Origin: Verrucomicrobiia bacterium
GTDB taxonomy: Bacteria > Verrucomicrobiota > Verrucomicrobiia > Limisphaerales > JADLHS01
Reading direction: 5' to 3'
Assembly: GCA_011525685.1 (NCBI GenBank)
Contig: WYBW01000168.1
Coordinates: 25,859-89,858 of the forward strand
Length of the DNA: 64,000 nt
Shown: piece by piece, positions 1-64,000 of the stretch
Position numbering within the stretch: the stretch's first letter is position 1
How the letters are laid out: each line of letters opens with the position of its first letter
Made by a program: the position numbers and the translations under genes
Notes under the pieces: generated by a model
Database searches by the model: none
Seen by the model: the letters and a program-made list of their open reading frames with translations, nothing else
Told to the model about the DNA's origin: nothing

Positions 1-2470
1 TGATGACATTGAACTGCGGCCCTTCAATTACTTTGAGAACATCACGACCAACGTGGTGAACGGGACAAATGCATACGTGACGAACAAGGTCTTCTCCCAC
101 ATCGCCTCCAGCGTGTTGAACAACGGCGGTTTCGAGTCCGCCTACGGCGCCGGATCGGGTTCGTGGACCAACGCTGGCGGTCACAGCGGCTCCGCCCCAT
201 CCAACAGCAGGGCGCGTTCGGGCACTTATTCGTTGCGTGTCGTTTCCACCACTGGCGGCACCGCGCCCGGGAGCAGCTACATCCGGCAGGGCTTCTCGAA
301 CACCTATCAGACCACCAACAGTTGGGGACAGACGGTGACACTCACCCGGGCAAGCACCGACCCGGTGGTGTTGAGTTACTGGTATTTGCCGGGCATTGAC
401 TCGACAAAACTGAGGCTGCAACTGGGCAGCGGATTGAACAGCACTCCGGGCGGAATCCCGCCCGTTCCGGCCTGGGTTTATGCCACCGCCACCGGCACCG
501 CTTCTTCAACGCCCCAGCTTTACATTTACTTGAGCGGCTCCGGCACGGCCTATCTGGATGACATCAAACTCGTTGCCGGCAGTGTGCCGGAGGTCGGCGC
601 CAATCTGCTCGCGAACGCCGGCTTTGAGTCGGGCATGTCCTCCTGGATTGGGACTGGGAATCATTCCAACTCCGTCGTCAGCTCGACCATCGGCCGCTCC
701 GGCAGCGGCAGTTTGCAGGTGGTGTCCACGGGCACGGGCAGCGGTTCCGGCAACTCGGTCAATCAAATCAACATCCCCGGGCTGACCAGCGGCCAGACCT
801 ACACGGTAAGTTACTGGTACCTCCCCGCGCCGGGACGAACCCTGACCGTGAGGTTGAGCGGCAGCGGGCTGCTCAGTTCGGACACGGATTCGGGTTCGCT
901 CTATCGCAAGCTGGAAACATCCAGCGCGGCGATTGGCGATCTGCGGGCCTGGTTCAGTCTTCACGCCGTGAACTCCCCGCGGCAGCTTTTCGAGATCCTT
1001 TCGCAGTTTTGGGAGAACCATTTTGTCACCCAATATTCGAAGAGCCGCGATTATTTGCAGGGCCGCGGTTACGACAGCACCACCGCGGGCATTCTGGCCA
1101 CGGACTGGGAATTCCGCGAAATGACCAGGTGGCGCAACGCCATGCTCAATCCGCAATGCACCTTCTACGACCTGCTCAAGATCAGCGCCGAAAGCCCGGC
1201 CATGATCGTCTATCTGGATTCGGTCAACAGCCGTGGCAACGCAAACAACATCGCCAACGAGAACTACGCGCGCGAATTGCTGGAGCTGTTCACCTTTGGC
1301 GTGGACAACGGTTATGACCAGAACGACATCATCCTCATGTCCCGCGCGTGGACGGGCTGGTCGGTCGAATTGGTGGATGAGGCCAAAGCCAACAATCCGT
1401 TCGCGCCGGCTTCCGTCACGTACCGGCCGGGCACCAACAGCACCTCCAAGGCGAACACCGTCGGCGTCTGGGCGTTCAATTACAAGGCCGCCAACCACGG
1501 CACCAATCGCGGCGCCCTTTTCCCCGGAGCCACCGTGCCGGCGCGATTCGGGCCGCCTTGGGCCGGGCGGAATTATCAACTGAACATCCCCCCCCGCGTC
1601 ACCGGCGCGACCAACAGCATCGAGGACGGCTATGACGTCATCGCGCACCTGGCCAACCAGCCGTTCACCCAGGAATACATCTCGGTCAAACTTTGCCGCC
1701 TATTCGTGCATGAGGATTTCCCGAATCCAACGACGACCCCGGGTCATCCGGAATATGACTTCTACGACTACACGAATCCCAGCATGTCCGCGGAAGCCAG
1801 ACTGGTGCGGGATTGCATGTTGGCCTGGGAGAACAGCAATCCCAAGGGCCAGATTCGCGCCGTGTTGAATGTGATCTTCAACTCCGATCTGTTCCGCAGC
1901 CACACCGCCGCCGCCCAGAAGGTCAAGACGCCGCTGGAGTTCGTGGCCAGCAGCGTGCGGGCGTTGCGGTCGGTCAATCCCAACGGCACCGCCACCGCGA
2001 ACACGGACGGCTTTTCCTTCGCGACGCGCTTGAACAACATGGGCGGCATGGGCCTCTTCGATCGTGGTGATCCGGACGGTTATCCCGAGGGTGGCGCCTC
2101 GTGGATCAGCGCCGGCACGCTGGTCGAGCGCATCCGTTACATTCAGGCCTTCTGCAACGCGGGCACCGGCGACGACGCGGGCAATCACGTCTGCGATCCA
2201 GTCGGCTTGCTCAAGAAAAAATTGCCCGCCGCCAGTTGGAACAACGCCGGGGCCGTGGCGGACTATTTCCTAGCCATTCTTTATCCGGGCGAAGGCGCGG
2301 GAAATCTGGCCCTTTATCGCCAGGCGGCCATCAACTTCCTGAACACCGCCGACAACGGCACGACGGCTTCCCTGTTCAGCAGCCTGGGGAACACGACCAC
2401 CACCTACGACACCCGCGTGCGCGGCATGGTGGCCATGCTGATGACCTTCCAGCGATTCCAGGAGCAATAA
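1..2470 (+). CDS. Secreted DUF1800-like protein with N-terminal CBM-like beta-sandwich repeats (5' partial; reading frame open to window edge)
   Basis: ORF 53..2470 has no in-frame stop back to position 2, so the gene likely starts upstream of the window. N-terminal half contains two repeats of a beta-sandwich module (..SYWYLPG.., ..SYWYLPAPGRTLTVRLSGSG..). C-terminal half carries the FWENHF / LLELFTFG-type motifs I associate with DUF1800. It is immediately followed by a DUF1501 gene, the canonical DUF1800 partner. Confidence 0.7.
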   Translation, partial: DDIELRPFNYFENITTNVVNGTNAYVTNKVFSHIASSVLNNGGFESAYGAGSGSWTNAGGHSGSAPSNSRARSGTYSLRVVSTTGGTAPGSSYIRQGFSNTYQTTNSWGQTVTLTRASTDPVVLSYWYLPGIDSTKLRLQLGSGLNSTPGGIPPVPAWVYATATGTASSTPQLYIYLSGSGTAYLDDIKLVAGSVPEVGANLLANAGFESGMSSWIGTGNHSNSVVSSTIGRSGSGSLQVVSTGTGSGSGNSVNQINIPGLTSGQTYTVSYWYLPAPGRTLTVRLSGSGLLSSDTDSGSLYRKLETSSAAIGDLRAWFSLHAVNSPRQLFEILSQFWENHFVTQYSKSRDYLQGRGYDSTTAGILATDWEFREMTRWRNAMLNPQCTFYDLLKISAESPAMIVYLDSVNSRGNANNIANENYARELLELFTFGVDNGYDQNDIILMSRAWTGWSVELVDEAKANNPFAPASVTYRPGTNSTSKANTVGVWAFNYKAANHGTNRGALFPGATVPARFGPPWAGRNYQLNIPPRVTGATNSIEDGYDVIAHLANQPFTQEYISVKLCRLFVHEDFPNPTTTPGHPEYDFYDYTNPSMSAEARLVRDCMLAWENSNPKGQIRAVLNVIFNSDLFRSHTAAAQKVKTPLEFVASSVRALRSVNPNGTATANTDGFSFATRLNNMGGMGLFDRGDPDGYPEGGASWISAGTLVERIRYIQAFCNAGTGDDAGNHVCDPVGLLKKKLPAASWNNAGAVADYFLAILYPGEGAGNLALYRQAAINFLNTADNGTTASLFSSLGNTTTTYDTRVRGMVAMLMTFQRFQEQ

Positions 2471-2484
2471 CCGCCAAGGATTTT

Positions 2485-4185
2485 ATGCAACCAAAGTCAT
2501 TCAACATTCTCTCCCGCCGGGCCTTTCTGAGCCAGTCGTTCAAAACCAGCATGGCCATCGCCCTGGCCACGCTCACCGACATTCCCCTGGTCATGAAACG
2601 CGCGCTGGCCGAGGGCAGCATCGGCCTGAACGGCAAGAAAATCCTGTTCATCTGGCTGCGCGGCGCCAACGACGGCCTGAACTCCGTCATCCCCATTCAG
2701 GACTACGCCTACACCGACCCCGGCGTGGCGCTGCGTCCGGGCATCGGAATTCAAAAGGAAGCCTCGGTGGATTACAGCGCGCGCGGGAGTTGCTTCGACC
2801 CCACACAATTCTCTTCGGCCGCGACCATGGCCCCGCGCACGGCATCGGAGAACACCTATAGTTACGACCGTGCCATCCGATTAGGCAATGGCTTTGCCGC
2901 GTTGCACCCCTCGCTCAAGTTTCTCGCCCCGATTTACAACGCCGGCGATCTCGCGTTGATCCATCGGGTGGCCTATCCCCGCCAGTCCCGCTCGCACTTC
3001 GATTCGCAGAACTATTGGGAGAACGGCAACCCCAACAACAACCTTTCCAAGGACGGCATTTTCTACCGCGCGATCATCGAGTCCGGCCTGGCCAACACTT
3101 CGCCGCTGACCGGCATCTCGATTCAGTCCTCCCTGCCGCTCATCTTGCGCGGCTCGGCCGCCGCCATGACGAATCTCACCAGTCCCACGCGCTACGACCT
3201 GCTCGGTGTCCCGACGCCCGCCGGCGACGCCAAGGCCTTCAATTCCATCATCGGCGCGAACTATCATCCGTTCCCGGCCAAGCGCAGCCGCGACCTGCTC
3301 GAACTGCAATACCAGAACATGTCCAACACGCTGCGCATCTTTGCCGACATTGATTTCTCGGATGCCGGCAACACGTTCCGTGACAACGTGAACACTGACG
3401 GCGACAGCGCCCCCTACTATCTGTTCCCGGACAGCAACGCCAAGAACGGCGGCTACGCCTTCAACGGTAACAACGTGAACAAATACGTTGTCCCCACCAG
3501 CCAATACGGCTTCTTCCGCAATCTCAAGGCCGCCGCCATGATCCTGAACAAAACCGATGCCATCATCGCGGGCACGGAGTTCGGCGGTTTCGACACCCAC
3601 CAGAACCAGGGCGGAGCGACCGGCCAGCACGCCAACCTCCAACGCGTGATCGGCTGGTCCATGTACGCCCTGCGCAAGTACTTCACCGCTTACGCGGACA
3701 AAGCCACCTGGGAAAACACCATCGTCGTCACGCTCTCCGAATTCGGTCGCACTTCGCGTGAGAATTCTGACGCGGGCACCGACCACGCCGAAGGGGCCGT
3801 CATGTTCGTGGCAGGCGGCGGCCTCAAAGGCTATGGCAAGGGCAATGCCTATGGGGTTTTCGGTTGCAGCGACGACCCGCTCATCGAGCCGATCCCTTGG
3901 AAAAGCGGACCGCGCACCACCAGCGCCGCCACCTGCGGCACCATGTTTGCCGCCGGCTTTCGCGAAAGCGCCACCACGGTGAACCCGACTTCGGCCGGTT
4001 ACTTGCGGCGTTCCTTTGATTACCGGTCGGTGCTGGGCGAGATCATCCGCAAGCACCTCGGCGCCACGCAAAACCAGTTGAACCGGATCATCCCGGCATA
4101 CGCCAACCCGGCCGAGTGTCTGCTCACGGGCGGGGTTTCGAGCGTTGACGAAGTCCTCATTCGCGGAGAACCCGGCATCCTGTAA
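2485..4185 (+). CDS. DUF1501 domain protein (sulfatase/alkaline-phosphatase-like), Tat signal
   Basis: ATG at 2485 is in frame with ORF 2101..4185 (the upstream part overlaps the previous gene and is unlikely to be translated). N-terminus MQPKSFNILSRRAFLSQS is twin-arginine-like. Hallmark DUF1501 motif TLSEFGRTSRENSDAGTDHAEGAVMFVAGGGLKG present. Confidence 0.85.
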   Translation: MQPKSFNILSRRAFLSQSFKTSMAIALATLTDIPLVMKRALAEGSIGLNGKKILFIWLRGANDGLNSVIPIQDYAYTDPGVALRPGIGIQKEASVDYSARGSCFDPTQFSSAATMAPRTASENTYSYDRAIRLGNGFAALHPSLKFLAPIYNAGDLALIHRVAYPRQSRSHFDSQNYWENGNPNNNLSKDGIFYRAIIESGLANTSPLTGISIQSSLPLILRGSAAAMTNLTSPTRYDLLGVPTPAGDAKAFNSIIGANYHPFPAKRSRDLLELQYQNMSNTLRIFADIDFSDAGNTFRDNVNTDGDSAPYYLFPDSNAKNGGYAFNGNNVNKYVVPTSQYGFFRNLKAAAMILNKTDAIIAGTEFGGFDTHQNQGGATGQHANLQRVIGWSMYALRKYFTAYADKATWENTIVVTLSEFGRTSRENSDAGTDHAEGAVMFVAGGGLKGYGKGNAYGVFGCSDDPLIEPIPWKSGPRTTSAATCGTMFAAGFRESATTVNPTSAGYLRRSFDYRSVLGEIIRKHLGATQNQLNRIIPAYANPAECLLTGGVSSVDEVLIRGEPGIL

Positions 4186-4239
4186 GCCTTGCCAATCTCC
4201 TCCAGAACTGGCCTCGGTGAATCGCCCTGTTTGGGCGGT

Positions 4240-5154
4240 GTGCTCAAAGTCATCTTGCTGGCAATCGGCCTTGGTGCGCTCCGGGCCGTCGCGGCCTCCG
4301 TTACGAACGTCCCTTCAGCCGACACCTCCCTCATCGAGATCGCGCCCACCAACAACAACGGCGCCCAGGCCTGGTTTCTGGCCGGCAAGATCCAGAACGA
4401 CCGTTACAAGAACCGCGCCCTCATCAAGTTCGACTTCACCAATCTGCCCACCAACGCGCTCATTGAGTCGGTCGCGCTCAATGTCGAAGTCACGCGCGTG
4501 CCGGATGAACCGCCAGTGAACTCGACTTTTGGACTGCGCCGGATGTTGCGTCCCTGGGGTGAAGGCTACAAAGCGGCCAATCCTTTTGCCATCCCGCCCG
4601 AGCCGCCGGGCCAGGGCCGTCCGGCGACCGCGGGCGAGGCCACCTGGTTGTGCGCGTTCTTCCCCACCAACGAATGGTCGGCGCCGGGCGGTGCCGAGGG
4701 CGTGGACTTCTCCGCTGTGGAAAGCTCTTTTGAATTTATCGGCGGCCTCGGTCCATACCGCTTCCCCTCCACTCCCGAATTGGTGACCGACGTCCAGGAC
4801 TGGATCCATGATCCCCAGGCCAATCACGGGTGGATGCTGCTCTCCAATGATGAGGTGACGATTCTGACGGCGCGCCGCTTCGCCTCACGCGAAGACCCGG
4901 ACGCGCACCCCACGTTGGAAATTGAATACACGGCTGTCCCGGTCATTGAAACCGCGCGACACGCCGACGACCAGTTCCACCTCACATTCACCGCCTGGCC
5001 GGGCCAGACCTGTGCGGTCGAATACCGCGACTCGCTTACCTTGGGTTCATGGCAAATTCTGACCAACTTGGAGACCGCGACAGTCCCGACGCGATACTCG
5101 ATCGCAGATCCGGCCGTGAACCCACAGCGATTCTACCGCGTTGTCAGTTTCTGA
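4240..5154 (+). CDS. Secreted hypothetical protein with DNRLRE-like domain and conserved RFYRVV C-terminal domain
   Basis: GTG at 4240 gives signal peptide VLKVILLAIGLGALRAVAAS (the ORF-track TTG at 4189 is less likely). Central region RALIKFDFTNLP..ALIESVALNVEV..LRPWGEG resembles the DNRLRE domain pattern. Last about 65 aa (..HLTFTAWPGQTCAVEYRDSLTLGSWQILTNL...PQRFYRVVSF) match the C-terminal domain shared with three other proteins in this window. Confidence 0.65.
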   Translation: MLKVILLAIGLGALRAVAASVTNVPSADTSLIEIAPTNNNGAQAWFLAGKIQNDRYKNRALIKFDFTNLPTNALIESVALNVEVTRVPDEPPVNSTFGLRRMLRPWGEGYKAANPFAIPPEPPGQGRPATAGEATWLCAFFPTNEWSAPGGAEGVDFSAVESSFEFIGGLGPYRFPSTPELVTDVQDWIHDPQANHGWMLLSNDEVTILTARRFASREDPDAHPTLEIEYTAVPVIETARHADDQFHLTFTAWPGQTCAVEYRDSLTLGSWQILTNLETATVPTRYSIADPAVNPQRFYRVVSF

Positions 5155-5364
5155 CCCAGCCCGGAGTCTTCGTTCCCGGCTGGCCACGGCGCCGCCGTCA
5201 GCTTTCGCGTTGGCTGGGTCAGAATCCCTTGATCCACGCGGGCTTGCAGACGACATCTGACGCCAAATCTGCCGCCGCTCCAACAGTGGTTTCGTCCAAC
5301 CTCTCCAGTGGAATACGCGGCAAGGTCAATTCGAGATAGCGATGAGAATACTGCTAACAAAACA

Positions 5365-5400
5365 TTGACTTTTCCGTCAGTATGTAATAGAAACTACTAC
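5365..5400 (+). promoter_or_regulatory. Candidate promoter/operator: TTGACT-N13-GTAATAGAAACTACTAC upstream of the secreted Ig/CBM protein gene
   Basis: AT-rich island in an otherwise GC-rich region. Same architecture (TTGACA-N13-GTAGTAGAAGCTATTAC, inverted-core version) recurs upstream of the paralogous PEP-CTERM gene at about 12744..12779. Confidence 0.4.
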
Positions 5401-5405
5401 ACGTA

Positions 5406-7223
5406 ATGCCAATGCTGACAGAAAATAACTTAAGGCAACAGTCGCGCCCCATGAATCCGATTATGAAAACTCCACCGGCCAATCGTATGATCCCAAGCGC
5501 AGTGCCGCTCCAGCCAGGTTTCGTTTCTCAATCCTCCGTCAGAGTCCGGCGCAAACTGATGCTTTTGCCCGCGTTGTGCTTGGCCTTGATGGGCTTCGTG
5601 GCTGCAGGTTGGTCACAGATCACGGTAAAGGTGGATTCGACCAAAGCTTGGAGCGGCTGGATGAACTGGTTTGACACTAACGGCACTTACGTTGGTGGCA
5701 ATGCTTGGGGGACAAACGAGCTGCGCGCCAACTTCCAGCCGGACCTCGTGACGCCCACGCGTGTGGTGCTCCGGATCAATACGAATACCTACAATCCTGC
5801 CGATCCCTACTGGAATCAGCCGGACGGCACGCCCAACAAACTTCTCGAGGCAAACTTCTATGTGGACGTTGGCACCACTTTCGGCGGGAATGACGTGTTC
5901 TTCACGGGCACGGTGGAGTCAAACTCCCTCCCCGCAGGCTGGACGTGTGTGGCGATCATCAAGCAGTTTGGCAGCGGTTATGTTTTTCGAGGTGACTCGC
6001 GGGAGGACTTGTTTGATGGCACTCCCTTCACGGTGGCACGCTACATTCCACCGGGCGACATCTGCCAGTATGGATTCCTCCTCTATGGCCCGAACACCGC
6101 GCCGAATTCCCCGGCTGCCTTGGAAGGTGTCAGTGTGTTGGTGGACAACGCTGATCCTGGCATCATTACAGAACCGTCCGACCAGCGAGTGGTTTTTGGC
6201 GACACCGCAAGGTTTTCGGTGGTCGCTTCCGGCTCTTCCGCCCTGAGCTATCAGTGGCAACGCTATGACACCAATCTGGTAAACGGCGGCAGGTTCTCCG
6301 GCGCCACCAGCGCCACGCTCACCATCAACAACGCACAGGCTGAGGATGCGACGTCGTACAAGGTCACCGTGACCGGCACCGCCGGCGTCGTTGATTCCCG
6401 AGCGGCCCGCCTGCGGGTATTGACGCCGGCGCAGTTTGCCAACGCCCTGGACAATCCCAGCTTTGAATTGGACGTCGTCACGCCCACGACCGTGCCGGAA
6501 CCGTGGATCAACTTCAGCGGTTCAGGGCTGCAAAGCACCAACAACTTCTACGCCTGGCCGTCCGAGGACAATGTGCGAACCGTGGAGGGCACCAACGTGG
6601 TGCAAATTTACAACGCCGGGGAATGGAATGGAATTTTTCAGGATGTGCCGGCGTCTCCGGGCGAGATTTTCACGGGTGAGTGCTGGCTCTGGCAGTCGAG
6701 TTTCGATCCGCTGACCGCGCCGGTGAACGAGGCGTTTGTGGAGGTGCAGTTCCGCGCGGGCAACGACAATCCCATTGCCATCTACCATTCGCGCTATGTG
6801 ACGAACGCGCCCGAACTGCTGGACACGTGGCTGTTGCTGCAAGCAACCAATGGCGTGGCCGCCGGATACGCCCAAACGACCACCACGAATGCGCAATACC
6901 TGGTCGCGCCGCCGGGCACCGAGTTCGCGCGCTTTCAAGTCACCCTGCATTACCTGGGCGGCGGCTCGGGAAGCGTGTACGTGGACGCCGCGCGGCTCAT
7001 GAAGAAATTGCCGGTGACGGTGGACATCACGGTCAATGGCGGCCAGATCCAACTGGCCTGGTTGTCGCAGGGCGACACCGATTATCAAGTGGTTTACAAG
7101 GATGATCTGAACAGTCCCACTTGGACACCGCTGGGCGGTTTGATCCGGGGTGATGGTTCGGTGAAATCGGTTTTGTACGCTCCCACGGATGCCCGGCGTT
7201 ACTACCAGGTGTTGACGAGGTAA
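5406..7223 (+). CDS. Secreted multi-domain protein: N-terminal domain shared with the PEP-CTERM paralog, Ig-like domain, CBM4/9-like domain, RFYRVV-type C-terminal domain
   Basis: ORF 5406..7223; an alternative ATG at 5451 (MNPIMK..) is also possible. Hydrophobic signal/anchor LMLLPALCLALMGFVAAGWSQ. Residues after it (ITVKVDSTKAWSGWMNWF..LLEANFYVD..VFFTGTVESNSL..VAIIKQFG..QYGFLLYGPNT) align with the PEP-CTERM protein at 12848..13540. Ig-like segment (PGIITEPSDQRVVFGDTARFSVVASG..SYQWQR..ATSYKVTV). C-terminal QIQLAWLSQGDTDYQVVYKDDLNSPTWTPLG...RRYYQVLTR. Confidence 0.75.
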   Translation: MPMLTENNLRQQSRPMNPIMKTPPANRMIPSAVPLQPGFVSQSSVRVRRKLMLLPALCLALMGFVAAGWSQITVKVDSTKAWSGWMNWFDTNGTYVGGNAWGTNELRANFQPDLVTPTRVVLRINTNTYNPADPYWNQPDGTPNKLLEANFYVDVGTTFGGNDVFFTGTVESNSLPAGWTCVAIIKQFGSGYVFRGDSREDLFDGTPFTVARYIPPGDICQYGFLLYGPNTAPNSPAALEGVSVLVDNADPGIITEPSDQRVVFGDTARFSVVASGSSALSYQWQRYDTNLVNGGRFSGATSATLTINNAQAEDATSYKVTVTGTAGVVDSRAARLRVLTPAQFANALDNPSFELDVVTPTTVPEPWINFSGSGLQSTNNFYAWPSEDNVRTVEGTNVVQIYNAGEWNGIFQDVPASPGEIFTGECWLWQSSFDPLTAPVNEAFVEVQFRAGNDNPIAIYHSRYVTNAPELLDTWLLLQATNGVAAGYAQTTTTNAQYLVAPPGTEFARFQVTLHYLGGGSGSVYVDAARLMKKLPVTVDITVNGGQIQLAWLSQGDTDYQVVYKDDLNSPTWTPLGGLIRGDGSVKSVLYAPTDARRYYQVLTR

Positions 7224-7466
7224 CGCGCCTGAGTGGAGCGCCTCTCGTCCAAATCCCCGGCCATCCCACGACTGTTTGCCCCGGAGGCGGGCGTTATCGG
7301 CGAACAACCGACGACCACTCCGGAGGCGCTGGTGGCGGCACACCGGCCCGGCGCAGGAACGAAGCCAAAGTCTGGCAATCAACTCCGGGTGGACACGAAC
7401 TTCAAGCTGCGGGAGAATGATGCCAGGAGCGCGGGGACCTCACGCGACTCTGCTGGTGCGAACATT

Positions 7467-9083
7467 TTGAAACGACTTGGTCAACTTCTGATCATTCTGT
7501 GCCTGTGCGCTTTCGGGCTGCCAGGGGCATTGGCGCAGGAGCTTCCCGGTTGGAAACTGGTTTGGGCGGACGAGTTCGATCAGCCGGATGGCAGCTCCCC
7601 GGACGCCAGCAAGTGGGTTTTCGACATTGGCACGGGCAACAATGGCTGGGGCAACAACGAACTGCAGTACTACACGTCGCGAACGAACAATGCCCGCATC
7701 GAGGGTGGCCACCTCGTCATCGAGGCGCGCCAGGAAAGCTTTGGCGGACGCAACTACACTTCCGCCCGGCTCAAAACGCAGGGCAAGGCGTCCTGGACTT
7801 ATGGTCGCATGGAGGCACGCATCAAGCTCTCCCGCGGGAAAGGCATCTGGCCGGCGTTCTGGATGCTCGGCACGAATTTCACCTCGGTCGGCTGGCCCGC
7901 CTGCGGGGAAATTGACATCATGGAAAACATCGGTTCGGAAACCAACCGGGTGCATGGAACAATTCATGGACCGGGCTATTCGGGCGCCAATGGCATTGGC
8001 GGCAGTCTCCCGCTTCCCGGCGGCGCGGCCTACGCCGATGACTTCCACGTCTTCGCCGCCGAATGGGAAACCAACCGCATCCGGTGGTTCATGGACGATC
8101 AGCTTTTTTTCAGCGTTACCCCGGCGCGTCTGCCCGCCGGCAGTCAATGGGTGTTCACGCAGCCGCAGTTCATCCTGCTCAACCTGGCGGTGGGCGGCAA
8201 CTGGCCCGGAGCGCCGGATGCCTCGACCGTTTTTCCCCAACGCCTCACCGTGGATTATGTGCGGGTTTACGCCGCCACGAATACGAGCAAACCGGAGTCG
8301 CCGCCGGGTTGCGACGGCAACGCGCTGGTCAATCCCGGTTTCGAGGTTGGCGGACTGACGGGCTGGCAGACCTACGGAAACGGTTTCAACACCGTGATCC
8401 AACACGTCAGCAGCGCGCCGGTTCGCGGCGGCACGAATGTGTTCAAGGTGTTCGGACAGTTCACCGGCGGCGACAACTACTCGGGAATTTATCAGGACCT
8501 GCCAACCTCCCCCGGCACCAGCTACACGGCCCATGCCTGGGCTTGCACACCGGCAAATGACCGCATCGCCGGCGCCAATGCGGCGTGGATCGAAGTGACC
8601 TTCCGCGACGCGGGCTTGAACATCCTGAGCTTCTATCGCAGCGGGATTTTCAACGCCGACACGCCTGCGGAGGCCTGGCACAACCTCGCGGTGACCAACC
8701 GCATCAGTCCGGTCACCTATCAAGTCATCGGCTCGGTGACGAACCTCCCCGCCCCGGCGGGAGCAGAATGGGTCCGGTATCAGGTGGTGTTCCGACAACC
8801 GTCCGCCGCGGCGGGTGCCGTTTTGTTTGATGATTTGAACCTGTCGGTGCCGGTTGATCCGGAAGTGCCGATTCCGGCACTCGTAGCGCGCGATGACGAC
8901 CACCTTCGCATTTCGTTTCCCACCACTGCTGGTCTGGCGTACCAGGTCCGCTATCGGGAGGAACTGAACCTGGGCCAGTGGCTGGTGCTGACCAACGTGA
9001 CCGGCGATGGCACAACGCGAACGGTTGCGGATGCCTTGAGCGGTGACCGGCGTTTCTACCACGTCGTGCGCGTCTGCAATTGA
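7467..9083 (+). CDS. Glycoside hydrolase family 16 (laminarinase/beta-1,3-glucanase-like) with C-terminal CBM4/9-like and RFYRVV-type C-terminal domain
   Basis: TTG at 7467 gives signal peptide (M)KRLGQLLIILCLCAFGLPGALAQE; ORF track starts further upstream at 7233. GH16 signature WKLVWADEFD...GWGNNELQYYT and catalytic motif GEIDIMENIGSE. Then a CBM-like beta-sandwich (GFEVGGLTGWQTYGN..) and C-terminal HLRISFPTTAGLAYQVRYREELNLGQWLVLTNV...DRRFYHVVRVCN. Confidence 0.85.
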   Translation: MKRLGQLLIILCLCAFGLPGALAQELPGWKLVWADEFDQPDGSSPDASKWVFDIGTGNNGWGNNELQYYTSRTNNARIEGGHLVIEARQESFGGRNYTSARLKTQGKASWTYGRMEARIKLSRGKGIWPAFWMLGTNFTSVGWPACGEIDIMENIGSETNRVHGTIHGPGYSGANGIGGSLPLPGGAAYADDFHVFAAEWETNRIRWFMDDQLFFSVTPARLPAGSQWVFTQPQFILLNLAVGGNWPGAPDASTVFPQRLTVDYVRVYAATNTSKPESPPGCDGNALVNPGFEVGGLTGWQTYGNGFNTVIQHVSSAPVRGGTNVFKVFGQFTGGDNYSGIYQDLPTSPGTSYTAHAWACTPANDRIAGANAAWIEVTFRDAGLNILSFYRSGIFNADTPAEAWHNLAVTNRISPVTYQVIGSVTNLPAPAGAEWVRYQVVFRQPSAAAGAVLFDDLNLSVPVDPEVPIPALVARDDDHLRISFPTTAGLAYQVRYREELNLGQWLVLTNVTGDGTTRTVADALSGDRRFYHVVRVCN

Positions 9084-9282
9084 ATCCGTCAGTCTCCTGC
9101 CCGAGCGACCGCCATTTTACTGGCGATTCGAGAACGAGTTGACATCCTGCGACCGCGTGAGCTGCGACACGGAAAGGTCATCGAAACCGAGGCGCCTGGG
9201 CGCCGCCCGCGTCTCGGCCCGGATCAGCTTCCGCGCACCCGACCATCCGGACAGGTGGTCGCGGTTTGCTTCCTCGGACGGC

Positions 9283-11727
9283 TTGGTGGGTCTCGCGGCA
9301 CTCACCGCAGTCGCAGGGTGGTTTGGATTGCTTCACTTGCCTCTGCACGCCCAGGAACTGCAGACCGCGGCGGAGGTGCGCGGTCTCACGGTGGCCGAAG
9401 CGCAGCGAAACCTCCCGGTCAAGCTGCGTGGGGTGGTGACCTTCTTCGACGAAACCCTGTTCTCACGGTTCATGCAGGACGAGACGGCTGGCATTTACCT
9501 CCGCGAATCCACGAACACCCCGTGGTTGACGGCCGGGCAGTGGGTCGAGGTGGAGGGTGTGACGAGTCCCGGTGAGTACGCGCCCATCGTGGAACCGGCG
9601 CGGGTGCGTGTGCTCGGGCAGGCGCCGCTGCCCGCGGCCAGGTCGGTGATGTTCGACGCCCTCGCCAGCGGCCAGCACGACAGTCAGTTCGTCGAGTTGA
9701 CCGGGATTGTGCGGTCGGTGCAGTTTGATCAGCCTTCGCAGCATCACCTGCTTCAGCTTGCCACTGGCGGCGGACGGCTTTCCGTTTACGTCAGGGAACT
9801 GCCGGTGGCGAAACCGGAGAAGCTGGTGGACAGCACAGTACGGGTGCGCGGGGTCTGTTCCACCCAGTTCAATCGCCAACGCCAGTTGTTTGCCATCCGC
9901 CTGATGGTCCCGCGCCCGGAGGACTTGATGATCGAAGTGCCTGCGGCGGACGATCCGTTTGCCGCACCTGCCCGCGCCATCGGAAGTTTGCTCCAGTTCA
10001 CACCCCGCGAAGTGCATGGGCATCGGGTCAAGGTCACGGGCACGGTGGTTTACCATCTGCCGGGAGGCCCCTTGTTCTTGCAGGAAGGGGACGAAGGCCT
10101 GCAGGTGCATAGTCAGCCGGGCGAGCCGCTGCAAGTGGGCGACCACGTCGAAGTGCTTGGGTTTCCCGCGCAAGGCGAATACACGCCGGTGCTGCAAGAT
10201 GCCGTGTATCGGCGGACGGGGAGTGGCGTCCCACCAGAACCGGCGATGATTTCCACGGACGAAGCCTTGACCGGAAGATACGACTGTCGGTTGGCGCGGC
10301 TGGAGGCAAACCTCCTGGATCGCGCCCGGCACAGTCGGGAGCAATTCCTCGTGCTCGAGGCCGACGGTTTCATCTTCCACGCCTACCTGCAACCGACGGG
10401 AGTAAGCGACGCCTTTGCCCAACTCCCAAACGGCAGCCACGTGTCGGTCACGGGGGTGTGTCTGATCGAACCGGGCGAGTGGCAGGCCGGCGATTCGTGG
10501 CGGGCCAAATCGTTCCGGTTGCTGCTGCGTTCGCCGCAGGATGTCCTGGTGTTGCACGCCCCGCCGTGGTGGACCTTCAGGAGGGTTCTCTGGATGGCAG
10601 GCGTGCTGGGACTGGCGACGCTGGCGGCCTTTGGCTGGGTGGGAGTGCTCCGGCGGCGGGTGCAGCAGCAAACGGACATCATCCGCGAGCAGTTGCGCGT
10701 GGAGGCGGCGCTCAAGGAACGTTTTGTGGACTTGTTTGAAAACGCCAACGACATGGTCTTCACGCACGATGCTGACGGTGTCATCACCTCCATCAACAAA
10801 ACGGGCGAAAGCCTCCTGCAACGTCCGCGCGAGTCCATCTTGAACCGTAACGTGATCGAGTTCCTCGCGGAGGAGCAGCAGTCCGCCGCCCGCCAATGGC
10901 TCCGGCAGGTGGTCAGTGGGGCGGAGTTGCCGGCGGCGGAATGGGATTTCATCAACGCCGCCGGCCAGCGAGTGAAACTGGAGATCAGCGCCCGGCTTCT
11001 CGAACAGAATGGGGCGAGAGTCGAAGTGGAGGGTATCGCCCGCGACATCACCGAGCGACGGCGACTGGAGCGCGAACTGTTGGAGGTCAGCAACCGCGAG
11101 CAGCGGCGCATCGGGCACGACCTGCACGACGGCATCTGCCAGCAACTCGCGGCGGTCAACTACCTGGTGGACATGCTGGGTGACCGCTTGCGGGAGCGGG
11201 GCGCCATGGAAGCCGCCGAAGCCGAGCGGATCGGCACTCTGATTCAGGAGGCGAACGCCCAAGCGCGCGGCGTGGCGCGTGGCCTGTTTCCGGTCCGGTT
11301 GGGGGAGGAAGGCCTTGTGTTGGCGTTGGAGGATCTGGCGGCCAGCGCCGCCAATCGCTACCGCCTCAATTGCCGGTTCGACTGCCAGATCACGCCCGTC
11401 AAAATGGACAGCCAGGTGGAGTTGCATCTCTACTACATCGCGCAAGAAGCCTTGTTGAATGCGATCAATCATGGTAAAGCCACCCGCGTGATCATGACGC
11501 TGGCAGCCGACGCCGACCGGTTCAAACTGACCGTGCAGGACAACGGGGCGGGCTTCGACCCCGCAAAGCCCGCGCGGAGCGGCATGGGCATCCGGATCAT
11601 GCGCCATCGTGCAAAGGTGATTGCCGCAACCTTGGAAGTGCAAAGCCAGCCCAACGACGGAACGCAGGTCACCTGCTTGTTCAGCCCCACGCTGCGCGAA
11701 TCGCCTCCACCAATTGCCCATGCCTGA
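9283..11727 (+). CDS. Sensor histidine kinase, HisKA_3/HATPase_c (NarL-partner type), with large extracytoplasmic repeat domain, one TM segment and a PAS domain
   Basis: Start TTG 9283/GTG 9286 gives signal-like LVGLAALTAVAGWFGLLHLPLHAQE; ORF track starts at 9043. About 400-aa periplasmic region with four repeated about 100-aa modules (..VKLRGVVT.., ..VELTGIVRSV.., ..VKVTGTVVYH.., ..VSVTGVCLIE..). TM helix WWTFRRVLWMAGVLGLATLAAFGWVGVL. PAS-like FENANDMVFTHDADGVITSINKTGESLL. HisKA_3 H-box REQRRIGHDLHDGICQQL. HATPase_c YYIAQEALLNAINHG...DNGAGFDP. Confidence 0.85.
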   Translation: MVGLAALTAVAGWFGLLHLPLHAQELQTAAEVRGLTVAEAQRNLPVKLRGVVTFFDETLFSRFMQDETAGIYLRESTNTPWLTAGQWVEVEGVTSPGEYAPIVEPARVRVLGQAPLPAARSVMFDALASGQHDSQFVELTGIVRSVQFDQPSQHHLLQLATGGGRLSVYVRELPVAKPEKLVDSTVRVRGVCSTQFNRQRQLFAIRLMVPRPEDLMIEVPAADDPFAAPARAIGSLLQFTPREVHGHRVKVTGTVVYHLPGGPLFLQEGDEGLQVHSQPGEPLQVGDHVEVLGFPAQGEYTPVLQDAVYRRTGSGVPPEPAMISTDEALTGRYDCRLARLEANLLDRARHSREQFLVLEADGFIFHAYLQPTGVSDAFAQLPNGSHVSVTGVCLIEPGEWQAGDSWRAKSFRLLLRSPQDVLVLHAPPWWTFRRVLWMAGVLGLATLAAFGWVGVLRRRVQQQTDIIREQLRVEAALKERFVDLFENANDMVFTHDADGVITSINKTGESLLQRPRESILNRNVIEFLAEEQQSAARQWLRQVVSGAELPAAEWDFINAAGQRVKLEISARLLEQNGARVEVEGIARDITERRRLERELLEVSNREQRRIGHDLHDGICQQLAAVNYLVDMLGDRLRERGAMEAAEAERIGTLIQEANAQARGVARGLFPVRLGEEGLVLALEDLAASAANRYRLNCRFDCQITPVKMDSQVELHLYYIAQEALLNAINHGKATRVIMTLAADADRFKLTVQDNGAGFDPAKPARSGMGIRIMRHRAKVIAATLEVQSQPNDGTQVTCLFSPTLRESPPPIAHA

Positions 11728-12445
11728 AGCCGACAAAACCCTCGCTCCCCCCGCCGCCGCGGGCGATTCTTCGGCAGCGGGCCCATCCGCCCCGCGAAAG
11801 CGCGTGTTCATCGTGGATGACCACACCATGTTTCGCGAAGGTCTGCGGCAGTTGATTGACCGGGAACCGGGATTGACCGTTTGCGGCGACGCCGCGGATG
11901 CGATCGAGGCCTTGCCCGCGATCCGCCAAACCCGCCCCGACGTCGTGCTGGTGGACATTTCTCTGGCTGGCGCCAGCGGGATTGATCTCATCAAAGACCT
12001 CAAGCAGGAGTTCGAGGATTTGCCCGTGCTGGTGGTTTCGATGCACGACGAGTCGCTCTACGCCGAACGGGCGTTGCGCGCCGGTGCCATGGGCTATGTC
12101 ATGAAACACGAACCGGCCAAGACTGTGAAAGCGGCCATCCACAAAGTGCTGGCCGGGGAAATGTATCTGAGCGACAAAATGTCCGGCAGTGTCCTCAAAA
12201 AGCTGTGGCTTGGCCAGCCGGAGCAGCCCAAGTCGCCCATCGCCCTGTTGAGTGATCGGGAACTGGAAGTCTTCCGGCTCTTGGGACAGGGGCACGGGGT
12301 GCGGCTGATTGCCGAGAAGCTCGACGTCACCATCCCCACCGTTAATTCCTTCCGCAATCGTATCAAGGAGAAGCTCGGCCTGAAGTCCTCCACCGAGGTC
12401 ATGCTCCATGCCATCCAATGGTTTCGGGATGAATCCTCGAAGTAA
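11720..12445 (+). CDS. Response regulator, NarL/FixJ family (REC + LuxR-type HTH)
   Basis: ATG at 11720 overlaps the kinase stop (ATGCCTGA). REC domain RVFIVDDHTMFREGL...DVVLVDISLAGASGIDL. LuxR HTH LSDRELEVFRLLGQGHGVRLIAEKLDVTIPTVNSFRNRIKEKLG. Confidence 0.9.
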   Translation: MPEADKTLAPPAAAGDSSAAGPSAPRKRVFIVDDHTMFREGLRQLIDREPGLTVCGDAADAIEALPAIRQTRPDVVLVDISLAGASGIDLIKDLKQEFEDLPVLVVSMHDESLYAERALRAGAMGYVMKHEPAKTVKAAIHKVLAGEMYLSDKMSGSVLKKLWLGQPEQPKSPIALLSDRELEVFRLLGQGHGVRLIAEKLDVTIPTVNSFRNRIKEKLGLKSSTEVMLHAIQWFRDESSK

Positions 12446-12495
12446 TTCGCGCGCGGGCTGACCCTTTGATTGGGCTCTCAACGTATCGCCTGTCG

Positions 12496-12610
12496 GTAAC
12501 GCCGACTTCCCAGTCGGCTCTGGCGGCGGAGTGTCCAGCCGAGAGCTCGCAGCGCCAATCACAAGTCTTACTCCGAGGAGTGACTGTGCCGGTTGGAAAT
12601 CCGGCGCTAC
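12496..12610. repeat. Structured palindromic intergenic repeat, copy C (core GTAACGCCGACTTCCCAGTCGGC...GCCGGTTGGAAATCCGGCGCTAC with about 64-nt insertion carrying its own hairpin)
   Basis: Outer 9-bp stem GTAACGCCG/CGGCGNTAC, internal hairpins GCCGAC-N6-GTCGGC and CCGGTT-GGAA-AACCGG (GNRA loop). Related to the copies at 13721..13771 and 14008..14068. Lies 50 bp downstream of the response-regulator stop. Confidence 0.6.
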
Positions 12611-12743
12611 AGGTGGCAATCAACTCGTTCCGCCGGTGCGGCTCAAAGTCGAAGATCGAAACCACCCAAGTCTCCTGAGCATTTTAGCGAGCCGCGCACG
12701 ATGAGGATTTTCAATCATAAGGCTCTCGGCTGAAAAAGTTCTT

Positions 12744-12779
12744 TGACAAGGCGCGCAGGTGTGTAGTAGAAGCTATTAC
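12744..12779 (+). promoter_or_regulatory. Candidate promoter/operator TTGACA-N13-GTAGTAGAAGCTATTAC upstream of the PEP-CTERM gene
   Basis: Same spacing and near-identical 17-bp imperfect palindrome (in inverted orientation) as upstream of the paralogous gene at 5406/5451. Confidence 0.4.
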
Positions 12780-12847
12780 ATCAAAGGCTGCGAGCTGGGT
12801 AAGGCTTGCCGTCGCAACCGGATAATACCGAACAACCATTGGCGATT

Positions 12848-13540
12848 ATGAAAACATTGCTCAAGAGCTACGCGGTTACATTGGTTACACTTTTCGTTCT
12901 TCTGGCTGCCAGAAACACGAGCCATTCCCAAGTTCAAGTGACCGTTGATCCCGGGGCGACTTGGCTGGGCTACATGAATGTCTTCGAACTCCCGATCAAC
13001 GGCGGAGGCTTTGTGTTTGGCAGCCCGTGGGGCACAGCGGATTTGGTCGCCACTTTCTCGGGAAGCACGCTTACACTGTCGCCAAACACCATCGGCGACC
13101 CTGATCCTTTCTGGTATATTGGCGGAGGCGGACCTGGCGCGCAGGGCAACAAGATCATGGAAGCCAACATGTACATCGAGAACACAGGCGGCTTGAACGG
13201 TCAGAATGTCACCTTCTCCGGCTTGGTTTCGGCCAACACTTTGGTCAGCCCGTACACCTCAATTGCGTTCATCAAGGACTTTGCGCCGGACTATTCCTCG
13301 TTCAACGTGATCACCGCCCCGCTGGTTGAAGGCGCATTCAGCATCAACCTGGATACGCTGGCCGACCCGACCCGCCATGTGCAGTACGGATTTACGACGG
13401 TCGGGCCCAATGTGTGGATTACGGACGTCGGTCCCTTGGGTGCGGTGCAGATCACGGCCATCCCCGAGCCTTCGATCCTGGCTTTGCTCGCGGTCGGTGT
13501 CGCCGGACTGCTGGTCCTGCGGCGCCAGCGCCGCGCCTGA
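12848..13540 (+). CDS. PEP-CTERM sorting domain protein (paralog of the N-terminal domain of the 5406..7223 protein)
   Basis: ATG 12848 gives MKTLLKSYAVTLVTLFVLLAA signal. C-terminus ..ITAIPEPSILALLAVGVAGLLVLRRQRRA is a canonical PEP-CTERM tag (PEP motif, TM helix, basic tail). N-terminal domain aligns with the 5406 protein. Confidence 0.85.
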   Translation: MKTLLKSYAVTLVTLFVLLAARNTSHSQVQVTVDPGATWLGYMNVFELPINGGGFVFGSPWGTADLVATFSGSTLTLSPNTIGDPDPFWYIGGGGPGAQGNKIMEANMYIENTGGLNGQNVTFSGLVSANTLVSPYTSIAFIKDFAPDYSSFNVITAPLVEGAFSINLDTLADPTRHVQYGFTTVGPNVWITDVGPLGAVQITAIPEPSILALLAVGVAGLLVLRRQRRA

Positions 13541-13662
13541 ACCTTCTGCGATCCGGGAGGTCGGGTTTGCCTGCGGCTTATCCATCTCGAAATGCTGGGC
13601 ATGGATTGGGGCGCTGACACTGAAATGCCCTCTGCCGTCCATCCAAGGCTCGCCAAGATTAG

Positions 13663-13771
13663 TCAGCCTTGAACCCCCGGGCGGTCAGTCCGCAAAGCTC
13701 CCTTCTGCTCGCCGCCCACCGTAACGCCGACTTTCCAGTCGGCGACTGGCCGGTTGGAAAACCGGCGTTAC
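13663..13771. repeat. Structured palindromic intergenic repeat, copy A (about 109 bp; 3' 51 nt = GTAACGCCGACTTTCCAGTCGGCGACTGGCCGGTTGGAAAACCGGCGTTAC)
   Basis: About 95% identical over about 110 bp to copy B at 13957..14068. Perfect outer stem GTAACGCCG/CGGCGTTAC, inner hairpins GCCGAC-TTTCCA-GTCGGC and CCGGTT-GGAA-AACCGG. Confidence 0.7.
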
Positions 13772-13956
13772 TTTGCGACCCGGTTGACCACCTCGGGTGC
13801 AATTGAAAGTGACGGTCCATTTGCGTGGTGGCAGTGCTCGCGCTGCGAGCACTCCGCCCGCGCAGAGCGGGCGGAACGTCGCCGTCAGGGTTGCGCCGCC
13901 GCACGCGGCAACACGGCTCGCAGCGCAAGCCGTCCCACCCCAGAGACCGCCACGTT

Positions 13957-14068
13957 CAGTCCGCCTTGAACTCCCGGACCGTCAGTCGCCACAGCTCCCG
14001 TCTGCTCGCCGCCCACTGTAACGCCGACTTTCCAGTCGGCGACTGGCCGGTTGGAAAACCGGCGTTAC
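13957..14068. repeat. Structured palindromic intergenic repeat, copy B
   Basis: Direct repeat of copy A, same orientation, about 285 bp away; located downstream of the hemC 3' end on the other strand. Confidence 0.7.
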
Positions 14069-14237
14069 CCTCGTGACCCGGTGGGCAGTCTCACCAACAT
14101 CTGCGACTCCGTAGCCCGGCTGACCGGCACTTGGTTCGAGAAGAACGACCACCCGACGCACATCCGACACGAATGCGCAGAGTTTCGCGAGGTGCCCGCC
14201 ACTTTCGCATCCGTCAGCGAGGTGAATCGCTCACCCG

Positions 14238-15260
14238 TCACCGTAGCGCCGTTGCCAGTTCGGTTCCCAGTTCCACCGCTTCCTTGAGGGGGCGTTGGGC
14301 CTCGCCGCGTTTGACCTGCTCGTCCCGGTAAGAAACGGCGCGCATCCGGATTTGCTGGCCGCTGACCTCGGCGTGAGCCGCCACCGGACTGAGACATCCA
14401 CCTCCCATGGCGTGCAGGAAGGCCCGCTCCGCGGTCACGCATTGGAAGGTGTTGTAGTGGTTCAGCCGCTCGCAGAGCTTGCCGATCCGCTCGTCATCCG
14501 AGCGAATCTCGATGCCAATGGCCGCCTGGCCGACGCAGGGCAGCATCACGTCCAAGCCCAACACCGTGGCCAACAGTCCGTCCGGCACGGCGTCGCCTTG
14601 AATGTTCCCGTCCGGAGTCAGTGTGAAATTCAACCGGGTGATCCCGGCGAGCGCCAGGACGGTGGCGTCCAGTTCCGCGCGATCGGCCACTTTTTGCAGA
14701 CGGGTCGAGACGTTGCCGCGAATTTCCACCACGTTCAGATCCGGCCGCACGGCGAGCAACTGCGCCTTGCGCCGCGTGCTGCTGGTGGCGATGGTTGCCC
14801 CCGAGCGAAAATCCGCCAGCGTCGCCTGCGGCCTCAGCCCGCGCAGCGCGCCCTGGCCGGGAGTCCACTCGTCTCCGCGATGATTGTCCGGGTTGGTGAA
14901 ATAGGCGTCGTCGCGATAGATCAAGACGTCGCGCACGTCGGCGCGCTTGGGCGTGGCAGCGAGTTTCAACCCGGCGGGCAGGTCGGTCGGCAAATCCTTG
15001 AGGCTATGCACGGCCAGGTCGGCGTGGCCTTTGAGCAGGGCGACCTCCAGTTCCTTGGTGAACAGCCCTTTCGGGAGGCTGTCGCTGGTCCGGGCCAGGG
15101 AGGCTTTTTGCAGCTTGTCGCCGGTGGTCTTGATGATCTTCAACTCGAAACGCAGCCGGGGAAAGGCGGCGCGGCATTGCGCGGCAATCTGGTTGGCCTG
15201 AGCGAGCGCCAGGGCGCTGCCGCGGGTGGCGATGATGATGGGGCGCTTGGAATCAAACAT
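14238..15260 (-). CDS. hemC: Porphobilinogen deaminase (hydroxymethylbilane synthase)
   Basis: 340 aa; MFDSKRPIIIATRGSALALAQANQIAAQ..ELKIIKTTGDKLQ..LARTSDSLPKGLFTKELEVALL, typical HemC N-terminal and cofactor-binding motifs. Confidence 0.9.
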   Translation of the reverse strand: MFDSKRPIIIATRGSALALAQANQIAAQCRAAFPRLRFELKIIKTTGDKLQKASLARTSDSLPKGLFTKELEVALLKGHADLAVHSLKDLPTDLPAGLKLAATPKRADVRDVLIYRDDAYFTNPDNHRGDEWTPGQGALRGLRPQATLADFRSGATIATSSTRRKAQLLAVRPDLNVVEIRGNVSTRLQKVADRAELDATVLALAGITRLNFTLTPDGNIQGDAVPDGLLATVLGLDVMLPCVGQAAIGIEIRSDDERIGKLCERLNHYNTFQCVTAERAFLHAMGGGCLSPVAAHAEVSGQQIRMRAVSYRDEQVKRGEAQRPLKEAVELGTELATALR

Positions 15261-15350
15261 GGGGAAACTGAGGAGTCTTTGGTGTTGCGTGATGCGTGAT
15301 GCGTCAGGTGTGCCTGCGCACGGTCAGCAACCTGTCCTGAAGGTTCATAA

Positions 15351-16442
15351 TCAACCGTTGCCGGAGGAAGGTTGGACAGAACATGGAGCATGCAACACGT
15401 CACCCGCTCCCGGAACAGAGGTGCTGGCGGCCGGTTTCCCGCCCAGCAGCCCTTTCACCCTGTCCGCGATGATCGCTTCGCATCGCGCGATCTCCTCCCG
15501 GCGTTGTTTGAGAGAATCGTCCGCGATGGATTGCAGGTCGTCTATGTTGTAGAGGTAAACGTTCTCCAGGAAGATCACCTCCGGGTCAATGTCCCGGGGC
15601 ACGGCGATGTCGATCAGCAACAACGGCCGATCGCGGCGAAGTCTCATCAACCGCTCCAGCTTGGGGCGGTCAAGAATGTGGTGGGGAGCTGCGGTGCTGC
15701 TGATGACGATGTCCACGGCCTCGAACTCGGCGGCCCAGTCGTCGAAAGGGACGGCGCGTCCGCCGAGTTCCCGGGCGAGCGCTGCCGCGCGTTCGAAGGA
15801 GCGGTTGGCCACCAGGATGCCGCGGGCGCCGTGGGACAACAAGGCCCGCGCGGTTTTCTCGCTCGTGTCTCCGGCGCCGATGACCATGACTTCGTGGTCT
15901 TGCAGCGAGTTGAAGATCTTCTCCGCCAACTCGACGGCCACCGAAGCCACGGAGACGCTGCCGCGCTGGATGTTGGTTTCCGTGCGAATGTGCTTGGCCA
16001 CGTTGAAGGCCCGCTGAAACGCCTTGTTCAACCGCGGTCCCGTGTGGCCTCCGGAGAGGGCCACTTCGTAGGCTTTCTTGAGCTGTCCGAGGATTTCGGT
16101 TTCGCCCAGAACCATCGAGTCCAGTCCGCAGGCGACCTTGAACAGATGCACCAGGCTCTGCGGTTCGCTCAAGGTGTAGAGTTCGTCGCGGAGCGGCTCT
16201 TTGTATTCATGGTGTTGGACCAGGAATTCCCGCAGGCCGGCGAAGGCCTGTGCCGGCTCCAGGGGCGTGGCGGCATAAATCTCCACCCGGTTGCAGGTCG
16301 AGAGGATGACCGCCTCCTCCGCAATGTGGTGGCGGCGCAACCACTCCAGCGCGGACGGCACGCGCGCCTCGGCAAAGGCGAATCGCTCCCGCACAGCCAC
16401 GGGCGACGAACGATGACTCAGGCCGACTAGGACAATGGACAT
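15351..16442 (-). CDS. hemA: Glutamyl-tRNA reductase
   Basis: 363 aa; MSIVLVGLSHRSSPVAVRERFAF...AVILSTCNRVEIYAA..NAD-binding VMVIGAGDTSEKTARAL; immediately upstream (same strand) of hemC. Confidence 0.9.
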   Translation of the reverse strand: MSIVLVGLSHRSSPVAVRERFAFAEARVPSALEWLRRHHIAEEAVILSTCNRVEIYAATPLEPAQAFAGLREFLVQHHEYKEPLRDELYTLSEPQSLVHLFKVACGLDSMVLGETEILGQLKKAYEVALSGGHTGPRLNKAFQRAFNVAKHIRTETNIQRGSVSVASVAVELAEKIFNSLQDHEVMVIGAGDTSEKTARALLSHGARGILVANRSFERAAALARELGGRAVPFDDWAAEFEAVDIVISSTAAPHHILDRPKLERLMRLRRDRPLLLIDIAVPRDIDPEVIFLENVYLYNIDDLQSIADDSLKQRREEIARCEAIIADRVKGLLGGKPAASTSVPGAGDVLHAPCSVQPSSGNG

Positions 16443-16569
16443 GGCTGACAGAATTCGAACCGCAGGACTTGCTCTTTGTTACAACGCGCCGTGCGAGGAA
16501 CCGTTGACATTCCGAGCCACGCCAACCTGCCCGGCGGGCCGTCGTTTGGAATCTGGCGGGAGTCCGGTT

Positions 16570-17391
16570 TCATGGATGATGCAGGCCGGAGAGCAGGTTG
16601 GTTCCCCAGAAGGTCAACAAGACGAACGCAAAGATGCCGATGACTCCGCAGGCGAAACGTCGTCCCGAAAATGAAAAGCGCCAGCGTCCGACCAACAAGC
16701 CCAGATAGAGCAGCCACAGGACGATGGACCAGATGACCTTGGCATCCTTGAGAAACGGCGCGCCTTCGGGCCGCGGCAGGCGGCCGCCCGCCAGCAGTCC
16801 AATGGTGAGGAGGCAGAAACCCACCCACAAGAGCCGGTTGGTGACCAGCTCCAGCCGTTGAATGGACGGCAGCAGCGAGAGGACGGCGCGGAGTTTGTTG
16901 AACTTGAGATTATGCTGCTGGGTCAGGAACATGATGGCCGCCACGGAGGCCAGTCCAAACGCGCCATAGGCCAGGAGGATCATCGTGGCGTGGAAGCTGG
17001 GCAGCCAGCCGCTGAACTCCGTCCGCGCCCCGCGAGGCGGATCCAAGCCCGGCATCAGGGCAAACACCCCGATGACGAAGAGCACGGGCGAAGCGAAAGC
17101 GGCCAGATGGCGCAAGCGCGGCATCAGGCCGACAATCAGACAAGCCAGGGCCAGCGCCCAGGCGATGAAGATGGTCGCCTCGAAAAGATTGTTGACCGGA
17201 CAACGATTGAGCGAAAAGCCTCGCTGCACCATGGCGGAGGTGTGCAACCCAAAGGCCGCCAGCAGCAAGAGGTAATTCACCCGGTCATGCGTGCGAAAAC
17301 CCTTCCGCCAGAGGAAGACGGAGTAAACCATGCTCAATCCGTAAACCACCACGGCCAGCAGGAAAGTGTGTCGGTCATTGAACCACGCCAC
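16570..17391 (-). CDS. Cytochrome c assembly protein (CcsA family; HemX-like membrane protein in hemA operon)
   Basis: 273 aa polytopic membrane protein (MAWFNDRHTFLLAVVVYGLSMVYSVFLW... 8 predicted TM). CcsA/HemX-like composition. Sits directly upstream of hemA as hemX does in Firmicutes-type hem operons. Confidence 0.75.
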   Translation of the reverse strand: MAWFNDRHTFLLAVVVYGLSMVYSVFLWRKGFRTHDRVNYLLLLAAFGLHTSAMVQRGFSLNRCPVNNLFEATIFIAWALALACLIVGLMPRLRHLAAFASPVLFVIGVFALMPGLDPPRGARTEFSGWLPSFHATMILLAYGAFGLASVAAIMFLTQQHNLKFNKLRAVLSLLPSIQRLELVTNRLLWVGFCLLTIGLLAGGRLPRPEGAPFLKDAKVIWSIVLWLLYLGLLVGRWRFSFSGRRFACGVIGIFAFVLLTFWGTNLLSGLHHP

Positions 17392-17499
17392 GACAACAGG
17401 TTAAGGGGTCGCGGCGGGGGTGCAAGCGACAAGTGCCGAGGAGAGTCCGAAGATCACGGCTGCTCAAAAGGTCTGACGCAAGCCCTTGATTTTGGTCGA

Positions 17500-17635
17500 G
17501 GTCCGAAATCCGAGAAACCGAAGTCCGAAAGAAACCCAAAGCCCGAGTTCCGAGCGGCGGAGGCACGCTTGGACATCCAAGCAACGCGGGCTTCGGATTT
17601 CGGAGCTCCTTCGGCCTTCGGGTTTAGGATTTCAA
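17500..17635. repeat. Long imperfect inverted repeat rich in CCGAA/TTCGG units (12-bp perfect arms TCCGAAATCCGA / TCGGATTTCGGA about 80 bp apart) in the accD-hem intergenic region
   Basis: Seen directly: GTCCGAAATCCGAGAAACCGAAGTCCGAAAG ... GCTTCGGATTTCGGAGCTCCTTCGGCCTTCGGG. Could fold into an extended stem-loop on either strand. Confidence 0.4.
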
Positions 17636-17735
17636 ATCTCCGATGCTCACCCATCCTCTTTCGCAGTCGAATGCGGGCGGCGCTGACATGAACGTCCACT
17701 CTCAGGGCGAGGCGCGGGTCGGCCAGCCAACCGCG

Positions 17736-18749
17736 TTACGATTTGGCCAACCCTGAGGAGCAATTGCGCCCCGCCGTGACATAACCCAGGTAGGTGATGA
17801 GCCGCTCCTTCAGTTCGTTTCTGGGAACGATGGCGTCAATCAAGCCGCGTTCCAGCAGAAACTCCGCCGTCTGGAATCCCGGCGGCAGTTCCGCCTGGGT
17901 CGTGTCCTTGATGACCCGCGGACCGGCGAAGCCGATCATGGCTCCGGGTTCGGCCAGAATCAGGTCACCCAGGGTGGCATAACTGGCCATGACTCCGGCC
18001 GTGGTCGGGTGCGTGAGGATGCTGAAATAAGGCAGTCGTGCCTTGGCGTGGTAAGCGAGGGCGGCGGAGGTTTTGGCCATTTGCATGAGGCTGAACATGC
18101 CCTCGTACATTCGGGCACCGCCGCTCGTGGAAATGATGATGAGAGGGAGGCCTTTCTCCGTCGCCCGCTCGATGAGCCGGGTCAGTTTTTCCCCCACCAC
18201 CGAACCCATCGAGCCACCGAGGAAACCGAAATCCATGACCCCCAGCGCGGCACGGTGTTCCCCGATTCGGCAAATCCCCGTGACCACGGCGTCCTTCAGC
18301 CCGGTGGACCTCTGGTAGGCCTCAAGCTTGGAGGTATAGGTGGCGACGCCCGTAAAGCCCAGCGCGTCCACGCTCGTCATCTGCGCGTCCATTTCCTCGA
18401 ACGTGCAGGTTTCCACGAGCGAGTGGATGCGTTCGCGCGAACCGATGGGGAAGTGATACTGGCACTGGGAACAGACCTTGAGATTCTCGTCGAGTTCCTT
18501 GTCAAACAGCATGGTGCTGCACTTGGGGCATTTGGTCCACAGGCCCTCGGGAATCTCGCGCTTGCGCGGTTTGCCCGCCATTTTGGGCTTCTTGACGAAG
18601 GTCGTCGGGTTGTCCTTGGGCGGAGGGGTGACAGCGGGTTCGCTTGGATCGGGCGGCACCGGCTTTTTCGCAAAGGATACCGGCGGCAACAGCGGCAGCG
18701 GAGTGGGCGGGGACGGGACGGGAGGATTGGGCTGTGGCGAAACGTTCAT
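17736..18749 (-). CDS. accD: Acetyl-CoA carboxylase carboxyltransferase subunit beta, with proline-rich N-terminal extension
   Basis: Start MNVSPQ.. at 18749 is preceded by a perfect GGAGGTGA Shine-Dalgarno; the ORF-track N-terminal 111 codons lack this and overlap comF. Zn-ribbon CPKCS...CSQC, carboxyltransferase core ..GICRIGEHRAALGVMDFGFLGGSMGSVVGEK..IIISTSGGARMYEG.. Confidence 0.85.
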   Translation of the reverse strand: MNVSPQPNPPVPSPPTPLPLLPPVSFAKKPVPPDPSEPAVTPPPKDNPTTFVKKPKMAGKPRKREIPEGLWTKCPKCSTMLFDKELDENLKVCSQCQYHFPIGSRERIHSLVETCTFEEMDAQMTSVDALGFTGVATYTSKLEAYQRSTGLKDAVVTGICRIGEHRAALGVMDFGFLGGSMGSVVGEKLTRLIERATEKGLPLIIISTSGGARMYEGMFSLMQMAKTSAALAYHAKARLPYFSILTHPTTAGVMASYATLGDLILAEPGAMIGFAGPRVIKDTTQAELPPGFQTAEFLLERGLIDAIVPRNELKERLITYLGYVTAGRNCSSGLAKS

Positions 18750-18816
18750 TTCACCTCCAGAGGATTCGTGATCGCTTTCACAGTGCGCAATACAACCAAG
18801 ACATCGCACACAGTAT

Positions 18817-19560
18817 TCAAAGTCCGCGGGCGACTGTCCAGACGCAAACTTCGCCCGCACCCCCGGCCCGGAGCGCCCGTGCGCAGGCGTCCGTCGTGGC
18901 GCCGGTGGTGAAAACATCATCCACGAGGACGACTCGCTCCCCACGGAGCCGATGCCGCGGGTGCAAGGCAAACGCGCCGCGGACGTTGGTGGCGCGCTGC
19001 TGCCGGGTGAGCAGGGTTTGAGTGCGCGTGGGCAGGGTGCGTCGCAGCACCTTCCGCCCCAACGGGATGTTCGTGGCTGCACTGAGTCGGGCGGCCATGC
19101 GCTCGGCCTGATTGAACTCGCGCTCGCGCCGCTTCGCGGGGTGAAGAGGAACGGGCACGATCAGATTCCACTGCCCGCCTTGCAGGGCGGGCACGGCCTC
19201 GCGCAGAAACAGGTCGGCCAGAAATGGCTCGAACCACATGGCCCGCGAGTACTTGTAACGGTGAATGGCCTCCAGCACCACTCCCCCAGCCGTCACCGCG
19301 GACCGGGCGGAACTGAAGTGGAATTCCAACCCGCGGCAGTTCGCGCACTCAAAGGGCGTGGCAATCTCACCCGGATACGGCAGGCCGCAGCGCTCACAGA
19401 ACGGCGGTTTGATGAAACGCACCTTGCTCCAGCAGCGCGGGCACACGAGGCCCTCGCGCGTCGTGGCCCGCTGCTCGCCGCAAAGCTGGCAGACTGGCGG
19501 GTAAATCAGGGCCAGCCCGGCCTCCATCCACACCCGGCATTTCGCGAAGACGTTGTTCAT
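18817..19560 (-). CDS. comF: ComF family protein (ComFC-like phosphoribosyltransferase domain protein)
   Basis: 247 aa; N-terminal Cys pairs CQLCG..CPRCW..CERCG..CANC and C-terminal PRTase motif VVLVDDVFTTGATTDACARAL. Confidence 0.85.
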   Translation of the reverse strand: MNNVFAKCRVWMEAGLALIYPPVCQLCGEQRATTREGLVCPRCWSKVRFIKPPFCERCGLPYPGEIATPFECANCRGLEFHFSSARSAVTAGGVVLEAIHRYKYSRAMWFEPFLADLFLREAVPALQGGQWNLIVPVPLHPAKRREREFNQAERMAARLSAATNIPLGRKVLRRTLPTRTQTLLTRQQRATNVRGAFALHPRHRLRGERVVLVDDVFTTGATTDACARALRAGGAGEVCVWTVARGL

Positions 19561-20465
19561 TGACTACCAGCGCGCATTCCCTCTCTGAGCACGACGCAAG
19601 GCATGAATCGAAACACCATTCCCAGCGCCAACACCAACACCACCAAGGCCAGCCAACCGTCAATCATCCGGCCTGAACCCAGGAGCGCCACGTTGTTGCC
19701 GGGTGCGCTGGTCGTGAATGCGCTGTAGAGCTTTTGGCAGAAAATCCAGCCGCCGTGCAACCCAAGGGAAAAGTAAAGATTTCCGGTTCGCTGATACGCC
19801 AGCCCCAGTAAGACGCCGGCAAAGGTTAGGCTTAGAAACCCGGGGAGAAGCGCCCCGCCGTCGGCGAAAGTCCGCGTCATTTGGAGCAATGACACCAGCC
19901 CGGTGTGCCAGTTGATGGGACCATGAAATTCCGCCTTTCCCAGAAAATGCGCGGCCGCGTAGAGCACGCTGCTGCCCACAAGGGCCAGCGGCCAGCGCAA
20001 CGCGCGGCGCATACCACCAAAGATCGCTCCCCGGAACAAGGTCTCTTCTATCACCGATACCGCCGCCGCCGTGGCCGCAGCGCCCAGCAGCTTTTCCAGG
20101 AGCCGCACCCCCGTCAGACCTTCTCGAAACATCCGACCTCCGGCCAGCAGGGCGATTCCCGCTACGATGGCCAGTGAGACGATGCCCATCAGGAAGCCAG
20201 AGGCTAGCCAGTTCCAGTGAGCAGTGGGTGGCGGCCAGCCAAGGTCTTTCAACGAGCCAACACCCAGTGCCCGGGTCAACGGCCACACCCCTGCCAGGCC
20301 CATTAGCAAAATGGACCGATGCAAAAACCGATGAGGGGGAACGTCGTCCAGTGAAGGGAACATTCCCGTTGCGGCGTGTGCAACCCAATACAGACCCGGG
20401 GCGAGCAACGCGCCACCAATCAACACCACGGCGAAGTAAATAACCAACATTCGCAGGGGATGCAT
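19557..20465 (-). CDS. CPBP family intramembrane glutamic endopeptidase (CAAX protease-like)
   Basis: Motifs SVIEETLFRG and LYAAAHF in a polytopic membrane protein. Stop overlaps the comF start (ATGA). M at 20465 chosen (ORF track begins 20519). Confidence 0.8.
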   Translation of the reverse strand: MHPLRMLVIYFAVVLIGGALLAPGLYWVAHAATGMFPSLDDVPPHRFLHRSILLMGLAGVWPLTRALGVGSLKDLGWPPPTAHWNWLASGFLMGIVSLAIVAGIALLAGGRMFREGLTGVRLLEKLLGAAATAAAVSVIEETLFRGAIFGGMRRALRWPLALVGSSVLYAAAHFLGKAEFHGPINWHTGLVSLLQMTRTFADGGALLPGFLSLTFAGVLLGLAYQRTGNLYFSLGLHGGWIFCQKLYSAFTTSAPGNNVALLGSGRMIDGWLALVVLVLALGMVFRFMPCVVLREGMRAGSQ

Positions 20466-20697
20466 GGCCCGGAGAATAGGCAAGACTCCGAAAGATGACA
20501 AGCCACGCAAGCCGCGCAATCCCGGGCACCAGGTCGCCGCAACTCAGAATGAAGCCGAGCGAAGCTTTCATGACTATCAGCCACCGAGGGCTGTTTCCCG
20601 CAGGCCGTTGACATCGCATTTCCACGCTGTTCGCGGGATCGCGCCCGGCGCATAAATCCAAGTGGCGGCCTGGTGCAAGCCGTGATAGAAAGACGGT

Positions 20698-21549
20698 GTG
20701 CTTGGCTTGCTCAGGAAATCGCGCCCGACTCCGTCCCAATCCGGACGGTTCGGGCGTTTTGTCTTGCAGGAATTGATCAACAGCGGTGGCATGGCCGACA
20801 TCTGGCTGGCCACGGATGCCCGCGGCAAGACCCATGCATTGCGCCGACTGCATGATCATCTCCGGTTCGACTTCACCGCCAAACGCCGGTTTGTCCACGG
20901 TTGCGAAGTCCTGGAAAAAGTGCAGGACCATGATTGCATCATCGGTTATGAGGAACACGGCAAGATTGAGGGCCAGTGGTACTTGCTCATGGAGTATGTC
21001 GAGGCGGCCAACCTCAAGGAACTTTACGCGCGGCACGACCCGGTGCTGCTGGACAACGTCGCCCAGATCCTCATAGACATGGCCGTGGGACTGGAACACA
21101 TCCACGAGAGCGGGTTCATGCACCTGGATTTCAAGCCCGAAAACGTGCTCGTCACCCGTAACGGCAGCGTGCGGTTGGTGGATTTTGATCTCGCCCAGGA
21201 GATTCAGGAGAAACCGATCAAAATCAAGAAGAACCCCGGCACACCGGCCTACATGGCGCCGGAGCAACTCTCCGGACAGGCGATTGACCAGCGGGTGGAT
21301 GTGTTCGCCTTCGGAGTGTCCGCTTACGAATTGCTCACGAATCAAAAGCCGTTTCCTGGCGAAAGCTCGGCCGAAATTCTGTCCCGGCAGATGGACCGCT
21401 CCGGGTTTGTGACGCCGCGCCAGGCCAATCCGGACCTGCCGCCAAGCTTGGAGCGAATTGTCCTCAAGTGTCTCGAGTGCAATCCGGATCGGCGCTATCC
21501 GTTCCTCAGCGTTCTGGTGCATGACTTGAAAGCCGCGCTTTACGTCTGA
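20698..21549 (+). CDS. Serine/threonine protein kinase (kinase domain only, 283 aa)
   Basis: Hanks-type motifs: glycine-loop-like LINSGGMADIWLA, catalytic HLDFKPENVLV, DFDLA (DFG equivalent), GTPAYMAPE. Confidence 0.8.
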   Translation: MLGLLRKSRPTPSQSGRFGRFVLQELINSGGMADIWLATDARGKTHALRRLHDHLRFDFTAKRRFVHGCEVLEKVQDHDCIIGYEEHGKIEGQWYLLMEYVEAANLKELYARHDPVLLDNVAQILIDMAVGLEHIHESGFMHLDFKPENVLVTRNGSVRLVDFDLAQEIQEKPIKIKKNPGTPAYMAPEQLSGQAIDQRVDVFAFGVSAYELLTNQKPFPGESSAEILSRQMDRSGFVTPRQANPDLPPSLERIVLKCLECNPDRRYPFLSVLVHDLKAALYV

Positions 21550-21590
21550 GGCCAAGTTGGATTTTGCCCCTTCGGACCAAGCCCGGTAAG

Positions 21591-22808
21591 ATGGACGCCA
21601 TGACGGTCCTCCACTATCTGCGCCTCGCTCTGAGGCTCGCCCGACGGGGTTATGGCTCGACTTCACCAAACCCGATGGTGGGTGCGGTACTGGTCAAGGG
21701 AGGCACAGTACTTGGGCACGGCTGGCATCGTCGCGCCGGCCAGGCCCACGCTGAAATTGAAGCCCTGCGCGACGCGGAAAAGCGTGGTCATTCATCGCGC
21801 GGCGCGACCCTGTTCGTTACTTTGGAGCCGTGCTCCACCCAGGGTCGGACTCCGCCCTGCACCGAGGCAATCATCGCCGCGGGAACAAGGCGCGTCGTCA
21901 TTGGGACGCTGGATCCGAATCCGAATCACCGCGGCCGGGCGGTGCGAATTCTCAAGCGTGCCGGAATCGCGGTGGATTTGCTTGAGACAATTCAAGCTGC
22001 TGACAGAAAGACGGATGTTGCCGTGCGGCGACTGATAAGGGAGTTGAAGTCATTGAACGAGGCTTTCAACCATTGGATTGTTCACCGCACCCCACTGGTC
22101 ACGGTCAAGGCAGCCATGACTTTGGACGGCAAAATTGCCACGCCGGCCGGTGAGTCGAAATGGATCACCGGCGATGAGGCCCGGGCCTACGCGATGAAAC
22201 TACGGCGGGGCAGCGATGCGATTTTGGTCGGGATCAACACGGTGCTGGCGGACGACCCGAGCCTGACTTTTAGATCAAGCTGCGCACGCAGCCAGACCCA
22301 ACAGCACGGCTTGCGGCGCATCATCCTTGATTCGATGGCCCGGACCCCGCCAACCGCCAAAGTTGTGAACGACTCATACGCCGGATTGACAACGGTTGTC
22401 GTGAGCCGGCGCGCGCCGGCACGTCGGTTGGCGGTGCTGGCAAAGCGGGTCAATGTGATCGTCGCGCCCCTGGCAAAGACCAAGACACGAACCGCCAAGC
22501 CCGGGATAGACCTGAGTTGGCTGCTGAGACGGTTGGGAAGCGAAGAGGTGACCAACCTGCTGGTTGAGGGCGGGGAAGAGGTGAACGCTTCATTCCTGCT
22601 TGGCGGCCTCGCTCATCGAGTGGCGTTCTTCTACGCGCCCAAAATCTTGGGCGGTCGCCAGTCACTAAAGGCCGTGGGCGGCGCCGGTGTTGACCGGGCC
22701 GCCCATGTTCTGAAACTTAAGGATTTGCTCTGGCGTCGTCTCGGTGGCGACCAGTTCGTGCTGGCTCGCGTCAACGCGGCGCCAACGGCCACCAAGCACA
22801 CGGGCTAG
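21591..22808 (+). CDS. ribD: Bifunctional riboflavin biosynthesis protein RibD (pyrimidine deaminase / reductase)
   Basis: [35 protein letters not shown]...HAEIEAL...[14 protein letters not shown] (CDA zinc motif), C-terminal RibD reductase domain (..[11 protein letters not shown]..). Confidence 0.9.
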
Positions 22809-23740
22809 TTCACGACCGTGCGGGACGACAGCCGCGGGCTGACATAAGAATACCAATAAACATCCGGATCATTGGCCGCAGTCCCAAAGTTATTCTGCGC
22901 ATTGAAATTGACGCCTTTCAGACCACCCGACAAGCGGGCTCGAGTCATGGTAGAGCCGCGCCATTTATGGATTTCCGAGTGGCCATCGGCGAAGGCGAAG
23001 CCCGCAGCACCGTTGTGGTAAGTGGCCGGCGCATCTGGGATGTTCGTGGCAGAATTAGGCGGAAAAGCACCCGCGTCATTGATGCTGTCCGGATGCTCAT
23101 CCATGTAAACCCACGTTTGAGCCGGGCCAGGGATGGTCAGTTCGCTTGACTTGGCGGCACCTTTGTAGATGGAGAGGTTGTTTGGACCGCCCGCTGTATA
23201 ACCAGGACCATTGGCCCAACCGTTGCCTTTTCCAATGTAGATGTTCCCGGAAACGCTGCGAACGCGTGAACTCCAACCGCGTTGCCTTTGCGGCAGGCTG
23301 GCGTAGTTGTCTGCCGGACACAGATACACGTTCTTTTGCTTTCCAAAGTAGCTCGCCAGAATCGCATACTGAGGATTAATCAGGTAAACCAAATTGGTGT
23401 TGTCTGTGCTGACCGACCAATCCAACCAGCCCGTGACCCACGGCCGGTTGGGATCGTTCGCCCCGGGAGTGTAGCCGCCGTGAAACGCCATGGGGAAGAG
23501 ATCGTTATTGTCGCCTTGGTAAAGGTGGTTGGCCAACATCAACTGTTTGGTGTTGTTCATGCAACTGATGCCCTGCGACTTGGTTTTCGCCTTGGCGAGC
23601 GCGGGGAAGAGCATCGCCGCCAGGATGGCGATGATCGCAATCACCACAAGCAGTTCAATGAGGGTGAAGCCACGGCGGTCTTGGCGGTGGGAGGTCCGGA
23701 TCGTCAGAGGGCCGTGCTGGGAGCAGGTGCTGGTCTTCAT
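22805..23740 (-). CDS. DUF1559 / H-X9-DG protein with prepilin-type N-terminal cleavage/methylation domain
   Basis: N-terminus [31 protein letters not shown] (type IV pilin-like leader plus TM), C-terminal [13 protein letters not shown] matches H-X9-DG. Typical of Planctomycetes/Verrucomicrobia. Start M at 23740 (ORF track 23764). Confidence 0.85.
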
Positions 23741-24036
23741 ATTTTTGCAGTGCCGTTCAACCAATTTGCGGTGCGTATTGGGCTCAGGTTACTGACGCCG
23801 GCGGCTTACTGCCAGCGGCGAGATTCACCTGCCATTTCCTACACCAAGACGCCGTAACTTGGTTGTCGTCAATTTATACGACATGCCAAGCCTGGGGCAA
23901 GCAAAACGTTTCAGCAAAACGTTTCACCTGAATCCGTGGGTGGCTTGAAAGCAGCGGTTCTTCGTGGGCCGTCCCGGTCAAAACCGGGTTGCTGTCGGTC
24001 ACGCCGGGTTGGACGGCTTCAGCCGCACTCGTTGCG

Positions 24037-25446
24037 CTAAAACGCATGAACTGTCTCCGATCCCACACCGGCCTGAACCGCCGCGGCGGCCTCCTCGGTC
24101 GCTTCAGCCAGTACGGACAAGCCTTCCTCAATGGCTTCACGCGAAATGGTCAGGGGCGGCGCGATCTTTACCGTCTGTCCCCACGCCCCGACCGGACAGA
24201 ACATTAGCAGGCCCTTGTGGAAACATCGCTCCACGATGTTGTGTGCCAGGTCATGCCACGGCTTGCGCCTTCCGGGTTCAACGATTTGCATCCCCGCCAC
24301 CAGCCCGCGCGCCGTGACGTGGCCGACAATTCCCGGGTGCCGGCCCTGGAGACGCTCCAGCCCCGCCAGCAACACCGGTCCAAGCTGGGCCGCGTTGTCC
24401 GCGAGCCGTTCGCGGACGATCTTTCGCAGATTGGCCAGCGCGGCGGCGCAGCAAACCGGATTGCCGGTGTGCGTGCTGGTCATCGAACCGGGCGGGAACT
24501 GATCCATGATCTCGGCCCGGCCAATCACCGCCGAGAGCGGCAGTGAACTGGTGATTCCTTTTCCGCAACAGATCAAGTCCGGCGTCACCCCGTAATGCTC
24601 GAACGCCCAGAATTTGCCGGTGCGGCCGAATCCCGCCTGCACTTCGTCGAAAATCAAGACCACGTCGTGTTGCCGGCACCACGACGCGAGTTGTTGCACA
24701 TACTCCAGCGGGGCGAAGTCCGGTCCCACGCCCTGATACGTTTCCATCATCACCCCGGCGATGTTCTCGGGCCGCAGCCCGTGCTTTTCGATCGCCGCCA
24801 GGAACGTGTCGAAGCTCGTGTCGGTCTGCCAGTAGCCGTCTGGGAACGGAGCGTTGAGAATGGCCGGGTCCTCGTTCACGATCCACGCCTTCTGTCCGGC
24901 GATGCCGCCGGCCTGTTGGGAGCCGAGCGTGCGCCCATGAAAACCGCGCTCGAAGCCCACGATCCCGATCTTCGATCTGCCGCCGACCTTGATGCCGTGG
25001 GAGCGGGCGAGCTTGATCGCGCACTCGGTTGCCTCCGAGCCGGTGGTGAGCAGAAAAACCTTCTGGAGCGGCGGCGGCGCGAGACTCGCGAGCATCTCGA
25101 CCAGCTGGGCGCGCTCCTCGCCCGGGAAGACGTAATGGTGCAGCAGGCCACTGTTGACCTGGTCAATGATCGCCTGGCGGATTTCCGGCGCGCCGTGGCC
25201 CGCGTTGGCCACGAGCACGCCGCTCGACCAGTCCAGCCAGCGATTGCCGTACTTGTCGAAAACGAAGATGTCCTCGGCCCGCTCCCAGACCAGCGGCGGT
25301 TGGCCGCGCATGGATTGCGGCTCGAACCGGCGCAACCGCTCCAGCGTCGGCAGGGAATCGGGATGCGGCAGCGGCGTGACGATGCGGCGAAACCGCGTTT
25401 CGACCCGCGGAACTTCGCGCGGCGTGATGCTGAATTCCTGGCCCAT
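24037..25446 (-). CDS. Class-III PLP-dependent aminotransferase (4-aminobutyrate/ornithine aminotransferase family)
   Basis: 469 aa; ..ANAGHGAPEI.., ..LLTTGSEATECAIKLAR.., VVLIFDEVQAGFGRTGKFWAFEHYGVTPDLICCGKGI (PLP-lysine region). Confidence 0.85.
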   Translation of the reverse strand: MGQEFSITPREVPRVETRFRRIVTPLPHPDSLPTLERLRRFEPQSMRGQPPLVWERAEDIFVFDKYGNRWLDWSSGVLVANAGHGAPEIRQAIIDQVNSGLLHHYVFPGEERAQLVEMLASLAPPPLQKVFLLTTGSEATECAIKLARSHGIKVGGRSKIGIVGFERGFHGRTLGSQQAGGIAGQKAWIVNEDPAILNAPFPDGYWQTDTSFDTFLAAIEKHGLRPENIAGVMMETYQGVGPDFAPLEYVQQLASWCRQHDVVLIFDEVQAGFGRTGKFWAFEHYGVTPDLICCGKGITSSLPLSAVIGRAEIMDQFPPGSMTSTHTGNPVCCAAALANLRKIVRERLADNAAQLGPVLLAGLERLQGRHPGIVGHVTARGLVAGMQIVEPGRRKPWHDLAHNIVERCFHKGLLMFCPVGAWGQTVKIAPPLTISREAIEEGLSVLAEATEEAAAAVQAGVGSETVHAF

Positions 25447-25567
25447 AATCTGGCAAAACCGGCGGCTAGTTCACACTAATGGCCACCGGAAGGCTAAACA
25501 AAAAATTGGCCAACGCCGGACTTCTGCGGTTAAATGACCAAGTCATCCATCGCGGCAAAGTCTGCGT

Positions 25568-28500
25568 ATGCGCGCTCTCACGAAGCTCCCTTGCTTCGCG
25601 GTCAACCTGGCCGCGGCTGCCGCGGTGTTGCTTGCGGCCGCTCCGGCCCGAGGCGACGGACAGGAGTTTTTCAATAAGAAGGTCCAGCCCATCCTGGTTC
25701 AGCATTGTTATTCCTGCCACAGCCATGACGCGGAGCGGATTCGGGGCGGCCTCGTGCTCGATTCGCGCGCCGGCCTGCTGAAAGGTGGGGACAGCGGCCC
25801 GGCCATCGTTCCGGGTGATCCGGATCGCAGCCTCCTCGTCCAAGCCGTGCGCTACACGGACGAGGAATTGCGAATGCCGCCCAAGAACCAGAAGCTGGCC
25901 GACGCCCAGATCGCAGACCTCGAAGCCTGGGTCAGAATGGGCGCTCCGGATCCAAGGCAGGAACGGTCGCCGGCGGTGGACTCCGAATCTGGACGGCGAC
26001 ACTGGGCTTTTCAACCTGTGCGGCCACCCACCGTTCCAACCGTGAAAAACAGCGCCTGGGTGAAGACGCCGATAGACGCCTTCATCCTGGCCAAGCTCGA
26101 GGCAAACAAACTGAAGCCCGCCCCCGTCGCCGACAGGCGAACTCTTCTGCGCCGCGCCACCTATGATCTCACCGGCTTGCCGCCCACGTTTGCCGAGGTG
26201 GAGGCGTTTGCGCGGGACAAGTCCCCGGACGCGTTCACAAAAGTCGTCGAACGGCTGCTGGCTTCACCCCAGTACGGCGAGCGCTGGGGACGATACTGGC
26301 TGGATGTCGCCCGTTACGCCGACACCAAAGGCTATGTCTATGGCGACCGCGAGGAGAAGCGGTTCATTCACTCGTATGCCTACCGCGACTGGGTCGTGCG
26401 GGCGTTCAACGACGACATGCCTTATGACCGGTTCCTGAAATTGCAGATCGCCGCCGACCAGATGGCCGACGCGGACCGGGACGCGCTCGCGGCGATGGGA
26501 TTCCTGACGTTGGGCCGGCGTTTTCTCGGCGTGGTCCATGACATCATTGATGACCGCATTGATGTGCTCACCCGCGGCACGCTGGGTTTGACGGTGAGTT
26601 GCGCGCGTTGTCATGACCACAAGTTTGATCCCATCCCGATCCAGGATTACTATTCGCTCTACGGCGTTTTCGCGGCCACTTCGGAACGGGCCGTGCCGTT
26701 AAGCGCGCGGGCGCAGAGCGCCGGTGAGTTCCTGAAGTTTGAGAAGGAACTCCAACGCCGTGAAGCGGCCTTCCGCGCGGCGTTCAACGAAAAGCGGGCG
26801 GAACAATCGCGCCGCATCCGAGCCCGGGTGTCGGATTATCTGGTCCAGGTGCTCGAGGTTCACAAGCTGCACACGGAGGAGTTTTACGCCTTCGTTTCCG
26901 CGGATGAAATCAATCCGGTGGTGGTGCGCCGGTGGCACGCTTATCTGCTCGAGACCGCCAAGCAGTTCCACCCCATCTGGTCGCCGTGGCATGAGTTCGC
27001 CCGGATTCCGGCGAATGAGTTCTCCGCGAGGTCGTCGTCAGTGATTGCTTCGTTTGGCGATGATTCGCAAAAGCTGAACCCTCTCGTGGCTGCGGCCTTT
27101 CGCGAACGTCCGCCTGCTTCCCTGCGCGATGTTGCGGACGTCTATGGAAAGCTGCTGAAGGCCGTGGACGAAAAGTGGAACGCGGCTGCGGACAAGCCAT
27201 CCGCCTTGAGCCAGGACGAGGAGGCGCTGCGGCAAGTTCTTTACGCCGAAGACTCGCCCTCGGTCGTTCCGGCGGGGGCGATCGTGGATTTGGAATGGTA
27301 CTTCGACGAGGCCACCCGCGTCCGGCTGGGCAAGCTCGCCAGTGAAATTGACCAATGGATTGTGCAGTCACCCGGTGCGCCGCCTTACGCCGTCATTTTG
27401 GAGGACCGGCCCGCGCCGGCCAACCCGCGCGTGTTCAAGCGCGGCAATCCGGCCAGCGTCGGCGAGGAAGTTCCGCGCCGATTCCTTGACCTTCTTGCCG
27501 GACCGGATCGTCGGCCGTTCTCCAAGGGGAGCGGGCGGCTGGAACTGGCCGAGGCAATTGCCAGCCCGGACAACCCGCTCACGGCTCGGGTGCTGGTGAA
27601 CCGAGTCTGGCAGCATCATTTCGGCGCCGGTCTGGTTCGAACACCGAGCGATTTCGGAACGCGCTGCGAACCGCCTTCGCATCCCGAGTTGCTCGATTGG
27701 CTCGCTCACAACTTTGTGGAACAGGGTTGGTCGGTGAAGCAACTGCACCGCCTCGTCATGCTCTCGGCAGTGTATCAGCAAGCCAGCGAGCCGGAACGCC
27801 CCGGCGAGCGACAGGCGGTGCGGACGGTGGCCTTGACGCCCCGCGACTCCAATCCAGACCAGGCGGCCGAGGCGGATCCGGAAAACCGACTGCTTTCGCG
27901 CTTCAACCGGCAGCGGCTGGATTTTGAGTCCTTGCGTGATTCGCTGCTGTTCGTCTCGGGCGAACTGGACCTGCAAATGGGCGGGCGCGCCGCTGAAATG
28001 TTCACACCGCCCTTCAGCACACGCCGCGCGATTTACGGTTACCTGGATCGCCAGTTTCTGCCGGGCACCCTGCGAGTGTTCGATTTTGCCAACCCGGACT
28101 TGCACACGCCCCAGCGGTCGGAAACCACCGTCCCCCAACAGGCGCTGTTTTTCTTGAACGGGCCTTTCGTCATTGGACGGGCCAAAGCTCTGGCCGCGCA
28201 ACCGTCCATCGCGGCGGCGGATTCACCCGACCGGAAGATCACGGAGCTTTACCGCCGCGTTTTCCAACGCGATCCAACCCGCTCGCAACTGCGCGTCGGC
28301 AGGCAATTCATTCAGGCGGCGCAAGCCCCGGTGGTCGAGGAGTCGCCGATTCAGAATCCGGGAGCTGCGGACTGGCACTACGGCTACGGAGAATTCGACA
28401 AGGCCGCGAGTGCGCTCAAGCATTTTGAGACGCTGCCTCACTTCACCGGCGAAGCTTGGCAGGGAAGCGACGCCTGGCCCGACAAGAAACTGGGCTGGTT

Positions 28501-28978
28501 GCAGTTGACCGCCGGCGGCGGCCACGCGGGGAATGATTTACAACACGCCGTCGTCCGCCGCTGGATTTCGCCGGTCGCCGGTTCGGTCTCGATTGAAGGG
28601 ACGATCCGGCATGAACACTCCCAGGGACACGGCATCCGGGCCTATCTTCATTCGAGCCGCCATGGGTTGCTCGGTCAATGGGTGTTGCACAACCGCGAGG
28701 CCGAGGCCGCCGTCGAGAGCGTGGCGGTCCAACCGGGCGACACGATTGACTTCGTGGTTTCGATCCACGAAAGCCTCAACAGCAACGATTTCCGCTGGGC
28801 GCCGGTGATCCGCATGACCGGGCCGGATGCCATGCGCGATGCCAACGGTTACGCGCGGGAGTGGAACGCGAAGCGGGATTTCAGCGGTCCGCCTTCGCCC
28901 CGCGAGGCTCCGCTTACCCCATGGGAGCAGTTCGCCCAGGCGCTGTTGCTCTCGAATGAGTTTTTGTTTGTGGATTGA
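25568..28978 (+). CDS. PSCyt1 / DUF1549 / DUF1553 (PSD1) domain protein
   Basis: 1136 aa; signal [29 protein letters not shown]. Planctomycete cytochrome-c-like [8 protein letters not shown], DUF1549 hallmark [25 protein letters not shown], long C-terminal DUF1553-like region. Followed by DUF1501 partner. Confidence 0.85.
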   Translation: [1136 protein letters not shown]

Positions 28979-29018
28979 GTCATGAAGCTAAAGACTGGTC
29001 GCCACCACCCTGTGAAAC

Positions 29019-30464
29019 ATGCCGTACCGTAAGCCCAACCCGCGCGAAGCGTTCGTGACACGGCGCGACTTCTTGTGCCGCTGCGGCATGGGCATGGGCG
29101 CGCTCAGTCTCGCGGCGTTGTTCGGCGAAACCAGCCTGCTGCTGCCCGCGGCGCAGGCGGCGGAGAGCCTCAATCCACTCGCCCCCAAGCCGCCGCATTT
29201 TCCGGGCAAGGCGAAGCGCGTCGTGCATTTCTTTCTCAACGGCGGTCCCTCGCACGTGGACTCGTTCGACCCCAAACCCGCGCTGGAGAAATACGCCGGC
29301 CGCCCGTTGCCCGGGGAATACATCAAGACCGAGCGCAAGACCGGCGCGGCCTTTCCCTCGCCGTTCAAGTTCAAGCCCCGCGGCCAGAGCGGCTTGGAGA
29401 TAAGCGATCTCTTTCCTCACCTCGGGGAAGTGGCCGATGAGTTGTGCCTGATCCGCTCGATGAAGGCCGAAGTGCCGAATCACGAGCCGTCGCTCATGCT
29501 GATGAACTGCGGCGATTCCGTCCAAAGCCGGCCCAGCCTCGGTTCCTGGACGACTTACGGATTGGGCACGGACAACTTGAATCTGCCGGGGTTCATTGTG
29601 ATGTGCCCGGGCGGGTATCCGATCAAGGACGCTGACAACTGGCAGAGCGGCTTCCTGCCCGGCGTGTATCAGGGCACGTACATTGACTCCCAGCACACCC
29701 GCATCGAGAAGCTGATCGAAAACATCCGCAACAGCCGCATCCCGCTCCAGGAGCAGCGTCGGCAACTGGATCTGGTGCAACAGCTCAACGCCGAGCATCA
29801 GGCCGCCCGCATACGCGACGCCCGGTTGGAGGCGCGCATTCAATCCCTCGAGATGGCTTATCGCATGCAGATGGAGGCCGCGGATGCCTTCGACATCAGC
29901 CGGGAACCGGAAGCGATTCGCAAACTATACGGGGAGGGTGTGCATGGCCGCCAGACCTTGATCGCGCGCCGTTTGCTGGAGCGCGGTGTGCGTTTCGTGC
30001 AACTCTGGCATGGCGCCAGCCAGCCGTGGGACAGTCATGAGAAAATCGAGGAGGCGCATCGCAAACTCGCGAAAGAGATTGATCAACCGGCCGCCGCGTT
30101 GATCCAGGACCTGAAACAGCGCGGGCTGCTCGATGACACCCTCATCATCTTTGGCGGCGAATTTGGCCGCACCCCCACAGTGGAACTGGGTGACAAAGGG
30201 GACGCCAAATATGGCCGCGACCATAACCCTTACGGGTTTACCGTGATGCTGGCCGGCGGCGGTGTGAAAGGCGGCACGGCTTACGGCGCGACGGATGAAT
30301 TCGGCTTCAAGGCCGTGGAGAACGTCGTTCACGTTCACGACCTGCATGCGACCATTCTGCACCTGCTCGGCTTCAACCACGAGAAGTTCACCTATCGCTA
30401 CGCGGGACGTGACTTTCGGCTGACGGATGTTCACGGGCACGTTGTGAAAGCCATTCTGGCCTGA
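29019..30464 (+). CDS. DUF1501 domain protein (Tat signal)
   Basis: MPYRKPNPREAFVTRRDFLCRCGMGMGALSLAALFG twin-arginine signal; FGGEFGRTPTVELGD...GRDHNPYGFTVMLAGGGVKGG DUF1501 motif. Confidence 0.9.
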   Translation: MPYRKPNPREAFVTRRDFLCRCGMGMGALSLAALFGETSLLLPAAQAAESLNPLAPKPPHFPGKAKRVVHFFLNGGPSHVDSFDPKPALEKYAGRPLPGEYIKTERKTGAAFPSPFKFKPRGQSGLEISDLFPHLGEVADELCLIRSMKAEVPNHEPSLMLMNCGDSVQSRPSLGSWTTYGLGTDNLNLPGFIVMCPGGYPIKDADNWQSGFLPGVYQGTYIDSQHTRIEKLIENIRNSRIPLQEQRRQLDLVQQLNAEHQAARIRDARLEARIQSLEMAYRMQMEAADAFDISREPEAIRKLYGEGVHGRQTLIARRLLERGVRFVQLWHGASQPWDSHEKIEEAHRKLAKEIDQPAAALIQDLKQRGLLDDTLIIFGGEFGRTPTVELGDKGDAKYGRDHNPYGFTVMLAGGGVKGGTAYGATDEFGFKAVENVVHVHDLHATILHLLGFNHEKFTYRYAGRDFRLTDVHGHVVKAILA

Positions 30465-30914
30465 ACCGCTCCGCAGCGTGGCGAAGCCACAACCTCCTTG
30501 GAGTGCGCGGACTTGTCCGCGCTTTCAGCAGGCGACCTGTCGCCGTCAACCGCCAGCGGTCGTCCAGGCTTCGCTACGAGCCGCCAAGTGCGACTCTGCT
30601 TGGCCGACGAGGCAGCCAAGCGTCGAGAGCTGCGACATGTCACCCCACTCCAACATCCGGGCGTGCGGTGAGGAATTGGACGAACCGCGCTGCCGAGGGG
30701 GCGCTCGCGCATCGTTAAGAAGCCAGAGCGGCGCGGCCCTTCCATCCTCCCGCAGACGGGCATTGCAAATTCGGTCAGGAATTGTATTGGCGGCATATTC
30801 CAGTTTTTGATAACCACGATGCAGTTCCGGCAGGCGCGTGCAGGGTGCGCTGAATTGGCTCTCAGGAAACTCGCGCACCGTTGGACGGGAAAACTCTAAA
30901 ACCAACCAAAGCTT

Positions 30915-33086
30915 ATGTGGACCACCATCATCATCGGACTCCTTCTGGTCGCGGGCCTTGTGGTCGTCGCGATCACGCTCCTGTGCATCCGCAAAATCCA
31001 GCCCGGTCGTGCCGGCGTCAAAACCGGCTGGGGCGGCCTCAAGGTGTCGTTCGACTGGATGGTGCGCATGCCGCTCGTCCAGACCTATCACATCATGGAC
31101 ATCTCCGTGAAGAAGCTGGAGATCACCCGCAAGGGCAAGGACGGCCTGGTCTGCAAGGACAACATTCGCGCCGACATCACCGTGGCCTTTTACATCCGGG
31201 TCGAGGCCACCGAGGAAAGCGTGCGCAAGGTCGCCCAGATGCTCACCCCCGAGCGCGTGTCGGACGTGAACCAGTTGCGCGAGCTGTTCGAGGCGAAGTT
31301 TTCCGAGGCACTCAAGACCGCCGGCAAACAGATGGAATTCCATGAACTGTTCACCGAACGCATCAAGTTCCGCGACCAGATTCAGAACACCATCGGCAAG
31401 GACCTTGACGGCTTCCTGCTCCAGGACGTGGCGATTGATTATCTCGAACAAACCCCGCTCGATCAGCACGACCCGAACAACGTTCTCGACGCCGAGGGCA
31501 TCAAGAAGATTACCGAAATCACCCAGCACGAGCGCGTGCTGGCCAACGAGTTTTCCCAGCGCGCCCAAGTGCAGGTCGAAAAGGAAAACGCCGACGCCGA
31601 CATCGCCAAGCGCGAGCAGAAGCGCCGCAACGAAGAAGACACCGCCAAACAGACCCGCGCCATCACCGAGGTGAAGGCCAACGAAGAGGCCGAGGCCCGC
31701 AAGGTGATCGAGGCCCGCCGCCAGGAAGTCGAAGGCAAACGCCTCGAAGCCGAAGAAGCGATTCAATTGCGCACGCAGGACATGAACCGCGCGGTGCAGG
31801 AACGTCAGTTCACGGTCACCAAGGAGAAGCAGCGCCTCGAACAGGAAGCCGTGCAGGAAGGCGAGGAAGCGCGGGTCCGCCGTGAGCGTTCCGTTTCGCT
31901 CGCCGAGATGGACAAGGAAGTCAAAGTGGCCGAGGCCGCCGTCGAAGTGGAACGCAAGAAAGCCGTGGTCGTGGCCGAGCAAAAGGCCGTTGTCCAGCAA
32001 CAGGAGGAAAAGACCAACATCGAGGCCCGCATGACCGCCGAGCGCGTGCGCGAAGTCACGCTCATCGAGGCGGAGATGATTGCCAAGAAGGGCCAGGTCG
32101 AGAAGGTCGTTGCCTCCGAAGCCCAGAAGGAAGCCGACCGCAATCTCGCCGAGGCCGAGAAGATCAAGACCATCACCGCCGCCGAGGCCGCCCGCGAAGC
32201 CGCGTTGCGCGAAGCCGAGCGCCTGCAAACCCTTGCCGATGCCGAAGCCAAGGCCAGCGAGAAGAAGCGGCACGCCATGGAACAAGAGGCCGAAGGTCTC
32301 GCCGCGCAGGAAGCCGCTGCCGGGCTGGCGGAGGCAAAAGTCATCGTGGCCAAGGCCAGCGCCAAGAAGGCGGATGCCGAGGCCATCAAGGCTGTGGGTC
32401 TGGCCGAAGCCGAGGTCGAGAAGGTCAAGGGCGACGCCCATGCCGAGGTCACCGAAACTCAGGCCGCCGCCGAAGCCGAGGGCACGAAGGACAAGGAACT
32501 CGCCATTGCCACCGGCATCCAGGCCAAGATGCTGGCCGAAGCCAAAGGCATCGAAGAGAAGGCCAAGGCCATGAAGCTCCTGCACGAGGCCGGCCAGCAA
32601 CACGAGGAATTCCGCCTGCGCCTCAACAAGGAACGCGACGTCGAACTCGCGGCCATCAATGTCAATCGCGACATTGCCCGCGCCCATTCGGAAGTCGTGG
32701 GTGAAGCCCTTAAGAACGCGAAGATTGACATCGTCGGTGGCGAGAACGACTTCTTCGAGAAGATCGTCCGCGCCGTGGGCAGTGGCAAATCCGTGGACCG
32801 CCTCGTCGCCAACAGCGAGACGTTGTCCGACATCAAGAGCACGTTTTTCAACGGCAACCCGGATTATTTCAAGTCGCAACTCGCCCAGTGGGTGAAGGAC
32901 TTTGGCATCAAGACCGAAGACTTGAAGAACCTGACGGTCTCTGCGTTGCTCGGCAAAATGATTGCGTCGTCCAAGGACAGTGGGTTGCAGTCGTTGCTGA
33001 AATCCGCGCACGCCATGGCCAAGGAAAGCGGCTTGTCTGACGTGATGGCGAGTGCGGTGTTGGCGGACAAGCCGGCCAAGGTGTGA
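30915..33086 (+). CDS. Flotillin / SPFH (band-7) family protein with about 450-aa Glu/Ala/Lys-rich coiled-coil tail
   Basis: N-terminal TM (MWTTIIIGLLLVAGLVVVAITLL), SPFH core (..YHIMDISVKKLEITRKGKDGLVCKDNIRADITVAFYIRVEATEESVRKVAQ..), then heptad-like charged repeats (EAEARKVIEARRQEVEGKRLEAEEA..). The 912-aa reverse ORF 30546..33284 is its low-complexity shadow. Confidence 0.85.
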   Translation: MWTTIIIGLLLVAGLVVVAITLLCIRKIQPGRAGVKTGWGGLKVSFDWMVRMPLVQTYHIMDISVKKLEITRKGKDGLVCKDNIRADITVAFYIRVEATEESVRKVAQMLTPERVSDVNQLRELFEAKFSEALKTAGKQMEFHELFTERIKFRDQIQNTIGKDLDGFLLQDVAIDYLEQTPLDQHDPNNVLDAEGIKKITEITQHERVLANEFSQRAQVQVEKENADADIAKREQKRRNEEDTAKQTRAITEVKANEEAEARKVIEARRQEVEGKRLEAEEAIQLRTQDMNRAVQERQFTVTKEKQRLEQEAVQEGEEARVRRERSVSLAEMDKEVKVAEAAVEVERKKAVVVAEQKAVVQQQEEKTNIEARMTAERVREVTLIEAEMIAKKGQVEKVVASEAQKEADRNLAEAEKIKTITAAEAAREAALREAERLQTLADAEAKASEKKRHAMEQEAEGLAAQEAAAGLAEAKVIVAKASAKKADAEAIKAVGLAEAEVEKVKGDAHAEVTETQAAAEAEGTKDKELAIATGIQAKMLAEAKGIEEKAKAMKLLHEAGQQHEEFRLRLNKERDVELAAINVNRDIARAHSEVVGEALKNAKIDIVGGENDFFEKIVRAVGSGKSVDRLVANSETLSDIKSTFFNGNPDYFKSQLAQWVKDFGIKTEDLKNLTVSALLGKMIASSKDSGLQSLLKSAHAMAKESGLSDVMASAVLADKPAKV

Positions 33087-33102
33087 TGAGCAGGATGGGA
33101 AA

Positions 33103-33386
33103 TAGCGTGGACGTTTCGCGAAGCAGTCTGTCGCCCCTCCGGGGCTTGTGGTGCCGCCGACTAACCCACGGCTCAGGCCGTGGGCTACTGGCTGCCGCTG
33201 CTCCGCAGCTATCCGCGTGGGGAGAAACCAGCGCAAACCCGAAACGGATCGAAACATTCGAGCGTGTGACCTGAGGGGCGACACAGGCGCGGAGCGCCGT
33301 CAGAGAGTAGCCCACGGCGCAAGCCGTGGGTTTGAATCGAAAACGAATCAAGCCCCGTAGGGGTGAAAGAAAAGAGCGGAAACAAT
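33103..33386. repeat. REPIN-like palindromic element (left of RAYT): G-rich hairpin, REP(-) ... REP(+), G-rich hairpin
   Basis: REP hairpins at about 33164..33188 (AACCCACGGCTCAGGCCGTGGGCTAC) and about 33307..33332 (GTAGCCCACGGCGCAAGCCGTGGGTT) in inverted orientation. Terminal GCCCCTCCGGGGC / CCCCGTAGGGG hairpins. Both ends are reverse-complement related to the ends of the right-hand element. Confidence 0.7.
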
Positions 33387-33387
33387 C

Positions 33388-33840
33388 ATGGCCCACACCT
33401 ACACGAGTCTGTTGAGCCATATCATTTTCAGCACGAAGGACCGCGTGCCAATGTTGGATGCGGAGCTGAAGACTCGGCTGTTTCCCTATATGGGCGGCAT
33501 TATCCGTGAACTCGGCGGTGCCGGGCTGTCGATCAACGGGCCGACCGATCATGTCCACTTGCTCGCCTCGTTGCCTGCCACGATTGCGCTTTCTGATTTT
33601 GTGGGGAAGGTGAAGGCCAATTCATCTGGCTGGGTTCACAAAACATTTCCCAACCAACGCGAATTCAAGTGGCAGGTCGGTTACGGCGCATTCAGCGTCA
33701 GTGTTTCCCAGCGCGACAAGGTGCTGACTTACATTGCCGATCAGGAGGAACACCATCGCAAGGTATCGTTTAAGGAAGAGTTCATGGGCTTTCTCAAGAA
33801 ACACGGGATCGCCTACGACGAGCGTTACGTTTTTGATTGA
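33388..33840 (+). CDS. REP-associated tyrosine transposase (RAYT; IS200/IS605-like Y1 HUH transposase)
   Basis: 150 aa; HUH motif GPTDHVHLLASLP, C-terminal catalytic-Tyr helix VLTYIADQEEHH, RAYT-typical size. Flanked on both sides by GTAG-initiated REP palindromes. Confidence 0.85.
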   Translation: MAHTYTSLLSHIIFSTKDRVPMLDAELKTRLFPYMGGIIRELGGAGLSINGPTDHVHLLASLPATIALSDFVGKVKANSSGWVHKTFPNQREFKWQVGYGAFSVSVSQRDKVLTYIADQEEHHRKVSFKEEFMGFLKKHGIAYDERYVFD

Positions 33841-33844
33841 TGAA

Positions 33845-34150
33845 TGGTTGTTTGAACATTTGCGGAAATGGTCTTTCGCCCCTACGGGGCTTGTTCCGTC
33901 GCGGCACGAAACCCACGGCTGACGCCGTGGGCTACTCTCTAACGGCGCTCCGCGCCTATGAAACTGCTTCCGCCACTCCCATTGTATCGAGAAGGAGTTT
34001 GCCAGGAACTTGTTCGTTCTGTGCCCCACAACGGCGGGGACTTGTCCGTGTAGCTGCGAAGCAGCGCCAGAGGGTAGCCCACGGCTTACGCCGAGGGTAT
34101 GACGCGACCACATGCCACAAGCCCCGGAGGGGCGAAAGAACACCCCGGCG
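33845..34150. repeat. REPIN-like palindromic element (right of RAYT)
   Basis: REP hairpins at about 33909..33934 (AACCCACGGCTGACGCCGTGGGCTAC) and about 34076..34100 (GTAGCCCACGGCTTACGCCGAGGGTA, degenerate); terminal GCCCCTACGGGGC and GCCCCGGAGGGGC hairpins. Confidence 0.7.
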
Positions 34151-34187
34151 CGCGTGTCCACATTTTCATTTTTCGTTTGCCTGATCC

Positions 34188-37100
34188 ATGCCCGACGCCC
34201 CCGAACCAAAACCCGCTCCGCCGCCCGAAGGCGCACCGACTGCCGCGCCCGAAACCACTGCGCCCTCGACCGCGCAGGCGCTGGGCAGCGCAACGTATGA
34301 AATCATCCGCCAGCGGCTGAACACGCAGGGCGCGGCGTTGCGGGAACGCATGGCCAAGCTCGACGCCCGCCGCGCGGAGGTGTTCGGGACGATTGAGTAC
34401 AAGCTGCTCCAGGCCGACCGCATCGTCACGTCACACAACTGCGTCCCGCGCGACATGGTTCAGCTTGGGCACGGACGATTTCTGTTCGGTTTCAACGTCC
34501 AGTTTGGGCTGAAGAAGGAAATGGAACTGGCGGATGTGTTCGCGGTTTATCGGCGCGACGAGGAAGCGGGGACGTTCAAGGAGGACACGCTCGACGTTCT
34601 CAACGACAAACAATTCCTCATAGACTTCAAGCGCCTCTACAACGTCTATGAGAAAACCGCGTTCCGGAAATTCGCGGTCATTGACGGCAAGCTTTACATG
34701 AAGTTCGCCACCGGCGCGGGGCTGAATGATTTCGCCGTGTTCAAGTGGGCGTTCAACGAAGGCAACCTGAAGTTCGTGGATGGTCGAGCCGAAGCCGAGT
34801 ACCGCCGCATCGCCTATCCGCCCGCGCATCAGTTTCGCTGGCAGACACCGGATCGCGAATCCTATCGCTACGGCGATCATCCGCATGTGTCCATCGAGGA
34901 CCGCGTGTTCGTGGAGTGCGTCGGCGGCGATCTTACGATCAAGGTCGAGGACAACACCAAGACCGGCGAGGGCGTTTATTCCGAGCCGGTGGATGACAAA
35001 TACCAAAAGGTGGACGATGCCGAGATCGCCTACGGCCTGGTCGGGCATTTGATCCTGCTGAAAATCCGGCCTTACAAGGAGCAGGCCGCGCGCTATTTCA
35101 TTTTCAACGAGAAGCAGCAAACGGCGGTGCGGGTGGATTCCCTCGGGTACTCGTGCGTCATGTTGCCTGAGGAGCACGGGTTGATTTTCCCGGACGGCTA
35201 CTATCTCGCGACCGGCGAACTCAAGCAGTTTGACTGCGACGCCACAAACATGGTCATCGAACGCGTCGTTCATGCGCCGAATGGCGAGGATGTGCTCTAC
35301 GTGTTTTACAACCGGCTGACGGGTGATTACGCGCTGCTGCCGTATCGCCTCATCGCGCAAAAGGTCGAGGAGCGCATCAGTTGCAACGGTTTCTCGCTGT
35401 TCCCGAACGGTCATCTCCTCTTGTTCCGCGCCGAGGCCGAGCCGCAGAAGCATCACATGATTCAACTGCGGCAGACGCCGTTCCATCAGCCCGGTTCCGA
35501 GCCCGCCGGCCAGAAGGATGCGTTCCTGTATCAAGTCGGGAACAAGGAAGTCGTGCGCTGTCTCGCCGAGTGCAACGAGGTGATGACGCTCGTGCGGAAG
35601 GAAAATCCCTACGCGGAAATCTACACCGACCTCGTCAAACGTTGCGGCGCGATTCTTGATTCGTATCCGTGGCTGTCGAGTGCGGATGGTTTCGGCGTGG
35701 ACGCGGCCTTGCGCGCCGTGCGCGAGGCGGCGGACAAGGCGGTGGATGAATACGACAAGGTGCGCCGGCTGCAACGCGAGGCGGTCGAGCGCGTGAAGGA
35801 CATTCGGAAGCGTTGCACCGAGCAATTCCAGAACATCCGTCGCGCGAGCTTCCGCGTGCTGAATGATTTCGTGGTGAACCTCGCCACCTTGCGCAAGTTG
35901 CGCGGCGAACTCATCACGCTCAAGGAAGTCCGCTACGTGGACGTGGCGCAGGTTGAGGAGTTGGAGAAGCAGGTTGCGACGCAGACCGACGAACTTTCCA
36001 ACTCGTGTGTGAAGTTTCTGCTCAAGCCCGAGGCGCTGGAACCGTATCGCCGGCAGGCCACCGATCATCTTGCGGCGGTGGATCGAGTGACCAAGGTCGC
36101 CGAGGGAAAAGAAATCGAGAAGGCCGTGACCGTGGCCGGCGGCGAACTCGAAATGCTCATCGAGATCGTCAACAGCCTGAAGATCGAGGACGCCACTGAG
36201 ACGACGCGCATCATTGACGGCATCACGGCGGTTTATTCCACGCTGAATCAGGTCAAGGCCGCGCTCAAGAAGCGCCTGCAAAGCCTCGTCGCCAGCGAAG
36301 GCGCGGCGCAGTTTGCCGCGCAGATGAAGCTGTTGAGCCAGGCGGCTTCGAGTTATCTCGACCTCTGCGATTCGCCGGCCAAGTGTGAAGAGTATTTGAA
36401 TCGCCTCTCCGTTCAACTGGAGGAACTGGAGGGCACATTCGCCGATTTCGAGGAATACACCGTTCAACTCGCCGAGCGGCGCACCGAACTTTACGAGGCG
36501 TTCGAGCAGCGCAAGGTTGCGCTCGTCGAGCAACGGAATCGCAAAGCCTCAGCGCTGATGACCGCTGCCGAGCGCATTCTCAAGGTGATTCAGAATCGTC
36601 TCGCCGGGTTCAAGTCCATCGAGGACATCAACAGTTACATGGCGTCGGACCTGATGATCGCCAAGGTTCGCGAGACGATTGAGCAACTGCTCGCGCTTGG
36701 CGATTCGGTGAAGGCCGACGACTTGCAGGGCCGGCTCAAGAGCGTGCAGCAGGACGCGGTGCGGCAGTTGAAGGATCGGCAGGAATTGTTTGTCGGCGGC
36801 GAGAACGTCATCAAGCTCGGCAAGCATCAGTTCAACATCAACACGCAGCCGCTCGACCTGACAGTCGTGAATCGCGACGGGGTGCAGCACATCCACCTGA
36901 CGAGCACAAAGTATTTCGAGGCGATCACGGATGAAGCCTTCCTCGCCACGCGGGATGTGTGGGATCAGGAAGTGGTTTCGGAGAATCGCGAGGTTTATCG
37001 CGCCGAATATCTCGCGTGGCAGATGTTGAAGGCGATCGAAAATAGGAGCGCGGGCTTTAGCCCGCTTCAACGTGGCAATGGCGGAGCCCTTGGAAATCCT

Positions 37101-39983
37101 GATGAGTCCCAGCCAGTGCGGGAGGTGAAGCGGGCTGAAGGCCGCGCTCCGAGTCTGGCGGCAGCCCTTGCGTTTTCAGACGACCAACGCCTCGGCTTCG
37201 TGCAGGAGTTCATGGGCGCGCGGTACCAGGAAGGCTACGCCAAGGGCCTTCATGACCAGGACGCCGCGAAGATTTTCCACGCGCTGCTCACCACGCATCA
37301 CGCGCTGCAACTCGCGCGCTTCAGTCCGATGGCGCGGGCCGGCGCCGTGGTTTACTGGAATCGCTTTTGTCCGGCGGAAACGAAGACGCTCTGGACGGCC
37401 AAGCTCAACGGCTTTGCCGAGCGCAACAAGCTTTTCCCCGGCGATCCAACGCAACAAGACTACATCGCCGCGCTGCAAGCGTTGGTGCGCGCGTTCGTCG
37501 AGGAAGCGAAGCTCTACCCGCCCGAGATCGCCAATGAAGCGGGCGAGTACCTGTTCAACGAACTCATCACCAGCGAAACGGTCTCCGTCAGCCAGGAAGC
37601 CGATCAATTGGCGAACGCGTTCAGCCGTCATCTCGCGAGCAAAGGCAGTGAGAAGACCTTTGAACAACGCCGCCAGGCACTGGTCGAGCATCCCGGCAGC
37701 GAACTCGACTTGGTGCGCGATTGGGTGAGGGGATTTCTCCTTACACAGGTGGATCCGGTCGCGCTGCGACCGGATGTCGAGTCGCAGCGCGACTCGACCC
37801 ACCAGTTCCGCTATCTCGATGAAGTCGCCGCCATTTTGTTCTGCGGCGCGGCGCTCAAGCGCTCCGTCGTCAAAGCCGCCACCTCGCGGGTGATCGAATG
37901 CATGAAGGGCAGTCACGCGCTGATTCAGGGCAGCAAGTATCACTTTGATTACCTGAACTTTCAGGAACGGCTGCAACGCTTCGAGCGCGAGGTTGTGCCG
38001 CGTTTCGAGAAGTTCCACGCGCTCAAGCAGGAGTTGATTGAGCGCGAGCGCGCCAAGCTGCGGCTGGAGGAATTCAAGCCCAAGGTGCTGACGTCCTTCG
38101 TGCGCAACCAGCTCATTGACCAGGTTTATCTTCCGCTCATCGGCGACAATCTCGCCAAGCAGATTGGCGCGGCGGGCGCGGCCAAGCGCACGGACCTGAT
38201 GGGATTGCTGCTCGTGATTTCGCCGCCCGGTTACGGCAAGACCACCCTGATGGAATACATCGCCAGCCGGCTGGGACTCGTCTTCATCAAAATCAACGGC
38301 CCGGCCCTCGGGCACAATGTCGTGTCGCTCGATCCCGAGGAAGCGCCAAACGCCGCCGCACGCGAGGAAATCATCAAGCTGAACCTCGCGCTGGAGATGG
38401 GCGACAACGCGATGATCTGCGTGGACGACATCCAGCATTGCAACCCGGAGTTCCTGCAGAAGTTCATCTCGCTCTGCGACGCCCAACGGAAGATCGAGGG
38501 CGTCTGGCGCGGGAAGCCGCGCACTTATGATCTGCGCGGTCGCAAGGTCGTGGTGGTGATGGCGGGCAATCCTTACACCGAAAGCGGACAGAAATTCAAA
38601 ATCCCGGACATGCTCGCCAACCGCGCCGACACCTACAACCTCGGCGACATCATCGGTGGCAGCGCGGATTATTTCAAGGCGAGCTATCTCGAAAACGCCG
38701 TCACTTCCAACGCTGTGCTCGCACCGCTGGCGAACAAGAGCCAGAAGGACATCTGCTCGTTCATCCGCATGGCGGAATCCGGCGAGCGCGAGGCCGAGGG
38801 GTTCGAGGGGAGTTACTCCTCGCAGGAGGTGGAGGAAATCCTCTCCGTGATGAAAAAACTCGTGATGATTCGCGAAGTCGTGCTGCGCGTGAATCAGGAA
38901 TACATCTACTCCGCCGCGCAGGCGGACGAGTTCCGCGTCGAACCGCCGTTCCGCTTGCAAGGATCGTATCGCAACATGAACCGCTTGGCGGAAAAGGTCG
39001 TCGCCATCATGAACGACGACGAAGTGCGCGGACTCATCGTGGACCATTATCGCGGTGAGTCGCAGACATTGACGACCGGCGCGGAGGCGAACCTGCTCAA
39101 ATTCAAGGAACTCATCGGCGAATTGACGGCGGAGGAGAAAGCGCGCTGGGAGGACATCAAGCAGACGTTCAAGCGCAACAACGCCGCACGTGGTGCCGGC
39201 GGCGAGAACGACCCCGCCGGGCGCATCGTGGCGCAGTTGAGCGGGTTTCAGTCGGGCTTGGAAGGAATCCAGAAGGTCATCTCAGACCAGTTGGCCAAAC
39301 CACCTCCGCCACCTCCACAGGTCAACGTGGACATGACTCCGGTGGGCCGCAGTCTGGAAGCCCTGCAAACCGCTCTGGAGAAACAAGCGGCAAAGGCCCC
39401 GCCTGCGCCGCAAGTCGTGGTGGACCTGACCCCGGTAGGCAAAGGGCTGGAAGCATTGCAGGCGGCGCTGGAGAAGCAGTCCACGAGGTCGCAACCTGCC
39501 GCGCTGCCCGTGACGATTGATCTCACGCCGCTCGCCGCGAACCTCGAGGCGTTGCGCAACACCGTTGACCAGCGCCTCGCACAACCGGCCAGGAAAGAGG
39601 ACAAGGGCAATGGCGATTTCAACGTGCTCGCCGCCAAGCTGGGCGAAGGACTGAACGCACTGCGGGAGGACTTGAGCCGGGCGATTTCGGTGGTTCACAC
39701 CGGCACGATGGCCGACGCGATGAAGCGGATGGAGCACGAGATGGAGATGGTCCACAGCACGCTGGCAACATTGAAAGACATGGCCGCGCGGCAGCGCGAT
39801 CATTTGCGCGCCTCGCAGGAACTGCTGGAAACCCGCGCGAAGCAGGGCGCGGTGGAGATTGACGTGACGCAGGAGATGTTGACCAACGAAGCGGCGTTCC
39901 TCGAACACTTCCACAAAGTCATTGCCGAGGCGCAAAAGCAGCGCGAGTCCAAGGAAGGCGAACCACCGTCAAAGAATCAATGA
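34188..39983 (+). CDS. Giant (1931 aa) coiled-coil protein with a single MoxR/AAA_5-type ATPase module and C-terminal tandem repeats; function unknown
   Basis: Continuous ORF with coherent domain content. Walker A LLLVISPPGYGKTTLMEY (nt about 38229). Walker B/MoxR box NAMICVDDIQHCNPEFLQKFISLCD. Sensor region VVVVMAGNPYTESGQKFKIPDMLANRADTYNL matching the MoxR pattern hhhATxNP.E..G...LPEA.LDRF. Long predicted coiled coils between residues about 520-900. Three about 36-aa repeats at the C-terminus (..VDMTPVGRSLEALQTALEKQ.. / ..VDLTPVGKGLEALQAALEKQ.. / ..IDLTPLAANLEALRNTVDQR..). Reverse ORFs 34431..36533 and 37176..39047 are shadows. Confidence 0.85.
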   Translation: MPDAPEPKPAPPPEGAPTAAPETTAPSTAQALGSATYEIIRQRLNTQGAALRERMAKLDARRAEVFGTIEYKLLQADRIVTSHNCVPRDMVQLGHGRFLFGFNVQFGLKKEMELADVFAVYRRDEEAGTFKEDTLDVLNDKQFLIDFKRLYNVYEKTAFRKFAVIDGKLYMKFATGAGLNDFAVFKWAFNEGNLKFVDGRAEAEYRRIAYPPAHQFRWQTPDRESYRYGDHPHVSIEDRVFVECVGGDLTIKVEDNTKTGEGVYSEPVDDKYQKVDDAEIAYGLVGHLILLKIRPYKEQAARYFIFNEKQQTAVRVDSLGYSCVMLPEEHGLIFPDGYYLATGELKQFDCDATNMVIERVVHAPNGEDVLYVFYNRLTGDYALLPYRLIAQKVEERISCNGFSLFPNGHLLLFRAEAEPQKHHMIQLRQTPFHQPGSEPAGQKDAFLYQVGNKEVVRCLAECNEVMTLVRKENPYAEIYTDLVKRCGAILDSYPWLSSADGFGVDAALRAVREAADKAVDEYDKVRRLQREAVERVKDIRKRCTEQFQNIRRASFRVLNDFVVNLATLRKLRGELITLKEVRYVDVAQVEELEKQVATQTDELSNSCVKFLLKPEALEPYRRQATDHLAAVDRVTKVAEGKEIEKAVTVAGGELEMLIEIVNSLKIEDATETTRIIDGITAVYSTLNQVKAALKKRLQSLVASEGAAQFAAQMKLLSQAASSYLDLCDSPAKCEEYLNRLSVQLEELEGTFADFEEYTVQLAERRTELYEAFEQRKVALVEQRNRKASALMTAAERILKVIQNRLAGFKSIEDINSYMASDLMIAKVRETIEQLLALGDSVKADDLQGRLKSVQQDAVRQLKDRQELFVGGENVIKLGKHQFNINTQPLDLTVVNRDGVQHIHLTSTKYFEAITDEAFLATRDVWDQEVVSENREVYRAEYLAWQMLKAIENRSAGFSPLQRGNGGALGNPDESQPVREVKRAEGRAPSLAAALAFSDDQRLGFVQEFMGARYQEGYAKGLHDQDAAKIFHALLTTHHALQLARFSPMARAGAVVYWNRFCPAETKTLWTAKLNGFAERNKLFPGDPTQQDYIAALQALVRAFVEEAKLYPPEIANEAGEYLFNELITSETVSVSQEADQLANAFSRHLASKGSEKTFEQRRQALVEHPGSELDLVRDWVRGFLLTQVDPVALRPDVESQRDSTHQFRYLDEVAAILFCGAALKRSVVKAATSRVIECMKGSHALIQGSKYHFDYLNFQERLQRFEREVVPRFEKFHALKQELIERERAKLRLEEFKPKVLTSFVRNQLIDQVYLPLIGDNLAKQIGAAGAAKRTDLMGLLLVISPPGYGKTTLMEYIASRLGLVFIKINGPALGHNVVSLDPEEAPNAAAREEIIKLNLALEMGDNAMICVDDIQHCNPEFLQKFISLCDAQRKIEGVWRGKPRTYDLRGRKVVVVMAGNPYTESGQKFKIPDMLANRADTYNLGDIIGGSADYFKASYLENAVTSNAVLAPLANKSQKDICSFIRMAESGEREAEGFEGSYSSQEVEEILSVMKKLVMIREVVLRVNQEYIYSAAQADEFRVEPPFRLQGSYRNMNRLAEKVVAIMNDDEVRGLIVDHYRGESQTLTTGAEANLLKFKELIGELTAEEKARWEDIKQTFKRNNAARGAGGENDPAGRIVAQLSGFQSGLEGIQKVISDQLAKPPPPPPQVNVDMTPVGRSLEALQTALEKQAAKAPPAPQVVVDLTPVGKGLEALQAALEKQSTRSQPAALPVTIDLTPLAANLEALRNTVDQRLAQPARKEDKGNGDFNVLAAKLGEGLNALREDLSRAISVVHTGTMADAMKRMEHEMEMVHSTLATLKDMAARQRDHLRASQELLETRAKQGAVEIDVTQEMLTNEAAFLEHFHKVIAEAQKQRESKEGEPPSKNQ

Positions 39984-39993
39984 GGAGGTAATC

Positions 39994-40824
39994 ATGAAAC
40001 AATTCATCAGCAAGGCAAAGGATCTGAGTCAACGCGCGGCGGAGTGGAAGGCCGCCGTGGAGCGGTTGCCACCCAAGGTGGCGGAAGTGCGCGAAACCAT
40101 TGCCGCGACCGCCGGGCAATTGCAGCAATTGAAGACCGAGGTTCAGTCCAGCGTGACCGACTTGAAAGCTGACAGCGAACAGCGCATCAGCCAGGCGCTC
40201 CAGGAAATCAACAGCAGTCGGGAAGTGTTCCTGGAGGCCGGCTTCGACCTGGACGGGGTGGACCTGGAAATCAGCCCCGTCCAACGGCTGCTGGTGCATT
40301 TGGACAAGCTGGAGGAGGTGTCACCAGCAGTGATCCGGTCGCTGATTGCCGCGAACAAACCGCGCCGGACGACGCACGCCTTGCTGACCGCGTTGCTACA
40401 GGCTCAGGAAACGGCAGCGACGGTGGACCTGGCCGGGCTGGATTGTGTTGAACTGGTCGTTGGCATCGGACCCATTCCTTCGGTGCGCCTTTGCTGGCGG
40501 GCGGCAGCGGCTTCCGCGGAAACCGCCAAGCCGACACCATCTCACTCTCCCCAAGTGGCCTCTGCCGCCCCCGCAGCGCCGACGCCCTCGGCTTTCAGCC
40601 AGAGCACGTTTTTCGAGCGTCAAGCGGTCGTGCCATCGCCTTCGGCGATTGCCACGCCCCAGTCCGAAGCCAGCGCGCCCGTTGTTCCACCTGCAGTTCC
40701 GCACCTGGCAAAATCCGCGGAAACATCGGCAGACATCGAGACGACACGCACGACTTCCCCAGCCGCCGGAACACCAGATCCATTGGCGCGATTCAAGAAG
40801 ATGCCCGATCTCTCCAAGCATTGA
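39994..40824 (+). CDS. Hypothetical 277-aa protein translationally coupled to the giant ATPase (structured N-terminal half, Ala/Pro/Ser-rich disordered C-terminal half)
   Basis: ATG 39994 lies 10 nt after the giant gene stop and is preceded by GAGGAGGTAA, one of the few strong SD sequences in the window. No recognisable domain. Confidence 0.7.
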   Translation: MKQFISKAKDLSQRAAEWKAAVERLPPKVAEVRETIAATAGQLQQLKTEVQSSVTDLKADSEQRISQALQEINSSREVFLEAGFDLDGVDLEISPVQRLLVHLDKLEEVSPAVIRSLIAANKPRRTTHALLTALLQAQETAATVDLAGLDCVELVVGIGPIPSVRLCWRAAAASAETAKPTPSHSPQVASAAPAAPTPSAFSQSTFFERQAVVPSPSAIATPQSEASAPVVPPAVPHLAKSAETSADIETTRTTSPAAGTPDPLARFKKMPDLSKH

Positions 40825-40883
40825 TTCTGAACAACCTGCCTGAGTGGGATATCCGACCGGGTGGACGGAACTCGCGACAAGTT

Positions 40884-43800
40884 TCAGGGCAGAGCAACCA
40901 GCCGGTAAAAGCGTTGCGGCTGGCCGGTGAGATCGTCATCCACGATCAATTCCGGTCCCGCGGCTTCAACCGGCGATCCCAGCGGCAGCCAGACTGGGTC
41001 GCCTAGTTGGGTTTTGTATTCCACCTGGTAGGAGCGGCCTTGGACCACCGTGAAGGACAGTCGGACCGTGTTGTTGTCAATCAAGCTGACCGTGCCAATC
41101 GGCGGCAACATCTCAGTAATGACCCGGCCGGGGGTCGGCCAGTCCGCCTGCCAATTCACCGGGTCGTTGCCGTAGTCCGCGAGGATGAGGCGTTGGAGGG
41201 AGTGTCCCTGGCCATCAGCGGATGCGGGCCAGGGAACTTCGTCATCGTAGGCGACGCGCTCGACCAACAGGTAGGGGACGAAGCCTGCGTCCGGTCGTCC
41301 GGGCGCTTGGGGTCTGTCGGGCCGCCACAGTTCCAGGGTTTCACCGGCATTATCCAGCCGGCCGGTGTACGGGCCGACCACGGGTCCAGTGGCGTCGTAG
41401 CGCGCGCGAAAGGCGTCGAGCGCGGCCGGATCGGCCACCGGATCGAAAGGCACGACCAGCAGGCTTCCGCCCGCGGCGATGCTGGTGCCGGACGGAAAAT
41501 CAAATGTCACCGCGTTGGCCAGCCGCCAGACATTGGTCGGAAACGACGGATCGTACAACGGCACCGCCTCGCCGGAAAAGTTGTGCAGTTCGATGAATTC
41601 CTCGTTGCCGGTTTCGTTGGTGTCGGCGGGCGGATGATACATCAGTTCGCTGATCACGACCGGGCCGACCCGTGGATAGGCGTTGGTGGCGCCCGTGCCG
41701 GTGCGGAAATGCGCCAGACTCAGGGGATTCTCCACGCCGAAGGTGTGCCGGCTCATCGCGACAAAATCCACGCCCACACTGGTTTCGTGTCGGCCAAACG
41801 AAACCCCGTTGGCGGCGGCGTCAAAGGTCAAACCCACCCTGCCGCCGGTGAGATTCCCGGACGTGTCCGCCTCCGACAACCAGACTGCGTCGCCCTGCGC
41901 CGAGTTGAAGCTGAAAAGCGGCGGTTCGTCGGCCTCACCATCGGCGGAGCCGAATTGATACTGGTAAAACACCAGGAAGCCACCTGGCGGCAGCACCGTG
42001 CCATCCGGGATGCGGTAGCGCTTGAGGTCGGTTTGGCTGTCGCTCAAATACCAGCCGCCGAGGTGGACCGGCAGCGCGGTGGGATTGTGAAGTTCGACGG
42101 CGTCCTCCAAAAAGTTCGCGGCATCTGTATGACTCAGCACTTCATTGATGACCACTCCCGGGAGCGGGAGGTAATTTGCCGCTCCGGGTGAAGGGGTGGT
42201 GGTGAAGGAGACGATGGCCGACGCGCCGTCCGGCAACCGGCCGCTGGAGACGCCGTCGGCCTGAATGCCAAAATCCACCGCGTCAATCAGGTTGCGGTTC
42301 GCGTCGTAGAGCCGCAAAGTTTCGCCGGCTTTGTCCAGCGCGAACGCGACGTGATCCCGTCCCGCGGCGAGATTGCCATCCGCCTTGAACAGCACCCAGC
42401 GGCCTCCCCCGACAAAACTGAGGGCGGGAACAGGTGATTTCGTGATGCCGAAAGTGGACGGGTCATCGGTCAACAGCAACCCGCCCAACTCCACGGGCAA
42501 CGCGCTGGTGTTGTAAAGCTCGAACCAATCGTCGCCGCTGGCCGGGGCGGCCATCCACTCGTTGATCCGCAGCGCGGTTACCGGTCCCAAGGTGGCGGGA
42601 GTTGAGTTGGCCGCGCCGGGTGTGGGCGACGCCAGCAGTCGCCATTGGCCGCCGCTGCGGCCCAGCGAGAGGTTTTCCACCTGGAAACCGTAGCTGACCG
42701 AGTTCACGGGCTGGCCGAGGCCGTTGAAGAAAATCACGTCGCCACTTTCACCGGAGAGATTGAAGCCGGTGTTGAGTCCCGGGCCGGCGACGCTCGTGGA
42801 GGGTGACCGCGAGCCATCGCACCAAATCACCAGATACCCGCCGGCCGGAACGTTCACGCCCGCCGGGATCGTCCAGCGATCGCCGGCCGAGAGCGAACGG
42901 CCCAGCGCCATCCCGCCAAGGGCCACGGTGCCGCCGGTGCCGTTGTAAAGCTCCACAAAGTCCGCGTAGGTTCCCCACGGACTGACCACGGCGCGCTGGT
43001 TGCGGGCCAGCACTTCATTCAACACCGGCCCGTTGTAAGCGAGCACATAGTTGCTCGCGCCCGGACTCACGCTGCCGGTGAATGTGGCAAGGGTCGTCGC
43101 GCCATCCGGCAGCCGGCCCTCGGACACGGCTTGAGTCTGCGGGCCGTAGGTCACGCGCTCCAGTTCCGCCGCGGCTTCGCTGTAGAGCGCGATGGCGCCG
43201 CCCGCCGCCGGAAGCTTGAATTCCAACTGGTCCGCGCCGGGCAGTTCTTCCGCGAACAACTGCGCGTAGCCCCTTGGGGCCACAAAGGAGAGTGCGTTAT
43301 AGCGGAACAACGCATTGCTGCTGGCGAAGTACAAGCCGCGCAGGGCCACCGGCGCGATCGCGGAACGATTGAACAATTCCAGCCAGTCCTGACCGCCGGG
43401 CTCCGGGCTGGCGAGCCATTCGTTGAGGGCCAGTTGCGATGCTGCAGCCAGCGGCGCGGCGACGTTTTCCCCACCCGGGGTCGGCAGGGTGAGCCGCCAT
43501 TCACCGGTGTCGCGCCCCACCGAGTAATCGGTCAGTTGCAGGCCAAAGGTCAACGCGTCCACCCGGTTTGTGGCCGCGTCAAACAGGGAAACCGTTTCGC
43601 CCTTGCGGCCGAGGGCGAAACCCGCGTGCAGCCCGGGGGAATTCGTGGCGCTGTCGCACCAGACCACCAGGTAACCACCCGCCGCGAGGACGGTCTCGGC
43701 GGGAAACACGAACTTTCGCGGGTTGCTGTCGTCCGTCAGACTCCAATCAGCCAGGTTCACCGGAGCGGCGCCACGATTGTGCAATTCCACCCAGTCCGGC

Positions 43801-46800
43801 CACGCGCCGTCGTGAGGCACGCTGCCGCCGTTGTCGGCCATGACTTCGTTGAGCACCACCTCGCCCAACGCGGGGGCGAGTGGTGGCAGGCCGGGCGTGC
43901 CGTTGACGGTGACGCTGGCGCGCCAGTTGTCGGGGGCGTTGGGGTCGCCCCGAGCATCAATCACCTCCAGCGAAAACCCGTCGCCATCCGGCGCGGTGGG
44001 CCAGCCGTTCTCGTCGTCGTAATGAACCGCTGTCACCGTGCGGCCGTTGCCATCAAGGATGGCGATGCGCTCGCCGCCGTTGGCGAGATTGCCGGCGAAA
44101 TCGCCGAAGACCATGGCCGATGGATACCGCGCGGCGAACTGCGCCGGGCTGGAGTTGTTGGCCAGCAAGAGGACTGCGCCGGCTTGAAGGATCGTTCCAA
44201 TCGGGACAACAAAATTGATGCCTTGAAAGCTGAAACCGCCGATGTCCACTGGCAGAGCGCCCACGTTCTGGATTTCGAGGAACTCAAAGGCATCGCCGCC
44301 CAGCGGGTTGTACATGATCTCGGTGATGCGCAAGGGCACGCCCAGTTCGCCGACGGTGAAGGTGGCCTCATTGAGGGCGCTCCAGGTCGTGCCGTTGAGC
44401 ACGCGGGCTTTGAGCGTGACGGTGGTCCCCAGCACGAGCGGCGTCGAATACGTCAGCGCCGCGGCCGCCACTTCACCCGAGTAATACACGCGCGGGTCGC
44501 TGCCGTTGGTGGTGTAATAGATGACGCCCGCGCCGGGATTGCGCATGGCCACCACGTAGCCCGCGGCGACTGCGCCACTGGCGATGATTGGCCCCGCCAC
44601 CGTGCTCTGGCGATATTCCGGGGCGTCGAGGGGTGGATACAATCCAGCGCTGCGAAACTGATTGAGCACCGTGGTTCCCCGGGTGACGAAATAGGAGTTC
44701 ACCTTGCGCTGGTTTTCCGGCAGCCAATGGTCCTCCCGGGTGTAGAGTTGGAAGAGGCCCTCTTGGTACTGATGAACATCGCGCCGGTAATCGCCCCAGC
44801 GCAGGGACTCGGCCACAATGGGTTTGTCCATGATGGCCTGCCAGTAATCCCAGCGCACGGTGTTGGCCTGGCGGGTCAACGCGCCGTCCGGCGCGATCAT
44901 GTGCTTGTGAACGCGGTCGGCGAAGTCCAGTCGGAACTGCGCGTTATCATCGAGCTTGGTGAACAGGCCGCTGGGCACGTCGGTGCTGGTGACGCGATTG
45001 ATGTTGTCATTGAGCAGAATGCATTCGCCGTCCCACGGAAAATATCTGAACCGGCCCTCCGCGCCACTCACGCGCTTGCGGAGTGCGTACCAGTTCTTGC
45101 TATTGCCCCAATCCTGGTGCCCGGCGAAGTAATGGAGCAGCATGTAATCCGAGAATTCCGTCACATCCAGATACTGCTTCATCAATTCATAGTTTGCGTT
45201 GTTGTTCAGCCCGCTGATGCCCACCATGGCCTGGTAGGCTGTGGAGGTGCCGGAAGCAAGCCCGCCCTGGTCGTAAACGTCGTATTCCTCATCCGTGCCG
45301 CCGAAATAATTCGCGCCGAAATGTTTGGTCGGCTGCTCGGTGAAATCGTAGGTGCCCCAGTAAAGTCCGTTGATGAACAGGTGAAAGAAACGGTTGTGGC
45401 TGGCGATGTGTCCCATGTCCCGTTGCGCATGTTTGATCCAGGCATCGTGTGTGCGGGTGGCGCGGGTGCGCTGGAACGCGCCAAGGCCGTTGCTGGCGAC
45501 ATCCGACCAATGCCGCCAACTGGAGTTGAAGTCGGGCCGCAGAATCAGATCATCAAACTCGCGCGCGGGTGAATCCGGAAACAGCCGGTAGTCGAGCATG
45601 GATTCACCAAACTCCCCCCGGAAGTTGAGCTTGAAGCCGTGCTTGGGATTCTTGTTCGGCTCGCGGCTGGCGTTGCCGTGGGCGCGCAGGCCGCCGTTCA
45701 CCGCAAAGGCGGTCGTGCCGTCCGGGAGCAGCATTTCCACGGAGCAGGGCTGGTCCGGGAAGTTTTTGTTCACAATATTCGGCGTGTGGTAAAGGCCGGA
45801 GGGATTGAAGATGTGGTTCATGTCCATCACGATGGAAACCACCGGCAACTCGCGCAGACCATCGTGGTACCGTTGAAGTTTGGCGGGATCAATCGGCGAG
45901 TCGGGATTGTTCGGATCCGTGCGAAGCGGGTCCAGGTCCATTTCATAGTCCGCCGGAACGATGTTGTTGGTGAAAGTGGAGTAGGTGCCCCAGGAGGCCG
46001 GAAACCCCGGTGGATTGTTTGGCTGCGCGAGCACACTGTCCAGGTAGATGTAGCTGTGGGTCCGGGTGCGGGAGGGGAGGTAATTGGGAGCGAATACGGC
46101 GGCGCGAACGTAGGTGGTGTTGGTGATCTGGATCGGTGCCGAATAAACCAGGCCGTTGACCGTGGTTGGCTCGCTGCCGTCCCGGGTGTAGCGGATGGTG
46201 GCGTTGGACACCGGCGTGGTGAGCACCAGGTTGAACGGCGCGTCGAACAGGCCGCGAGCGACACTGAAGTGCGGCTCGGGCGCGATGCCGAGGATGGCGC
46301 TGTTGCCGTTGGCGGCCCCGGGCGTGGGCGAAATGTAATATCGCCAGACATTCGAGCTTTGCTGGCCGTAGGAGAAGTTGTTGCGTTGCTCGGGATACCG
46401 CGGCGCGAATTCGCTCACCGCCACCCGGGGCGATTCGGGATTGAACAAGGCGAGGTACTCGCCGAAGAGGTCGAGCCGGAAATTCGTGTGAAAGCGGTTG
46501 GTTCCGGCCGGCACTCGCCGGTCCTTGCCGGAGGCGAAGACGACGAGATACTGTCCGGGATTGAGGACGCGCGAGGGAAACGTCCAGAGGCCGGGCACGT
46601 TCGCATTGTCGGTCAGCGACCAGCCAAGCAGGTCCACCGGCGTCGTGCCGCGATTGTACAACTCGATCCAGTCCGGGCGCTCGCCATCCTCATCCAGCAA
46701 CCCGGACAGGTTGCCGGCCACGAACTCGTTGATCACGATGTCGCCGGGCACAAGGGCGGGGTTGAGGGTCACCGACCAGTTGCCGCCGCCGAAGGGGTTC

Positions 46801-48035
46801 GCGGCCAGATCGCTGATGCCGTGGCTCGCCGCCCAGCCAAAGGTCACCGTGCCGGAAGATGGTTGCGGGAATTGAAACAGGTAAGGCCCGGCCTCGGCGC
46901 CGGTCACGGTCGAGGCCGGCTGGCCGTTGATTTGCAAGTCGCCGGCGTCCACGCCGAAGACCGGTTCGTTGAACCAGACTTCCAACTGGGTCAGTTGACT
47001 GACTTGCGCCCCCGCCACGGGAGTCCGCTCGGAAACCTGCGGCGACAGGTTGTCCACGAGGGTGTAGCTCCAGGCGGCGCTGTGATCGAACGCCGCTCCT
47101 TGCAGGTCAGTGATTCCTGGTGACTCGCTCCACCGCACGTCCAACGGGCCGGGCGCGGGTTGGGTGAACGTGAACGTGTAACGGTTCGTCCCGGGATTTC
47201 CCGCCACCCCCGTGGCCGGCTGGTTGTTGAGGGTCAGATCGTCGGCATCAACGCCGGAGACCGGTTCGTCAAAGAACACCGTGACCTGCGCGAACGCGCC
47301 CAGCACCGAACCGGGCGCGGGGCTGATGTTGGTGACGGTGGGCGGGTTGAGGTTGGCTCGCAGGAACTCGACGCGCGTCTCAAATCGAAAATCGGAACTG
47401 GTCGAGAGGTTGTTGTTGAAGGCCTGCACGGCCAGGATGTTCGTGCCCGGGACGAGATAATCACCCGGCGCGAGGGCGACGGTGTGGGTGAGGGCGGGTT
47501 CCGCTTCGCGCGCGGCGGCGGCCACGCTGGTGTAAAGCGGGGAGGCCACATTAACATTGTCCCGCACCACCTCGGCGCCGTTGATCCAAGCCACGAAACC
47601 ATCGTCGCAATTCGCCACAAATTGGAGCGACTGAACTTCCTGGACATTTGTCACCACAAAGTGCGCGCGCAGGAAGATGCAGGTGTAATTGCTGCGCATG
47701 TCGCTCAACAGCGTGCCGCCGGAGAGTCCTTCGCCATAGTGAAACGGCGCTTTGCCGACGGACCAGGAGGCATCGTTGAACCCGGCGCCGCGCCAGAGGT
47801 TGTTGGGGTTGGACACCTCGTTGGTGCCCTTGCGCCAACGCCAACTGGCGCCGGTGGGGATGAGTGTCTCCTGCGCTCGCGCTGGGAAAACCCAATCCCC
47901 GCCCCCAAGCAGGAACAACAACACGCCCCCAAGCAATAGTCTCCAACTAATGGCTGGCCGGGGAGGACTCTGCCGCCGGCCCGCCGCGAGGCGTGCCAAC
48001 GCACCTTGATCTTGCTGCAAAAACTTGGACCGCAC
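40884..48035 (-). CDS. Giant (2383 aa) secreted CotH kinase-like domain protein with seven lamin-tail-domain (LTD) repeats and RFYRVV-type C-terminal domain
   Basis: Signal RLLLGGVLLFLLGGGDWVFPARAQE. CotH-like region (..LRAHGNASREPNKNPKHGFKLNFRGEFG.., ..MLLHYFAGHQDWGNSKNWYALRK..). Seven LTD repeats of pattern V(I/L)NE(F/V/W)...(W/F)(I/V)EL(Y/H)N...V.L.GW.L(T/S)D. C-terminal ..VRLSFTVVQGRSYQVEYKTQLGDPVWLPLG...PQRFYRLVALP. Confidence 0.85.
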   Translation of the reverse strand: MRSKFLQQDQGALARLAAGRRQSPPRPAISWRLLLGGVLLFLLGGGDWVFPARAQETLIPTGASWRWRKGTNEVSNPNNLWRGAGFNDASWSVGKAPFHYGEGLSGGTLLSDMRSNYTCIFLRAHFVVTNVQEVQSLQFVANCDDGFVAWINGAEVVRDNVNVASPLYTSVAAAAREAEPALTHTVALAPGDYLVPGTNILAVQAFNNNLSTSSDFRFETRVEFLRANLNPPTVTNISPAPGSVLGAFAQVTVFFDEPVSGVDADDLTLNNQPATGVAGNPGTNRYTFTFTQPAPGPLDVRWSESPGITDLQGAAFDHSAAWSYTLVDNLSPQVSERTPVAGAQVSQLTQLEVWFNEPVFGVDAGDLQINGQPASTVTGAEAGPYLFQFPQPSSGTVTFGWAASHGISDLAANPFGGGNWSVTLNPALVPGDIVINEFVAGNLSGLLDEDGERPDWIELYNRGTTPVDLLGWSLTDNANVPGLWTFPSRVLNPGQYLVVFASGKDRRVPAGTNRFHTNFRLDLFGEYLALFNPESPRVAVSEFAPRYPEQRNNFSYGQQSSNVWRYYISPTPGAANGNSAILGIAPEPHFSVARGLFDAPFNLVLTTPVSNATIRYTRDGSEPTTVNGLVYSAPIQITNTTYVRAAVFAPNYLPSRTRTHSYIYLDSVLAQPNNPPGFPASWGTYSTFTNNIVPADYEMDLDPLRTDPNNPDSPIDPAKLQRYHDGLRELPVVSIVMDMNHIFNPSGLYHTPNIVNKNFPDQPCSVEMLLPDGTTAFAVNGGLRAHGNASREPNKNPKHGFKLNFRGEFGESMLDYRLFPDSPAREFDDLILRPDFNSSWRHWSDVASNGLGAFQRTRATRTHDAWIKHAQRDMGHIASHNRFFHLFINGLYWGTYDFTEQPTKHFGANYFGGTDEEYDVYDQGGLASGTSTAYQAMVGISGLNNNANYELMKQYLDVTEFSDYMLLHYFAGHQDWGNSKNWYALRKRVSGAEGRFRYFPWDGECILLNDNINRVTSTDVPSGLFTKLDDNAQFRLDFADRVHKHMIAPDGALTRQANTVRWDYWQAIMDKPIVAESLRWGDYRRDVHQYQEGLFQLYTREDHWLPENQRKVNSYFVTRGTTVLNQFRSAGLYPPLDAPEYRQSTVAGPIIASGAVAAGYVVAMRNPGAGVIYYTTNGSDPRVYYSGEVAAAALTYSTPLVLGTTVTLKARVLNGTTWSALNEATFTVGELGVPLRITEIMYNPLGGDAFEFLEIQNVGALPVDIGGFSFQGINFVVPIGTILQAGAVLLLANNSSPAQFAARYPSAMVFGDFAGNLANGGERIAILDGNGRTVTAVHYDDENGWPTAPDGDGFSLEVIDARGDPNAPDNWRASVTVNGTPGLPPLAPALGEVVLNEVMADNGGSVPHDGAWPDWVELHNRGAAPVNLADWSLTDDSNPRKFVFPAETVLAAGGYLVVWCDSATNSPGLHAGFALGRKGETVSLFDAATNRVDALTFGLQLTDYSVGRDTGEWRLTLPTPGGENVAAPLAAASQLALNEWLASPEPGGQDWLELFNRSAIAPVALRGLYFASSNALFRYNALSFVAPRGYAQLFAEELPGADQLEFKLPAAGGAIALYSEAAAELERVTYGPQTQAVSEGRLPDGATTLATFTGSVSPGASNYVLAYNGPVLNEVLARNQRAVVSPWGTYADFVELYNGTGGTVALGGMALGRSLSAGDRWTIPAGVNVPAGGYLVIWCDGSRSPSTSVAGPGLNTGFNLSGESGDVIFFNGLGQPVNSVSYGFQVENLSLGRSGGQWRLLASPTPGAANSTPATLGPVTALRINEWMAAPASGDDWFELYNTSALPVELGGLLLTDDPSTFGITKSPVPALSFVGGGRWVLFKADGNLAAGRDHVAFALDKAGETLRLYDANRNLIDAVDFGIQADGVSSGRLPDGASAIVSFTTTPSPGAANYLPLPGVVINEVLSHTDAANFLEDAVELHNPTALPVHLGGWYLSDSQTDLKRYRIPDGTVLPPGGFLVFYQYQFGSADGEADEPPLFSFNSAQGDAVWLSEADTSGNLTGGRVGLTFDAAANGVSFGRHETSVGVDFVAMSRHTFGVENPLSLAHFRTGTGATNAYPRVGPVVISELMYHPPADTNETGNEEFIELHNFSGEAVPLYDPSFPTNVWRLANAVTFDFPSGTSIAAGGSLLVVPFDPVADPAALDAFRARYDATGPVVGPYTGRLDNAGETLELWRPDRPQAPGRPDAGFVPYLLVERVAYDDEVPWPASADGQGHSLQRLILADYGNDPVNWQADWPTPGRVITEMLPPIGTVSLIDNNTVRLSFTVVQGRSYQVEYKTQLGDPVWLPLGSPVEAAGPELIVDDDLTGQPQRFYRLVALP

Positions 48036-48511
48036 TTCGGTGTAACTCTATACGATGTGCGCGCCTTCGGCCAGTCCGTATTGCCCCGGTCAGCAATCTG
48101 GCAGGACCGCTCGATCCAATAGGGTGAGACTGTGACGTAAGAACTCGATGGCCGAATTCCCAAGGCCGAAAGACTTCCGAAATCCCCAACCCGAATGGCT
48201 TGCCTGTTGGAGCGTTCCCTCACCATGACTCGAGCAGTTCAAGCAGGCCATCCAACTGGCGTAAGGCAATTTGGCCCAGGCGGCCCGCTGGCTGGGGGTC
48301 ATGCGTTTGAAAATGCGCGAGAAACTCACCCAGTTCGGTCCGCACCCCGCGGCCGTGAAGAACGGAGCGAGTAATCCGTGCGAACCAGCACGCCTCTTGC
48401 GTTTCGTTGTCGTCGCGTGCTGAGCCTGGACTGGTTTACCCGAGCCGCGATGGCAAACCACCAAACCATCACGCGCTTGACCCGCGTTTCGACAAGGTTA
48501 AGCTTGCGCGC

Positions 48512-49690
48512 ATGAGCACGGTGGAAAACAGGTTGTCACTGTCTGCCCTGCCCACAACGCGACGAGTTCCAATCAAACACTCCATTACAACGGCGCTGCG
48601 ACAGGTGCGATGCCAATGGGACGCGCGCCGTCACCGCTTTGGCGCGAAACCTCCCGCCCCCGCGAACCGCCTGCCGTGCGGTCTGATCGGCGCGGGGAGT
48701 TTTTTCCACTACGCCTACCTGCCGGCGCTCAACCGAAAGCACTCGCCCGTTGCGATTCGCGGAATCCTGACGCGAAGCGACCAGACGGCCCGGGAAGCCC
48801 TCCGGGCCTTGCGTTATACCAGCCGGCATCTGGATTCGCTCGAGGCCATCCGGGATGGCGGGGCGTCCTCCGTGCTGATCTTGGCGCCGAACCACCTGCA
48901 TTTCGATTTTGCGCAAGCGGCCCTGAAGAAGGGTTTGAATGTGTTCTGCGAGAAACCGCTCGCCAATACCGTCGCCGACGCCCTGCGGCTCAAATCTCTG
49001 CTCCAGCCGGACGGACCGGTGCTCATGGTGGACTTCAACCAACGTTACCTGGATCGAAACCGCGTCTTGAAGCGGGTCCTCGCGGAGGATCGGATCGGCA
49101 AGATTCAAACCGTGGAAGCATTCCACAACCAAAACCTGATCGGCCAAGCGCCTGCGCTGGAGAAACTGCGGAAAGAAGCGACTGGCGGCGGGGTGGTCCA
49201 CAACGCGGGCATCCATTTCATCAACCTGTTTCTTTATTGGTTCGGGGAGGTGGACCGGGTGAAGGCGGTCTTCGAGAATCGCGCGCTGCCCAGGGAGTGC
49301 GGAGAGGACACCGCGCACTGCCGCTTCTGGTTTCGCAGCGGTGTCACCGCTACGCTGGAGGCCTCCCTGGTGAACGCGGTTTCCACCAGCTACGAGCGCG
49401 TCCGGTTTGTGGGTCAGAAAGGTGTGATTTCCAGTGACCTCAAGAAAGGCGACATTCGTTGTCAGTTAAGGGGCAATGAAAGCCTCGACATTTCGTGCCG
49501 GAGGGAAGTCATCGCCGATTCGGTCTTCAACGCATTGAGCAGCTTTGAACGTTGCGTGTCCGCGGGGACGCAACCGGAGACGGATGTGGAGGACTTCATC
49601 CGCACCTTGAAGGTGGTCGAAGCCCTCACGTTGTCGGCGGAACGCGGCACGGAGGTTTCACTCGAAGAATTGGACCGCAAGTATGCCTGA
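48512..49690 (+). CDS. Gfo/Idh/MocA family oxidoreductase
   Basis: ATG 48512 (MSTVENR..). Rossmann N-terminus CGLIGAGSFFHYAYLPAL, ..VLILAPNHLHFDFAQAALKKGLNVFCEKPLA (EKP motif). Confidence 0.8.
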   Translation: MSTVENRLSLSALPTTRRVPIKHSITTALRQVRCQWDARRHRFGAKPPAPANRLPCGLIGAGSFFHYAYLPALNRKHSPVAIRGILTRSDQTAREALRALRYTSRHLDSLEAIRDGGASSVLILAPNHLHFDFAQAALKKGLNVFCEKPLANTVADALRLKSLLQPDGPVLMVDFNQRYLDRNRVLKRVLAEDRIGKIQTVEAFHNQNLIGQAPALEKLRKEATGGGVVHNAGIHFINLFLYWFGEVDRVKAVFENRALPRECGEDTAHCRFWFRSGVTATLEASLVNAVSTSYERVRFVGQKGVISSDLKKGDIRCQLRGNESLDISCRREVIADSVFNALSSFERCVSAGTQPETDVEDFIRTLKVVEALTLSAERGTEVSLEELDRKYA

Positions 49691-50696
49691 GCTCCCGCTT
49701 TCCAAAGTCATGGACGTCTCGCTCACGCGGTCGTGCAATTACGATTGCTCGTACTGCAACCAGCGGCAGGAACTGGACAAGCCCATGTTTGACATGAGCG
49801 AGTCGAAGCGGAAGGTCGTGTCCAACAAACGCCGCTCCGGCAAGGAGTGGATCGAGGGACTCAACGCCTTTCCGTTCAAGAACGATTACGACAAGCTGAT
49901 CTTCTCCGGCGGCGAACCCAGCCTGCATTCGGAGTTCGTGGACATCGTCAGCCAGGTCAAAGGGTTTCGCTGCAAGATCGTCGTGACCAATCTGAGCTTT
50001 GACGTGGACCGCCTGATTAGGGCCTGTCGCCAGCAGAACACCCGCGTCATCGTGCAGCCCTCCTTCCACTTCGAGTTCGCGACGTTCGAGGAGTTTGTGG
50101 AAAAGCTCGGCAAACTGCGGGCGGCGGGCCTGTTGAGCAACTTCATTCCCGTCTCCATCGTCAGCCTGCCGGACCGCACCGAGCCGCAATCGTTCCGGCA
50201 ACAATTTCGCGAGCGGGGCTTCGACGCCTCGCTCTATCGTTACGAGGGCTACTACAAAGGGAAATTCTCCTACGCTCCGAAAGACGGCTTCGGCGGCTGG
50301 GAGCAGACGCGCGAGGTCCTTTACTCCAGTTGTTGCCAGCCGGTGAAGCCCAACGGCGACATCGTCTTCTGCACGACCGATACCTACGCTCAGGAATACA
50401 CGGCCTACGGCAACATCTGCGACCAGACATTCACCGAGATACCTCGGGAGATCGTCTGCAAGGATTACGGACACCGTCACATCTCGGCGGCGTCCTGGGT
50501 GCGCGTGCGCGACCCGCGAACGGGAAGGAAAATCTGGCAGGGCAAGAACTATCGTTTCCGCAACCCCCAGAACCGGCTGCGCGCTTTTCTGGAAACGCAA
50601 AACTACGCGTGGTTAAGCACGGCCAAACGCCTGGCCAACCGCTTCCAAAACCGGCTCAAGCCGGACAGCGACGAGAATCAGACCAACCTTGGTTGA
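49683..50696 (+). CDS. Radical SAM protein
   Basis: CNYDCSYC (C-x3-C-x2-C) near N-terminus, SAM-binding LIFSGGEPSL, C-terminal Cys cluster (SSCCQP...CTTD...C..). Start overlaps the oxidoreductase stop by 8 nt (ATGCCTGA). Confidence 0.85.
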   Translation: MPELPLSKVMDVSLTRSCNYDCSYCNQRQELDKPMFDMSESKRKVVSNKRRSGKEWIEGLNAFPFKNDYDKLIFSGGEPSLHSEFVDIVSQVKGFRCKIVVTNLSFDVDRLIRACRQQNTRVIVQPSFHFEFATFEEFVEKLGKLRAAGLLSNFIPVSIVSLPDRTEPQSFRQQFRERGFDASLYRYEGYYKGKFSYAPKDGFGGWEQTREVLYSSCCQPVKPNGDIVFCTTDTYAQEYTAYGNICDQTFTEIPREIVCKDYGHRHISAASWVRVRDPRTGRKIWQGKNYRFRNPQNRLRAFLETQNYAWLSTAKRLANRFQNRLKPDSDENQTNLG

Positions 50697-50698
50697 TG

Positions 50699-51190
50699 TC
50701 AGCGTGCCGGGGCGGCTGATTTTGCATCGCCTGCGGAGAGCAAAGCCCTGATTTGCCTGGCCTGCGTGGCCGCATCAGCGTGCCGGCAAGCGTGGACGAA
50801 GCGCAACCACGATTCAGATCGCTGCTGAAGGCGGTCCATCTCGGCGATTAGCGACGGGCCGGGTGTGGTTTGCGGCATGACGTCGCGTGCCGACAGCAAG
50901 TGCCGTTGCAACTCCAGCGCCAGCATCTCGATCCGGTCAAAATCCACCTGGATGGTCTCTGGCGACACTTCGCGGTCGAGGTCCGCGGACAATCTCGCCA
51001 CAGCTTCATGGCCAAGGCGTGCAGTGGCGCGGGCTTCGCTCACCCGCATCGCCAGCTCGTCATCAGCTTCCGGCGGAAACTTGTCCCAGGTCCGGTGGTA
51101 AATGGAAGTGCATCCGGTCAGGCCAGCGCAGATTGCAATCAACAGAAACTGGCAGAGGGCCGGCGGCACCCGTGGCGCGGCGCAAGTCAT
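50699..51190 (-). CDS. Putative lipoprotein (about 163 aa)
   Basis: MTCAAPRVPPALCQFLLIAICAGLTGCTS.. lipobox LTGC. Mostly helical, charged mature part. Start chosen at M 51190 rather than the ORF-track 51532. Composition-based, no homology recognised. Confidence 0.45.
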   Translation of the reverse strand: MTCAAPRVPPALCQFLLIAICAGLTGCTSIYHRTWDKFPPEADDELAMRVSEARATARLGHEAVARLSADLDREVSPETIQVDFDRIEMLALELQRHLLSARDVMPQTTPGPSLIAEMDRLQQRSESWLRFVHACRHADAATQARQIRALLSAGDAKSAAPAR

Positions 51191-51428
51191 TCCGTTCCGT
51201 GGAGCATGGAACGTCATGGTGGAACTCGTCGCCCCGCGCCGAGTAGCGCCGTGTCCAGCGGCGCAGTGGTCCGCGCGGGTTGCCAGCTTGGAGTCCGCCA
51301 GACGCAGACGGGCTTGCCGCAGAGCGACAACCACCATCCGCAGAAAAGGAAAGTGCATCCTCCGGCTTGGGTATCCGGGACATTGACTCGCCGCCCGACG
51401 GCTGTTTGAATCAGGCTCAGGTAAGGAC

Positions 51429-52562
51429 ATGCGTCTTGTTACACGGCAACTGGTCCGGCAATCTGCCCTAACGGGGTTGGTTTGTCTGCTTTGCTTTTGC
51501 GCCTGCACTGCCCCGGCGCCCGAGTGTGACAATTTCTGCCTGCCCTTGGACGAGGAACTGGCTGACTTGGGCGACTACTTCGAGACCCTGCACACGCTCG
51601 CGTTGGAGGAGGCCGTGGGCGCGGTCAACGACCGCATTGAGCAGGTGCTGACCATCAAAGACGCCACCGAGCGGGCCGCGCGACTCGCCGAGTTGCAGCA
51701 TCCGGACACGCTGGCCGGCGCGCTGGCCGACCGCTTTGCCCACCCGTACCTCGAATCGAGTCTCATGGAACAAGCCCTCAAAGTGCGGCAGACACGGAAG
51801 CAGTTTCCCGGACAGAAAACCAGTCACGCGGACATCTGGATGAATTTTTCCGCGCACATTCCGCTCGAGCCCCGGCAGGTGATGATGTTGTTCCAAAGCA
51901 GCACCATCAAGGTGTTCGGAGTTTACTTCGGCACGGACAAGTTCATTCATTTTCATCATCTGGGCTGGACCTATTACCGGAGCTACCGGGGCTTCTTGAA
52001 CGAGGGCTGCGACGCGGAGGAGGCCTATCGCCGCGTGATCCAGCGTTACACGCGGGAGGCGTTTCTGGCGGAAAGCCTCTGGTTCGGCACGATGACCACC
52101 GGCGTTTACTCGAACGCGGACCTGGCGGCGAATCATCTGGGCTTCAAGTTTTTCCTCAACCTCACCGAACCCGTCGTGTTGAAGGGGCGGGAACAACCGC
52201 CGCTGGCGGTGCGGTGCGGCGTGTTTTGGCGCTTGAGTCCGCGCGTGCGCCCCCGCTCGGGCTGGTTCGCCGCCTATGTCAGCGATCATTGGAACGAGGC
52301 ATTGAATCCCAGCCTGTACGATGCCTCGATGCGGCCGGGCATCCGCCGCGTGCTCCAAAGCCGCGCCGAGCGCATCGTGCAGTTCTACACCGGCAAGGAC
52401 GGGCGACCCAACGATCCGGCCTATTTCGACCAACTCGCCCACGAGCTGTCCACGTACCACGGAGAGCCTTACGGTCATTCCGGCCAGTTCGAGAAATTGA
52501 TGACGATTGGCAATACCTGCATGCCCGAGGTCGTTGCCCTCAACGCCGTCAGCGCCGATTGA
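51429..52562 (+). CDS. Putative lipoprotein / hypothetical protein (377 aa)
   Basis: N-terminal MRLVTRQLVRQSALTGLVCLLCFCACTAP signal with Cys cluster; globular-looking remainder with no low complexity; no recognised domain. Confidence 0.6.
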   Translation: MRLVTRQLVRQSALTGLVCLLCFCACTAPAPECDNFCLPLDEELADLGDYFETLHTLALEEAVGAVNDRIEQVLTIKDATERAARLAELQHPDTLAGALADRFAHPYLESSLMEQALKVRQTRKQFPGQKTSHADIWMNFSAHIPLEPRQVMMLFQSSTIKVFGVYFGTDKFIHFHHLGWTYYRSYRGFLNEGCDAEEAYRRVIQRYTREAFLAESLWFGTMTTGVYSNADLAANHLGFKFFLNLTEPVVLKGREQPPLAVRCGVFWRLSPRVRPRSGWFAAYVSDHWNEALNPSLYDASMRPGIRRVLQSRAERIVQFYTGKDGRPNDPAYFDQLAHELSTYHGEPYGHSGQFEKLMTIGNTCMPEVVALNAVSAD

Positions 52563-52642
52563 GCCGGCCGGTGCCTCCAAAACCGGGCTGCCCACCCGCG
52601 TTGATGACTTGCCATGATCTCGCTGCCGCATAGTCTGGGAGC

Positions 52643-53929
52643 ATGAATTCCACGCTGATTCTGACCGCGCTCTTGGTTTCCTCGTTACCCCTGGCAGCGG
52701 CCAACTGGCCTTCGTGGCGCGGTCCCAACCAGGACAACACCTCGCCGGAAACCAGGTTTCCCACCAAGTGGTCGCGCTCGGACAATGTAAAGTGGCGCAC
52801 GCCGCTGCCCGAGGCGGGCAATTCGTCGCCGATCGTCTGGGGCGACACCGTTTTCGTGACGCAGGCGGTTGACGATGGCAGGGAGCGCACGTTGATGGCG
52901 TTTAACCGCGCGACCGGCAAGCTGCGCTGGCAACAAGGCGTCACTTACAGCGCAACCGATCCGCGTCATAAGAGCAATCCGCATTGTGCCGCCTCGCCGG
53001 TGACCGACGGCGAACGGGTCGTGGCCAGCTTTGCTTCCGCCGGCATTGTCGCGTATGACTTCGAAGGGAAACAGCTTTGGAAAACCGACCTCGGCCCGCA
53101 GAAGCACGAGTGGGGGCAAGGTTCGTCACCCATCATTCATGGCGATCTCGTGATTGTGTATCATGGTCCCGGCGAATTCTCCGCGCTTCACGCGTTGGAC
53201 AAGCGCACCGGTGAGAAACGATGGTCTGTGCCGCTTGCGGAAGTGGACCCGCCCGAGCGCTTCGATGGTTTCGCCGGCCAACGCGATGGCAAACTGGGCA
53301 CGTTCAGCACACCTCTGGTCGTCACGGCCGGCGGGCGCGACGAGATCATTCTGCCGGTCGTGAACCGGGTGCGCGCCTTTGCGCCGGCGACCGGCAGGGA
53401 ATTGTGGAGCGCCGACGGTATGAGTCCGTTGGTTTACAGTTCGCCCACGCTGGGCGAAGGCTCGCTGGTGATTTACGGCGGCTTCTTCGGCAGTGTGATT
53501 TATCAAAAGCCGGGTGGCGCGGGAGACGTGACGGTCAATCGGCTCTTTTACGAACGCCGGATGCGCAAACATACCATCGGCTCACCCCTCGTGAAGGACG
53601 GTCACGTTTATCTCTGTGTCACCGACGGCTTTGCTCAGTGCTACGAACTGGCCACTGGCAGGATGCTTTGGGAGGAGCGCCTCCCCGCCACCGGCGCCAG
53701 CGGCCAGGTGTGGGGCAGTGGCGTGCTGGTCGGAGACCGCATCTACGTGAGCAATCAATCCGGCGACACTTTCATCCTGCGCGCCGCGCCGAAATTTGAA
53801 GTTATTGCCACGAATCCACTGGGCGAATTGTCCAACTCAACGCCCGCGCTTTCCAACGGTGAGATCTTCCTCCGCACCCACGCGGCGCTCTACTGCGTCG
53901 CGGAGGCGAAGCAGACGGCCGGCCAGTGA
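52643..53929 (+). CDS. PQQ-like beta-propeller repeat protein (BamB/YVTN-like), secreted
   Basis: Signal MNSTLILTALLVSSLPLAAA. Repeated W-x-x-x-G propeller motifs (NWPSWRGPNQDN, KWRTPLP.., LRWQQGV.., LWKTDLG.., RWSVPL.., LWSADGMS.., MLWEERL..). Confidence 0.8.
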   Translation: MNSTLILTALLVSSLPLAAANWPSWRGPNQDNTSPETRFPTKWSRSDNVKWRTPLPEAGNSSPIVWGDTVFVTQAVDDGRERTLMAFNRATGKLRWQQGVTYSATDPRHKSNPHCAASPVTDGERVVASFASAGIVAYDFEGKQLWKTDLGPQKHEWGQGSSPIIHGDLVIVYHGPGEFSALHALDKRTGEKRWSVPLAEVDPPERFDGFAGQRDGKLGTFSTPLVVTAGGRDEIILPVVNRVRAFAPATGRELWSADGMSPLVYSSPTLGEGSLVIYGGFFGSVIYQKPGGAGDVTVNRLFYERRMRKHTIGSPLVKDGHVYLCVTDGFAQCYELATGRMLWEERLPATGASGQVWGSGVLVGDRIYVSNQSGDTFILRAAPKFEVIATNPLGELSNSTPALSNGEIFLRTHAALYCVAEAKQTAGQ

Positions 53930-53950
53930 GTCAGGCGGCGCGTGCGGCGA

Positions 53951-53990
53951 CCCCTGATTGAAAAAGCCGCTCCGGTTTCCCGGAGCGGCT
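53951..53990. terminator. Bidirectional intrinsic terminator hairpin between convergent PQQ-like gene and ppdK
   Basis: AAAAAGCCGCTCCGG-TTTC-CCGGAGCGGCTCTTGAATCTT: 11-bp perfect GC-rich stem, 4-nt loop, A-tract 5' and T-rich 3'. Confidence 0.6.
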
Positions 53991-54026
53991 CTTGAATCTT
54001 GCAGCCGTTGACTCAACCGCGGCGGC

Positions 54027-56777
54027 TTACTTCTTTTTCGCCTTCTTGGCGGCTTCCTCTTCCAACGCGGCTTGCGCGGCGGCCAAACGCGCCACCGGCA
54101 CGCGGAAGGGGGAACAGCTCACGTAGGTCAAGCCGATCTTGTGGCAGAACTTCACCGAGTCCGGATCGCCGCCGTGTTCGCCGCAGATGCCCAGCTTGAT
54201 GTCCGGGCGGGTGCTTTGACCCTTTTCCACGGCGATTCTCATCAACTGGCCCACGCCCGTCTGATCAATCGAGGCGAAGGGATTCTTCTTCACGATTTCC
54301 ATCTCGGTGTAAGCCGGCAGGAAGCTGCCCGAATCGTCGCGGCTCATCCCGAGCGCGGTCTGGGTGAGGTCATTGGTCCCGAAACTGAAGAACTCGGCCG
54401 TCTGCGCAATCTCATCGGCGGTAAGCGCGCCGCGCGGGACTTCGATCATCGTGCCGACCAGGTAATTCAATTTCACCTTCTGCTCGGCCATGACTTCCTT
54501 CGCCACGCGATGGACCAGTTCGGTCTGAAGGTCCAATTCCCTCTTGAAGCCGACCAGCGGGATCATGATTTCCGGTTTCACCTTGATGCCAGCCTTTTGG
54601 ACCTCGGCCGCCGCCTCGAACACGGCGCGCGCCTGCATCTCGCTGATTTCCGGATAGACCAGGCCCAGGCGGCAGCCGCGGAAGCCGAGCATGGGGTTGA
54701 ACTCGTGCAGTTCCTTCACACGCTGACAGATCTTGTCCACGGACACCCCCAGCTTTTCCGCCAGCTTGTTCTGCGAGGCATGATCGTGCGGCAGGAACTC
54801 GTGCAACGGCGGGTCCAGGAAACGAATCGTGGCCGGATAACCTCGCAACGCTTTGAAGATGCCCGCGAAGTCGTCCTTCTGGTAGGGCAGAATCTTCGCC
54901 AGCGCCTTCTTCCTGTCCTCGACATTGTCGGCCAGAATCATCTCCCGCATCGCGTCAATGCGGTCGCCCTCGAAGAACATGTGTTCGGTGCGGCACAGGC
55001 CGATGCCCGTCGCGCCAAACGCGATGGCGTTCTCGGTCTGCTCCGGCGTGTCGGCGTTGGTGCGCACCTGGAGTCGGGTGACCTTGTTGCACCAGTCCAT
55101 GAGGGTCTTGAACATCTTGAACGTCTCACTGGACTTGCCATCCAAAGACTTCTCGACAAGCACCTGAACGATTTCCGACGCGGCGGTTTTGATTTCGCCC
55201 GGATAAACGTGGCCGGCGGTGCCGTTGATGGAGATGAAATCCCCCTCCTTCCAGGTCTGGCCGCCAACCGTCATCGTCTTGGCCGTGTAATCAATCTGCA
55301 ACGCGCCGGCGCCGCAGACGCAGACTTTGCCCATTTGTCGGGCCACCAGCGCCGCGTGCGAACTCACGCCTCCCTTGGCCGTCAGAATGCCTTCGGCGGC
55401 GATCATGCCGCGCAGGTCTTCGGGTGTAGTCTCGTTGCGAACGAGCAGCACCTTCTCGCCCTTGGCGGCCGCCGCTGCGGCGCGGTCCGCGTTGAGATAC
55501 ATCTTGCCCGAGGCCGCGCCCGGGCCGGCCGGCAAACCTTTGGCGATGAGTTGGGCCGCTTTCTCGGCCTTCTGATCGAAGATGGGCGCGAGCAGTTGAT
55601 CGAGTTGGTCCGCCGGGTTGCGGCGGATGGCCGTCTTCCAGTCAATGAGCTTCTCCCGGGTCATGTCCATGGAGAACTTGAGCGCCGCGAACGCCGTGCG
55701 TTTGCCGTTGCGCGTCTGGAGCATGAAGACCTTGCCGTCCTGGATGGTGAACTCGAAGTCCTGCACGTCCTTGAAGTGCTTCTCCAAGGTCTTGCGGATG
55801 TTATCGAGTTCCTTGTAGGCGGCGGGCATCTCGTTGGCCAACTGCGCGACCGGTTCCGGCGTGCGCACCCCGGCCACGACGTCTTCGCCCTGGGCGTTGA
55901 TCAGAAATTCGCCGTAGAACTCCTTCACCCCGTTGGCCGGATTGCGCGTGAACGCCACGCCCGAGCCGGAGGTTTCGCCCGTGTTGCCATAAACCATCGC
56001 CTGCACGTTCACCGCCGTGCCCCATTCGGAGGGGATGTTGTACTTGCGGCGATAAACGATTGCGCGGTCGTTCATCCACGAACCGAACACGGCGCCCACC
56101 GCGCCCCACAATTGCTTCCACGGATCCTGCGGGAATTCCTGGCCACCGGTGCGTTCCTTGATGAGCGCCTGGAAACGTTTGACGATTTCCTTCTGGTCGT
56201 CGGCGGTGAGTTTCGAGTCCTCAATGTCCCCGTGATACTTCTCGTGCTTGAAGCCGTGAATCACGACCTCGAACGGCTCATGATCCTCGTTGGGGCGCTT
56301 CTGCACGCCCATCACCACGTCCCCATACATCTGCACAAAGCGGCGATAGCAATCCCAGGCGAAACGCTCGTTGTTGGTGGCCTTGACCAGGGCGAGCACC
56401 GTCTGGTCATTGAGACCGAGGTTGAGAATCGTGTCCATCATCCCGGGCATCGAGTCGCGCGCGCCGGAACGCACCGAGACCAGCAACGGCATCGCGCTCT
56501 TGTCGCCGAATTTTGTCCCCATGATCTTTTCGATGAACGCCACCCCGGCCTTCACCTGGGGATCGAGCTCCTTGGGATACGACTTCTTGTGCTCGTAGTA
56601 GTAGGTGCAAACCTCGGTGGTGATGGTGAAGCCCGGAGGCACGGGCAACCCAATGCGACTCATCTCCGCGAGATTCGCGCCCTTGCCGCCCAGCAACGGT
56701 TTCATCGAGCCGTCGCCGTCGGCCTTCTTGTTGCCGAACACGTACACGTATTTCTTCGATTTCGATGTCTTAGCCAT
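54027..56777 (-). CDS. ppdK: Pyruvate, phosphate dikinase
   Basis: 916 aa; N-terminal [23 protein letters not shown], phosphohistidine region [22 protein letters not shown]-terminal PEP-utilising TIM barrel (CRTEHMFF..). Confidence 0.9.
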
Positions 56778-57064
56778 AATTGTCCTGTTAAATCACTCGT
56801 GGTTAACCCGACGATTTCGTTGGAAGAAACTCCACTGAAACGGCGGCGAATCTAACAGAGGCGACCCCGCTGTCAACGAATCCCGCGCCACTTGGCCGCA
56901 AAATGCCAAATTGCGCTGCATCAATGGCAAAAAGTGGTGGGGGTGGGGAGGCAACACCCACTCTTGGCCGGTTCCGCCGCGGATAAGCGCAGAACACCTC
57001 ACATCACAACCACTCTGGAGACGGAGAGCTGTCGGCACAGTTGGGAGACAGCGCCTGCTGCCGC

Positions 57065-58258
57065 TCAACCAGCGAACAGCTTCCGCAGGGTTTCAGCGAC
57101 GAGGATGCCCAGAAACGTTCCGATGACGTAACCCCAGATGCCAGCCAGCAGCGCCGGCAACACCAGGTTCGACCAGCCGCGCGAGATGGCCATGGCCGCC
57201 GCGGAGGGCGGACCACCCAGGGTCGCGTTCACGCTGAGGAGCAGTTCCTCGAGATTCACCCGCAGCAGCCTGCCGACCGCCAGCGTGAACGCGAGATTTA
57301 CCAACGCCATCACCAGGCAGAAGGAAAACAACACCGGCACGTTTCTCACCACTTCCACCAGGTCCGCCCGCAGGCCAATGACGAAGAAAAACAGGTAAAG
57401 CAGATACATGCCGAGGTCTTCGGCGCCCTGAATCTTTTCCATGCGCCGATGAAAGATCGTGGTGGCCGCCACCGTCAGGAACGTGATCCAGACGTAGCGG
57501 TTCGTGAACACCGATTGGAGGATCCTTGATTCGATGCCGGCCTTCAGCGCGCTGGCGATCATGGTTGCCAAGCCGGCCACCGCGAAGGCGATGGCCACGG
57601 CTTTCGCGATGTCGAGCAGCGAGATTTCCTTGGGCCGCCAGTGCCTCGCGGCCAGCGCGGCCACGTCCTCCCGGTCGCCCTGCAACGAATGGGGATGCGG
57701 GTAATGCCGCCGGAAGAATCTGCTTCCGGCCATGATCAGCAAGGCGGCGAACATGCCGGCCATGATGAAGTTGTCCGCCACCAGCAGCGGATTGGTGAGG
57801 TTCTCGCTGATGTTGTATGAATCCTTGATGGCGACGAAATTGACCGCGCCGCCGGTGTAACTTCCCGTCATGATGCCGGCGACCTCCGGGACGTGCTGGA
57901 AGTCACCGCGGAAAATCAGCGCCGCGAAGAACGCGCCGAGCACGGTGCCGGTCGCGGCAATGTGAAAGGCCAGCAGCATCGGCCCCGCTTCGCGCAAAAT
58001 GCGGGCGAGGTTGGCCCGGAACAGCAACAGTGGGATCGCGACCGGCACGAGGTAGTCATCCACGACGTCGTAAGCCGGGGCACTTGCGGGCATGATCCTG
58101 AGATTGGACAGGAACATGCCGATGAGGAGAGCGAGCACGGGCCCGCTGATCCTGGCCGCCCATCCGCGGGTTTGTTCCAGGTAAATGCAAAGGGCCGTTC
58201 CCACTGCGATGAGCGCCCACACGGGCCACACGTTGTCCGGAGAGATCAGATTGGTCAT
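57065..58258 (-). CDS. Polytopic membrane protein (DUF819-like), 397 aa
   Basis: Start MTNLISPDNVWPVWALIAVG.. at 58258; the ORF-track upstream extension to 58894 is Arg/Gly-rich shadow sequence. About 10 TM helices, composition matching DUF819-type membrane proteins. Confidence 0.7.
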   Translation of the reverse strand: MTNLISPDNVWPVWALIAVGTALCIYLEQTRGWAARISGPVLALLIGMFLSNLRIMPASAPAYDVVDDYLVPVAIPLLLFRANLARILREAGPMLLAFHIAATGTVLGAFFAALIFRGDFQHVPEVAGIMTGSYTGGAVNFVAIKDSYNISENLTNPLLVADNFIMAGMFAALLIMAGSRFFRRHYPHPHSLQGDREDVAALAARHWRPKEISLLDIAKAVAIAFAVAGLATMIASALKAGIESRILQSVFTNRYVWITFLTVAATTIFHRRMEKIQGAEDLGMYLLYLFFFVIGLRADLVEVVRNVPVLFSFCLVMALVNLAFTLAVGRLLRVNLEELLLSVNATLGGPPSAAAMAISRGWSNLVLPALLAGIWGYVIGTFLGILVAETLRKLFAG

Positions 58259-58293
58259 CGGGTTCAGTGCAGCTTGACAGGTTCGATGTGGCT

Positions 58294-60420
58294 CTACTTG
58301 TAAAGCCGTTCGAGTCTCACCGGTTGATCGAACCGTTGGCCCACCACATTGCGATAAGCCGCCTCGTCCAGTTCGACCGTGGCTTCCTTGTCCTGCGAGG
58401 AAATCTCGGCCACGATGACGTGCGCCGAATGTAATCCGCCCGTCCACCAGCGGGCGTCGGTGACGTACACCAGGTCGCCGGCGTGGGCGTCCAGTTCGCG
58501 GGCCACGGACGGCGAAATCCGGATGCCCGTCAGTTCGGCGGTGCCAAAATGTGGCAGTTGCCCGTCCAGCCTGCGCGGATGTGCCATCGCCTTCGTCACC
58601 TGACTCTCGCGTCCGGGCGAACCTTTGTAGTGGCGCAACGCGTCGCTGATCGTGCCCCAGACCAGCCCGCGTTGTTTCTCCAATGGCTCGGGCCGGGTCA
58701 GCACCGTGACCACGACTCCGATCAGCGCGCACAACACCGCGCCGTAGCAGGCGCGCATGAATTGCTGCTCGCGCATCCCGGCCAGGAAATCCCACGCGGT
58801 GTTCCCGCCCGGAACCCCGTGGGCAAAGGGAATGATCACCGCTGGGAACAACATGGACACTCCCATGAGCACCAGCCCGCCAATCAAAGTCCACAGCGCC
58901 GCCATGCGCGTGAACCGTCGCCAGAACACCGCCAGCAACAGGGTCACCACCATGGGCGGCGTCACCGCCGCCGTGAAGGCGGCATGCGCGACGTAGATGG
59001 ATTTGAATTGCATGAACACCGGCACCATCAGCACGCCAATGGCCGTCACCGAAAGCGCCGTGATGCGGGCCGCGCGGAGCAGTTGTTTGTCCGTCGCTTG
59101 CGGGCGAAGGTACTGGCGGTAAACATCGTTCACGGTCACGGCCGAAATCGCGGTGATCAACGTATCCACGGTGGACATGAGAGCCGCCGTCATGGCGGCG
59201 AGGATCAACCCGAAGATGCCCGGATGACTGAGCAGTTCGGCCGCGATGAAGAAGGCCTCTCGCGCTGGCACTTCCGGCAGGATGCCGGCGTGGGTGAAAG
59301 CGCGGGCGACCAATCCGCCGGAGGACACCACCAGCGCGCCGATGAACATCAATCCCACCATCAACACCGTGGTCGCCTTCCGGCTTTCGTCCAGCGACTT
59401 GGCCGCCATGAACCGCATGATGATGCCCTGGTTCAGAAAATAAAACATGGCCGAATTGGCGAACGCATCCTGCCAGAAAATGCCGACCGCCGGAAACTCC
59501 GGGTCTTCGTTGAAGTTGGGAAACGCCAGCCGCGCCGCCCGTGGCAGGTTCAGCCAGAGCAGGTCAAAGCCTCCGATGTAGGACGCACCCAGCACGAAGA
59601 TCAACAACCCCACCAGCAGCAGAAACACGCCGTTGATCAGATCGTTCATGATCACGCTGCTTTGTCCGCCAAACGTCACGTAGGAGGCGGAGATCATCGC
59701 GACGACCATCGCCGCCAGCCAGATCGGCCAGCCCACCAGGATGTTCACCACCACGCCCATCGTGTAAAGATTCACCCCCACATAGCCGATCAGATAGATC
59801 AGCAGGTAAATGGTGGACCACAGCCGCACCCGCCGGTCGAAGCGCCGGCCGAAGTATTCCGGCACGGAGATGATGCGCGAAAAATAAAGGATGGGCAGCC
59901 AGCCGAAGACCAGCAGCGGAAACCAGATCCAGTCGTTCCAATACGCCTGGCTTGATCCCAGCCCGTACTTGTAGCCGATCTCGCTGTATTTGACGAAACT
60001 GTAGGAACCAATGGTCGTGGCAATCAGGCTGATGGCGATGAGCCACCAGGCAAACCGCTGACCGCCAAAGAAAAAATCCCTGGTCGTCTTTTGCCGGCGG
60101 CCGAAATACATGCCGTTGAAAAGAATCAGTCCGAAATAAACGACGACGATCACGTAATCCAGCGTCGTGCCGCGAATGTGGCCCACGTCCTTGAGTACGC
60201 CTTCAGCGCCGCCGGCATATTCCTTGGCCGGCGCGGCGGACATCGGCGCGTATTGCAGCCAGCCTTGCAGGAGGGCAAAGAACATCAGCACGCCCAGACT
60301 CAACAGCAGATTCCGGAGTTTGCGTCCCGAGAAACCCACGTAATCGTGCTTCACGGCGAAATACATGCCGACGAGAAAAAACGCTCCCCCGACCAGGTAG
60401 GTGTAGAAATAGGCGTCCAT
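58294..60420 (-). CDS. Sodium:solute symporter family transporter with about 150-aa C-terminal cytoplasmic extension
   Basis: 13 predicted TM, SSF-like core (..WWLIAISLIATTIGSYSF.., ..SVPEYFGRRF..), extension ..LRHYKGSPGRESQVT...LVYVTDARWWTGGLHSAHVIVAEISSQDKE... Start M at 60420. Confidence 0.8.
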   Translation of the reverse strand: MDAYFYTYLVGGAFFLVGMYFAVKHDYVGFSGRKLRNLLLSLGVLMFFALLQGWLQYAPMSAAPAKEYAGGAEGVLKDVGHIRGTTLDYVIVVVYFGLILFNGMYFGRRQKTTRDFFFGGQRFAWWLIAISLIATTIGSYSFVKYSEIGYKYGLGSSQAYWNDWIWFPLLVFGWLPILYFSRIISVPEYFGRRFDRRVRLWSTIYLLIYLIGYVGVNLYTMGVVVNILVGWPIWLAAMVVAMISASYVTFGGQSSVIMNDLINGVFLLLVGLLIFVLGASYIGGFDLLWLNLPRAARLAFPNFNEDPEFPAVGIFWQDAFANSAMFYFLNQGIIMRFMAAKSLDESRKATTVLMVGLMFIGALVVSSGGLVARAFTHAGILPEVPAREAFFIAAELLSHPGIFGLILAAMTAALMSTVDTLITAISAVTVNDVYRQYLRPQATDKQLLRAARITALSVTAIGVLMVPVFMQFKSIYVAHAAFTAAVTPPMVVTLLLAVFWRRFTRMAALWTLIGGLVLMGVSMLFPAVIIPFAHGVPGGNTAWDFLAGMREQQFMRACYGAVLCALIGVVVTVLTRPEPLEKQRGLVWGTISDALRHYKGSPGRESQVTKAMAHPRRLDGQLPHFGTAELTGIRISPSVARELDAHAGDLVYVTDARWWTGGLHSAHVIVAEISSQDKEATVELDEAAYRNVVGQRFDQPVRLERLYK

Positions 60421-60582
60421 GATCAAACTGGGCGCCGGCCATTGAAGCGGGGACCGGGGCAAAAGCCAATCCCCGATGTGGGCGGGAACGGCCCTCGTGC
60501 CTGCCACGCCGCCGCCCGGCGGTGAGGAGCGCAAACGGACCTCGACGTTGAGGCGTTTTGCTTCTCTGTACTGCGATCTCTC

Positions 60583-63180
60583 TTACTTCACTTTGAACAC
60601 CAGATCGTCTCCGCTCGCGCTGACTTTGATCTTCTCCCCCGGCTTGAAGTCTCCGGCCAGCAACTTCGTGGCGAGCGGATCGAGCAGGTGCTCCTGAATC
60701 GCGCGCTTGAGCGGCCGCGCGCCGAATTGCGGATCGAAACCCTCTTTGGCGAGCAGGGCCTTTGCGGCCTTGTCCACCTCCAGGGCCAGTTGCTGCGGCG
60801 CCAGCCGTTTGCCGAGCCGTTCCAATTGGAGGTCCACGATGCGCGCCAGTTCCGCCTCGCGCAGACTGTGGAAGATGATGATGTCGTCCACGCGGTTCAG
60901 GAACTCCGGCCGGAAGTGCGCCTTCAACTCCAGCCTCACCACCCGTTCCAGTTCCGCCTCGTCCTTCACCGACGCGGCGTCGCCGCCGTAAAACTCCTGG
61001 ATGACCGGCGAGCCGATGTTGCTGGTCATGATGACGATGGAGTTCTTGAAATCCACCGTGCGGCCCTGCCCGTCCGTCAGCCGGCCGTCATCAAGCACCT
61101 GCAACAAGACGTTGAACACGTCGTGATGCGCCTTTTCGATCTCGTCGAACAACACCACGGTGTAGGGCCGCCGCCGCACCGCTTCGCTCAACTGCCCGCC
61201 CTCTTCGTAGCCGACATAACCCGGCGGCGCGCCGATGAGCCGTTGCACGGAGAACTTTTCCATGTACTCGCTCATGTCAATCCGCACCATGGCGTTCTCG
61301 TCGTCGAACAGAAACTCCGCCAGCGCGCGGGCGGTTTCGGTTTTGCCCACGCCGGTCGGCCCGAGAAAAATAAACGAACCGATCGGGCGGTTCGGGTCCT
61401 GCAAACCGCTGCGCGACCGCCGCACCGCGTTGGCCACGGCCCGCACCGCTTCCGCCTGGCCGATGACCCGCTGCTGCAGGCGCTCCTCCATCTTGAGCAG
61501 TTTCTCGCGTTCCCCTTCCAGCATCCGGGACACCGGGATATGCGTCCAGGAAGCCACGACGCGGGCGATGTCCTCGTCCGTCACTTCCTGCCGGAGCAAC
61601 GAACTGCGCGCCGCGTCCGCGGACTGCTTTTCGATGGCGGCCAGCTTCTTCTCCAGTTCGGGAATCTTGCCGTATTGGATTTCCGCCGCCTTGTGCAGAT
61701 CGCCCCGCCGTTGCGCCTGCTCCAGCTCGGTGCGCGCCTGCTCCAACTGCTGCTGGACGATGCTGACCGCGTTGACCGACGCCTTCTCATTCTGCCACTG
61801 CGCGGTGAGCGTCCTTGATTTCTCCTTCAAGTTGGCGAGTTCTTCGTCCAACCGCTTCAGGCGCTCTTTGCTGGCGGGGTCCTTCTCCTTCGCCAGCGAC
61901 GTGCGCTCGATTTCAAGCTGCAAAATCTGCCGGTCCAACTGGTCCAGTTCCGTGGGCTTGGAGTCCAGCTCCATCTTGATGCGTGACGCCGCCTCGTCCA
62001 CCAGATCAATCGCCTTGTCCGGCAGAAACCGGTCCGTGATGTAACGATGCGACAACGTCGCCGCCGCCACCAGCGCCGCGTCCTGGATGCGCACGCCGTG
62101 ATGCACCTCGTAACGTTCCTTCAGCCCGCGCAGAATCGCGACGGTCGCCTCGACGCTCGGCTCGGTCACCATCACCGGCTGGAAGCGCCGCTCCAGCGCC
62201 GGGTCCTTTTCGATGTGCTTGCGATACTCATCCAGCGTCGTCGCGCCCACGCAACGCAGTTCACCCCGCGCCAGTTGCGGCTTCATGATGTTGGCCGCAT
62301 CCGTCGCGCCCTCCGCCGCGCCCGCGCCCACCAGCGTGTGCAACTCGTCAATGAACAATATGATCCGCCCCTCGCTCGCCGCGATCTCCTTCAAGAACGC
62401 CTTGAGCCGGTCCTCGAACTCGCCGCGATATTTCGCCCCGGCAATCATCGCGCTCAGGTCCATGGCCACCAGCCGTTTGTTTTTGAGGGATTCAGGAATG
62501 TCACCGCTCACGATGCGCCGCGCCAGTCCCTCGGCGATGGCGGTCTTGCCCACGCCCGGTTCGCCGATCAGCACGGGATTGTTTTTCGTGCGCCGCGTGA
62601 GCACCTGCATCACCCGGCGGATTTCCTCGTCGCGCCCGATCACGGGATCAATCTTGCCCGCGCGCGCCAGCGCGGTGAGGTCGCGGCCATATTTGTCGAG
62701 CGCCTGGAATTTGCCTTCCGGCGCCTGATCCGTGACCCGTTGATGGCCCCGCAATTCGGCCAGCGCCTTGAGGACCGTGTCGCGCTTCAAGCCGTGCGCT
62801 TTGAGAATCTGTTTCAAGCTGCTGCTGCCGGCATCCAGCAGGCCCAGCAACAGATGTTCCGTGCTGATGTAATCATCCTTGAGCCTGCCCGCCTCCGCTT
62901 GCGCCGCCTCCAGGACCTTCCGGAGCGTCGTGCCGACGTAGGCTTCCGCGGCGCCTTGCACCTTGTGCCGCCGGTTGAGCTCCGTTTCGAGATCGGCTTT
63001 CAGCTTGGCGGTCGCCACGCCAATTTTCTCCAGCAGTTCGGGGATCAAGCTCTCGGTTTGGTCGAGCAGGGCCAGCAGCAAATGCTCGCCATCCAGTTCC
63101 TGGTGCGAGTAACCCTGCGCCACGCGTTGTGCTTCCTGCAACGCCTCCTGCGATTTGATTGTCAGTCGTTCCATTTGCAT
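60583..63180 (-). CDS. clpB: ATP-dependent chaperone ClpB
   Basis: 865 aa; two AAA modules ([19 protein letters not shown]), middle coiled-coil domain, N-terminal Clp_N repeats; strong family-level match. Confidence 0.95.
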
Positions 63181-63227
63181 ACGTAATCAATGGAATTGAC
63201 CACGCCGCCCGTCAAGCGTTCGACGCC

Positions 63228-63285
63228 CCCTCACCCGGCGAGACGCCACCCTCTCCCCCGACCGGGGGAGAGGGAAGGGTGAGGG
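63228..63285 (-). promoter_or_regulatory. Nested GC-rich stem-loop in the clpB leader region (CCCTCACCC..CCCTCTCCCCC-GACC-GGGGGAGAGGG..GGGTGAGGG)
   Basis: 11-bp perfect inner stem enclosed by a 9-bp outer stem, 45-100 nt upstream of the clpB start codon. No U-tract on either strand, so not a canonical terminator. Confidence 0.35.
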
Positions 63286-63384
63286 GGCTGCGAGCGTTCA
63301 CGGCTGTTCTCAAGAATCTTTTGGCTTGGACAGCCTTTGTCCAACCCCCGCTGTCATGATGCGCTCAAAAGATAGAAAGGCATT

Positions 63385-63591
63385 ATGAACAACCAACAAA
63401 TGGAACTCGGATTCAATGCAACCAAGCTGGCCACTCCGGCCGGGCGGCGGGAACGGCGCATCACCCGTGGCGCGTGGTGGTTTGCCCACATGCGACAGAT
63501 CGTGGACCGCGCCATGGACTGGTCGGCCACCGGCCCGGCGCGACCCGAACAGACCTGGCTGCCCGGCGCCAACCGGCAGGTGAGAGTTTAA
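63385..63591 (+). CDS. Small hypothetical ORF (68 aa) downstream of an AT-rich promoter-like region
   Basis: MNNQQMELGFNATKLATPAGRRERRITRGAWWFAHMRQIVDRAMDW...; only ORF evidence plus AT-rich upstream. Confidence 0.25.
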   Translation: MNNQQMELGFNATKLATPAGRRERRITRGAWWFAHMRQIVDRAMDWSATGPARPEQTWLPGANRQVRV

Positions 63592-63662
63592 CGGAGGTAT
63601 CGCGCGCCGGTTACACCCCACAACACCACCGTAACCGGCGCGCATCGCGCACGCATCGCAAC

Positions 63663-64000
63663 GTGGACGCGCCGTCCAAGCTGGACGAGGAAAAAGCCCG
63701 GGCGCTGGGCGAGAATCTGCCGGAAGGCGCGCGCTTGCGCAGTTTGCGATTGGAAAGTGAAGCGCTCGGCATCGTGGGCGTGATGGATTTGGTGGAGGGC
63801 GGGCCGGATGGCGCGGAGATTGTAGATTACAAGAAAGGCTCGGCCCGCCGCAACAGCGAGGGCGAACGCGAGGCGCGCGAACCGGAGATGATTCAAGTGG
63901 GCGCGTATGCGTTGCTGTTGCAGGAGCACGGCGTGAAGGTTGCCGGCGCGAAAATCTATTACGCCGCCGAGAAACGTCATGTGCCAGTGGAAATCAATGA
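63663..64000 (+). CDS. PD-(D/E)xK nuclease family protein (Cas4/RecB-like fold), 3' partial at window edge
   Basis: Forward frame with no stop from about 63600 to the window end translates to ..LRSLRLESEALGIVGVMDLVEGGPDGAEIVDYKKGSARRN..QVGAYALLLQEHGVKVAGAKIYY.. with motif II (G.MDLVE) and motif III (EIVDYKKG) of PD-(D/E)xK nucleases. Start codon uncertain (GTG about 63663). The opposite-strand ORF 63588..63980 is rejected. Confidence 0.4.
   Translation, partial: MDAPSKLDEEKARALGENLPEGARLRSLRLESEALGIVGVMDLVEGGPDGAEIVDYKKGSARRNSEGEREAREPEMIQVGAYALLLQEHGVKVAGAKIYYAAEKRHVPVEIN

What the first reader, a model, noticed from the sequence alone, without database searches (positions are those of the whole stretch)
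4957..9083. Shared about 70-aa C-terminal domain ending in RFYRVV in four secreted proteins - candidate novel sorting/anchoring domain
Four secreted proteins in this window terminate with the same module. The carriers are the DNRLRE-like protein (..HLTFTAWPGQTCAVEYRDSLTLGSWQILTNL...PQRFYRVVSF), the Ig/CBM protein (..QIQLAWLSQGDTDYQVVYKDDLNSPTWTPLG...RRYYQVLTR) and the GH16 enzyme (..HLRISFPTTAGLAYQVRYREELNLGQWLVLTNV...DRRFYHVVRVCN). The 2383-aa CotH-LTD protein at 40884..41090 also ends this way (..VRLSFTVVQGRSYQVEYKTQLGDPVWLPLG...PQRFYRLVALP).

The shared consensus is h.L.F....G..Y.VEYK..L...W..L............RFYRVV followed by only 1-3 residues.

Its position is strictly C-terminal, and its hosts are unrelated catalytic and binding domains. 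A paralog of the Ig/CBM protein's N-terminal domain carries a PEP-CTERM tag instead. This pattern is what is expected of a secretion, sorting or cell-surface attachment domain, analogous to T9SS CTDs or PEP-CTERM.
Basis: seen in the sequence. Interest (0 to 1): 0.7.

Follow-up and report, generated by a model that had tools for sequence, protein, structure and literature searches.

The report
Uncatalogued C-terminal FN3-like domain, Verrucomicrobia
Four unrelated exported proteins in this window end in the same ~72-residue beta-sandwich module. It belongs to a very large, mostly verrucomicrobial family that matches no Pfam or NCBIfam model and almost always sits at the very end of the protein, which suggests a surface-anchoring or sorting role that has not been shown.

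Summary
Four proteins end in one homologous ~72-aa module: DNRLRE, Ig/CBM, GH16/CBM and a 2383-aa CotH-LTD protein. Leave-one-out HMMs recover each left-out copy at E 3e-9 to 5e-15, and no other window ORF scores better than E 0.2.

- **Catalogue status:** No Pfam, NCBIfam or PDB sequence family covers the module.
- **Family size:** A profile finds 13,993 cluster representatives among 1.84 billion proteins.
- **Position:** In a sample chosen by a DNA pattern that ignores stop codons, 76 of 81 ORFs end within 5 residues of the domain, and 80 of 81 carry one copy.
- **Taxa:** About 57 of 71 positive loci are Verrucomicrobiota.
- **Carriers:** They are enriched for signal-peptide-like N-termini and carry unrelated extracellular domains.
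- **Anchor swap:** The N-domain of one carrier normally ends in PEP-CTERM.
- **Tandem arrays:** Arrays of 2-9 copies exist. They almost always reach the C-terminus, and internal copies keep RFYRV.

No partner machinery was found. A surface-retention or sorting role is the best inference but is unproven.

The parts
4189..5154 (+). Carrier 1: exported DNRLRE-domain protein (321 aa) ending in the module
   Evidence: NCBIfam NF033679 3.3e-15. The hydrophobic N-terminus VLKVILLAIGLGALRAVAASV was read directly.
4927..5151 (+). C-terminal module, copy 1 (75 aa, ...NPQRFYRVVSF, then the stop codon)
   Evidence: Translation. Leave-one-out HMM E 2.6e-11. AlphaFold pLDDT 90, all-beta.
5406..7223 (+). Carrier 2: exported protein (start codon uncertain). 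Order of domains: N-domain, I-set Ig, CBM_4_9-like, module.
   Evidence: Pfam I-set 7.9e-11. The N-domain is homologous to the PEP-CTERM protein. The CBM-like + module cassette is shared with carrier 3.
7002..7220 (+). C-terminal module, copy 2 (73 aa, ...ARRYYQVLTR, then the stop codon)
   Evidence: Translation. Leave-one-out HMM E 3.2e-9.
7233..9083 (+). Carrier 3: GH16 glycoside hydrolase + CBM_4_9 + module. The true start is probably downstream, because the signal-like segment LGQLLIILCLCAFGLPGALAQE lies about 80 aa into the ORF.
   Evidence: Pfam Glyco_hydro_16 1.1e-25 and CBM_4_9 3.7e-6.
8856..9080 (+). C-terminal module, copy 3 (75 aa, ...DRRFYHVVRVCN, then the stop codon)
   Evidence: Translation. 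Leave-one-out HMM E 4.9e-15.
40884..48035 (-). Carrier 4: 2383-aa exported CotH / Lamin-Tail-Domain (LTD) repeat protein ending in the module
   Evidence: Pfam LTD 6e-105 (8 stretches), CotH 9e-9, Fn3_assoc and CHB_HEX_C_1. Sequence.
40887..41114 (-). C-terminal module, copy 4 (76 aa, ...QPQRFYRLVALP, then the stop codon)
   Evidence: Translation. Leave-one-out HMM E 1e-10.
12806..13540 (+). Comparator: paralogue of carrier 2's N-domain that ends in a PEP-CTERM anchor instead of the module
   Evidence: PF07589 5.6e-6. BLASTP E 1e-20 to carrier 2. Among the family's top 120 homologues, 114 have a PEP-CTERM-like tail by regex.

Best explanation
The module is an autonomous, divergent FN3-superfamily beta-sandwich of about 72 aa. 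It appears to have six strands, and RFYRV is its last (F) strand. It has been recruited, mainly in Verrucomicrobiota, as the terminal module of Sec-exported extracellular proteins.

The most likely role is non-covalent retention or targeting of these proteins at the cell surface, by binding an envelope component such as a surface glycan or outer-membrane protein. That would make it functionally comparable to C-terminal anchoring modules such as SLH or cell-wall-binding repeats. It would also occupy the same architectural slot that PEP-CTERM occupies in the same genome.

**Shown:** the domain, its fold class, the family size, the taxonomic range, the extreme C-terminal placement, the exported and diverse carriers, and the tandem arrays.

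**Inferred:** the anchoring or targeting role and the nature of the ligand.
For: 1. **Homology and catalogue status.** The four copies are homologous. Neither they nor 66 diverse members match any Pfam or NCBIfam model.
3. **Family size.** 13,993 representatives at E <= 1e-3 and 1,039 at <= 1e-10.
4. **Position.**
   - A DNA pattern for PQRFYRV, blind to stop codons, gave 71 HMM-confirmed loci.
   - 76 of 81 ORFs stop within 5 aa of the domain, and 80 of 81 have a single copy.
   - 100 of 100 short hits end within 5 aa of it.
   - 141 of 149 top-scoring proteins do too; 5 of the 8 exceptions are partial cross-hits lacking RFYRV.
5. **Carriers.**
   - They hold LTD, CotH, Ig, LamG, Kelch, RCC1, CBM4_9, GH5, GH16, Amidase_3, cadherin-like and Calx-beta domains.
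   - They are enriched for signal-peptide-like N-termini: 24/33 against 58/183 neighbouring ORFs, p 2e-5.
6. **Anchor swap.** Carrier 2's N-domain family has 1,754 hits. Of its top 120, 114 end in a PEP-CTERM-like tail by regex, four more end in variant hydrophobic/basic tails, and none carries the module.
7. **Tandem arrays.**
   - Arrays of 2-9 copies sit at the C-terminus, mostly joined by short linkers (gaps mostly 0-18 aa).
   - Internal copies keep the conserved positions: R 0.77, F 0.77, R 0.84, W 1.0.
   - Variable copy number is typical of avidity-based binding modules.
8. **No membrane anchor.** The module has no transmembrane-like hydrophobic run. The signal regions of the four window carriers, as I read them, show no lipobox.
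Against: - No experiment or localisation data exist, and no literature was found.
- No ligand or partner was identified, and no non-carrier gene family recurs in more than 3 of 71 neighbourhoods.
- Net charge is neutral (mean +0.4 for terminal copies, -0.9 for internal copies). There is therefore no electrostatic hint of LPS binding.
- Most conserved positions coincide with FN3 core positions, so conservation alone does not reveal a binding site.
- The model's coordinates could not be inspected. The surface patch and the missing G strand rest on DSSP output and on strand-alternation reasoning.
- The PEP-CTERM swap evidence rests on one passenger family.
Confidence: 0.4

Rival explanations
1. 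It is a true secretion or sorting signal domain, a functional analogue of the T9SS C-terminal domain. A dedicated, still unknown outer-membrane translocon or sortase of Verrucomicrobiota would recognise it, and might cleave it or exchange it for a covalent anchor.
For: - One copy at the extreme C-terminus is the dominant architecture (80/81 and 76/81).
- There are many paralogues per genome: four in this 64-kb window, and several MAGs were hit twice even by a narrow pattern.
- The taxonomic range is restricted.
- Carriers are exported and functionally unrelated.
- The module sits at the position PEP-CTERM occupies in homologues of carrier 2's N-domain.
- Its size and beta-sandwich nature resemble T9SS CTDs (the T9SS comparison is from general knowledge).
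Against: - Tandem arrays of up to 9 copies exist, and internal copies are as well conserved as terminal ones. A pure signal needs only one terminal copy.
- No conserved cleavage motif was seen upstream, only a Pro-rich linker and a conserved Pro.
- No machinery was identified.
- There is no similarity to Por_Secre_tail models.
Confidence: 0.2
2. It is only a structural or substrate-binding FN3-like module, such as a spacer, a C-terminal cap or a carbohydrate-binding accessory. It would have no role in localisation, and its terminal position would reflect how it spreads by 3'-end domain accretion.
For: - The fold and the weak sequence signal are FN3-like. FN3-like modules are common accessories of bacterial glycoside hydrolases (general knowledge).
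- It forms arrays like other Ig/FN3 stalk domains.
- Two window carriers share a CBM + module cassette, consistent with cassette duplication.
- Several carriers are CAZymes or CBM proteins.
Against: - Spacers and CBMs are not confined to the last residues of proteins, whereas here 94-100% are terminal.
- Many carriers are not carbohydrate-active: CotH/LTD, Kelch, RCC1, Amidase_3, cadherin-like.
- Classical FN3 domains occur elsewhere in the same proteins as a separate family (P0004 residues 27-101).
- Profile-profile comparison with classical FN3 is not significant (probability 2.7%).
Confidence: 0.3
3. It is a C-terminal pro-domain or intramolecular chaperone, comparable to the pre-peptidase C-terminal (PPC) domains of secreted proteases. 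It would assist folding or passage through the type II secretion system and then be removed.
For: It has a C-terminal position on secreted proteins, sometimes in more than one copy. PPC domains behave this way (general knowledge).
Against: - Carriers are far more diverse than one enzyme class, and some reach thousands of residues.
- There are no PPC hits.
- Arrays of up to 9 copies are hard to explain as pro-domains.
Confidence: 0.05

Closest known systems
T9SS C-terminal sorting domain (Por_Secre_tail, PF18962 / TIGR04183) of Bacteroidota
   Same: It is a beta-sandwich of roughly 70-100 aa at the extreme C-terminus of Sec-exported, functionally unrelated proteins. It has many paralogues per genome, low pairwise identity and a lineage-restricted range.
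   Different: - No sequence match to the T9SS models.
- The hosts here are Verrucomicrobiota and Lentisphaerota. By general knowledge these phyla lack T9SS; this was not tested here.
- This module forms tandem arrays.
- Cleavage and attachment are unknown.
PEP-CTERM / exosortase sorting signal (PF07589)
   Same: It is C-terminal and occurs on exported surface proteins of the same organism. It occupies the equivalent position on homologues of carrier 2's N-domain.
   Different: PEP-CTERM is a tail of about 25 aa: a motif, a transmembrane helix and a basic cluster. This module is a folded 72-aa domain with no hydrophobic helix.
Fibronectin type III domain (PF00041) and FN3-like accessory modules of bacterial glycoside hydrolases
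   Same: - There is a weak sequence hit to neuroglian FN3 over strands A-E (E 8e-4).
- The B/C-strand motif (..W....G..Y.V.Y) is shared.
   Different: - No Pfam fn3 match (1 of 66 members at E 0.045).
- hhalign probability is 2.7% and Foldseek shows nothing below E 0.089.
- The module is shorter, about 72 aa against about 90, and appears to end after strand F.
- It has its own RFYRV signature.
- It is almost exclusively C-terminal.
Non-covalent surface-anchoring repeat modules (SLH domains, choline/cell-wall-binding repeats, GW modules)
   Same: They are terminal modules of variable copy number that tether unrelated enzymes and adhesins to the envelope.
   Different: The folds and sequences are unrelated. 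Those systems are characterised mainly in monoderms, with known wall-polymer ligands. No ligand is known here.

Membership tests
Pfam fn3 (PF00041) / FN3 superfamily | Match to the family HMM at or above the gathering threshold | tested here: not met
   The four window copies gave no fn3 hit at E <= 10. One of 66 diverse members matched at E 0.045, and Tissue_fac matched 4 of 66 with best E 0.0029. hhalign against a classical FN3 alignment gave probability 2.7%.
Pfam fn3 (PF00041) / FN3 superfamily | FN3-type beta-sandwich fold | tested here: met
   [not shown]
Pfam fn3 (PF00041) / FN3 superfamily | Seven strands, including a C-terminal G strand | tested here: inconclusive
   DSSP on the model shows five long strands plus short C' bridges, and the chain ends 1-4 residues after the RFYRV strand. 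The coordinates could not be inspected, so strand pairing is inferred.
T9SS C-terminal domain (PF18962 / TIGR04183 / TIGR04131) | Match to a T9SS CTD model | tested here: not met
   No such hit appeared in Pfam or NCBIfam, either for the four carriers or for 66 members.
T9SS C-terminal domain (PF18962 / TIGR04183 / TIGR04131) | Extreme C-terminal position on signal-peptide-bearing proteins of diverse function | tested here: met
   76/81, 100/100 and 141/149 are terminal. Signal-peptide-like N-termini: 24/33 against 58/183. Passengers are diverse.
T9SS C-terminal domain (PF18962 / TIGR04183 / TIGR04131) | Host genome encodes T9SS core components (SprA/Sov, PorV, PorU, PorK-N), and the CTD is cleaved | not tested
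   Only 64 kb of the source genome and 8-kb loci were available. None of the 15 window ORFs scanned showed such a domain. Cleavage cannot be tested computationally.
PEP-CTERM (PF07589) | PEP motif followed by a transmembrane helix and a basic tail | tested here: not met
   None of the four modules has a hydrophobic run of 8 or more residues. PF07589 hits only the paralogue at 12806-13540.
Non-covalent envelope-anchoring repeat modules (functional class) | Terminal location with variable tandem copy number on unrelated passengers | tested here: met
   Arrays have 1-9 copies and reach the C-terminus in 141/149 proteins, mostly with inter-copy gaps of 0-18 aa.
Non-covalent envelope-anchoring repeat modules (functional class) | Demonstrated binding to an envelope polymer or protein | not testable with these tools
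   This needs binding assays or fractionation.

The most novel reading that the evidence does not exclude
The module may be the recognition or attachment domain of an undescribed, Verrucomicrobiota-centred surface-sorting pathway, a many-to-one system comparable to T9SS-CTD or exosortase/PEP-CTERM. Its truncated FN3 fold has an exposed F-strand edge carrying the invariant R-F-Y-R. That edge could dock by beta-strand complementation onto a dedicated outer-membrane receptor, or onto array-bearing scaffold proteins. That arrangement would resemble a cohesin/dockerin system.
Probability: 0.2. Interest if true: 0.85.

Novelty: new variant of a known kind. Interest (0 to 1): 0.6.

Why it matters
Verrucomicrobiota are major polysaccharide degraders in soil, water and gut. 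How they export and display their large repertoires of enzymes and giant adhesin-like proteins is poorly understood. Here is a family of at least ~14,000 sequence clusters that matches no Pfam or NCBIfam model and marks the C-terminus of such proteins.

- **Practical use:** It gives a handle for predicting the surface or secreted proteome of these organisms, and a new HMM could be built directly.
- **Testable lead:** It may point to an unrecognised anchoring or sorting mechanism in a phylum outside the known range of T9SS.
- **Minimum value:** If it proves to be only a structural FN3 variant, the result is still a useful new domain definition.

Tried and rejected
- **The search for related loci on genome contigs:** I replaced it with a DNA pattern for PQRFYRV. 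That pattern favours GC-rich codon usage and exact-motif copies.
- **First word-indexed homologue search:** it found only 2 hits. The second returned only short fragments of 158 aa or less. These were useful for the structure alignment but not for architectures.
- **afdb50 fold search:** the library was unavailable.
- **Neighbourhood clustering:** across 71 loci, no non-carrier family recurred in more than 3 loci.
- **Net charge and hydrophobic-run analysis:** the module is neutral and has no transmembrane segment, so these give no mechanistic hint.
- **Terminal versus internal copy profiles:** they are essentially the same. The apparent differences at Q72 and R73 are inflated because 76 of the terminal copies were selected by the PQRFYRV pattern.
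- **Classical FN3 membership:** rejected on hhalign (probability 2.7%).
- **Five literature searches:** including the motif strings, they found nothing relevant.
- **Odd taxon labels:** checks for prepilin-like or PEP-CTERM ORFs in the oddly labelled loci were uninformative.
Full report
**1. The observation**

| Carrier | Gene (strand) | Length | Other domains | Module coordinates |
|---|---|---|---|---|
| 1 | 4189-5154 (+) | 321 aa | DNRLRE | 4927-5151 |
| 2 | 5406-7223 (+) | 605 aa | N-domain, I-set Ig, CBM_4_9-like | 7002-7220 |
| 3 | 7233-9083 (+) | 616 aa | GH16, CBM_4_9 | 8856-9080 |
| 4 | 40884-48035 (-) | 2383 aa | CotH, eight LTD stretches | 40887-41114 |

Sources for the table are. 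Each module runs straight into the stop codon.

The similarity is not a chance motif:
- Five of the six pairwise BLASTP comparisons give E 2e-13 to 4e-8. The copy 1 / copy 2 pair is weak (E 0.004 over 44 aa).
- HMMs built from any three copies recover the fourth at E 3e-9 to 5e-15.
- The next best six-frame ORF of the window scores E >= 0.27.
- There is no fifth copy.

One caveat applies. Carriers 2 and 3 share a longer CBM_4_9-like + module cassette (29% identity over 273 aa), so they are not fully independent examples.

**2. Is it a known domain?**

By sequence it is not in any library I could search.
- hmmscan of the four modules against Pfam at E <= 10 found nothing relevant.
- The full carriers show no hit over the module in NCBIfam at E <= 1.
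- Scanning 66 diverse family members individually gave only marginal hits. Tissue_fac matched 4 of 66 (best E 0.003), fn3 matched 1 of 66 (E 0.045), and NCBIfam gave nothing meaningful.
- A PDB sequence search with the four-sequence profile found nothing.

Structure and a richer profile place it near FN3.
- The 66-sequence profile gives a borderline hit to the first FN3 domain of Drosophila neuroglian. The hit has E 8e-4 and covers strands A-E only. FN3con and the C. thermocellum Fn3-like protein follow more weakly.
- AlphaFold2 on a 71-row alignment gave a confident all-beta model, with mean pLDDT 90 and pTM 0.73. Strands lie at 16-23, 26-33, 38-44, 65-72 and 79-84 of the 85-residue query.
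- Foldseek finds nothing below E 0.089 (best TM 0.64).
- hhalign against a small classical FN3 alignment is not significant (probability 2.7%).

My reading is that this is a divergent, shortened FN3-superfamily sandwich. RFYRV corresponds to the FN3 F strand (the 'Y.v.V' position), and there is no room for a G strand.

**3. Size and distribution of the family**

- The four-sequence profile, searched against 1.84 billion cluster representatives, found 13,993 proteins at E <= 1e-3 and 1,039 at E <= 1e-10.
- Some weak hits are ordinary FN3-like repeats. For example, P0024 and P0110 match only profile columns up to about 60 and lack RFYRV.
- I scanned one genome per species with a DNA pattern encoding PQRFYRV.
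- Seventy-one of those loci contain an HMM-confirmed module.
- By record title, about 57 of the 71 are Verrucomicrobiota: Pedosphaera/Limisphaerales (subdivision 3), Chthoniobacterales, Verrucomicrobiales and Opitutales.
- Two more are Lentisphaerota. The rest carry scattered or doubtful labels.
- Pattern matches in other phyla were HMM-negative, so they are chance hits.
- The window itself resembles a verrucomicrobial chromosome. It has DUF1800-like and DUF1501-like ORFs, a prepilin-type protein and a PEP-CTERM protein. This taxonomic reading is my own.
- Exact matches to its HemA exist only in two SRA-run assemblies.

**4. Positional bias, the key test**

Three samples agree.

- **Pattern-selected genomic sample.**
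  - The selection ignores what follows the motif.
  - 76 of 81 ORFs have the domain ending within 5 residues of the stop codon.
  - 80 of 81 have a single copy.
- **Short proteins retrieved with the 66-sequence profile.** All 100 end within 5 residues of the domain.
- **Top 150 representatives.**
  - 141 of 149 HMM-positive proteins have a terminal copy.
  - Of the 8 exceptions, 5 are partial FN3 cross-hits.
  - Only 3 (P0025, P0049, P0121) are genuine arrays followed by other sequence.

The module also occurs as tandem arrays of 2-9 copies, mostly joined by short linkers (gaps mostly 0-18 aa, often Pro-rich as far as I read them). There are 315 non-terminal copies in that list. Those arrays almost always run to the C-terminus. 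Internal copies keep the family signature: W 1.0, R 0.77, F 0.77, Y 0.60, R 0.84, V 0.68.

RFYRV is therefore the domain's own last strand rather than a tag that needs a free C-terminus. The '1-3 trailing residues' are simply the domain boundary.

**5. Carriers**

- Passenger domains include LTD, CotH, Ig/I-set, LamG, fn3, Kelch, RCC1, CBM_4_9, GH5, GH16, Amidase_3, cadherin-like, Calx-beta, MBG and DUF11.
- All four window carriers have a signal-peptide-like hydrophobic N-terminal segment with no lipobox. This I read from the sequences.
- With a crude heuristic, 24 of 33 5'-complete carriers have such a segment, against 58 of 183 other ORFs from the same loci (Fisher p 2e-5).
- The module itself has no hydrophobic helix and is about neutral in charge.

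**6. The PEP-CTERM alternation**

- The N-domain of carrier 2 is homologous to the protein at 12806-13540 (E 1e-20). That protein ends in a PEP-CTERM anchor.
- A profile of the two N-domains finds 1,754 homologues.
- Of the top 120, 114 have a PEP-CTERM-like tail by regex. Four more end in variant hydrophobic/basic tails by my reading, and none carries the module.
- Most of these are about 228 aa, that is N-domain plus tail.
- Carrier 2 is therefore a member of a normally PEP-CTERM-anchored family in which Ig, CBM and this module take the place of the anchor.
- This is one example, and it is suggestive rather than conclusive.

**7. Search for partners**

Clustering all other ORFs of at least 150 aa in the 71 positive loci found no family present in more than 3 loci. 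The window holds ordinary housekeeping and envelope genes around the carriers. This neither supports nor excludes a many-to-one sorting system, because such machineries are usually unlinked to their substrates.

**8. Interpretation**

The solid findings are these:
- a new, very large domain family of the FN3 superfamily;
- a range that is mostly Verrucomicrobiota;
- a position almost exclusively at the C-terminus of exported extracellular proteins;
- usually one copy, sometimes an array.

The function is inferred. I favour a non-covalent surface-retention or targeting module (confidence 0.4) for three reasons:
- The module occurs in variable-copy arrays.
- Internal copies keep the signature.
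- The module has no transmembrane segment or lipid anchor.

Together these resemble anchoring and binding modules more than cleaved signals.

The alternatives are:
- A dedicated T9SS-CTD-like signal (0.2).
- A purely structural or substrate-binding FN3 accessory (0.3). This one does not explain the positional exclusivity or the non-CAZyme carriers.
- A PPC-like pro-domain, which is unlikely (0.05).

**9. Novelty and verdict**

- I found no description in Pfam-A (copy with models to 2025) or NCBIfam release 20.
- PDB sequences and five full-text literature searches also gave nothing.
- C-terminal sorting and anchoring domains, and FN3-like modules, are both known kinds. This is a new variant whose mechanism is unknown.
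- The finding is real and worth following up.

Noticed in passing
window 12806-13540 (+): The N-terminal domain of this PEP-CTERM protein (about 190 aa) matches no Pfam model. It nevertheless belongs to a family of at least 1,754 proteins. Nearly all are about 228 aa (N-domain plus PEP-CTERM), and some are labelled Verrucomicrobia or Pirellulales. This is a second uncatalogued surface-protein family.
   Followed up: partly
window 6426-7220 and 8304-9080 (+): Carriers 2 and 3, which are adjacent genes, share a CBM_4_9-like domain plus the C-terminal module as one cassette (29% identity over 273 aa, E 1e-22). This suggests duplication of a two-domain 3' cassette.
   Followed up: yes
window 53-4185 (+), 9043-12445 (+): The three adjacent carrier genes are flanked upstream by an 805-aa ORF and a 694-aa ORF that I read as a DUF1800-like / DUF1501-like pair (not scanned). 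Downstream lies a PAS/HisKA_3 sensor kinase and what I read as a LuxR-type response regulator. The arrangement may be a regulated beta-glucan-utilisation cluster.
   Followed up: partly
window 34188-39983 (+), 30915-33086 (+): A 1931-aa protein with DUF3686 ('ATPase involved in DNA repair', E 4e-166), DUF7902 and AAA_5 domains lies close to a long coiled-coil ORF that looks flotillin-like. It is unrelated to the finding.
   Followed up: no
L012, L060, L074, L086, L091 (genome-contig loci): True copies of the module occur on MAG contigs labelled Bifidobacterium or Bifidobacteriaceae (TPA co-assembly bins, GC 55-63%). Single copies also occur on bins labelled Acidoferrum, Binatia, Methylomirabilota and Baltobacteraceae. 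The labels or the binning are probably wrong, but this was not verified.
   Followed up: partly
P0024, P0040, P0110, P0151 (representative hits): The profile partly matches (strands A-C' only, no RFYRV) long arrays of FN3-like repeats with Cys-containing motifs. At least two of these proteins look like Bacteroidota T9SS substrates by their C-terminal ends. Part of the 13,993-hit count is therefore cross-matching to ordinary FN3-like repeats.
   Followed up: partly
L021:139-7281 (+): A 2381-aa ORF in an uncultured Verrucomicrobiae MAG clusters with the window's 2383-aa CotH-LTD carrier and also ends in the module. LTD (9 of 66) and CotH (7 of 66) are among the most frequent passenger domains in the pattern-selected sample.
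   Followed up: partly

Follow-up and report, generated by a model that had tools for sequence, protein, structure and literature searches.

Inverted hairpin doublets in a Verrucomicrobiia contig as probable members of a GTAG-type REP family with a cognate RAYT outside the window

In the 64-kb window (the whole stretch of DNA analysed), a 23-nt unit is present six times, arranged as three inverted doublets: copy C at 12496-12610, copy A at 13721-13771 and copy B at 14018-14068 (Table 1). All three fall inside 1.6 kb, two of them in one local duplication, and sit between Pfam-confirmed genes. Copy C lies 51 nt past the stop codon of a response regulator gene (PF00072 and GerE), the core of copy A 181 nt past a PEP-CTERM gene and that of copy B 170 nt past hemC, in agreement with the initial annotation, which had placed the copies downstream of these genes. 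Its description of three structured copies within 1.6 kb was equally borne out. Covariance model R1, run on the window with filters off, returned exactly six strong units (36-39 bits) and one diverged pair at 37045/37130, and each 23-nt half gave three window matches at ≤3 mismatches compared with 0 in 100 shuffles. Several spurious ORFs of 45-89 aa cross the hairpins.

Table 1 Positions of the hairpin units and associated features in the window
Feature	Position	Strand	Description
Copy C left REP unit	12496..12518	+	GTAAC head and GCCGACT/TCCC/AGTCGGC hairpin; R1 37.7 bits, E = 5e-8
Copy C spacer between inverted units	12519..12587	.	69 nt; own small hairpin
Copy C right REP unit	12588..12610	-	GTAGCGCCGGATTTCCAACCGGC on - strand; R1 36.2 bits
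Copy A duplicated flank, upstream of doublet	13634..13720	.	gapped alignment to 13929-14017
Copy A left REP unit	13721..13743	+	GTAACGCCGACTTTCCAGTCGGC, AC/GT stem variant; R1 39.1 bits
Copy A right REP unit	13749..13771	-	GTAACGCCGGTTTTCCAACCGGC on - strand, GT/AC stem variant; R1 38.6 bits
Copy B duplicated flank	13929..14017	.	81% identical to copy A flank
Copy B left REP unit	14018..14040	+	same sequence as copy A left unit; R1 39.1 bits
Copy B right REP unit	14046..14068	-	same sequence as copy A right unit; R1 38.6 bits
Tentative diverged head-to-head doublet, related variant	37045..37150	.	GGAGCGCGGGCTTTAGCCCGC ... GCGGGCTGAAGGCCGCGCTCC; R1 23.5 bits (E = 4e-4) and 13 bits

Copies A and B share an identical 51-nt core, GTAACGCCGACTTTCCAGTCGGCGACTGGCCGGTTGGAAAACCGGCGTTAC (51/51 positions), next to duplicated flanks that agree at 81/100. 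A gapped alignment of 13634-13784 with 13929-14082 has 132/151 identical columns and the ungapped identity is 90% over 121 nt, so that the repeat reported earlier stands, but is longer and less similar than the roughly 95% over about 110 bp first given. Upstream of about 13709 the shared flank (70-87 nt) had no match among the 104 related loci listed, and was therefore treated as a local duplication outside the element. A local duplication of some 150 bp, placed between the convergent genes for the PEP-CTERM protein and hemC, either gave rise to copies A and B or encloses them. In copy C the two halves (one mismatch in the left, two in the right) are 69 nt apart rather than 5 nt as in A and B, which upholds the view that this copy keeps both ends around a 64-nt insertion with a hairpin of its own. 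Part of its spacer (12538-12555) is 89% complementary to 13840-13857. The right unit of copy C has one A:A stem mismatch and the sole GTAG head in the window, the other 5/6 units being headed by GTAA. The tentative diverged doublet falls within a 1931-aa ORF (34188-39983); GGAGCGCGGGC... variants like those that it carries were also seen in related loci.

Among five Logan contigs with hemC, three stop at one same base, 77 nt beyond the gene, and the other two stop earlier; repeats of this kind may break short-read assemblies.

Anatomy and folding of the unit

Each unit begins with a 5-nt head, GTA(A/G)C; next to it stands a G+C-rich hairpin whose 7-bp stem is perfect and whose loop is TTCC. 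In a doublet two units are inverted with their heads outward and differ in their stems (GCCGAC/GTCGGC and GCCGGT/ACCGGC). At minimum energy the doublet folds into a single long hairpin (-32.6 kcal/mol and z = -7.1 for RNA), and either strand does so, whether treated as RNA or as DNA. A 5-bp stem with two hairpins reaches -26.3 kcal/mol and the two hairpins alone -24.8 kcal/mol. The initial annotation had proposed a 9-bp stem enclosing two hairpins, together with an attenuator-like alternative fold. Neither is supported, since the 9-bp stem and the inner hairpins compete for four bases per side and are mutually exclusive, and the long hairpin is favoured by 6 kcal/mol.

The covariation analysis that had been suggested at the outset showed strict Watson-Crick pairing. 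Among 137 exact pattern matches there are three main stem variants, and the free stem positions (two per side) are Watson-Crick paired in 263/274 cases with one G:T. When units were picked by hand and aligned, 98% of cells paired, compared with 82% in shuffles. By the evidence of these alignments, the unit hairpin is under selection, and its near-pure Watson-Crick covariation is as expected of DNA or of a both-strand palindrome. Conservation is higher in the loop, TTTCCA, than in the stem. With a search pattern that admitted only A or G at the fourth head position, the same 137 matches had GTAG heads in 89 cases and GTAA heads in 48 (35%).

These properties bear on the proposal that the core acts as a structured RNA, either a small RNA or a cis-regulatory one, for example an attenuator-like switch between alternative folds. 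The strong predicted structure (z about -7), the GNRA loop (GGAA) on one strand of every unit and the stem covariation would all suit such a role, and a neighbouring REP family, Acido-Lenti-1, is filed as an sRNA in Rfam. Nevertheless, the Rfam scan that had been recommended gave no match at the locus (best E-value 1.1), G:U pairs are almost absent, the units occur in either orientation relative to genes and in all kinds of gap, and the three-way fold contradicts itself. A promoter-like site was looked for near the copies and none was found. We therefore regard an RNA of this kind as very improbable.

A family dispersed in Verrucomicrobiota and Acidobacteriota

Further copies, a search for which the initial annotation had called for, were abundant. 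A pattern scan over species-representative genomes yielded at least 104 stretches with units, mostly from Verrucomicrobiota MAGs and some from Acidobacteriota. Among the matches listed, the MAG JACRJZ01 has units on 18 contigs, the Pedosphaera MAG JANOAY01 on 14 and CALNYA01 on 8, and JAHCLO01 has six stretches on five contigs. Doublets 87-92% identical to the window core were found in other genomes, JAHCLO01 among them. The 104 listed stretches hold 214 units at ≤2 mismatches, of which 73 are isolated; the dimers are head-to-head in 35 cases, tail-to-tail in 13 and tandem in 42. Heterodimers make up 31/35 of the head-to-head and 13/13 of the tail-to-tail pairs in these stretches, and the window doublets are heterodimers likewise. 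Head-to-head spacers measure 5-6 nt or up to 98 nt, 20-98 nt being common in the family, and arrays have a period of 68-100 nt and up to 11 units. CRISPR was considered for these regular arrays and rejected, because the sequence between the units is repeated too.

The longest stop-to-stop ORF across each unit is powerless in G+C-rich DNA, and a self-trained codon-usage gene finder, itself crude, was used instead. By this measure only 18 of the 214 units (8%) overlap predicted genes, though 83% of the DNA was called coding. Some copies are intragenic and in frame. The gene context and orientation of the units in the listed loci match the background with no bias.

A rival reading takes the hairpins to be primarily transcription terminators, or stabilisers or insulators of mRNA 3' ends, selected downstream of genes. 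All three window copies lie 51-181 nt 3' of stop codons, the median distance in related listed loci is 57 nt to a gene 3' end compared with 136 nt to a 5' end, and the fold is very stable on either strand; termination and mRNA stabilisation are also among the roles hypothesised for REPs by Di Nocera et al. (PMC3733652). However, copies B and C have no T-run, and there was one weak terminator match in 2.1 kb (right unit of copy A, tail GTTACTTTGC) where 2.4 were expected from shuffles. Unit clusters occur in 16 divergent and 18 convergent gaps, in proportion to the background, and single units are unbiased in orientation (18 versus 12). Nor would a terminator account for the conservation of the GTA(A/G)C head, for the arrays, for copies lying in frame within genes or for the tight RAYT association. 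Terminator as the primary identity, one of the options first raised, is therefore unlikely; a very stable hairpin, when transcribed, may still affect mRNA 3' ends.

The copies could also be MITEs of a classical DDE insertion sequence, or a mere local segmental duplication with no wider family. A and B do lie within a local duplication, and the termini of their doublets are inverted repeats (GTAACGCCG...CGGCGTTAC). Yet the family is spread over many contigs and genomes, none of the three copies is flanked by a target-site duplication or direct repeat, and the conserved module is the unit, found single, in tandem and in arrays, and not the doublet. When the ORFs of the 104 listed loci were clustered, the only recurrent neighbours were ORFs running through the repeats and generic families, RAYT-flanked loci excepted, and the enzyme that does accompany the units is a Y1/HUH RAYT. 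Of the explanations weighed here we consider this one the least credible.

Association with a RAYT clade

The units flank the genes of an NF047646-type RAYT clade on both sides in 13/13 loci examined, representing about ten distinct genes. In one of them (L079), the ORF at 3711-4418 scores 94.6 bits on NCBIfam NF047646 'REP-associated tyrosine transposase' (cutoff 80), and among PDB entries it matches 4ER8 (E. coli TnpA-REP) best. Its H149, H151 and Y210 align with H59, H61 and Y115 of TnpA-REP, that is, with the HUH histidines and the catalytic tyrosine. This gene is bracketed by units and is itself interrupted, in frame, by a unit dimer. A homologue in an acidobacterial MAG (L051; 41% identical) is likewise bracketed. 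Contigs were fetched for nine further homologues, and in 9/9 there are 1-14 units inside the gene or within 400 nt, with a unit farther away in only one locus. GTAA-headed units are abundant directly beside RAYT genes of the clade. The RAYT adjoins a Peptidase_S8 gene in L079 and in four other loci (L202-L205), and JAHCLO01 has a REPtron as well as dispersed doublets.

No homologue of this RAYT was found in the 64-kb window (tblastn, E < 0.01). The window does encode a different RAYT at 33388-33837, which is flanked by Acido-Lenti-1-type hairpins and not by the 23-nt units. Searched against the 104 listed unit-bearing loci by tblastn, it had no match, and at 80 metagenome loci of its type the 23-nt units occurred in none and Acido-Lenti-1-type hairpins were present instead. 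On these two grounds it was rejected as the partner of the 23-nt units. Equally, Rfam reported nothing at the three copies at gathering thresholds or E ≤ 10, Acido-Lenti-1 (RF01687) included, and RF01687 had no match in seven RAYT-clade loci carrying the 23-nt units.

The two families nevertheless resemble each other. Acido-Lenti-1 is present in the same window (33165-34097), its hairpin followed by GCTAC reads as GTAGC plus hairpin on the opposite strand, and it flanks a Y1 transposase; in contrast to the 23-nt units it has its own stem, CCCACGGC, and a variable loop, and it goes with a different, IS200-like RAYT clade of 150 aa. By this likeness, the Rfam entry Acido-Lenti-1 may be a REP family as well.

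Since the units flank another RAYT clade and the window RAYT has other hairpins, the units are best assigned to a RAYT absent from the window. We conclude, with a probability of about 0.88, that the three copies are head-to-head heterodimer doublets, REPIN-like, of a GTAG-type REP family whose cognate RAYT lies outside the window. The observations behind this are direct ones: the repeat and its covariation, its dispersal and extragenic siting, the dimer architecture and the physical association with RAYT genes in related genomes. The elements are palindromic stem-loops in the 20-40 bp range, extragenic, and occur as singles, dimers and clusters, with dispersed copies and a REPtron in related genomes; as in a REPIN, two inverted REPs form one long hairpin. 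Of the suggestions made at the outset, a MITE-like element or the cognate REP of a different RAYT is the one that these findings favour. Whether the doublet or the single unit is the replicating entity can be argued both ways, as the A and B cores are identical throughout yet about a third of the listed units (73/214) are isolated. Going by its relatives, the source genome probably carries the cognate RAYT gene elsewhere and may hold units in high copy number.

By analogy with E. coli TnpA-REP, the cognate HUH/Y1 RAYT of the NF047646 clade would bind a unit through its head and hairpin and would cleave and transfer it. The 23-nt units would then be non-autonomous DNA elements that form hairpins when single-stranded, and the cutting and rejoining of single strands by the RAYT may let them spread and persist in intergenic DNA. 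Neither empty sites nor polymorphism came to light. A more speculative and rather doubtful extension is a host-integrated system in Verrucomicrobiota, in which the heterodimeric doublets would act between genes as 3'-end hairpins or insulators that work in both directions and need no factor, and a syntenic RAYT passed on vertically would keep them uniform. The complete identity of the A and B cores inside 81% flanks, the kept loop with covarying stems, the design common to Verrucomicrobiota and Acidobacteriota and the tolerance of in-frame copies in proteins, the RAYT included, are all compatible with it.

These results tie a REP family to a cognate RAYT clade in two phyla in which such systems have been little studied, and the units offer defined substrates for the study of RAYT specificity (GTAG versus GTAA heads, three stem variants). 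Settling what the hairpins are also helps to keep annotators from taking them for sRNAs, riboswitch-like elements or small ORFs.

Comparison with known REP systems

A literature search for the unit sequence found no paper, and this REP family does not appear to have been described in Verrucomicrobia, the families GTAG-17 and GTAG-19 being compared here by description and not by consensus sequence. Those two come from the verrucomicrobium Opitutus terrae and form part of the superfamily of GTAG-tagged REPs (Di Nocera, De Gregorio & Rocco 2013; BMC Genomics 14:522, PMC3733652). That paper describes REPs with the same dimer types, in which heterodimers are preferred, units are 1-5 or 20-100 bp apart, some copies are intragenic and REPtrons occur. 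Our units agree in being short stem-loops with a tetranucleotide tag at one end, in occurring alone, as head-to-head, tail-to-tail or tandem pairs and in clusters, with heterodimers preferred and spacers of the same two size classes, in being mainly intergenic with some in-frame intragenic copies, and in flanking, even overlapping, RAYT genes. They differ from what is described there in the fourth head base, where A accounts for 35% of the units matched and for 5/6 in the window, and in a TTTCCA loop that outdoes the stem in conservation.

E. coli REP/BIME elements and TnpA-REP were reportedly the subject of work by Ton-Hoang et al. in 2012. There too the unit is a head plus a hairpin, two inverted unit types alternate (Y and Z in E. 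coli, AC/GT and GT/AC stems here) and the REPtron layout is the same; the hairpins, however, are perfect over 7 bp here, whereas E. coli REPs have stem mismatches (PMC3479197). TnpA-REP, the structure of which (PDB 4ER8) is from Messing et al. 2012, neither binds nor cleaves once any base of GTAG is altered (PMC3479197). TnpA-REP is the closest solved relative of the RAYT described here, with the HUH motif and catalytic tyrosine aligned, although sequence similarity is weak (E = 3e-6 across roughly 100 residues), the equivalent of H123 is alanine, and our clade is known from sequence alone.

With the Pseudomonas REPIN-RAYT systems (Bertels & Rainey 2011, PMC3116915; Bertels et al. 2017, PMC5581495), the differences lie in the heterodimers found here and in spacers that are either very short (5-6 nt) or variable. 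The likeness is in the architecture: a pair of inverted REPs folds into a single long hairpin, which behaves as the repeated module there and may do so here, and the RAYT keeps a conserved chromosomal position, here beside a Peptidase_S8 gene.

Structured repeats in the window

The three structured intergenic repeats in the window (copies A, B and C) are REP doublets, and their sequence agrees with the initial annotation, which had described two near-identical copies, A and B, and a copy C split by an insertion. Each half of the core has three matches in the 64 kb at ≤3 mismatches and none in 100 shuffles. In a gapped alignment, the repeat shared by A and B is identical in 132 of 151 columns, comprising 51/51 in the core and 81/100 in the flanks; at this flank divergence the chance of an unchanged 51-nt core is ~0.81^51, or ~2e-5. 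No relatives of the common flank were found outside the window by comparison with the related loci. The neighbouring genes, namely a response regulator (PF00072 plus GerE), a PEP-CTERM protein and hemC, were confirmed through Pfam as originally assigned.

The core consists of two inverted 23-nt units, each made up of a GTAAC head and, after it, a hairpin without mismatches (left unit, plus strand, GCCGACT-TTCC-AGTCGGC; right unit, as read on the minus strand, GCCGGTT-TTCC-AACCGGC). As plus-strand RNA, the minimum-energy fold is one long hairpin (-32.6 kcal/mol, z = -7.1), followed by a 5-bp closing stem with two hairpins (-26.3 kcal/mol) and the two unit hairpins only (-24.8 kcal/mol). The folds rank alike when the minus strand or DNA parameters are used. 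The 9-bp closing stem proposed initially shares bases with the two inner hairpins, so they are mutually exclusive.

Spurious ORFs of 55-89 aa run through the doublets, with unit-derived peptides in common (VTPVFQPASRRLESRRY, NAGFPTG..PTGKSALR), and gene callers could label them hypothetical proteins. Three of five Logan contigs carrying the window's hemC (L105-L109) end at one base, 77 nt past the hemC stop, and the remaining two end 48 and 67 nt past it, all before copy B. These ends suggest that the assembly graph branches in the REP-bearing region, through either strain polymorphism or repeat collapse.

Coordinates of repeat units, genes and associated features
Feature	Locus	Position	Remark
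Copy A core	window	13721-13771	GTAACGCCGACTTTCCAGTCGGCGACTGGCCGGTTGGAAAACCGGCGTTAC, 51 nt, identical to B core
Copy B core	window	14018-14068	GTAACGCCGACTTTCCAGTCGGCGACTGGCCGGTTGGAAAACCGGCGTTAC, 51 nt, identical to A core
Copy C left half	window	12496-12518	
Copy C right half	window	12588-12610	
A/B repeat, copy A	window	13634-13784	
A/B repeat, copy B	window	13929-14082	
Second palindromic repeat	window	13825-13873	between A and B
Inverted part of palindrome	window	12538-12555	copy C spacer
Spurious ORF	window	13659-13928	minus strand
Spurious ORF	window	13685-13852	minus strand
Spurious ORF	window	13982-14170	minus strand
Spurious ORF	window	12399-12665	minus strand
Shared end of hemC contigs	window	~14161	
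Y1 transposase	window	33388-33837	PF01797, 150 aa
Four Acido-Lenti-1 matches	window	33165-34097	RF01687
1931-aa ORF	window	34188-39983	DUF3686/AAA_5-like
Diverged doublet	window	37045-37150	within 1931-aa ORF
In-frame dimer in RAYT	L079	4164-4209	
In-frame dimer in RAYT	L194	1254-1299	
In-frame dimer in RAYT	L195	1731-1777	
In-frame dimer in RAYT	L205	2734-2779	
In-frame dimer in RAYT	L206	563-608	
Tandem array	L052	2572-3194	
Tandem array	L066	2234-2655	
Tandem array	L101	484-1305	
Tandem array	L006	1598-1974	
Tandem array	L097	238-482	
Group II intron RNA domain	L205	3317-3393	
Group II intron RNA domain	L051	1-84	

A dispersed family of covarying hairpins

The pattern GTARCGCCGNNTTYCCANNCGGC was run over species-representative genomes and matched at least 104 stretches, the majority in Verrucomicrobiota MAGs and some in Acidobacteriota. 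Among the matches listed, JACRJZ01 contributed 18 contigs, Pedosphaera sp. JANOAY01 14, CALNYA01 8 and JAHCLO01 6 stretches on 5 contigs; lone matches in unrelated taxa fit chance, with ~17 chance matches expected over the whole collection by our own estimate. The loci listed (at least 104) hold 214 units at ≤2 mismatches. In the 137 exact matches among them, 263 of the 274 pairs formed by the two free stem positions per side are Watson-Crick and one is G:T, the main stem variants being GC/GC (54), AC/GT (34) and GT/AC (33). The stem covariation, which the initial annotation had proposed to analyse, is genuine. A set of 53 hand-selected units was 98% paired compared with 82% in shuffles; because hand selection favours pairing, the 137 exact matches provide the unbiased test. 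Their heads (GTAGC 89, GTAAC 48) and loops (TTTCCA 121, TTCCCA 16) are the only ones that the pattern allowed.

Because it is near-exclusively Watson-Crick, this covariation points to a hairpin that would work at the DNA level or on both strands, rather than as RNA alone. It thus speaks against a small RNA or attenuator, as had been suggested for the core, and so do the lack of strand bias, the absence of a promoter-like site near the copies and an Rfam scan, called for initially, which gave no match at the locus.

Using a crude self-trained codon-usage gene finder, which called 83% of the related loci coding, only 18 of the 214 units in loci among the matches listed overlapped predicted genes. 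Unit clusters in these loci occupy co-directional, convergent and divergent gaps 53, 18 and 16 times (all-gap background 310:96:87), and no orientation bias of single units was observed there (18 vs 12). The proposal that the doublets are primarily transcription terminators is not borne out, since units occur just as readily in gaps on the promoter side, and 2.1 kb contained only one weak terminator-like site, a lower number than shuffled sequence gave.

Among the matches listed, dimers were head-to-head with heads outward (35, including 31 heterodimers; spacers of 5-6 nt in 9/35, others up to 98 nt), tail-to-tail (13, all heterodimers) or tandem (42), and 73 units were isolated. Given these dimer types and spacer ranges, A and B, with halves 5 nt apart, and C, with 69 nt, are typical head-to-head heterodimers. 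A MITE of the DDE type would fit poorly: the three copies show no target-site duplication and, RAYT apart, no recurrent transposase lies beside units in loci among the matches listed. In other Verrucomicrobiota genomes the units also form regular tandem arrays (6-11 copies, period 68-100 nt). These are clusters of REPs, not CRISPR arrays, since the DNA between the units repeats as well.

A second palindromic repeat, GTGCTCGC-GCT-GCGAGCAC then TCCGCCCGC-GCAGA-GCGGGCGGA, matches the Pedosphaera MAG loci L002 (96% over 49 nt) and L070. The intergenic regions combine repeats of several kinds in a BIME-like mosaic. The 1931-aa ORF contains a head-to-head doublet of a related but diverged variant (GGAGCGCGGGCTTTAGCCCGC ... 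GCGGGCTGAAGGCCGCGCTCC), which may be a REP inserted in frame within the gene.

The cognate RAYT clade and the RAYT of the window

In JAHCLO01, a 235-aa ORF (locus L079) lies between clusters of units of the A/B/C type, and besides this REPtron the MAG has dispersed doublets with 87-92% identity to the core in the window. Against NCBIfam NF047646 ('REP-associated tyrosine transposase', cutoff 80) the ORF reaches 94.6 bits, and against PF01797 31 bits. [quoted passage not shown] A homologue in an acidobacterial MAG (L051), 41% identical, is bracketed by GTAGCGCCGGCCTCCCGGCCGGC units. The clade numbers 5976 proteins at E ≤ 1e-8, many named RayT by JGI.

In nine further homologues with contigs, the units inside the gene or at most 400 nt from it number 14, 12, 8, 7, 4, 1, 4, 8 and 9, and they lie on both sides in all but L200/L201 (one diverged unit); only in L202 does a unit lie beyond 400 nt. 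The TAA of the GTAAC head is the RAYT stop codon in several loci. RAYT lengths vary from 213 to 287 aa because their own REP dimers interrupt the genes in frame, in L079 yielding the peptide PVGKPALRNADFPVG; unit-derived hexapeptides occur in 9/120 homologues of this clade and 0/120 window-type RAYTs. What these data show is a family of dispersed, extragenic hairpins with covarying stems and a physical link to a single RAYT clade. In L079 and L202-L205 the RAYT gene has a Peptidase_S8 gene as its neighbour, so its place on the chromosome may be conserved. Two RAYT loci have group II intron RNA domains (RF00029, RF02005) near their clusters of REPs.

E. coli TnpA-REP binds folded REP via the 5' GTAG and hairpin, and it both cuts single strands and transfers them (PMC3479197). 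By analogy, the cognate-clade RAYT may recognise head and hairpin in single-stranded DNA, and could disperse or maintain the units.

No homologue of this RAYT was found in the 64-kb window, and no unit of the A/B/C type in 80 metagenome loci of the window-type RAYT clade (L114-L193). The option raised initially, that the repeats are the REP of a different RAYT, was right. The 80 loci carry GTAGCCCAYRGY-type hairpins instead: in 36 of them a strict regex finds GTAGCCCAYRGY-loop-RCYRTGGG (opposite strand) beside the RAYT, and Acido-Lenti-1 reached the Rfam gathering threshold in 8 of 11 window-type RAYT loci tested. Rfam files Acido-Lenti-1 as an sRNA gene; because its four matches in the window flank the window's own RAYT, the 150-aa Y1 transposase, and the motif also flanks homologues of that enzyme, Acido-Lenti-1 seems to be this clade's REP and not an sRNA.

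Relation to known REP elements

As far as its described features go, the GTAG-tagged REP superfamily (Di Nocera et al. 2013, PMC3733652) shares with the present family its dimer types, a preference for heterodimers, the classes of spacer, in-frame intragenic copies and REPtrons, and the verrucomicrobium Opitutus terrae is described there as rich in GTAG repeats. The window units match it at the level of these features. A search of full texts found no paper with the unit sequence. Given both results, the element is ordinary in kind, a further member of a known REP type.

Follow-up and report, generated by a model that had tools for sequence, protein, structure and literature searches.

An IS200-like Y1 gene within inverted, GTAG-headed three-hairpin arms in a Verrucomicrobiia bacterium: a repeat-plus-transposase unit of probable REPtron-like type

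Between a flotillin-like gene and a giant DUF3686 gene of a Verrucomicrobiia bacterium lies a small gene for a Y1 HUH transposase-like protein, with two palindromic repeat arms on either side of it (Table 1). The window, by which we mean the whole stretch analysed, comprises 64,000 nt of contig WYBW01000168.1. Each arm is about 100 nt long and is composed of a hairpin (H3) with the motif GNMAGA, the tetranucleotide GTAG with an 8-bp REP hairpin, a linker of about 22 nt and a further hairpin (H1), again with GNMAGA. H3, the third hairpin of every arm, is either GGCGC-N3-GCGCC or GCTGC-N3-GCAGC. Arms whose GTAG strand is the plus strand are designated A and those with GTAG on the minus strand B.

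Table 1. The Y1 gene and its four arms, in positions of the 64-kb window; the last two columns give bit scores with our covariance model of the arm (R1) and with the Rfam model RF01687
Feature	Position	Strand	Details	R1 (bits)	RF01687 (bits)
Arm 1, outer left, orientation B	33117-33216	-	H1 33133-33145; REP hairpin + CTAC 33165-33188; H3 GCTGC/GCAGC 33197-33209	77.9 (across the full 104 positions)	40.7 (at 33165-33210)
Spacer between arms 1 and 2	33217-33278		62 nt, non-conserved; resembles neither the right-hand spacer nor other loci		
Arm 2, inner left, orientation A	33279-33380	+	H3 GGCGC/GCGCC 33286-33298; GTAG 33307-33310; REP hairpin 33311-33330; H1 33352-33364; GAAAGA 33365-33370; 7 nt from arm end to the ATG of the Y1 gene	82.2	49.7
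Y1 HUH transposase-like gene, TnpAY1 subclass-1.2 type	33388-33840	+	ATG start, 150 aa; H55/H57, WQ 95-96, Y115 in YIADQEEHH		
Arm 3, inner right, orientation B	33862-33963	-	H1 33878-33890; REP + CTAC 33912-33935; H3 GGCGC/GCGCC 33944-33956	85	53
Spacer between arms 3 and 4	33964-34045		82 nt, non-conserved		
Arm 4, outer right, orientation A	34046-34149	+	H3 GCTGC/GCAGC 34053-34065; GTAG 34074-34077; degenerate REP 34078-34097; H1 34121-34133; GAAAGA 34134-34139; 38 nt from arm end to the ATG of the DUF3686 gene	69.8	38.1

The palindrome GTAGCCCACGGC-N4-GCCGTGGG is found at four sites, 33165-33188(-), 33307-33330(+), 33912-33935(-) and 34074-34097(+, with one mismatch), compared to 0.02 expected from shuffles, and no fifth site is present in the 64-kb window. 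Likewise, there are exactly four occurrences of the G-rich hairpin TCGCCCCTNCGGGGCTTGT, where 0.14 would be expected. The first-pass annotation of this DNA had seen GTAG-tagged inverted palindromes on both sides of the gene, and these are borne out. It had arranged them in two equivalent elements of about 290 bp built of G-rich hairpins and REPs; these components are present, but H3 had been overlooked and the fourth REP, that of arm 4, is degenerate (GCCGAGGG). The outer ends of the unit are indeed reverse complements, as it had noticed (96% between 33127-33151 of arm 1 and 34115-34139 of arm 4). However, as the inner arms 2 and 3 resemble each other most (92% complementary over 52 nt) and the outer arms likewise pair best mutually, the symmetry is concentric around the gene and does not reflect two equivalent elements. 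The single-stranded DNA fold of arm 2 has a z-score of -4.9, and this arm is 80% identical to the arm at the same locus of a relative, L125. The proposal that the unit provides the promoter or terminator context of the giant gene found no support, neither a plus-strand promoter-like site nor a terminator-like site being present in 32900-34400. Elsewhere in the window, the conserved stretch 23586-23684, which matches other loci, was considered as a repeat and discarded, as it encodes the prepilin-type N-terminus of a gene product; a tRNA search of the window returned none.

The product of the gene matches Pfam Y1_Tnp (E 4.4e-23) and scores 63 bits with the NCBIfam transpos_IS200 equivalog, whose cut-off is 55, in agreement with its first identification as an IS200-like HUH/Tyr protein of 150 aa. 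The catalytic motifs survive alignment: among 31 homologs there is no variation at H55 and H57 of the HVH motif or at Y115 and almost none at Q119, and in the C-terminal tail F128, E131 and D144 are invariant and Y147 nearly so. Around the catalytic tyrosine the family consensus reads YIANQEEHH and the window protein YIADQEEHH. The NP(L/V)(R/K)xG (YIxxNP) motif that follows the tyrosine and is specific to RAYTs (PMC2817692; PMC6006769 Table 1) is absent from both the 150-aa protein and the family consensus. Searching the PDB with the family profile returned IS200/IS605 TnpAs only, the TnpAREP structure 4ER8 not being found at E<=10, and in a Foldseek fold search 4ER8 ranked 36 (E 0.017) versus about 1e-7 for IS608 and ISDra2 TnpA; together with Sulfolobus TnpA, the latter two are the closest sequences and folds. 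By its motifs the protein appears IS200-like rather than a classical RAYT and fits TnpAY1 subclass 1.2, an assignment made by motif comparison against PMC6006769 Table 1. Quentin et al. (2018, PMC6006769) describe this subclass as about 148 aa long, with DH[IV]H, WQ, Y---Q--HH and a C-terminal tail, and as low in copy number without IS behaviour; the window protein and its kin (about 148-150 aa) share these traits, including a conserved tail of about 30 aa, and the window protein itself has 150 aa, DHVH, KWQ, YIADQEEHH and the tail. The published members, mostly from Cyanobacteria and Bacteroidetes, were reported as REP-less and associated neither with IS nor with REPs (PMC6006769), whereas here GTAG REP arms stand at the gene and at most homolog loci of Verrucomicrobiota, Acidobacteriota and Planctomycetota. 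Class 3 TnpAY1 (NHVH, W[TA], Y----Q, about 178 aa and a CnGA foot) and the acidobacterial TIRYTs were ruled out as the identity of the protein by motifs and length (PMC6006769, PMC3733652). PADLOC gave no match for the protein.

The association of gene and arms extends over 80+ loci. In 50 of 80 metagenomic homolog loci an A arm lies immediately upstream and a B arm immediately downstream of the gene, abutting its start and stop codons, and the same A[gene]B flanks are present in L125, L127, L129, L026 and L043. The arms also occur without the gene. An exact match to the REP core occurs in 120 or more blocks, drawn from at least 81 genome assemblies of Acidobacteriota, Planctomycetota and Verrucomicrobiota, mostly with no transposase gene nearby (a homolog gene accompanies only 6 of the 120 blocks listed), and single assemblies hold up to at least six blocks among the matches listed. 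The first 100 blocks contain 72 A-B doublets and 34 singlets, about 110 arm clusters in all. In the recurrent A-B doublet the GTAG heads point outward and the H1 hairpins are central; B-A pairs adjoin transposase genes only, with one simple case among the roughly 110 clusters. A-B doublets avoid long ORFs, 6 of 71 lying inside one compared to 231 of 355 random windows. Since the recurrent doublet is A-B and the gene lies inside A...B in 50 of 80 loci, we read the window as a singlet, an A[gene]B unit and a second singlet. Accordingly, the B-spacer-A arrangement previously delimited as a REPIN is not the recurrent unit, and the REP spacing of 120-140 bp that had seemed unusually long is a pairing artefact, namely the non-conserved sequence separating a singlet arm from an arm that flanks the gene.

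At the flotillin-like/DUF3686 locus the layout differs between three related genomes, being A[gene]B in L125, BA[gene]BA in the window and AB[gene]AB in L130, which implies a recent gain or loss of arms. The repeat also varies among homologs: a paralog in L127, 43% identical, has its own compensated variant, ATAG-CCCAGGGC/GCCCTGGG, and the ortholog in L130 has CCCACAGC/GCTGTGGG, which indicates that protein and REP probably co-vary. In a further syntenic relative, L058, an arm is located upstream of a region whose homolog in the window is at 17.8 kb; in an empty-site comparison the intergenic regions of this genome and of the window were too diverged to align. Separately, in the Bacteroidota range of subclass 1.2, one Bernardetia locus carries four AGTTGCAGAGCAACG hairpins.

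Scanning the remaining ~63 kb of the window with R1 revealed no further arm; in L125 and L130, which share the locus, and in L129, the 10 kb on either side of the gene likewise held no arm beyond the locus itself. The dispersed population in this lineage may be small or absent. Such scarcity, like the degenerate fourth REP, would be expected if the gene and its four arms were a vertically inherited remnant in a genome that has lost, or never possessed, an actively maintained population of dispersed arms. The arms would then persist only through a tie to the gene, such as to its expression or regulation. We consider such a relic unlikely. The arm layout varies among three related genomes, the H3 type of the outer arms (GCTGC/GCAGC) is that of dispersed arms of other Verrucomicrobiota, and QHPA01, a family-level relative, carries arms without the gene on at least three contigs. 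In addition, the Y1 gene is under strong purifying selection, with dN/dS of 0.07-0.13. Dispersed arm copies may exist in this particular genome too.

The gene itself behaves as a resident. Its position between the flotillin-like and DUF3686 genes is kept in genomes whose copy is 87% and 70% identical, values that track the divergence of the neighbouring genes, and in a second lineage it is kept between nuoK and nuoL. The exact 150-aa protein is found in one context only, its homolog clusters in very few contigs, and a search of 72,556 plasmids yielded two homolog matches; the unit has no tnpB. The Y1 gene is probably single-copy, vertically inherited and domesticated. The family to which it is nearest would suggest otherwise: the NCBIfam IS200 equivalog is exceeded, IS608, ISDra2 and Sulfolobus TnpA are its closest relatives by sequence and fold, and NCBI annotates its homologs as IS200/IS605 transposases, so that the locus could be taken for an ordinary autonomous insertion sequence of the IS200 family, a mobile unit of about 1 kb between two host genes whose hairpins are its left and right ends. 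An unchanged chromosomal position with neighbour-like divergence, a single protein context, the near absence from plasmids and the lack of tnpB all argue against this. Moreover, the flanks are symmetric inverted repeats and not the asymmetric LE and RE of IS200/IS605 elements, the arms far outnumber the genes, the protein carries WQ and Y---Q--HH (YIADQ in the window) in place of the W[TS] and Y[IV]ENQ of subclass 1.1 (PMC6006769), and it has the additional C-terminal tail. An autonomous insertion sequence is hardly a credible explanation of the locus.

The arm is already represented in Rfam in part. All four arms exceed the gathering score of 37 bits of RF01687 (Acido-Lenti-1), a further 34 matches lie in 15 other loci, and the 46-nt model is matched end to end by the REP hairpin, CTAC, the 12-nt linker and H3. 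By this sequence match Acido-Lenti-1 is, in all probability, the REP and H3 part of the larger arm. The three hairpins of the arm are supported by covariation in all three helices: 98% of cells are paired and 15 of 18 pairs show double changes, values matched by 0 of 500 shuffles, the alignment having been made also unfitted with MAFFT. Of 150 arms, 133 carry GTAG. Effects on mRNA stability and termination are known for classical REPs. It might be thought that the arms are primarily RNA elements, either the putative Acido-Lenti-1 sRNA or hairpins for transcript ends, stability or termination, to which the Y1 gene is linked only secondarily; Weinberg et al. (2010, PMC2864571) considered the motif 'probably RNA' from its covariation, and the family is catalogued, with no function assigned, among candidate sRNAs from Acidobacteria and Lentisphaerae. 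We find this very unlikely. The Rfam model describes one portion of a larger palindromic module arranged as inverted doublets, which therefore has no preferred transcribed strand, and in 50 of 80 loci the arms flank the gene of an enzyme family that binds single-stranded DNA hairpins. Nearly all stem pairs are Watson-Crick, and the wobble fraction of 0.9% (G.T 24 versus A.C 15 of 2632 cells) is unusual for an RNA read from a single strand; these counts are so low and so similar that they do not identify the functional strand, and the GTAG strand is not singled out by them. There are no T-tract terminators, and in two genomes arms reside within the nuo operon (nuoK/nuoL), where read-through must occur. 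Taken at the level of sequence, the palindromic doublets and the scarcity of wobble pairs argue for an element acting as DNA, whose range extends to Verrucomicrobiota and Planctomycetota.

We therefore favour, as the probable reading, a REPtron-like unit: a vertically inherited, single-copy IS200-like Y1 gene within A[gene]B flanks, with one extra singlet arm per side. Like the REPtrons of Escherichia coli (TnpAREP/YafM), Pseudomonas and Stenotrophomonas (PMC2817692, PMC5581495, Ton-Hoang/Messing 2012), it combines such a gene with inverted GTAG-headed flanking palindromes that in other genomes are scattered extragenically, singly and as inverted doublets, and protein and REP apparently co-vary. 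Unlike them, its protein lies outside the TnpAREP clade (it lacks NPxxxG, and 4ER8 is missed by the profile and distant by fold), its arm of ~100 nt has three hairpins and forms doublets of ~200-230 nt as compared to REPs of ~20-40 nt and REPINs of ~70-110 nt, and the gene sits at the centre of a doublet. Fast REP turnover is described for classical RAYT systems. Here the REP core is identical between phyla whose proteins share only 54-60% identity, which is unlike that turnover and counts against a REPtron-like model. The first-pass annotation had called the locus a textbook REPIN-RAYT unit: the observation is confirmed, and its interpretation is partly supported, as this is a real repeat-plus-transposase system with palindromes dispersed, in many genomes, mostly without the gene, yet of a slightly unusual type whose protein lacks the RAYT motif and is nearer to IS200/IS605 TnpA. 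Nor is the type of repeat new to this part of the tree: the arm is in part an Rfam family, and already in 2013 GTAG REPs had been described from Planctomycetes and from O. terrae, a verrucomicrobium (PMC3733652). Those families, like the repeats of the class 3 TnpAY1 of Solibacter (Quentin 2018), are earlier cases, outside Proteobacteria, of GTAG or atypical REP-like repeats accompanied by Y1 genes; dimers, both head-to-head and tail-to-tail, and insertions within genes are among them. Di Nocera 2013 (PMC3733652) gives consensus sequences of 24 GTAG families in a figure; the supplements of that study do not contain the present REP core.

IS608 and ISDra2 TnpA bind single-stranded DNA hairpins. 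By analogy with these enzymes and with E. coli TnpAREP, we propose that the hairpins of the arms would fold where the DNA is single-stranded, the lagging-strand template being one example, and that the Y1 enzyme would bind the GTAG-footed hairpin, recognition of a single-stranded hairpin with a 5' guide tetranucleotide being the likely mode. The strand could then be cut and rejoined via Tyr115 and an HUH-bound metal, and the enzyme, acting in trans, may propagate or maintain gene-less REPIN-like A-B doublets (~200-230 nt) and singlets throughout the genome, while its own gene would no longer be mobile. As the protein lacks the motifs of the experimentally studied RAYTs, activity on GTAG hairpins is an extrapolation across Y1 clades.

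A broader proposal, on which we are evenly divided, is that Acido-Lenti-1 is not an sRNA but the module recognised, as single-stranded DNA, by a second Y1 lineage with a domestication of its own, the IS200-like subclass 1.2, with REP/REPIN-type three-hairpin doublets of ~200 nt. Its GTAG-CCCACGGC hairpin would have stayed constant over Acidobacteriota, Planctomycetota and Verrucomicrobiota even as enzyme identity fell to about 55%, and its genes are often co-directional inside conserved operons (nuoK|nuoL, flotillin-like|DUF3686). For the window alone the consequence is modest, as the unit has long resided at the flotillin-like/DUF3686 pair and shows no sign of control over the giant gene. If the proposal is true, RF01687, without a function for 16 years, would be reclassified as a REP-type DNA repeat instead of a candidate sRNA, altering annotation in Acidobacteriota and PVC genomes, and TnpAY1 subclass 1.2 would gain a DNA repeat as its cognate partner. 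The IS200 side of the Y1 tree would then include systems of the REP type, with a bearing on how frequently transposases have been domesticated with the spread of REPs, and a 150-aa enzyme with a ~100-nt arm would offer a compact system in which to test the recurrence of the GTAG-footed hairpin in distant Y1 clades.

Four arms, modules of about 100 nt, surround the Y1 gene, and each is a full-length match, scoring 70-85 bits, to R1, a covariance model derived from 150 copies of the module. With A denoting the orientation in which GTAG reads forward and B its reverse complement, the layout in the window is B - 62 nt - A - [gene] - B - 82 nt - A. The GTAG-REP elements that the first-pass annotation described around a transposase gene are real, the REP pattern occurring at four sites in the window versus 0.02 expected by chance and the H1 pattern at four versus 0.14, and the reported complementarity of the outer ends of its two elements is borne out (96% over 25 nt). 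Of the build it gave each element, the G-rich hairpins and the REPs stand; it overlooked H3, and also that the best partner of each inner arm is the other inner arm (92% over 52 nt; common H3 stem GGCGC/GCGCC) and that of each outer arm the other outer arm (common H3 stem GCTGC/GCAGC). The H3 type of the inner arms is also found in same-locus arms of L125 and L130, two comparison loci from other genomes, and that of the outer arms in dispersed arms of other Verrucomicrobiota. When the whole 64 kb was scanned with R1, filters off, nothing above noise appeared besides the four arms. The absence of any arm from the ~63 kb outside the locus speaks for a relic unit in a genome that has no dispersed arm population, a reading we regard as unlikely.

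Features of the window and elements of an arm
Feature	Position	Strand	Description
Arm	33117-33216	-	full-length R1 match
Arm	33279-33380	+	full-length R1 match
Arm	33862-33963	-	full-length R1 match
Arm	34046-34149	+	full-length R1 match
H3	first element of arm on GTAG strand		5-bp hairpin, then G-N-[A/C]-A-G-A and two more bases
REP hairpin	second element of arm		GTAG, then 8-bp hairpin CCCACGGC-N4-GCCGTGGG
Linker	between REP hairpin and H1		variable, ~20-25 nt
H1	last element of arm		5-bp hairpin GCCCC-N3-GGGGC, then GNMAGA again
Y1 gene	33388-33840	+	150-aa product
Upstream gene	30915-33086		723-aa product, hydrophobic N-terminus, long E/A/K-rich region
DUF3686 gene	34188-39983		giant ATPase gene
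Insertion in DUF3686 gene	37045-37150		~35 aa, in frame
Palindromic repeat GGAGCGCGGGCTTTAGCCCGCTTCA	37045-37069	+	in the insertion
Partner of this repeat	37126-37150	-	in the insertion
Direct repeat	13651-13771		121 nt
Direct repeat	13948-14068		121 nt

We examined 80 metagenomic loci encoding homologs 46-69% identical to the window protein. As the nearest arms lie A upstream and B downstream of the gene in 50 of the 80 loci (37 with the plain A[gene]B pattern), and in reverse order in only two, the standard unit of the arm family is a gene at the centre of an otherwise A-B doublet; the arm models usually end and begin no more than ~20 nt away from its start and stop codons. The best parse of the window is a singlet B, an A[gene]B unit and a singlet A. 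The two ~290-bp B-spacer-A 'REPINs' proposed earlier are not a unit that recurs elsewhere, and since the 62- and 82-nt spacers are not conserved, their 'unusually long REP spacing' is a product of the parse.

An exact search of species-representative genomes for the 20-base REP core, with results in 8-kb blocks, returned at least 120 blocks from at least 81 assemblies (among those listed ~40 Acidobacteriota, 18 Verrucomicrobiota, 16 Planctomycetota and a few others, with up to six blocks in a single assembly), and a homolog of the window protein is encoded in only 6 of the 120 listed blocks. The first 100 listed blocks contain 196 arms by the R1 model, comprising 72 A-B doublets (two enclosing a ~440-nt gene), 34 singlets, one simple B-A pair adjoining a transposase gene, and a few complex clusters, each beside a transposase gene or gene fragment. 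In a doublet, about 200-230 nt long overall, the GTAG heads point outward and two H1 hairpins abut centrally; the gap between arm models mostly falls between about -18 and +34 nt. Doublets avoid long reading frames: a frame open for 250 codons or more encloses 6 of 71 doublets, compared with 231 of 355 windows drawn at random from these loci. An A[gene]B unit stripped of its ORF would resemble the dispersed doublet. The A-B doublet upstream of the gene in L130 (9716-9930) has a centre that aligns with the window's leader and gene start ATGGCC (first two codons; ...CAAAGCATGGCC), and from this alignment it looks as if that doublet derived from a gene-containing unit through loss of the ORF.

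Arms can be far denser than in the window's lineage, as in L140 (JGI contig Ga0326727_10000131, 324 kb), where at least 12 lie within 6.4 kb (455-5515) around one Y1 gene in the pattern AAAB[R]ABB, [R] being the gene, plus two further A-B doublets. Arms ~80% identical to the window's also occur in MAG records titled Bifidobacteriaceae, Klebsiella and Bifidobacterium (L045, L075 and L077), labels that look wrong for such contigs; L075 has other similarity to the window besides its arms.

The REP hairpin, CTAC, linker and H3 together form an end-to-end match to Rfam RF01687 (Acido-Lenti-1) in all four window arms, at 53, 49.7, 40.7 and 38.1 bits (gathering score 37), and no other Rfam family passes anywhere in the window. 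RF01687 also matches the arms in all 15 other loci tested, including those flanking Y1 genes. Weinberg et al. (2010; PMC2864571) described Acido-Lenti-1 as probably a non-coding RNA, found in Acidobacteria and Lentisphaerae, with 89 representatives, no function and only occasional proximity to group II introns. All three helices covary: in the model-fitted alignment 98% of cells pair and both sides have changed at 15 of 18 pairs, with no shuffle or slid control close, and in an unfitted MAFFT alignment H3 already shows double changes at 5 of 5 pairs. GTAG is kept in 133 of 150 arms (ATAG in 9, TTAG in 3). That the arms are primarily RNA elements seems to us quite improbable; their stems are almost purely Watson-Crick (24 G.T and 15 A.C among 2632 cells), and this near-absence of wobble fits a palindromic DNA element better than a one-strand RNA, without being decisive.

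The window protein matches Pfam Y1_Tnp (E 4.4e-23) and the NCBIfam IS200 equivalog (63 bits, cut-off 55), and the HUH and tyrosine motifs noticed at first pass hold under alignment, H55, H57 and Y115 being invariant and Q119 nearly so. It is not a classical RAYT, as the motif defining RAYTs, NP(L/V)(R/K)xG after the tyrosine (Nunvar et al., PMC2817692), is absent and YIADQEEHH stands there instead. Against the PDB the family profile finds only IS200/IS605 transposases (1e-12 to 1e-10), E. coli TnpAREP (4ER8) being absent even at E<=10; in a fold search with an AlphaFold model (pLDDT 82.5) the IS608, ISDra2 and Sulfolobus TnpA proteins fill the top 29 places (E ~1e-7) and 4ER8 comes at rank 36 (E 0.017). 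By motifs rather than a joint tree, the protein fits, on every listed motif, subclass 1.2 of Quentin et al. (2018, Table 1; PMC6006769): median 148 aa, DH[IV]H, WQ, YIKNQKEHH (the Y---Q--HH signature), a conserved C-terminal tail and low copy number. That subclass, mostly of Cyanobacteria and Bacteroidetes, is listed without REPs (PMC6006769), whereas here arms with GTAG REPs flank the gene. The subclass may correspond to the 'IS200 Group 3' of Bertels et al. (2017; PMC5581495), which lacks duplicates although 16-mers abound in its flanks. In L212, a 602-kb Bernardetia sp. plasmid (Bacteroidota; NZ_CP147018.1), four small hairpins AGTTGCAG(A/C)GCAACG of alternating orientation, resembling the window H3 hairpin (AGCTGCGGAGCAGCG), lie at 990-1170 upstream of a 39%-identical homolog (YVLNQPEHH), and typical subclass-1.2 genes may therefore also carry flanking repeats.

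The gene is resident, not mobile. The exact window protein is on record on five contigs, with the same context in all four places listed, and homologs of 87% (L125/L126) and 70% (L130) identity occupy the same position, between genes for a flotillin-like protein of ~715 aa and a DUF3686/AAA protein of ~1850 aa, in wider neighbourhoods that differ. Its divergence tracks that of its neighbours, the upstream gene being 86% and 79% and the downstream gene 72% and 71% identical to those of L125 and L130, respectively. Two genomes of another lineage carry the gene between nuoK and nuoL, with 73% identity for the gene versus 62-83% for the nuo proteins. Its dN/dS is 0.07-0.13, and only 2 of 72,556 plasmids carry a homolog at E<=1e-10, both ~600-kb non-mobilizable Bacteroidota replicons (39% identity). 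An ordinary IS200 insertion is in our judgement the least probable account of the locus. The gene-flanking arms of the window share 80% identity with those of L125, a comparison in which third codon positions are 64% identical. The arm layout at this one locus is not fixed: L125 has A[R]B, the window BA[R]BA and L130 AB[R]AB. Gain, loss or rearrangement of arms has therefore taken place while the gene stayed where it was.

In the nuoK/nuoL placement (L127 9905-10569, L129 9898-10568) the gene and its A and B arms are co-directional inside the NADH dehydrogenase operon. A second L127 paralog (14278-14918) lies between two Proton_antipo_M (nuoM/N-type) genes. Nothing supports the suggestion that the unit may act as promoter or terminator context of the giant gene: 32900-34400 has no terminator-like and no + strand promoter-like site, and in other genomes the nuo operon contains arms that its transcription must traverse. 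The upstream gene, first annotated as flotillin, has no Pfam, NCBIfam or PADLOC match; it adjoins the DUF3686 gene also in L125 and L130.

Other repeats occur in the window. Relative to its L125 and L130 orthologs, the DUF3686 gene carries an insertion (peptide ...AGFSPLQRGNGGALGNPDESQPVREVKRAEGRAPS...) made up by two inverted copies of another palindromic repeat, which looks like a MITE- or REP-like element tolerated within a coding region. Separated by 297 nt and sharing 90% identity, the two direct repeats occupy a stretch without an ORF of at least 200 aa, and each contains a Y-shaped structure, GTAACG-[CGCCGACT TTCC AGTCGGCG]-ACTGG-[CCGGTT GGAA AACCGG]-CGTTAC, for which no Rfam family reaches its gathering score.

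Protein and REP appear to co-vary. Arms of the L130 ortholog carry the REP CCCACAGC/GCTGTGGG and those of the 43%-identical L127 paralog (YIEGQAEHH) carry ATAG-CCCAGGGC/GCCCTGGG, both being compensated changes in the REP stem. Yet among the listed blocks the unchanged core stands beside proteins only 54-60% identical to the window's, in MAGs of Acidobacteriota (one of Bryobacteraceae, one of Blastocatellia), in one of Planctomycetota and in one labelled Deltaproteobacteria; strong constraint or horizontal transfer could possibly account for such deep conservation.

The best-supported reading of the locus, which we hold to be probable, is a REPtron-like system. The Y1 enzyme would recognise the GTAG-footed hairpin on single-stranded DNA, perhaps together with the two small GNMAGA-tailed hairpins, would cut and rejoin such DNA through Tyr115 and an HUH-bound metal, by analogy with the reaction demonstrated for the TnpA proteins of IS608 and ISDra2 and for E. 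coli TnpAREP, and, acting in trans, would spread or maintain the gene-less arms and doublets. REP/RAYT systems and GTAG REPs were already known in the PVC group (PMC3733652), as were the arm motif (in Rfam) and the protein subclass (published). Searches of the literature naming Acido-Lenti-1 gave no link to REPs or transposases. That RF01687 is a REP-type repeat and the cognate flank of subclass-1.2-type Y1 genes, and that what repeats is an arm of three hairpins, with the gene's position at the centre of its doublet, appears unreported in the literature searched.

Follow-up and report, generated by a model that had tools for sequence, protein, structure and literature searches.

The locus described here raises the question of what a protein of 1931 aa with one ATPase module does in the cell, and with which proteins it works. 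Within the stretch analyzed (64,000 nucleotides of a Verrucomicrobiia genome, hereafter the window), this giant is encoded by a 5.8-kb open reading frame at 34188..39983 on the + strand, as a first, sequence-only reading had described. Its stop codon TGA (39981-39983) is followed by GGAGGTAATC and then by the ATG (39994) of a second gene on the same strand (39994..40824, +), leaving a gap of 10 nt with an AGGAGG Shine-Dalgarno sequence, which agrees with the strong signal noted earlier. The product of this second gene, here called the partner, had been given as 277 aa; this is correct for the codons if the stop is counted, but the protein has 276 residues. Upstream of the giant lies the gene of a flotillin-family (YqiK-like SPFH) membrane protein of 723 aa (30915..33086, +). 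Its identity and strand had been recognized correctly, but not its position as a direct neighbor: a 1.1-kb insert with an IS200-like Y1 transposase gene and two flanking palindromic repeat units separates the two genes, and co-transcription of flotillin and giant is therefore uncertain in this genome. The convergent gene on the other side encodes the expected 2383-aa protein, in which both CotH and LTD domains were identified.

The giant is a typical member of the DUF3686 + DUF7902 giant ATPase family. In Pfam searches, PF12458 (DUF3686) matched aa 51-493 with 553.6 bits (cut-off 25; E 3.6e-166; profile positions 2-447 of 448), and PF25472 (DUF7902) matched aa 615-698 (36030-36281, +) with 85.4 bits (cut-off 26; E 3e-24). 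At least 3,800 homologues have the same Pfam architecture, and a search with the DUF3686 domain hit 693 representative clusters (50% identity) at E ≤ 0.001, with full-length members of 1600-1930 aa. Over aa ~32-1700 the giant is collinear, at 35-48% identity, with homologues from Hymenobacter, Streptomyces, Nonomuraea, Deinococcus and Pseudomonas as well as from Proteus, Vibrio, Halomonas and Photobacterium. Since this full-length architecture recurs in thousands of proteins, the gene is neither a fusion artefact nor a pseudogene, a concern that had been raised at the outset. We found no mention of DUF3686, PF12458 or DUF7902 in published papers. The type of operon has nevertheless been described: in a genome comparison, Ravi et al. 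[quoted passage not shown] The initial view that no described system matches and that the protein can be assigned to no family is thus superseded.

In the NCBI database, the family is named "DNA repair ATPase". Our literature search found no experiment behind this name or on any member of the family. Besides the name itself, a role in DNA repair would be in line with the generic AAA+ similarity to RuvB and MCM seen with Foldseek and with the LexA-family regulator beside the Hymenobacter operon. However, neither Pfam nor NCBIfam revealed a DNA-binding, nuclease or helicase domain in the giant. We regard this role as extremely improbable, and the database name as misleading and not to be trusted.

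The N-terminal ~500 aa had been described as lacking any recognizable motif, and a structure search of this region had been proposed. In addition to the full-length DUF3686 match, the region was examined by AF2 modeling and with Foldseek. In the model (pLDDT 85.3), a helix at aa 28-66 precedes a beta-rich region at aa 72-429 (34401..35474, +), within DUF3686, which is predicted to fold as a beta-propeller of about seven four-stranded blades. Its leading PDB matches were beta-propeller proteins (Sec12, PON1, prolyl oligopeptidase, Elp1, WDR91 and the clathrin terminal domain), and dozens of its residues are invariant between lineages in the alignment. The propeller is followed by an all-helical stalk or bundle at aa 446-859 (35523..36764, +), which harbors DUF7902 and has helices of up to 58 aa in the AF2 secondary structure. 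This is the ~400-aa stretch that had been read as coiled coil.

A conserved middle domain (aa 860-1291; 36765..38060, +) comes next. It consists of a small beta unit (aa ~874-912), a lineage-specific disordered insert (aa 956-984) and a helical domain (aa ~990-1222); as anticipated, the AF2 model shows a second, mostly helical region at aa ~990-1290. The motif EGY..G.HD.DA (37245-37265) is invariant at G1020, H1022 and D1025. We found no structural match for aa 860-1291, and this domain, with its invariant His/Asp motif, could hold an activity outside the model proposed below. The C-terminal tail (aa 1661-1931; 39168..39980, +) is variable. It contains three repeats (V.VD[LM]TP[VL]...LEAL) starting at aa 1712, 1743 and 1775, set apart by Pro-rich linkers and followed by a conserved helical end. 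The number of repeats was as first reported, but their period is 31-32 aa and not 36 aa. Among the Verrucomicrobial orthologues the copy number ranges from 0 to 3, no DNA-level tandem repeat was found behind the three copies, and the members from other phyla have tails of varying length with one comparable repeat unit each.

The nucleotide-binding part is, as already recognized from the sequence, a single AAA+ module of the MoxR/dynein/midasin (AAA_5) type, located at aa ~1300-1660 (38085..39167, +). It harbors a Walker A motif, SPPGYGKTT (aa 1345-1353; 38223-38246, +), and a Walker B motif, ICVDDIQH (aa 1410-1417; 38415-38438, +), with D1413 and D1414 in VDD. A beta-hairpin (aa 1435-1448) lies ahead of the sensor stretch MAGNPYTE...MLANRAD (aa 1458-1481), which contains sensor 1 (N1461) and a candidate Arg finger (R1479); R1595, in QGSYRNMN, is a candidate sensor 2. 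Across an alignment of 45 diverse members with 30-45% identity to the query, SPPGYGKT, DD.QH, GNPYT, PDML.NR and QGSYR form invariant columns. Structure comparison placed the AAA+ core nearest to CbbQ, NorQ, dynein and midasin, with MoxR proteins as the nearest solved structures. MoxR proteins such as CbbQ, NorQ and RavA stand alone, are about 300 aa long and act together with a vWA/MIDAS protein. In the giant, by contrast, the module ends a 1300-aa scaffold of propeller, stalk and middle domain, Walker B reads DD instead of DE, and a vWA domain is absent from the partner. In dynein and midasin, six AAA modules are joined in a single chain; the giant has only one, so that any ring would need several copies.

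The Walker B motif of AAA+ proteins usually ends in Asp-Glu, while slow, switch-like members such as DnaA have Asp-Asp. The Asp-Asp pair is invariant in the family alignment and may indicate slow, switch-like hydrolysis instead of a processive motor. Taken further, the same pair would suit a static scaffold or tether that joins flotillin platforms to another structure and whose assembly is controlled by ATP binding. Such a tether would also make sense of the very long helical regions combined with a propeller, and Foldseek returned weak, low-TM matches to the propeller-plus-helix coats clathrin, COPI and IFT-A. However, the TM scores of these coat proteins were 0.07-0.14. In addition, sensor 1 is invariant, as are the candidates for Arg finger and sensor 2, and this speaks for a role of hydrolysis. 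We therefore consider a purely static role unlikely.

The upstream 723-aa protein is, on sequence criteria, a YqiK-type flotillin. It has an N-terminal TM segment, an SPFH domain, a long Ala/Glu-rich coiled coil and a conserved C-terminal block (HEEFRLRL...IDIVGGENDFFEK...GKSVDRL). Alignment to E. coli YqiK with hhalign gave a probability of 99.9% (E 4e-34) across 418 columns, TM segment and SPFH domain included, and tblastn gave 32% identity to YqiK over 426 aa (E 2e-38). Pfam yielded no Band_7 or Flot match for this protein even at E 10; since a homologue with 39% identity, in locus L087, carries a precomputed Band_7 match, we attribute this to a blind spot of the model and do not count it as evidence against the assignment. 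The protein is 75-96% identical across most Verrucomicrobial loci and 33-39% identical to the flotillins whose genes precede those of DUF3686 ATPases in 11 loci of other lineages. The C-terminal block is common to the ATPase-linked flotillins and absent from YqiK.

To see how far the arrangement is conserved, we compared loci within and outside the phylum. The order flotillin-giant-partner, with tight or overlapping junctions, was found in nearly every Verrucomicrobial locus with enough flanking sequence (the flotillin ORF was complete in 56 loci and the partner ORF in 49), in support of the trio put forward by the sequence-only reading. These loci revealed no other conserved neighbor and no protease or degradation partner. 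In the 11 comparison loci, taken from Bacteroidota, Actinomycetota, Deinococcota, Gammaproteobacteria and unassigned contigs, genes for a YqiJ-like protein, a flotillin and the giant lay in this order on one strand without exception; PspA adjoined this operon in 4 of the 11 and a CesT/DUF2170 chaperone in 3. A LexA-family regulator adjoins the Hymenobacter operon. HMMs for YqiJ-like proteins (DUF1449), PspA and the CesT/Tir (DUF2170) chaperone had no match in the window or within ±10 kb of 82 Verrucomicrobial loci. The link to PspA is thus indirect here, as PspA is absent from the 64-kb window.

The Hymenobacter locus corresponds to the Dokdonia row of the operons of Ravi et al. (PMC11237479), with a LexA-like regulator, CesT/Tir, PspA, YqiJ, flotillin and the ATPase. 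The Hymenobacter ATPase, which is 48% identical to the giant, stands in for Dokdonia in this comparison, the likeness to Dokdonia being one of gene order and description. The full form of the operon in that study has a CesT/Tir-PspA pair, and abbreviated forms without the pair are described as well (PMC11237479). Unlike the full form, the Verrucomicrobial loci lack YqiJ/YuaF, PspA and CesT/Tir and have an additional downstream partner instead. Overall, the locus is the Verrucomicrobial version of a conserved operon for a YqiK-type flotillin and a giant cytoplasmic ATPase.

The partner has N-terminal helices (aa 1-80), a compact domain (aa 82-169) ending in GPIPSVRLCWR, and a disordered Pro/Ala/Ser linker with an SSFFE-like motif that leads to an invariant C-terminal peptide, DPLARFKKMPDLSK (40777-40821). 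Pfam assigned no domain, vWA included, to it or to 120 of its relatives; this and the Pro/Ala/Ser-rich tail agree with the initial description of a protein without vWA/MIDAS motif and with a disordered Ala/Pro/Ser tail. We detected 221 relatives. In 49 Verrucomicrobial loci the giant is followed by a complete partner ORF. In 15 species, the partner's start and the giant's stop share 4 nt, and in 15 more at most 25 nt separate the two genes. The motif L.RF[KR][KRQ]MP was present in 45 loci and occurs once in the window. The partner HMM matched nothing in the loci from other phyla, and no partner was fused to a giant. Judged by these searches, the partner appears to be restricted to Verrucomicrobiota, where it stands in the place of the YqiJ-type membrane protein of other lineages.

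With 28-59% identity compared to 55-87% for the giant, the partner evolves fast. Together with the MoxR-like core and the location of some family members on plasmids or close to toxin-antitoxin genes, this would fit a MoxR-type, NTP-dependent conflict or anti-phage system, which had been suggested as an alternative. However, a PADLOC check on the three proteins gave only weak coiled-coil and P-loop matches (best, a coiled-coil match to LmuB, E 2e-5; mad8, 6e-4; none for the flotillin), and Pfam detected neither a vWA nor an effector domain. Furthermore, the synteny of the trio holds in nearly all Verrucomicrobial loci with sufficient flanking sequence, conservation of the flotillin is very strong, and the companions in other phyla are membrane-homeostasis genes (YqiJ, flotillin, PspA). 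We therefore judge a defense function to be very unlikely.

Gene context favors instead one of the readings proposed at the start, a membrane-associated mechanochemical or scaffolding machine. Judged by gene context and domain architecture, the ATP-driven remodeling of flotillin scaffolds at the membrane is the most likely role, and we hold it with some confidence. The ATPase would assemble through its AAA+ module, probably as a ring like its structural relatives, and the flotillin assembly would recruit it to the inner face of the cytoplasmic membrane. There, the strictly conserved beta-propeller, held out on the helical stalk, may dock on a conserved surface of a binding partner, for which the C-terminal block confined to ATPase-linked flotillins is the best candidate. 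Movements driven by the nucleotide would then build up, take apart or reshape the flotillin scaffold; in operons with PspA, the PspA/ESCRT-III-like scaffold may also be acted on. The flotillin-ATPase system would thereby be part of a membrane-stress response. The third component in other phyla is the YqiJ/YuaF-type (DUF1449, NfeD-like) membrane protein encoded upstream, and in Verrucomicrobiota it is the soluble, fast-evolving partner of 260-300 aa, co-translated downstream. The invariant C-terminal peptide of the latter, which sits on a disordered tether, resembles a motif for docking to the propeller or the flotillin, from which we infer that the partner is an adaptor or regulator.

SPFH scaffolds repeatedly pair with AAA+ machines, as in HflK/C-FtsH and prohibitin-m-AAA protease, and the present system, in which the coupling is known from gene order, resembles these pairs. 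It is on this functional analogy that the proposed mechanism is based. Unlike FtsH, which is from another AAA+ clade, the giant lacks both a protease domain and a TM segment. With the same operon, one could imagine that the ATPase unfolds or extracts membrane or membrane-proximal clients in flotillin microdomains, much like FtsH inside its HflK/C cage minus the protease domain, and that the partner is a substrate adaptor. However, MoxR/dynein-type modules are better known for remodeling or maturing specific complexes than for threading substrates, and the neighborhood holds no conserved protease or degradation partner. We consider client extraction rather unlikely.

Remodeling of flotillin scaffolds also invites comparison with Vps4 and ESCRT-III, since the family shares operons with PspA in several phyla. 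Ravi et al. (PMC11237479) saw these operons as analogues of ESCRT-like complexes, and according to a 2025 review a Vps4-like ATPase is apparently absent from bacteria. The giant is not homologous to Vps4: it has no MIT domain and belongs to another AAA+ clade, and Verrucomicrobiota have no PspA near the operon. We tentatively hypothesize, as a possibility well short of probable, that the DUF3686 ATPase is the missing ATP-driven remodeler of bacterial membrane scaffolds, a functional counterpart of Vps4/p97 by which flotillin cages are put together or taken apart, as are PspA/ESCRT-III-like polymers in operons that include PspA. The C-terminal block specific to ATPase-linked flotillins would be the docking site of its propeller, and the Verrucomicrobial adaptor would plug in through its invariant C-terminal peptide, replacing the YqiJ/NfeD-type membrane subunit.

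The family of the giant and the type of flotillin operon were already known, and the Verrucomicrobia-specific partner in the place of YqiJ is new. To this, our analysis adds a clean protein anatomy with confident structure models, the placement of the motor in the MoxR/dynein/midasin group by structure, and a phylum that appears to have swapped a YqiJ-type membrane subunit for a soluble, translationally coupled partner with a tethered invariant peptide, which is a concrete handle for complex-level tests. In at least six phyla, the gene of the giant AAA+ protein directly follows that of a flotillin from a dedicated subfamily, and the giant is an obvious candidate for taking apart or reshaping flotillin platforms or PspA polymers.

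The giant is encoded on the forward strand at 34188-39983, in the longest frame there, and the length of 1931 aa first assigned to it was correct. Pfam placed DUF3686 (PF12458) at aa 51-493 (E 3.6e-166, entire profile covered) and DUF7902 (PF25472) at aa 615-698 (E 3e-24), while AAA_5 matched only marginally, at aa 1342-1467. The N-terminal ~500 aa, which the sequence-only reading had considered motif-less, are thus matched by a whole Pfam profile. An identical Pfam set was found in every one of the 120 best giant homologues, which carry the NCBI name "DNA repair ATPase". This name is a mere repeat of the Pfam title, and Pfam and family-model searches found no DNA-related domain in the giant. 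That the protein acts in DNA repair, to which the database name alone points, is in our opinion hardly credible.

We then analyzed the distribution of the family. The DUF3686 region alone, searched against 1.84 billion representative proteins, matched 693 clusters at E <= 0.001, of which 246 reached E <= 1e-30; in this search the proteins of full length had 1600-1930 aa, with the domain N-terminal in every case. Collinear tblastn matches on plasmid and chromid records (35-48% identity over aa ~32-1700) came from Hymenobacter, Nonomuraea, Streptomyces, Deinococcus, Proteus, Pseudomonas fluorescens pQBR103, Halomonas, Photobacterium and Vibrio, and profile searches added Acidobacteriota, Deltaproteobacteria/Myxococcota and more Gammaproteobacteria. 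The gene is neither a fusion artefact nor a pseudogene: a protein identical to the giant is present on independent contigs and its full-length architecture recurs in thousands of proteins. A literature search retrieved no publication mentioning DUF3686, PF12458 or DUF7902 and no relevant paper combining "DNA repair ATPase" with flotillin or flotillin with MoxR; in the P. aeruginosa SPFH paper the ATPase goes unmentioned. In its domains the giant is unexceptional within its family, which is already known and named and has only a putative function. The earlier view that no described family or system matches does not hold, the protein belonging to the DUF3686 and DUF7902 family and the operon type having been described by Ravi et al. 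(mSystems 2024, PMC11237479).

Compared with the PDB by sequence, the giant matched only weakly, in the region of the P-loop. Two AlphaFold2 models of it were built from 42-sequence alignments (37-83% identity). The model of aa 1-860 (pLDDT 85.3) shows a disordered Pro/Ala head (aa 1-27), a helix (aa 28-66), about seven four-stranded blades in a beta-rich stretch (aa 72-429) and an all-helical region with helices of up to 58 residues (aa 446-859). The top PDB matches in Foldseek were beta-propellers, namely, Sec12, paraoxonase, prolyl oligopeptidase, Elp1, WDR91 and the clathrin terminal domain. A protocoatomer-like reading was rejected, as the TM scores to clathrin, COPI and IFT-A were only 0.07-0.14 and these matches were confined to the propeller.

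In the model of aa 850-1700 (pLDDT 84.6, pTM 0.72), a small beta unit (aa ~874-912), a helical domain (aa ~990-1222) and a long helix (aa 1255-1291) precede a canonical AAA+ alpha/beta core, in which sensor 1 follows a beta-hairpin (aa 1435-1448), and a helical lid and C-terminal bundle extend to aa ~1700. Solved structures aligned only to the AAA+ module, over 200-290 aa, and none matched the conserved middle domain (aa 860-1291; 36765-38060). Invariant residues of this domain include the EGY..G.HD.DA motif (G1020, H1022, D1025), R1050 and H1243, and this lineage alone has a disordered insert at aa 956-984. The middle domain could be an uncharacterized binding or catalytic site.

The AAA+ motifs quoted in the sequence-only reading were all recovered: Walker A SPPGYGKTT at aa 1345-1353, Walker B ICVDDIQH at aa 1410-1417 (38415-38438) and MAGNPYTE...MLANRAD at aa 1458-1481. 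Among 45 members with 30-45% identity to the giant, Walker A, D1413, D1414, N1461, R1479 and R1595 are invariant. The Asp-Asp of the giant's Walker B is unusual for the clade, in which Asp-Glu is the usual pair. The Walker B of DnaA likewise reads DDIQ and, because of this similarity, we suggest that ATP hydrolysis may be slow or switch-like. The Asp-Asp pair also points toward a nucleotide-gated static tether, an explanation that we nevertheless consider distinctly unlikely. At the C terminus, three repeats had been reported with a 36-aa unit; they are present at the protein level, starting at aa 1712, 1743 and 1775, but their period is 31-32 aa. Their copy number varies from 0 to 3 across orthologues, and the underlying DNA contains no tandem repeat.

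The 723-aa ORF upstream of the giant (30915-33086) had no Pfam match even at E 10, Band_7 and Flot included. In the PDB, phmmer gave no match and a profile gave only a coiled-coil match to QmcA. In spite of this, a profile of 17 orthologues aligned to E. coli YqiK with a probability of 99.9% (hhalign, E 4e-34) over 418 columns including the transmembrane and SPFH regions, and YqiK matched the window protein directly (32% identity, E 2e-38). By these comparisons the protein is a flotillin, as originally proposed, and automatic annotation would overlook this subfamily, since it escapes Pfam and phmmer. A C-terminal block, HEE[FY]R[LM].L ... I.IVGG[ED]..FF ... GK.V[DE] (flotillin aa ~560-640; window 32600-32850), is common to the flotillins that accompany the ATPase in every lineage examined (L084-L094, the loci outside Verrucomicrobiota) and absent from E. 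coli YqiK, which has no ATPase alongside. We consider this block a candidate ATPase docking site. A 912-aa antisense ORF overlapping the flotillin gene (30546-33284, minus strand) was dismissed as a shadow ORF.

Between the flotillin and the giant lies an IS200-like Y1 transposase gene (33388-33840), flanked by two direct repeat units of ~265 nt (33108-33371 and 33853-34140), each an imperfect long palindrome built of GC-rich hairpins. Three copies of CCCACGGC-N4-GCCGTGGG lie in 33108-34140, against 0 expected by chance, and the rest of the window has none. The Y1 gene and its flanking units resemble a REP-associated transposase (RAYT) accompanied by REPIN-like doublets. A Y1 gene with 65-93% aa identity occupies the same intergenic site in five homologous loci (L010, L013, L038, L040 and L049). 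"ORF115" (33837-34184) was rejected as a gene, being located inside the right-hand palindromic unit.

Downstream, the TGA of the giant is followed by GGAGGTAATC and then by the ATG of the partner at 39994, confirming the 10-nt gap and the strong Shine-Dalgarno sequence (AGGAGG) reported earlier. The partner ORF was also real, ending at 40824 on the forward strand, although it encodes 276 rather than 277 aa. An alignment of 24 partner sequences delineated N-terminal helices (aa 1-80) and a compact domain with GPIPSVRLCWR at its end (aa 82-169). Then comes a variable Pro/Ala/Ser linker that includes an SSFFE-like motif, and the C-terminal peptide, DPLARFKKMPDLSK, is invariant. The motif of this peptide was found in 45 loci and is unique within the window. 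Such a conserved peptide, carried on a disordered tether, is typical of docking motifs, and the propeller and the flotillin would be the obvious candidate receptors. The partner has no transmembrane segment, signal peptide or Pfam domain; weak Pfam matches (Apolipoprotein, Filament, PspA_IM30 and others, E 0.003-0.3) were discarded as generic coiled-coil noise. Homology was likewise rejected to the giant (best BLASTP E 0.033), to PspA (hhalign 3%) and, by BLAST and HMM comparison, to YqiJ-like proteins.

Scanning GTDB species genomes yielded 80 Verrucomicrobial loci, of which 56 gave a complete flotillin ORF and 49 a complete partner ORF. The order flotillin-giant-partner was found wherever the flanks sufficed, so that the suspected trio is indeed syntenic. 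Identity to the window copy was 75-96% for the flotillin (48-50% in the deepest lineage), 55-87% for the giant and only 28-59% for the partner. The gap between flotillin and giant was mostly 8-160 nt; in 15 species the partner start and the giant stop overlapped by 4 nt, and in 15 more they were at most 25 nt apart. In the deepest lineage (loci L056, L057, L060 and L080), a partner homologue lies downstream of the giant on the opposite strand (~15470-16490, minus; HMM E 1e-41 to 1e-46), and adjacency therefore outlasts the lost translational coupling; the HMM match ends short of the C-terminal peptide. All-versus-all ORF clustering of the loci, noisy from shadow ORFs, revealed no further conserved neighbor. 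Of the two neighbors initially highlighted, only the flotillin is conserved; the convergent CotH-LTD gene is not, nor are the PSCyt/DUF1501 genes. Eight MAG records (L004, L005, L013, L016, L019, L020, L040 and L044) are labeled uncultured Bifidobacteriaceae, Bifidobacterium, Klebsiella or Hyphomicrobiales. Their labels look wrong because the operon shows 66-87% identity to the Verrucomicrobial gene and Verrucomicrobial synteny.

The window itself contains a DUF1800 and DUF1501 pair (53-4185) and a PSCyt1/PSCyt2/PSD1 and DUF1501 set (25568-30464), both typical of Planctomycetes and Verrucomicrobia, as well as ordinary housekeeping genes, for porphobilinogen deaminase, glutamyl-tRNA reductase and a PAS histidine kinase. 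This context is that of a chromosome rather than of an island. Promoter and terminator scans gave no signal above chance. A defense system, the alternative put forward in the sequence-only reading, is very improbable, given that PADLOC returned no convincing match, no effector was found and synteny is stable.

Outside Verrucomicrobiota we compared 11 loci: seven from named Bacteroidota, Actinomycetota, Deinococcota and Gammaproteobacteria, three large unassigned contigs and one Stutzerimonas stutzeri assembly. All 11 show a YqiJ-like gene, flotillin and giant in this order on one strand, with PspA/IM30 adjoining in four and a CesT/DUF2170 chaperone in three. YqiJ-like and PspA HMMs matched nothing in 82 Verrucomicrobial loci or in the 64-kb window, and the partner HMM matched nothing outside Verrucomicrobiota, either as a separate gene or as a giant fusion. 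Gene order shows an apparently obligate genomic pairing of the giant with a dedicated flotillin subfamily. Judging from gene content, the operon is a Verrucomicrobia-specific variant that has lost the YqiJ-type gene and gained a new partner.

Ravi et al. (PMC11237479) described operons in which CesT/Tir and PspA are joined by three other genes, one encoding a YqiJ/YuaF membrane protein, reported abbreviated operons without PspA as more widespread, and proposed that these systems act in membrane dynamics in a chaperone-like or ESCRT-like way. Their Dokdonia operon is matched exactly in layout by the Hymenobacter locus, whose ATPase shares 48% identity with the giant. From this layout and identity we infer that the giant and the ATPase of Ravi et al. 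are of the same family.

The first observation was largely correct, and the idea of a membrane machine is reasonable. SPFH-AAA+ pairs such as HflK/C with FtsH offer a precedent. We propose that the giant would oligomerize via its AAA+ module and be brought to flotillin assemblies on the inner face of the membrane. Nucleotide-driven motion could then pass through the stalk to the propeller, whose movement would assemble, disassemble or reshape the flotillin scaffold and perhaps also act on the PspA scaffold where PspA is co-encoded. The partner may be a lineage-specific adaptor or regulator standing in for YqiJ. That the ATPase works on client proteins instead of the scaffold seems to us rather unlikely. 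According to a 2025 review, a Vps4-like ATPase is apparently absent from bacteria. Overall, this ATPase family represents an attractive experimental target, yet one already flagged in the literature.
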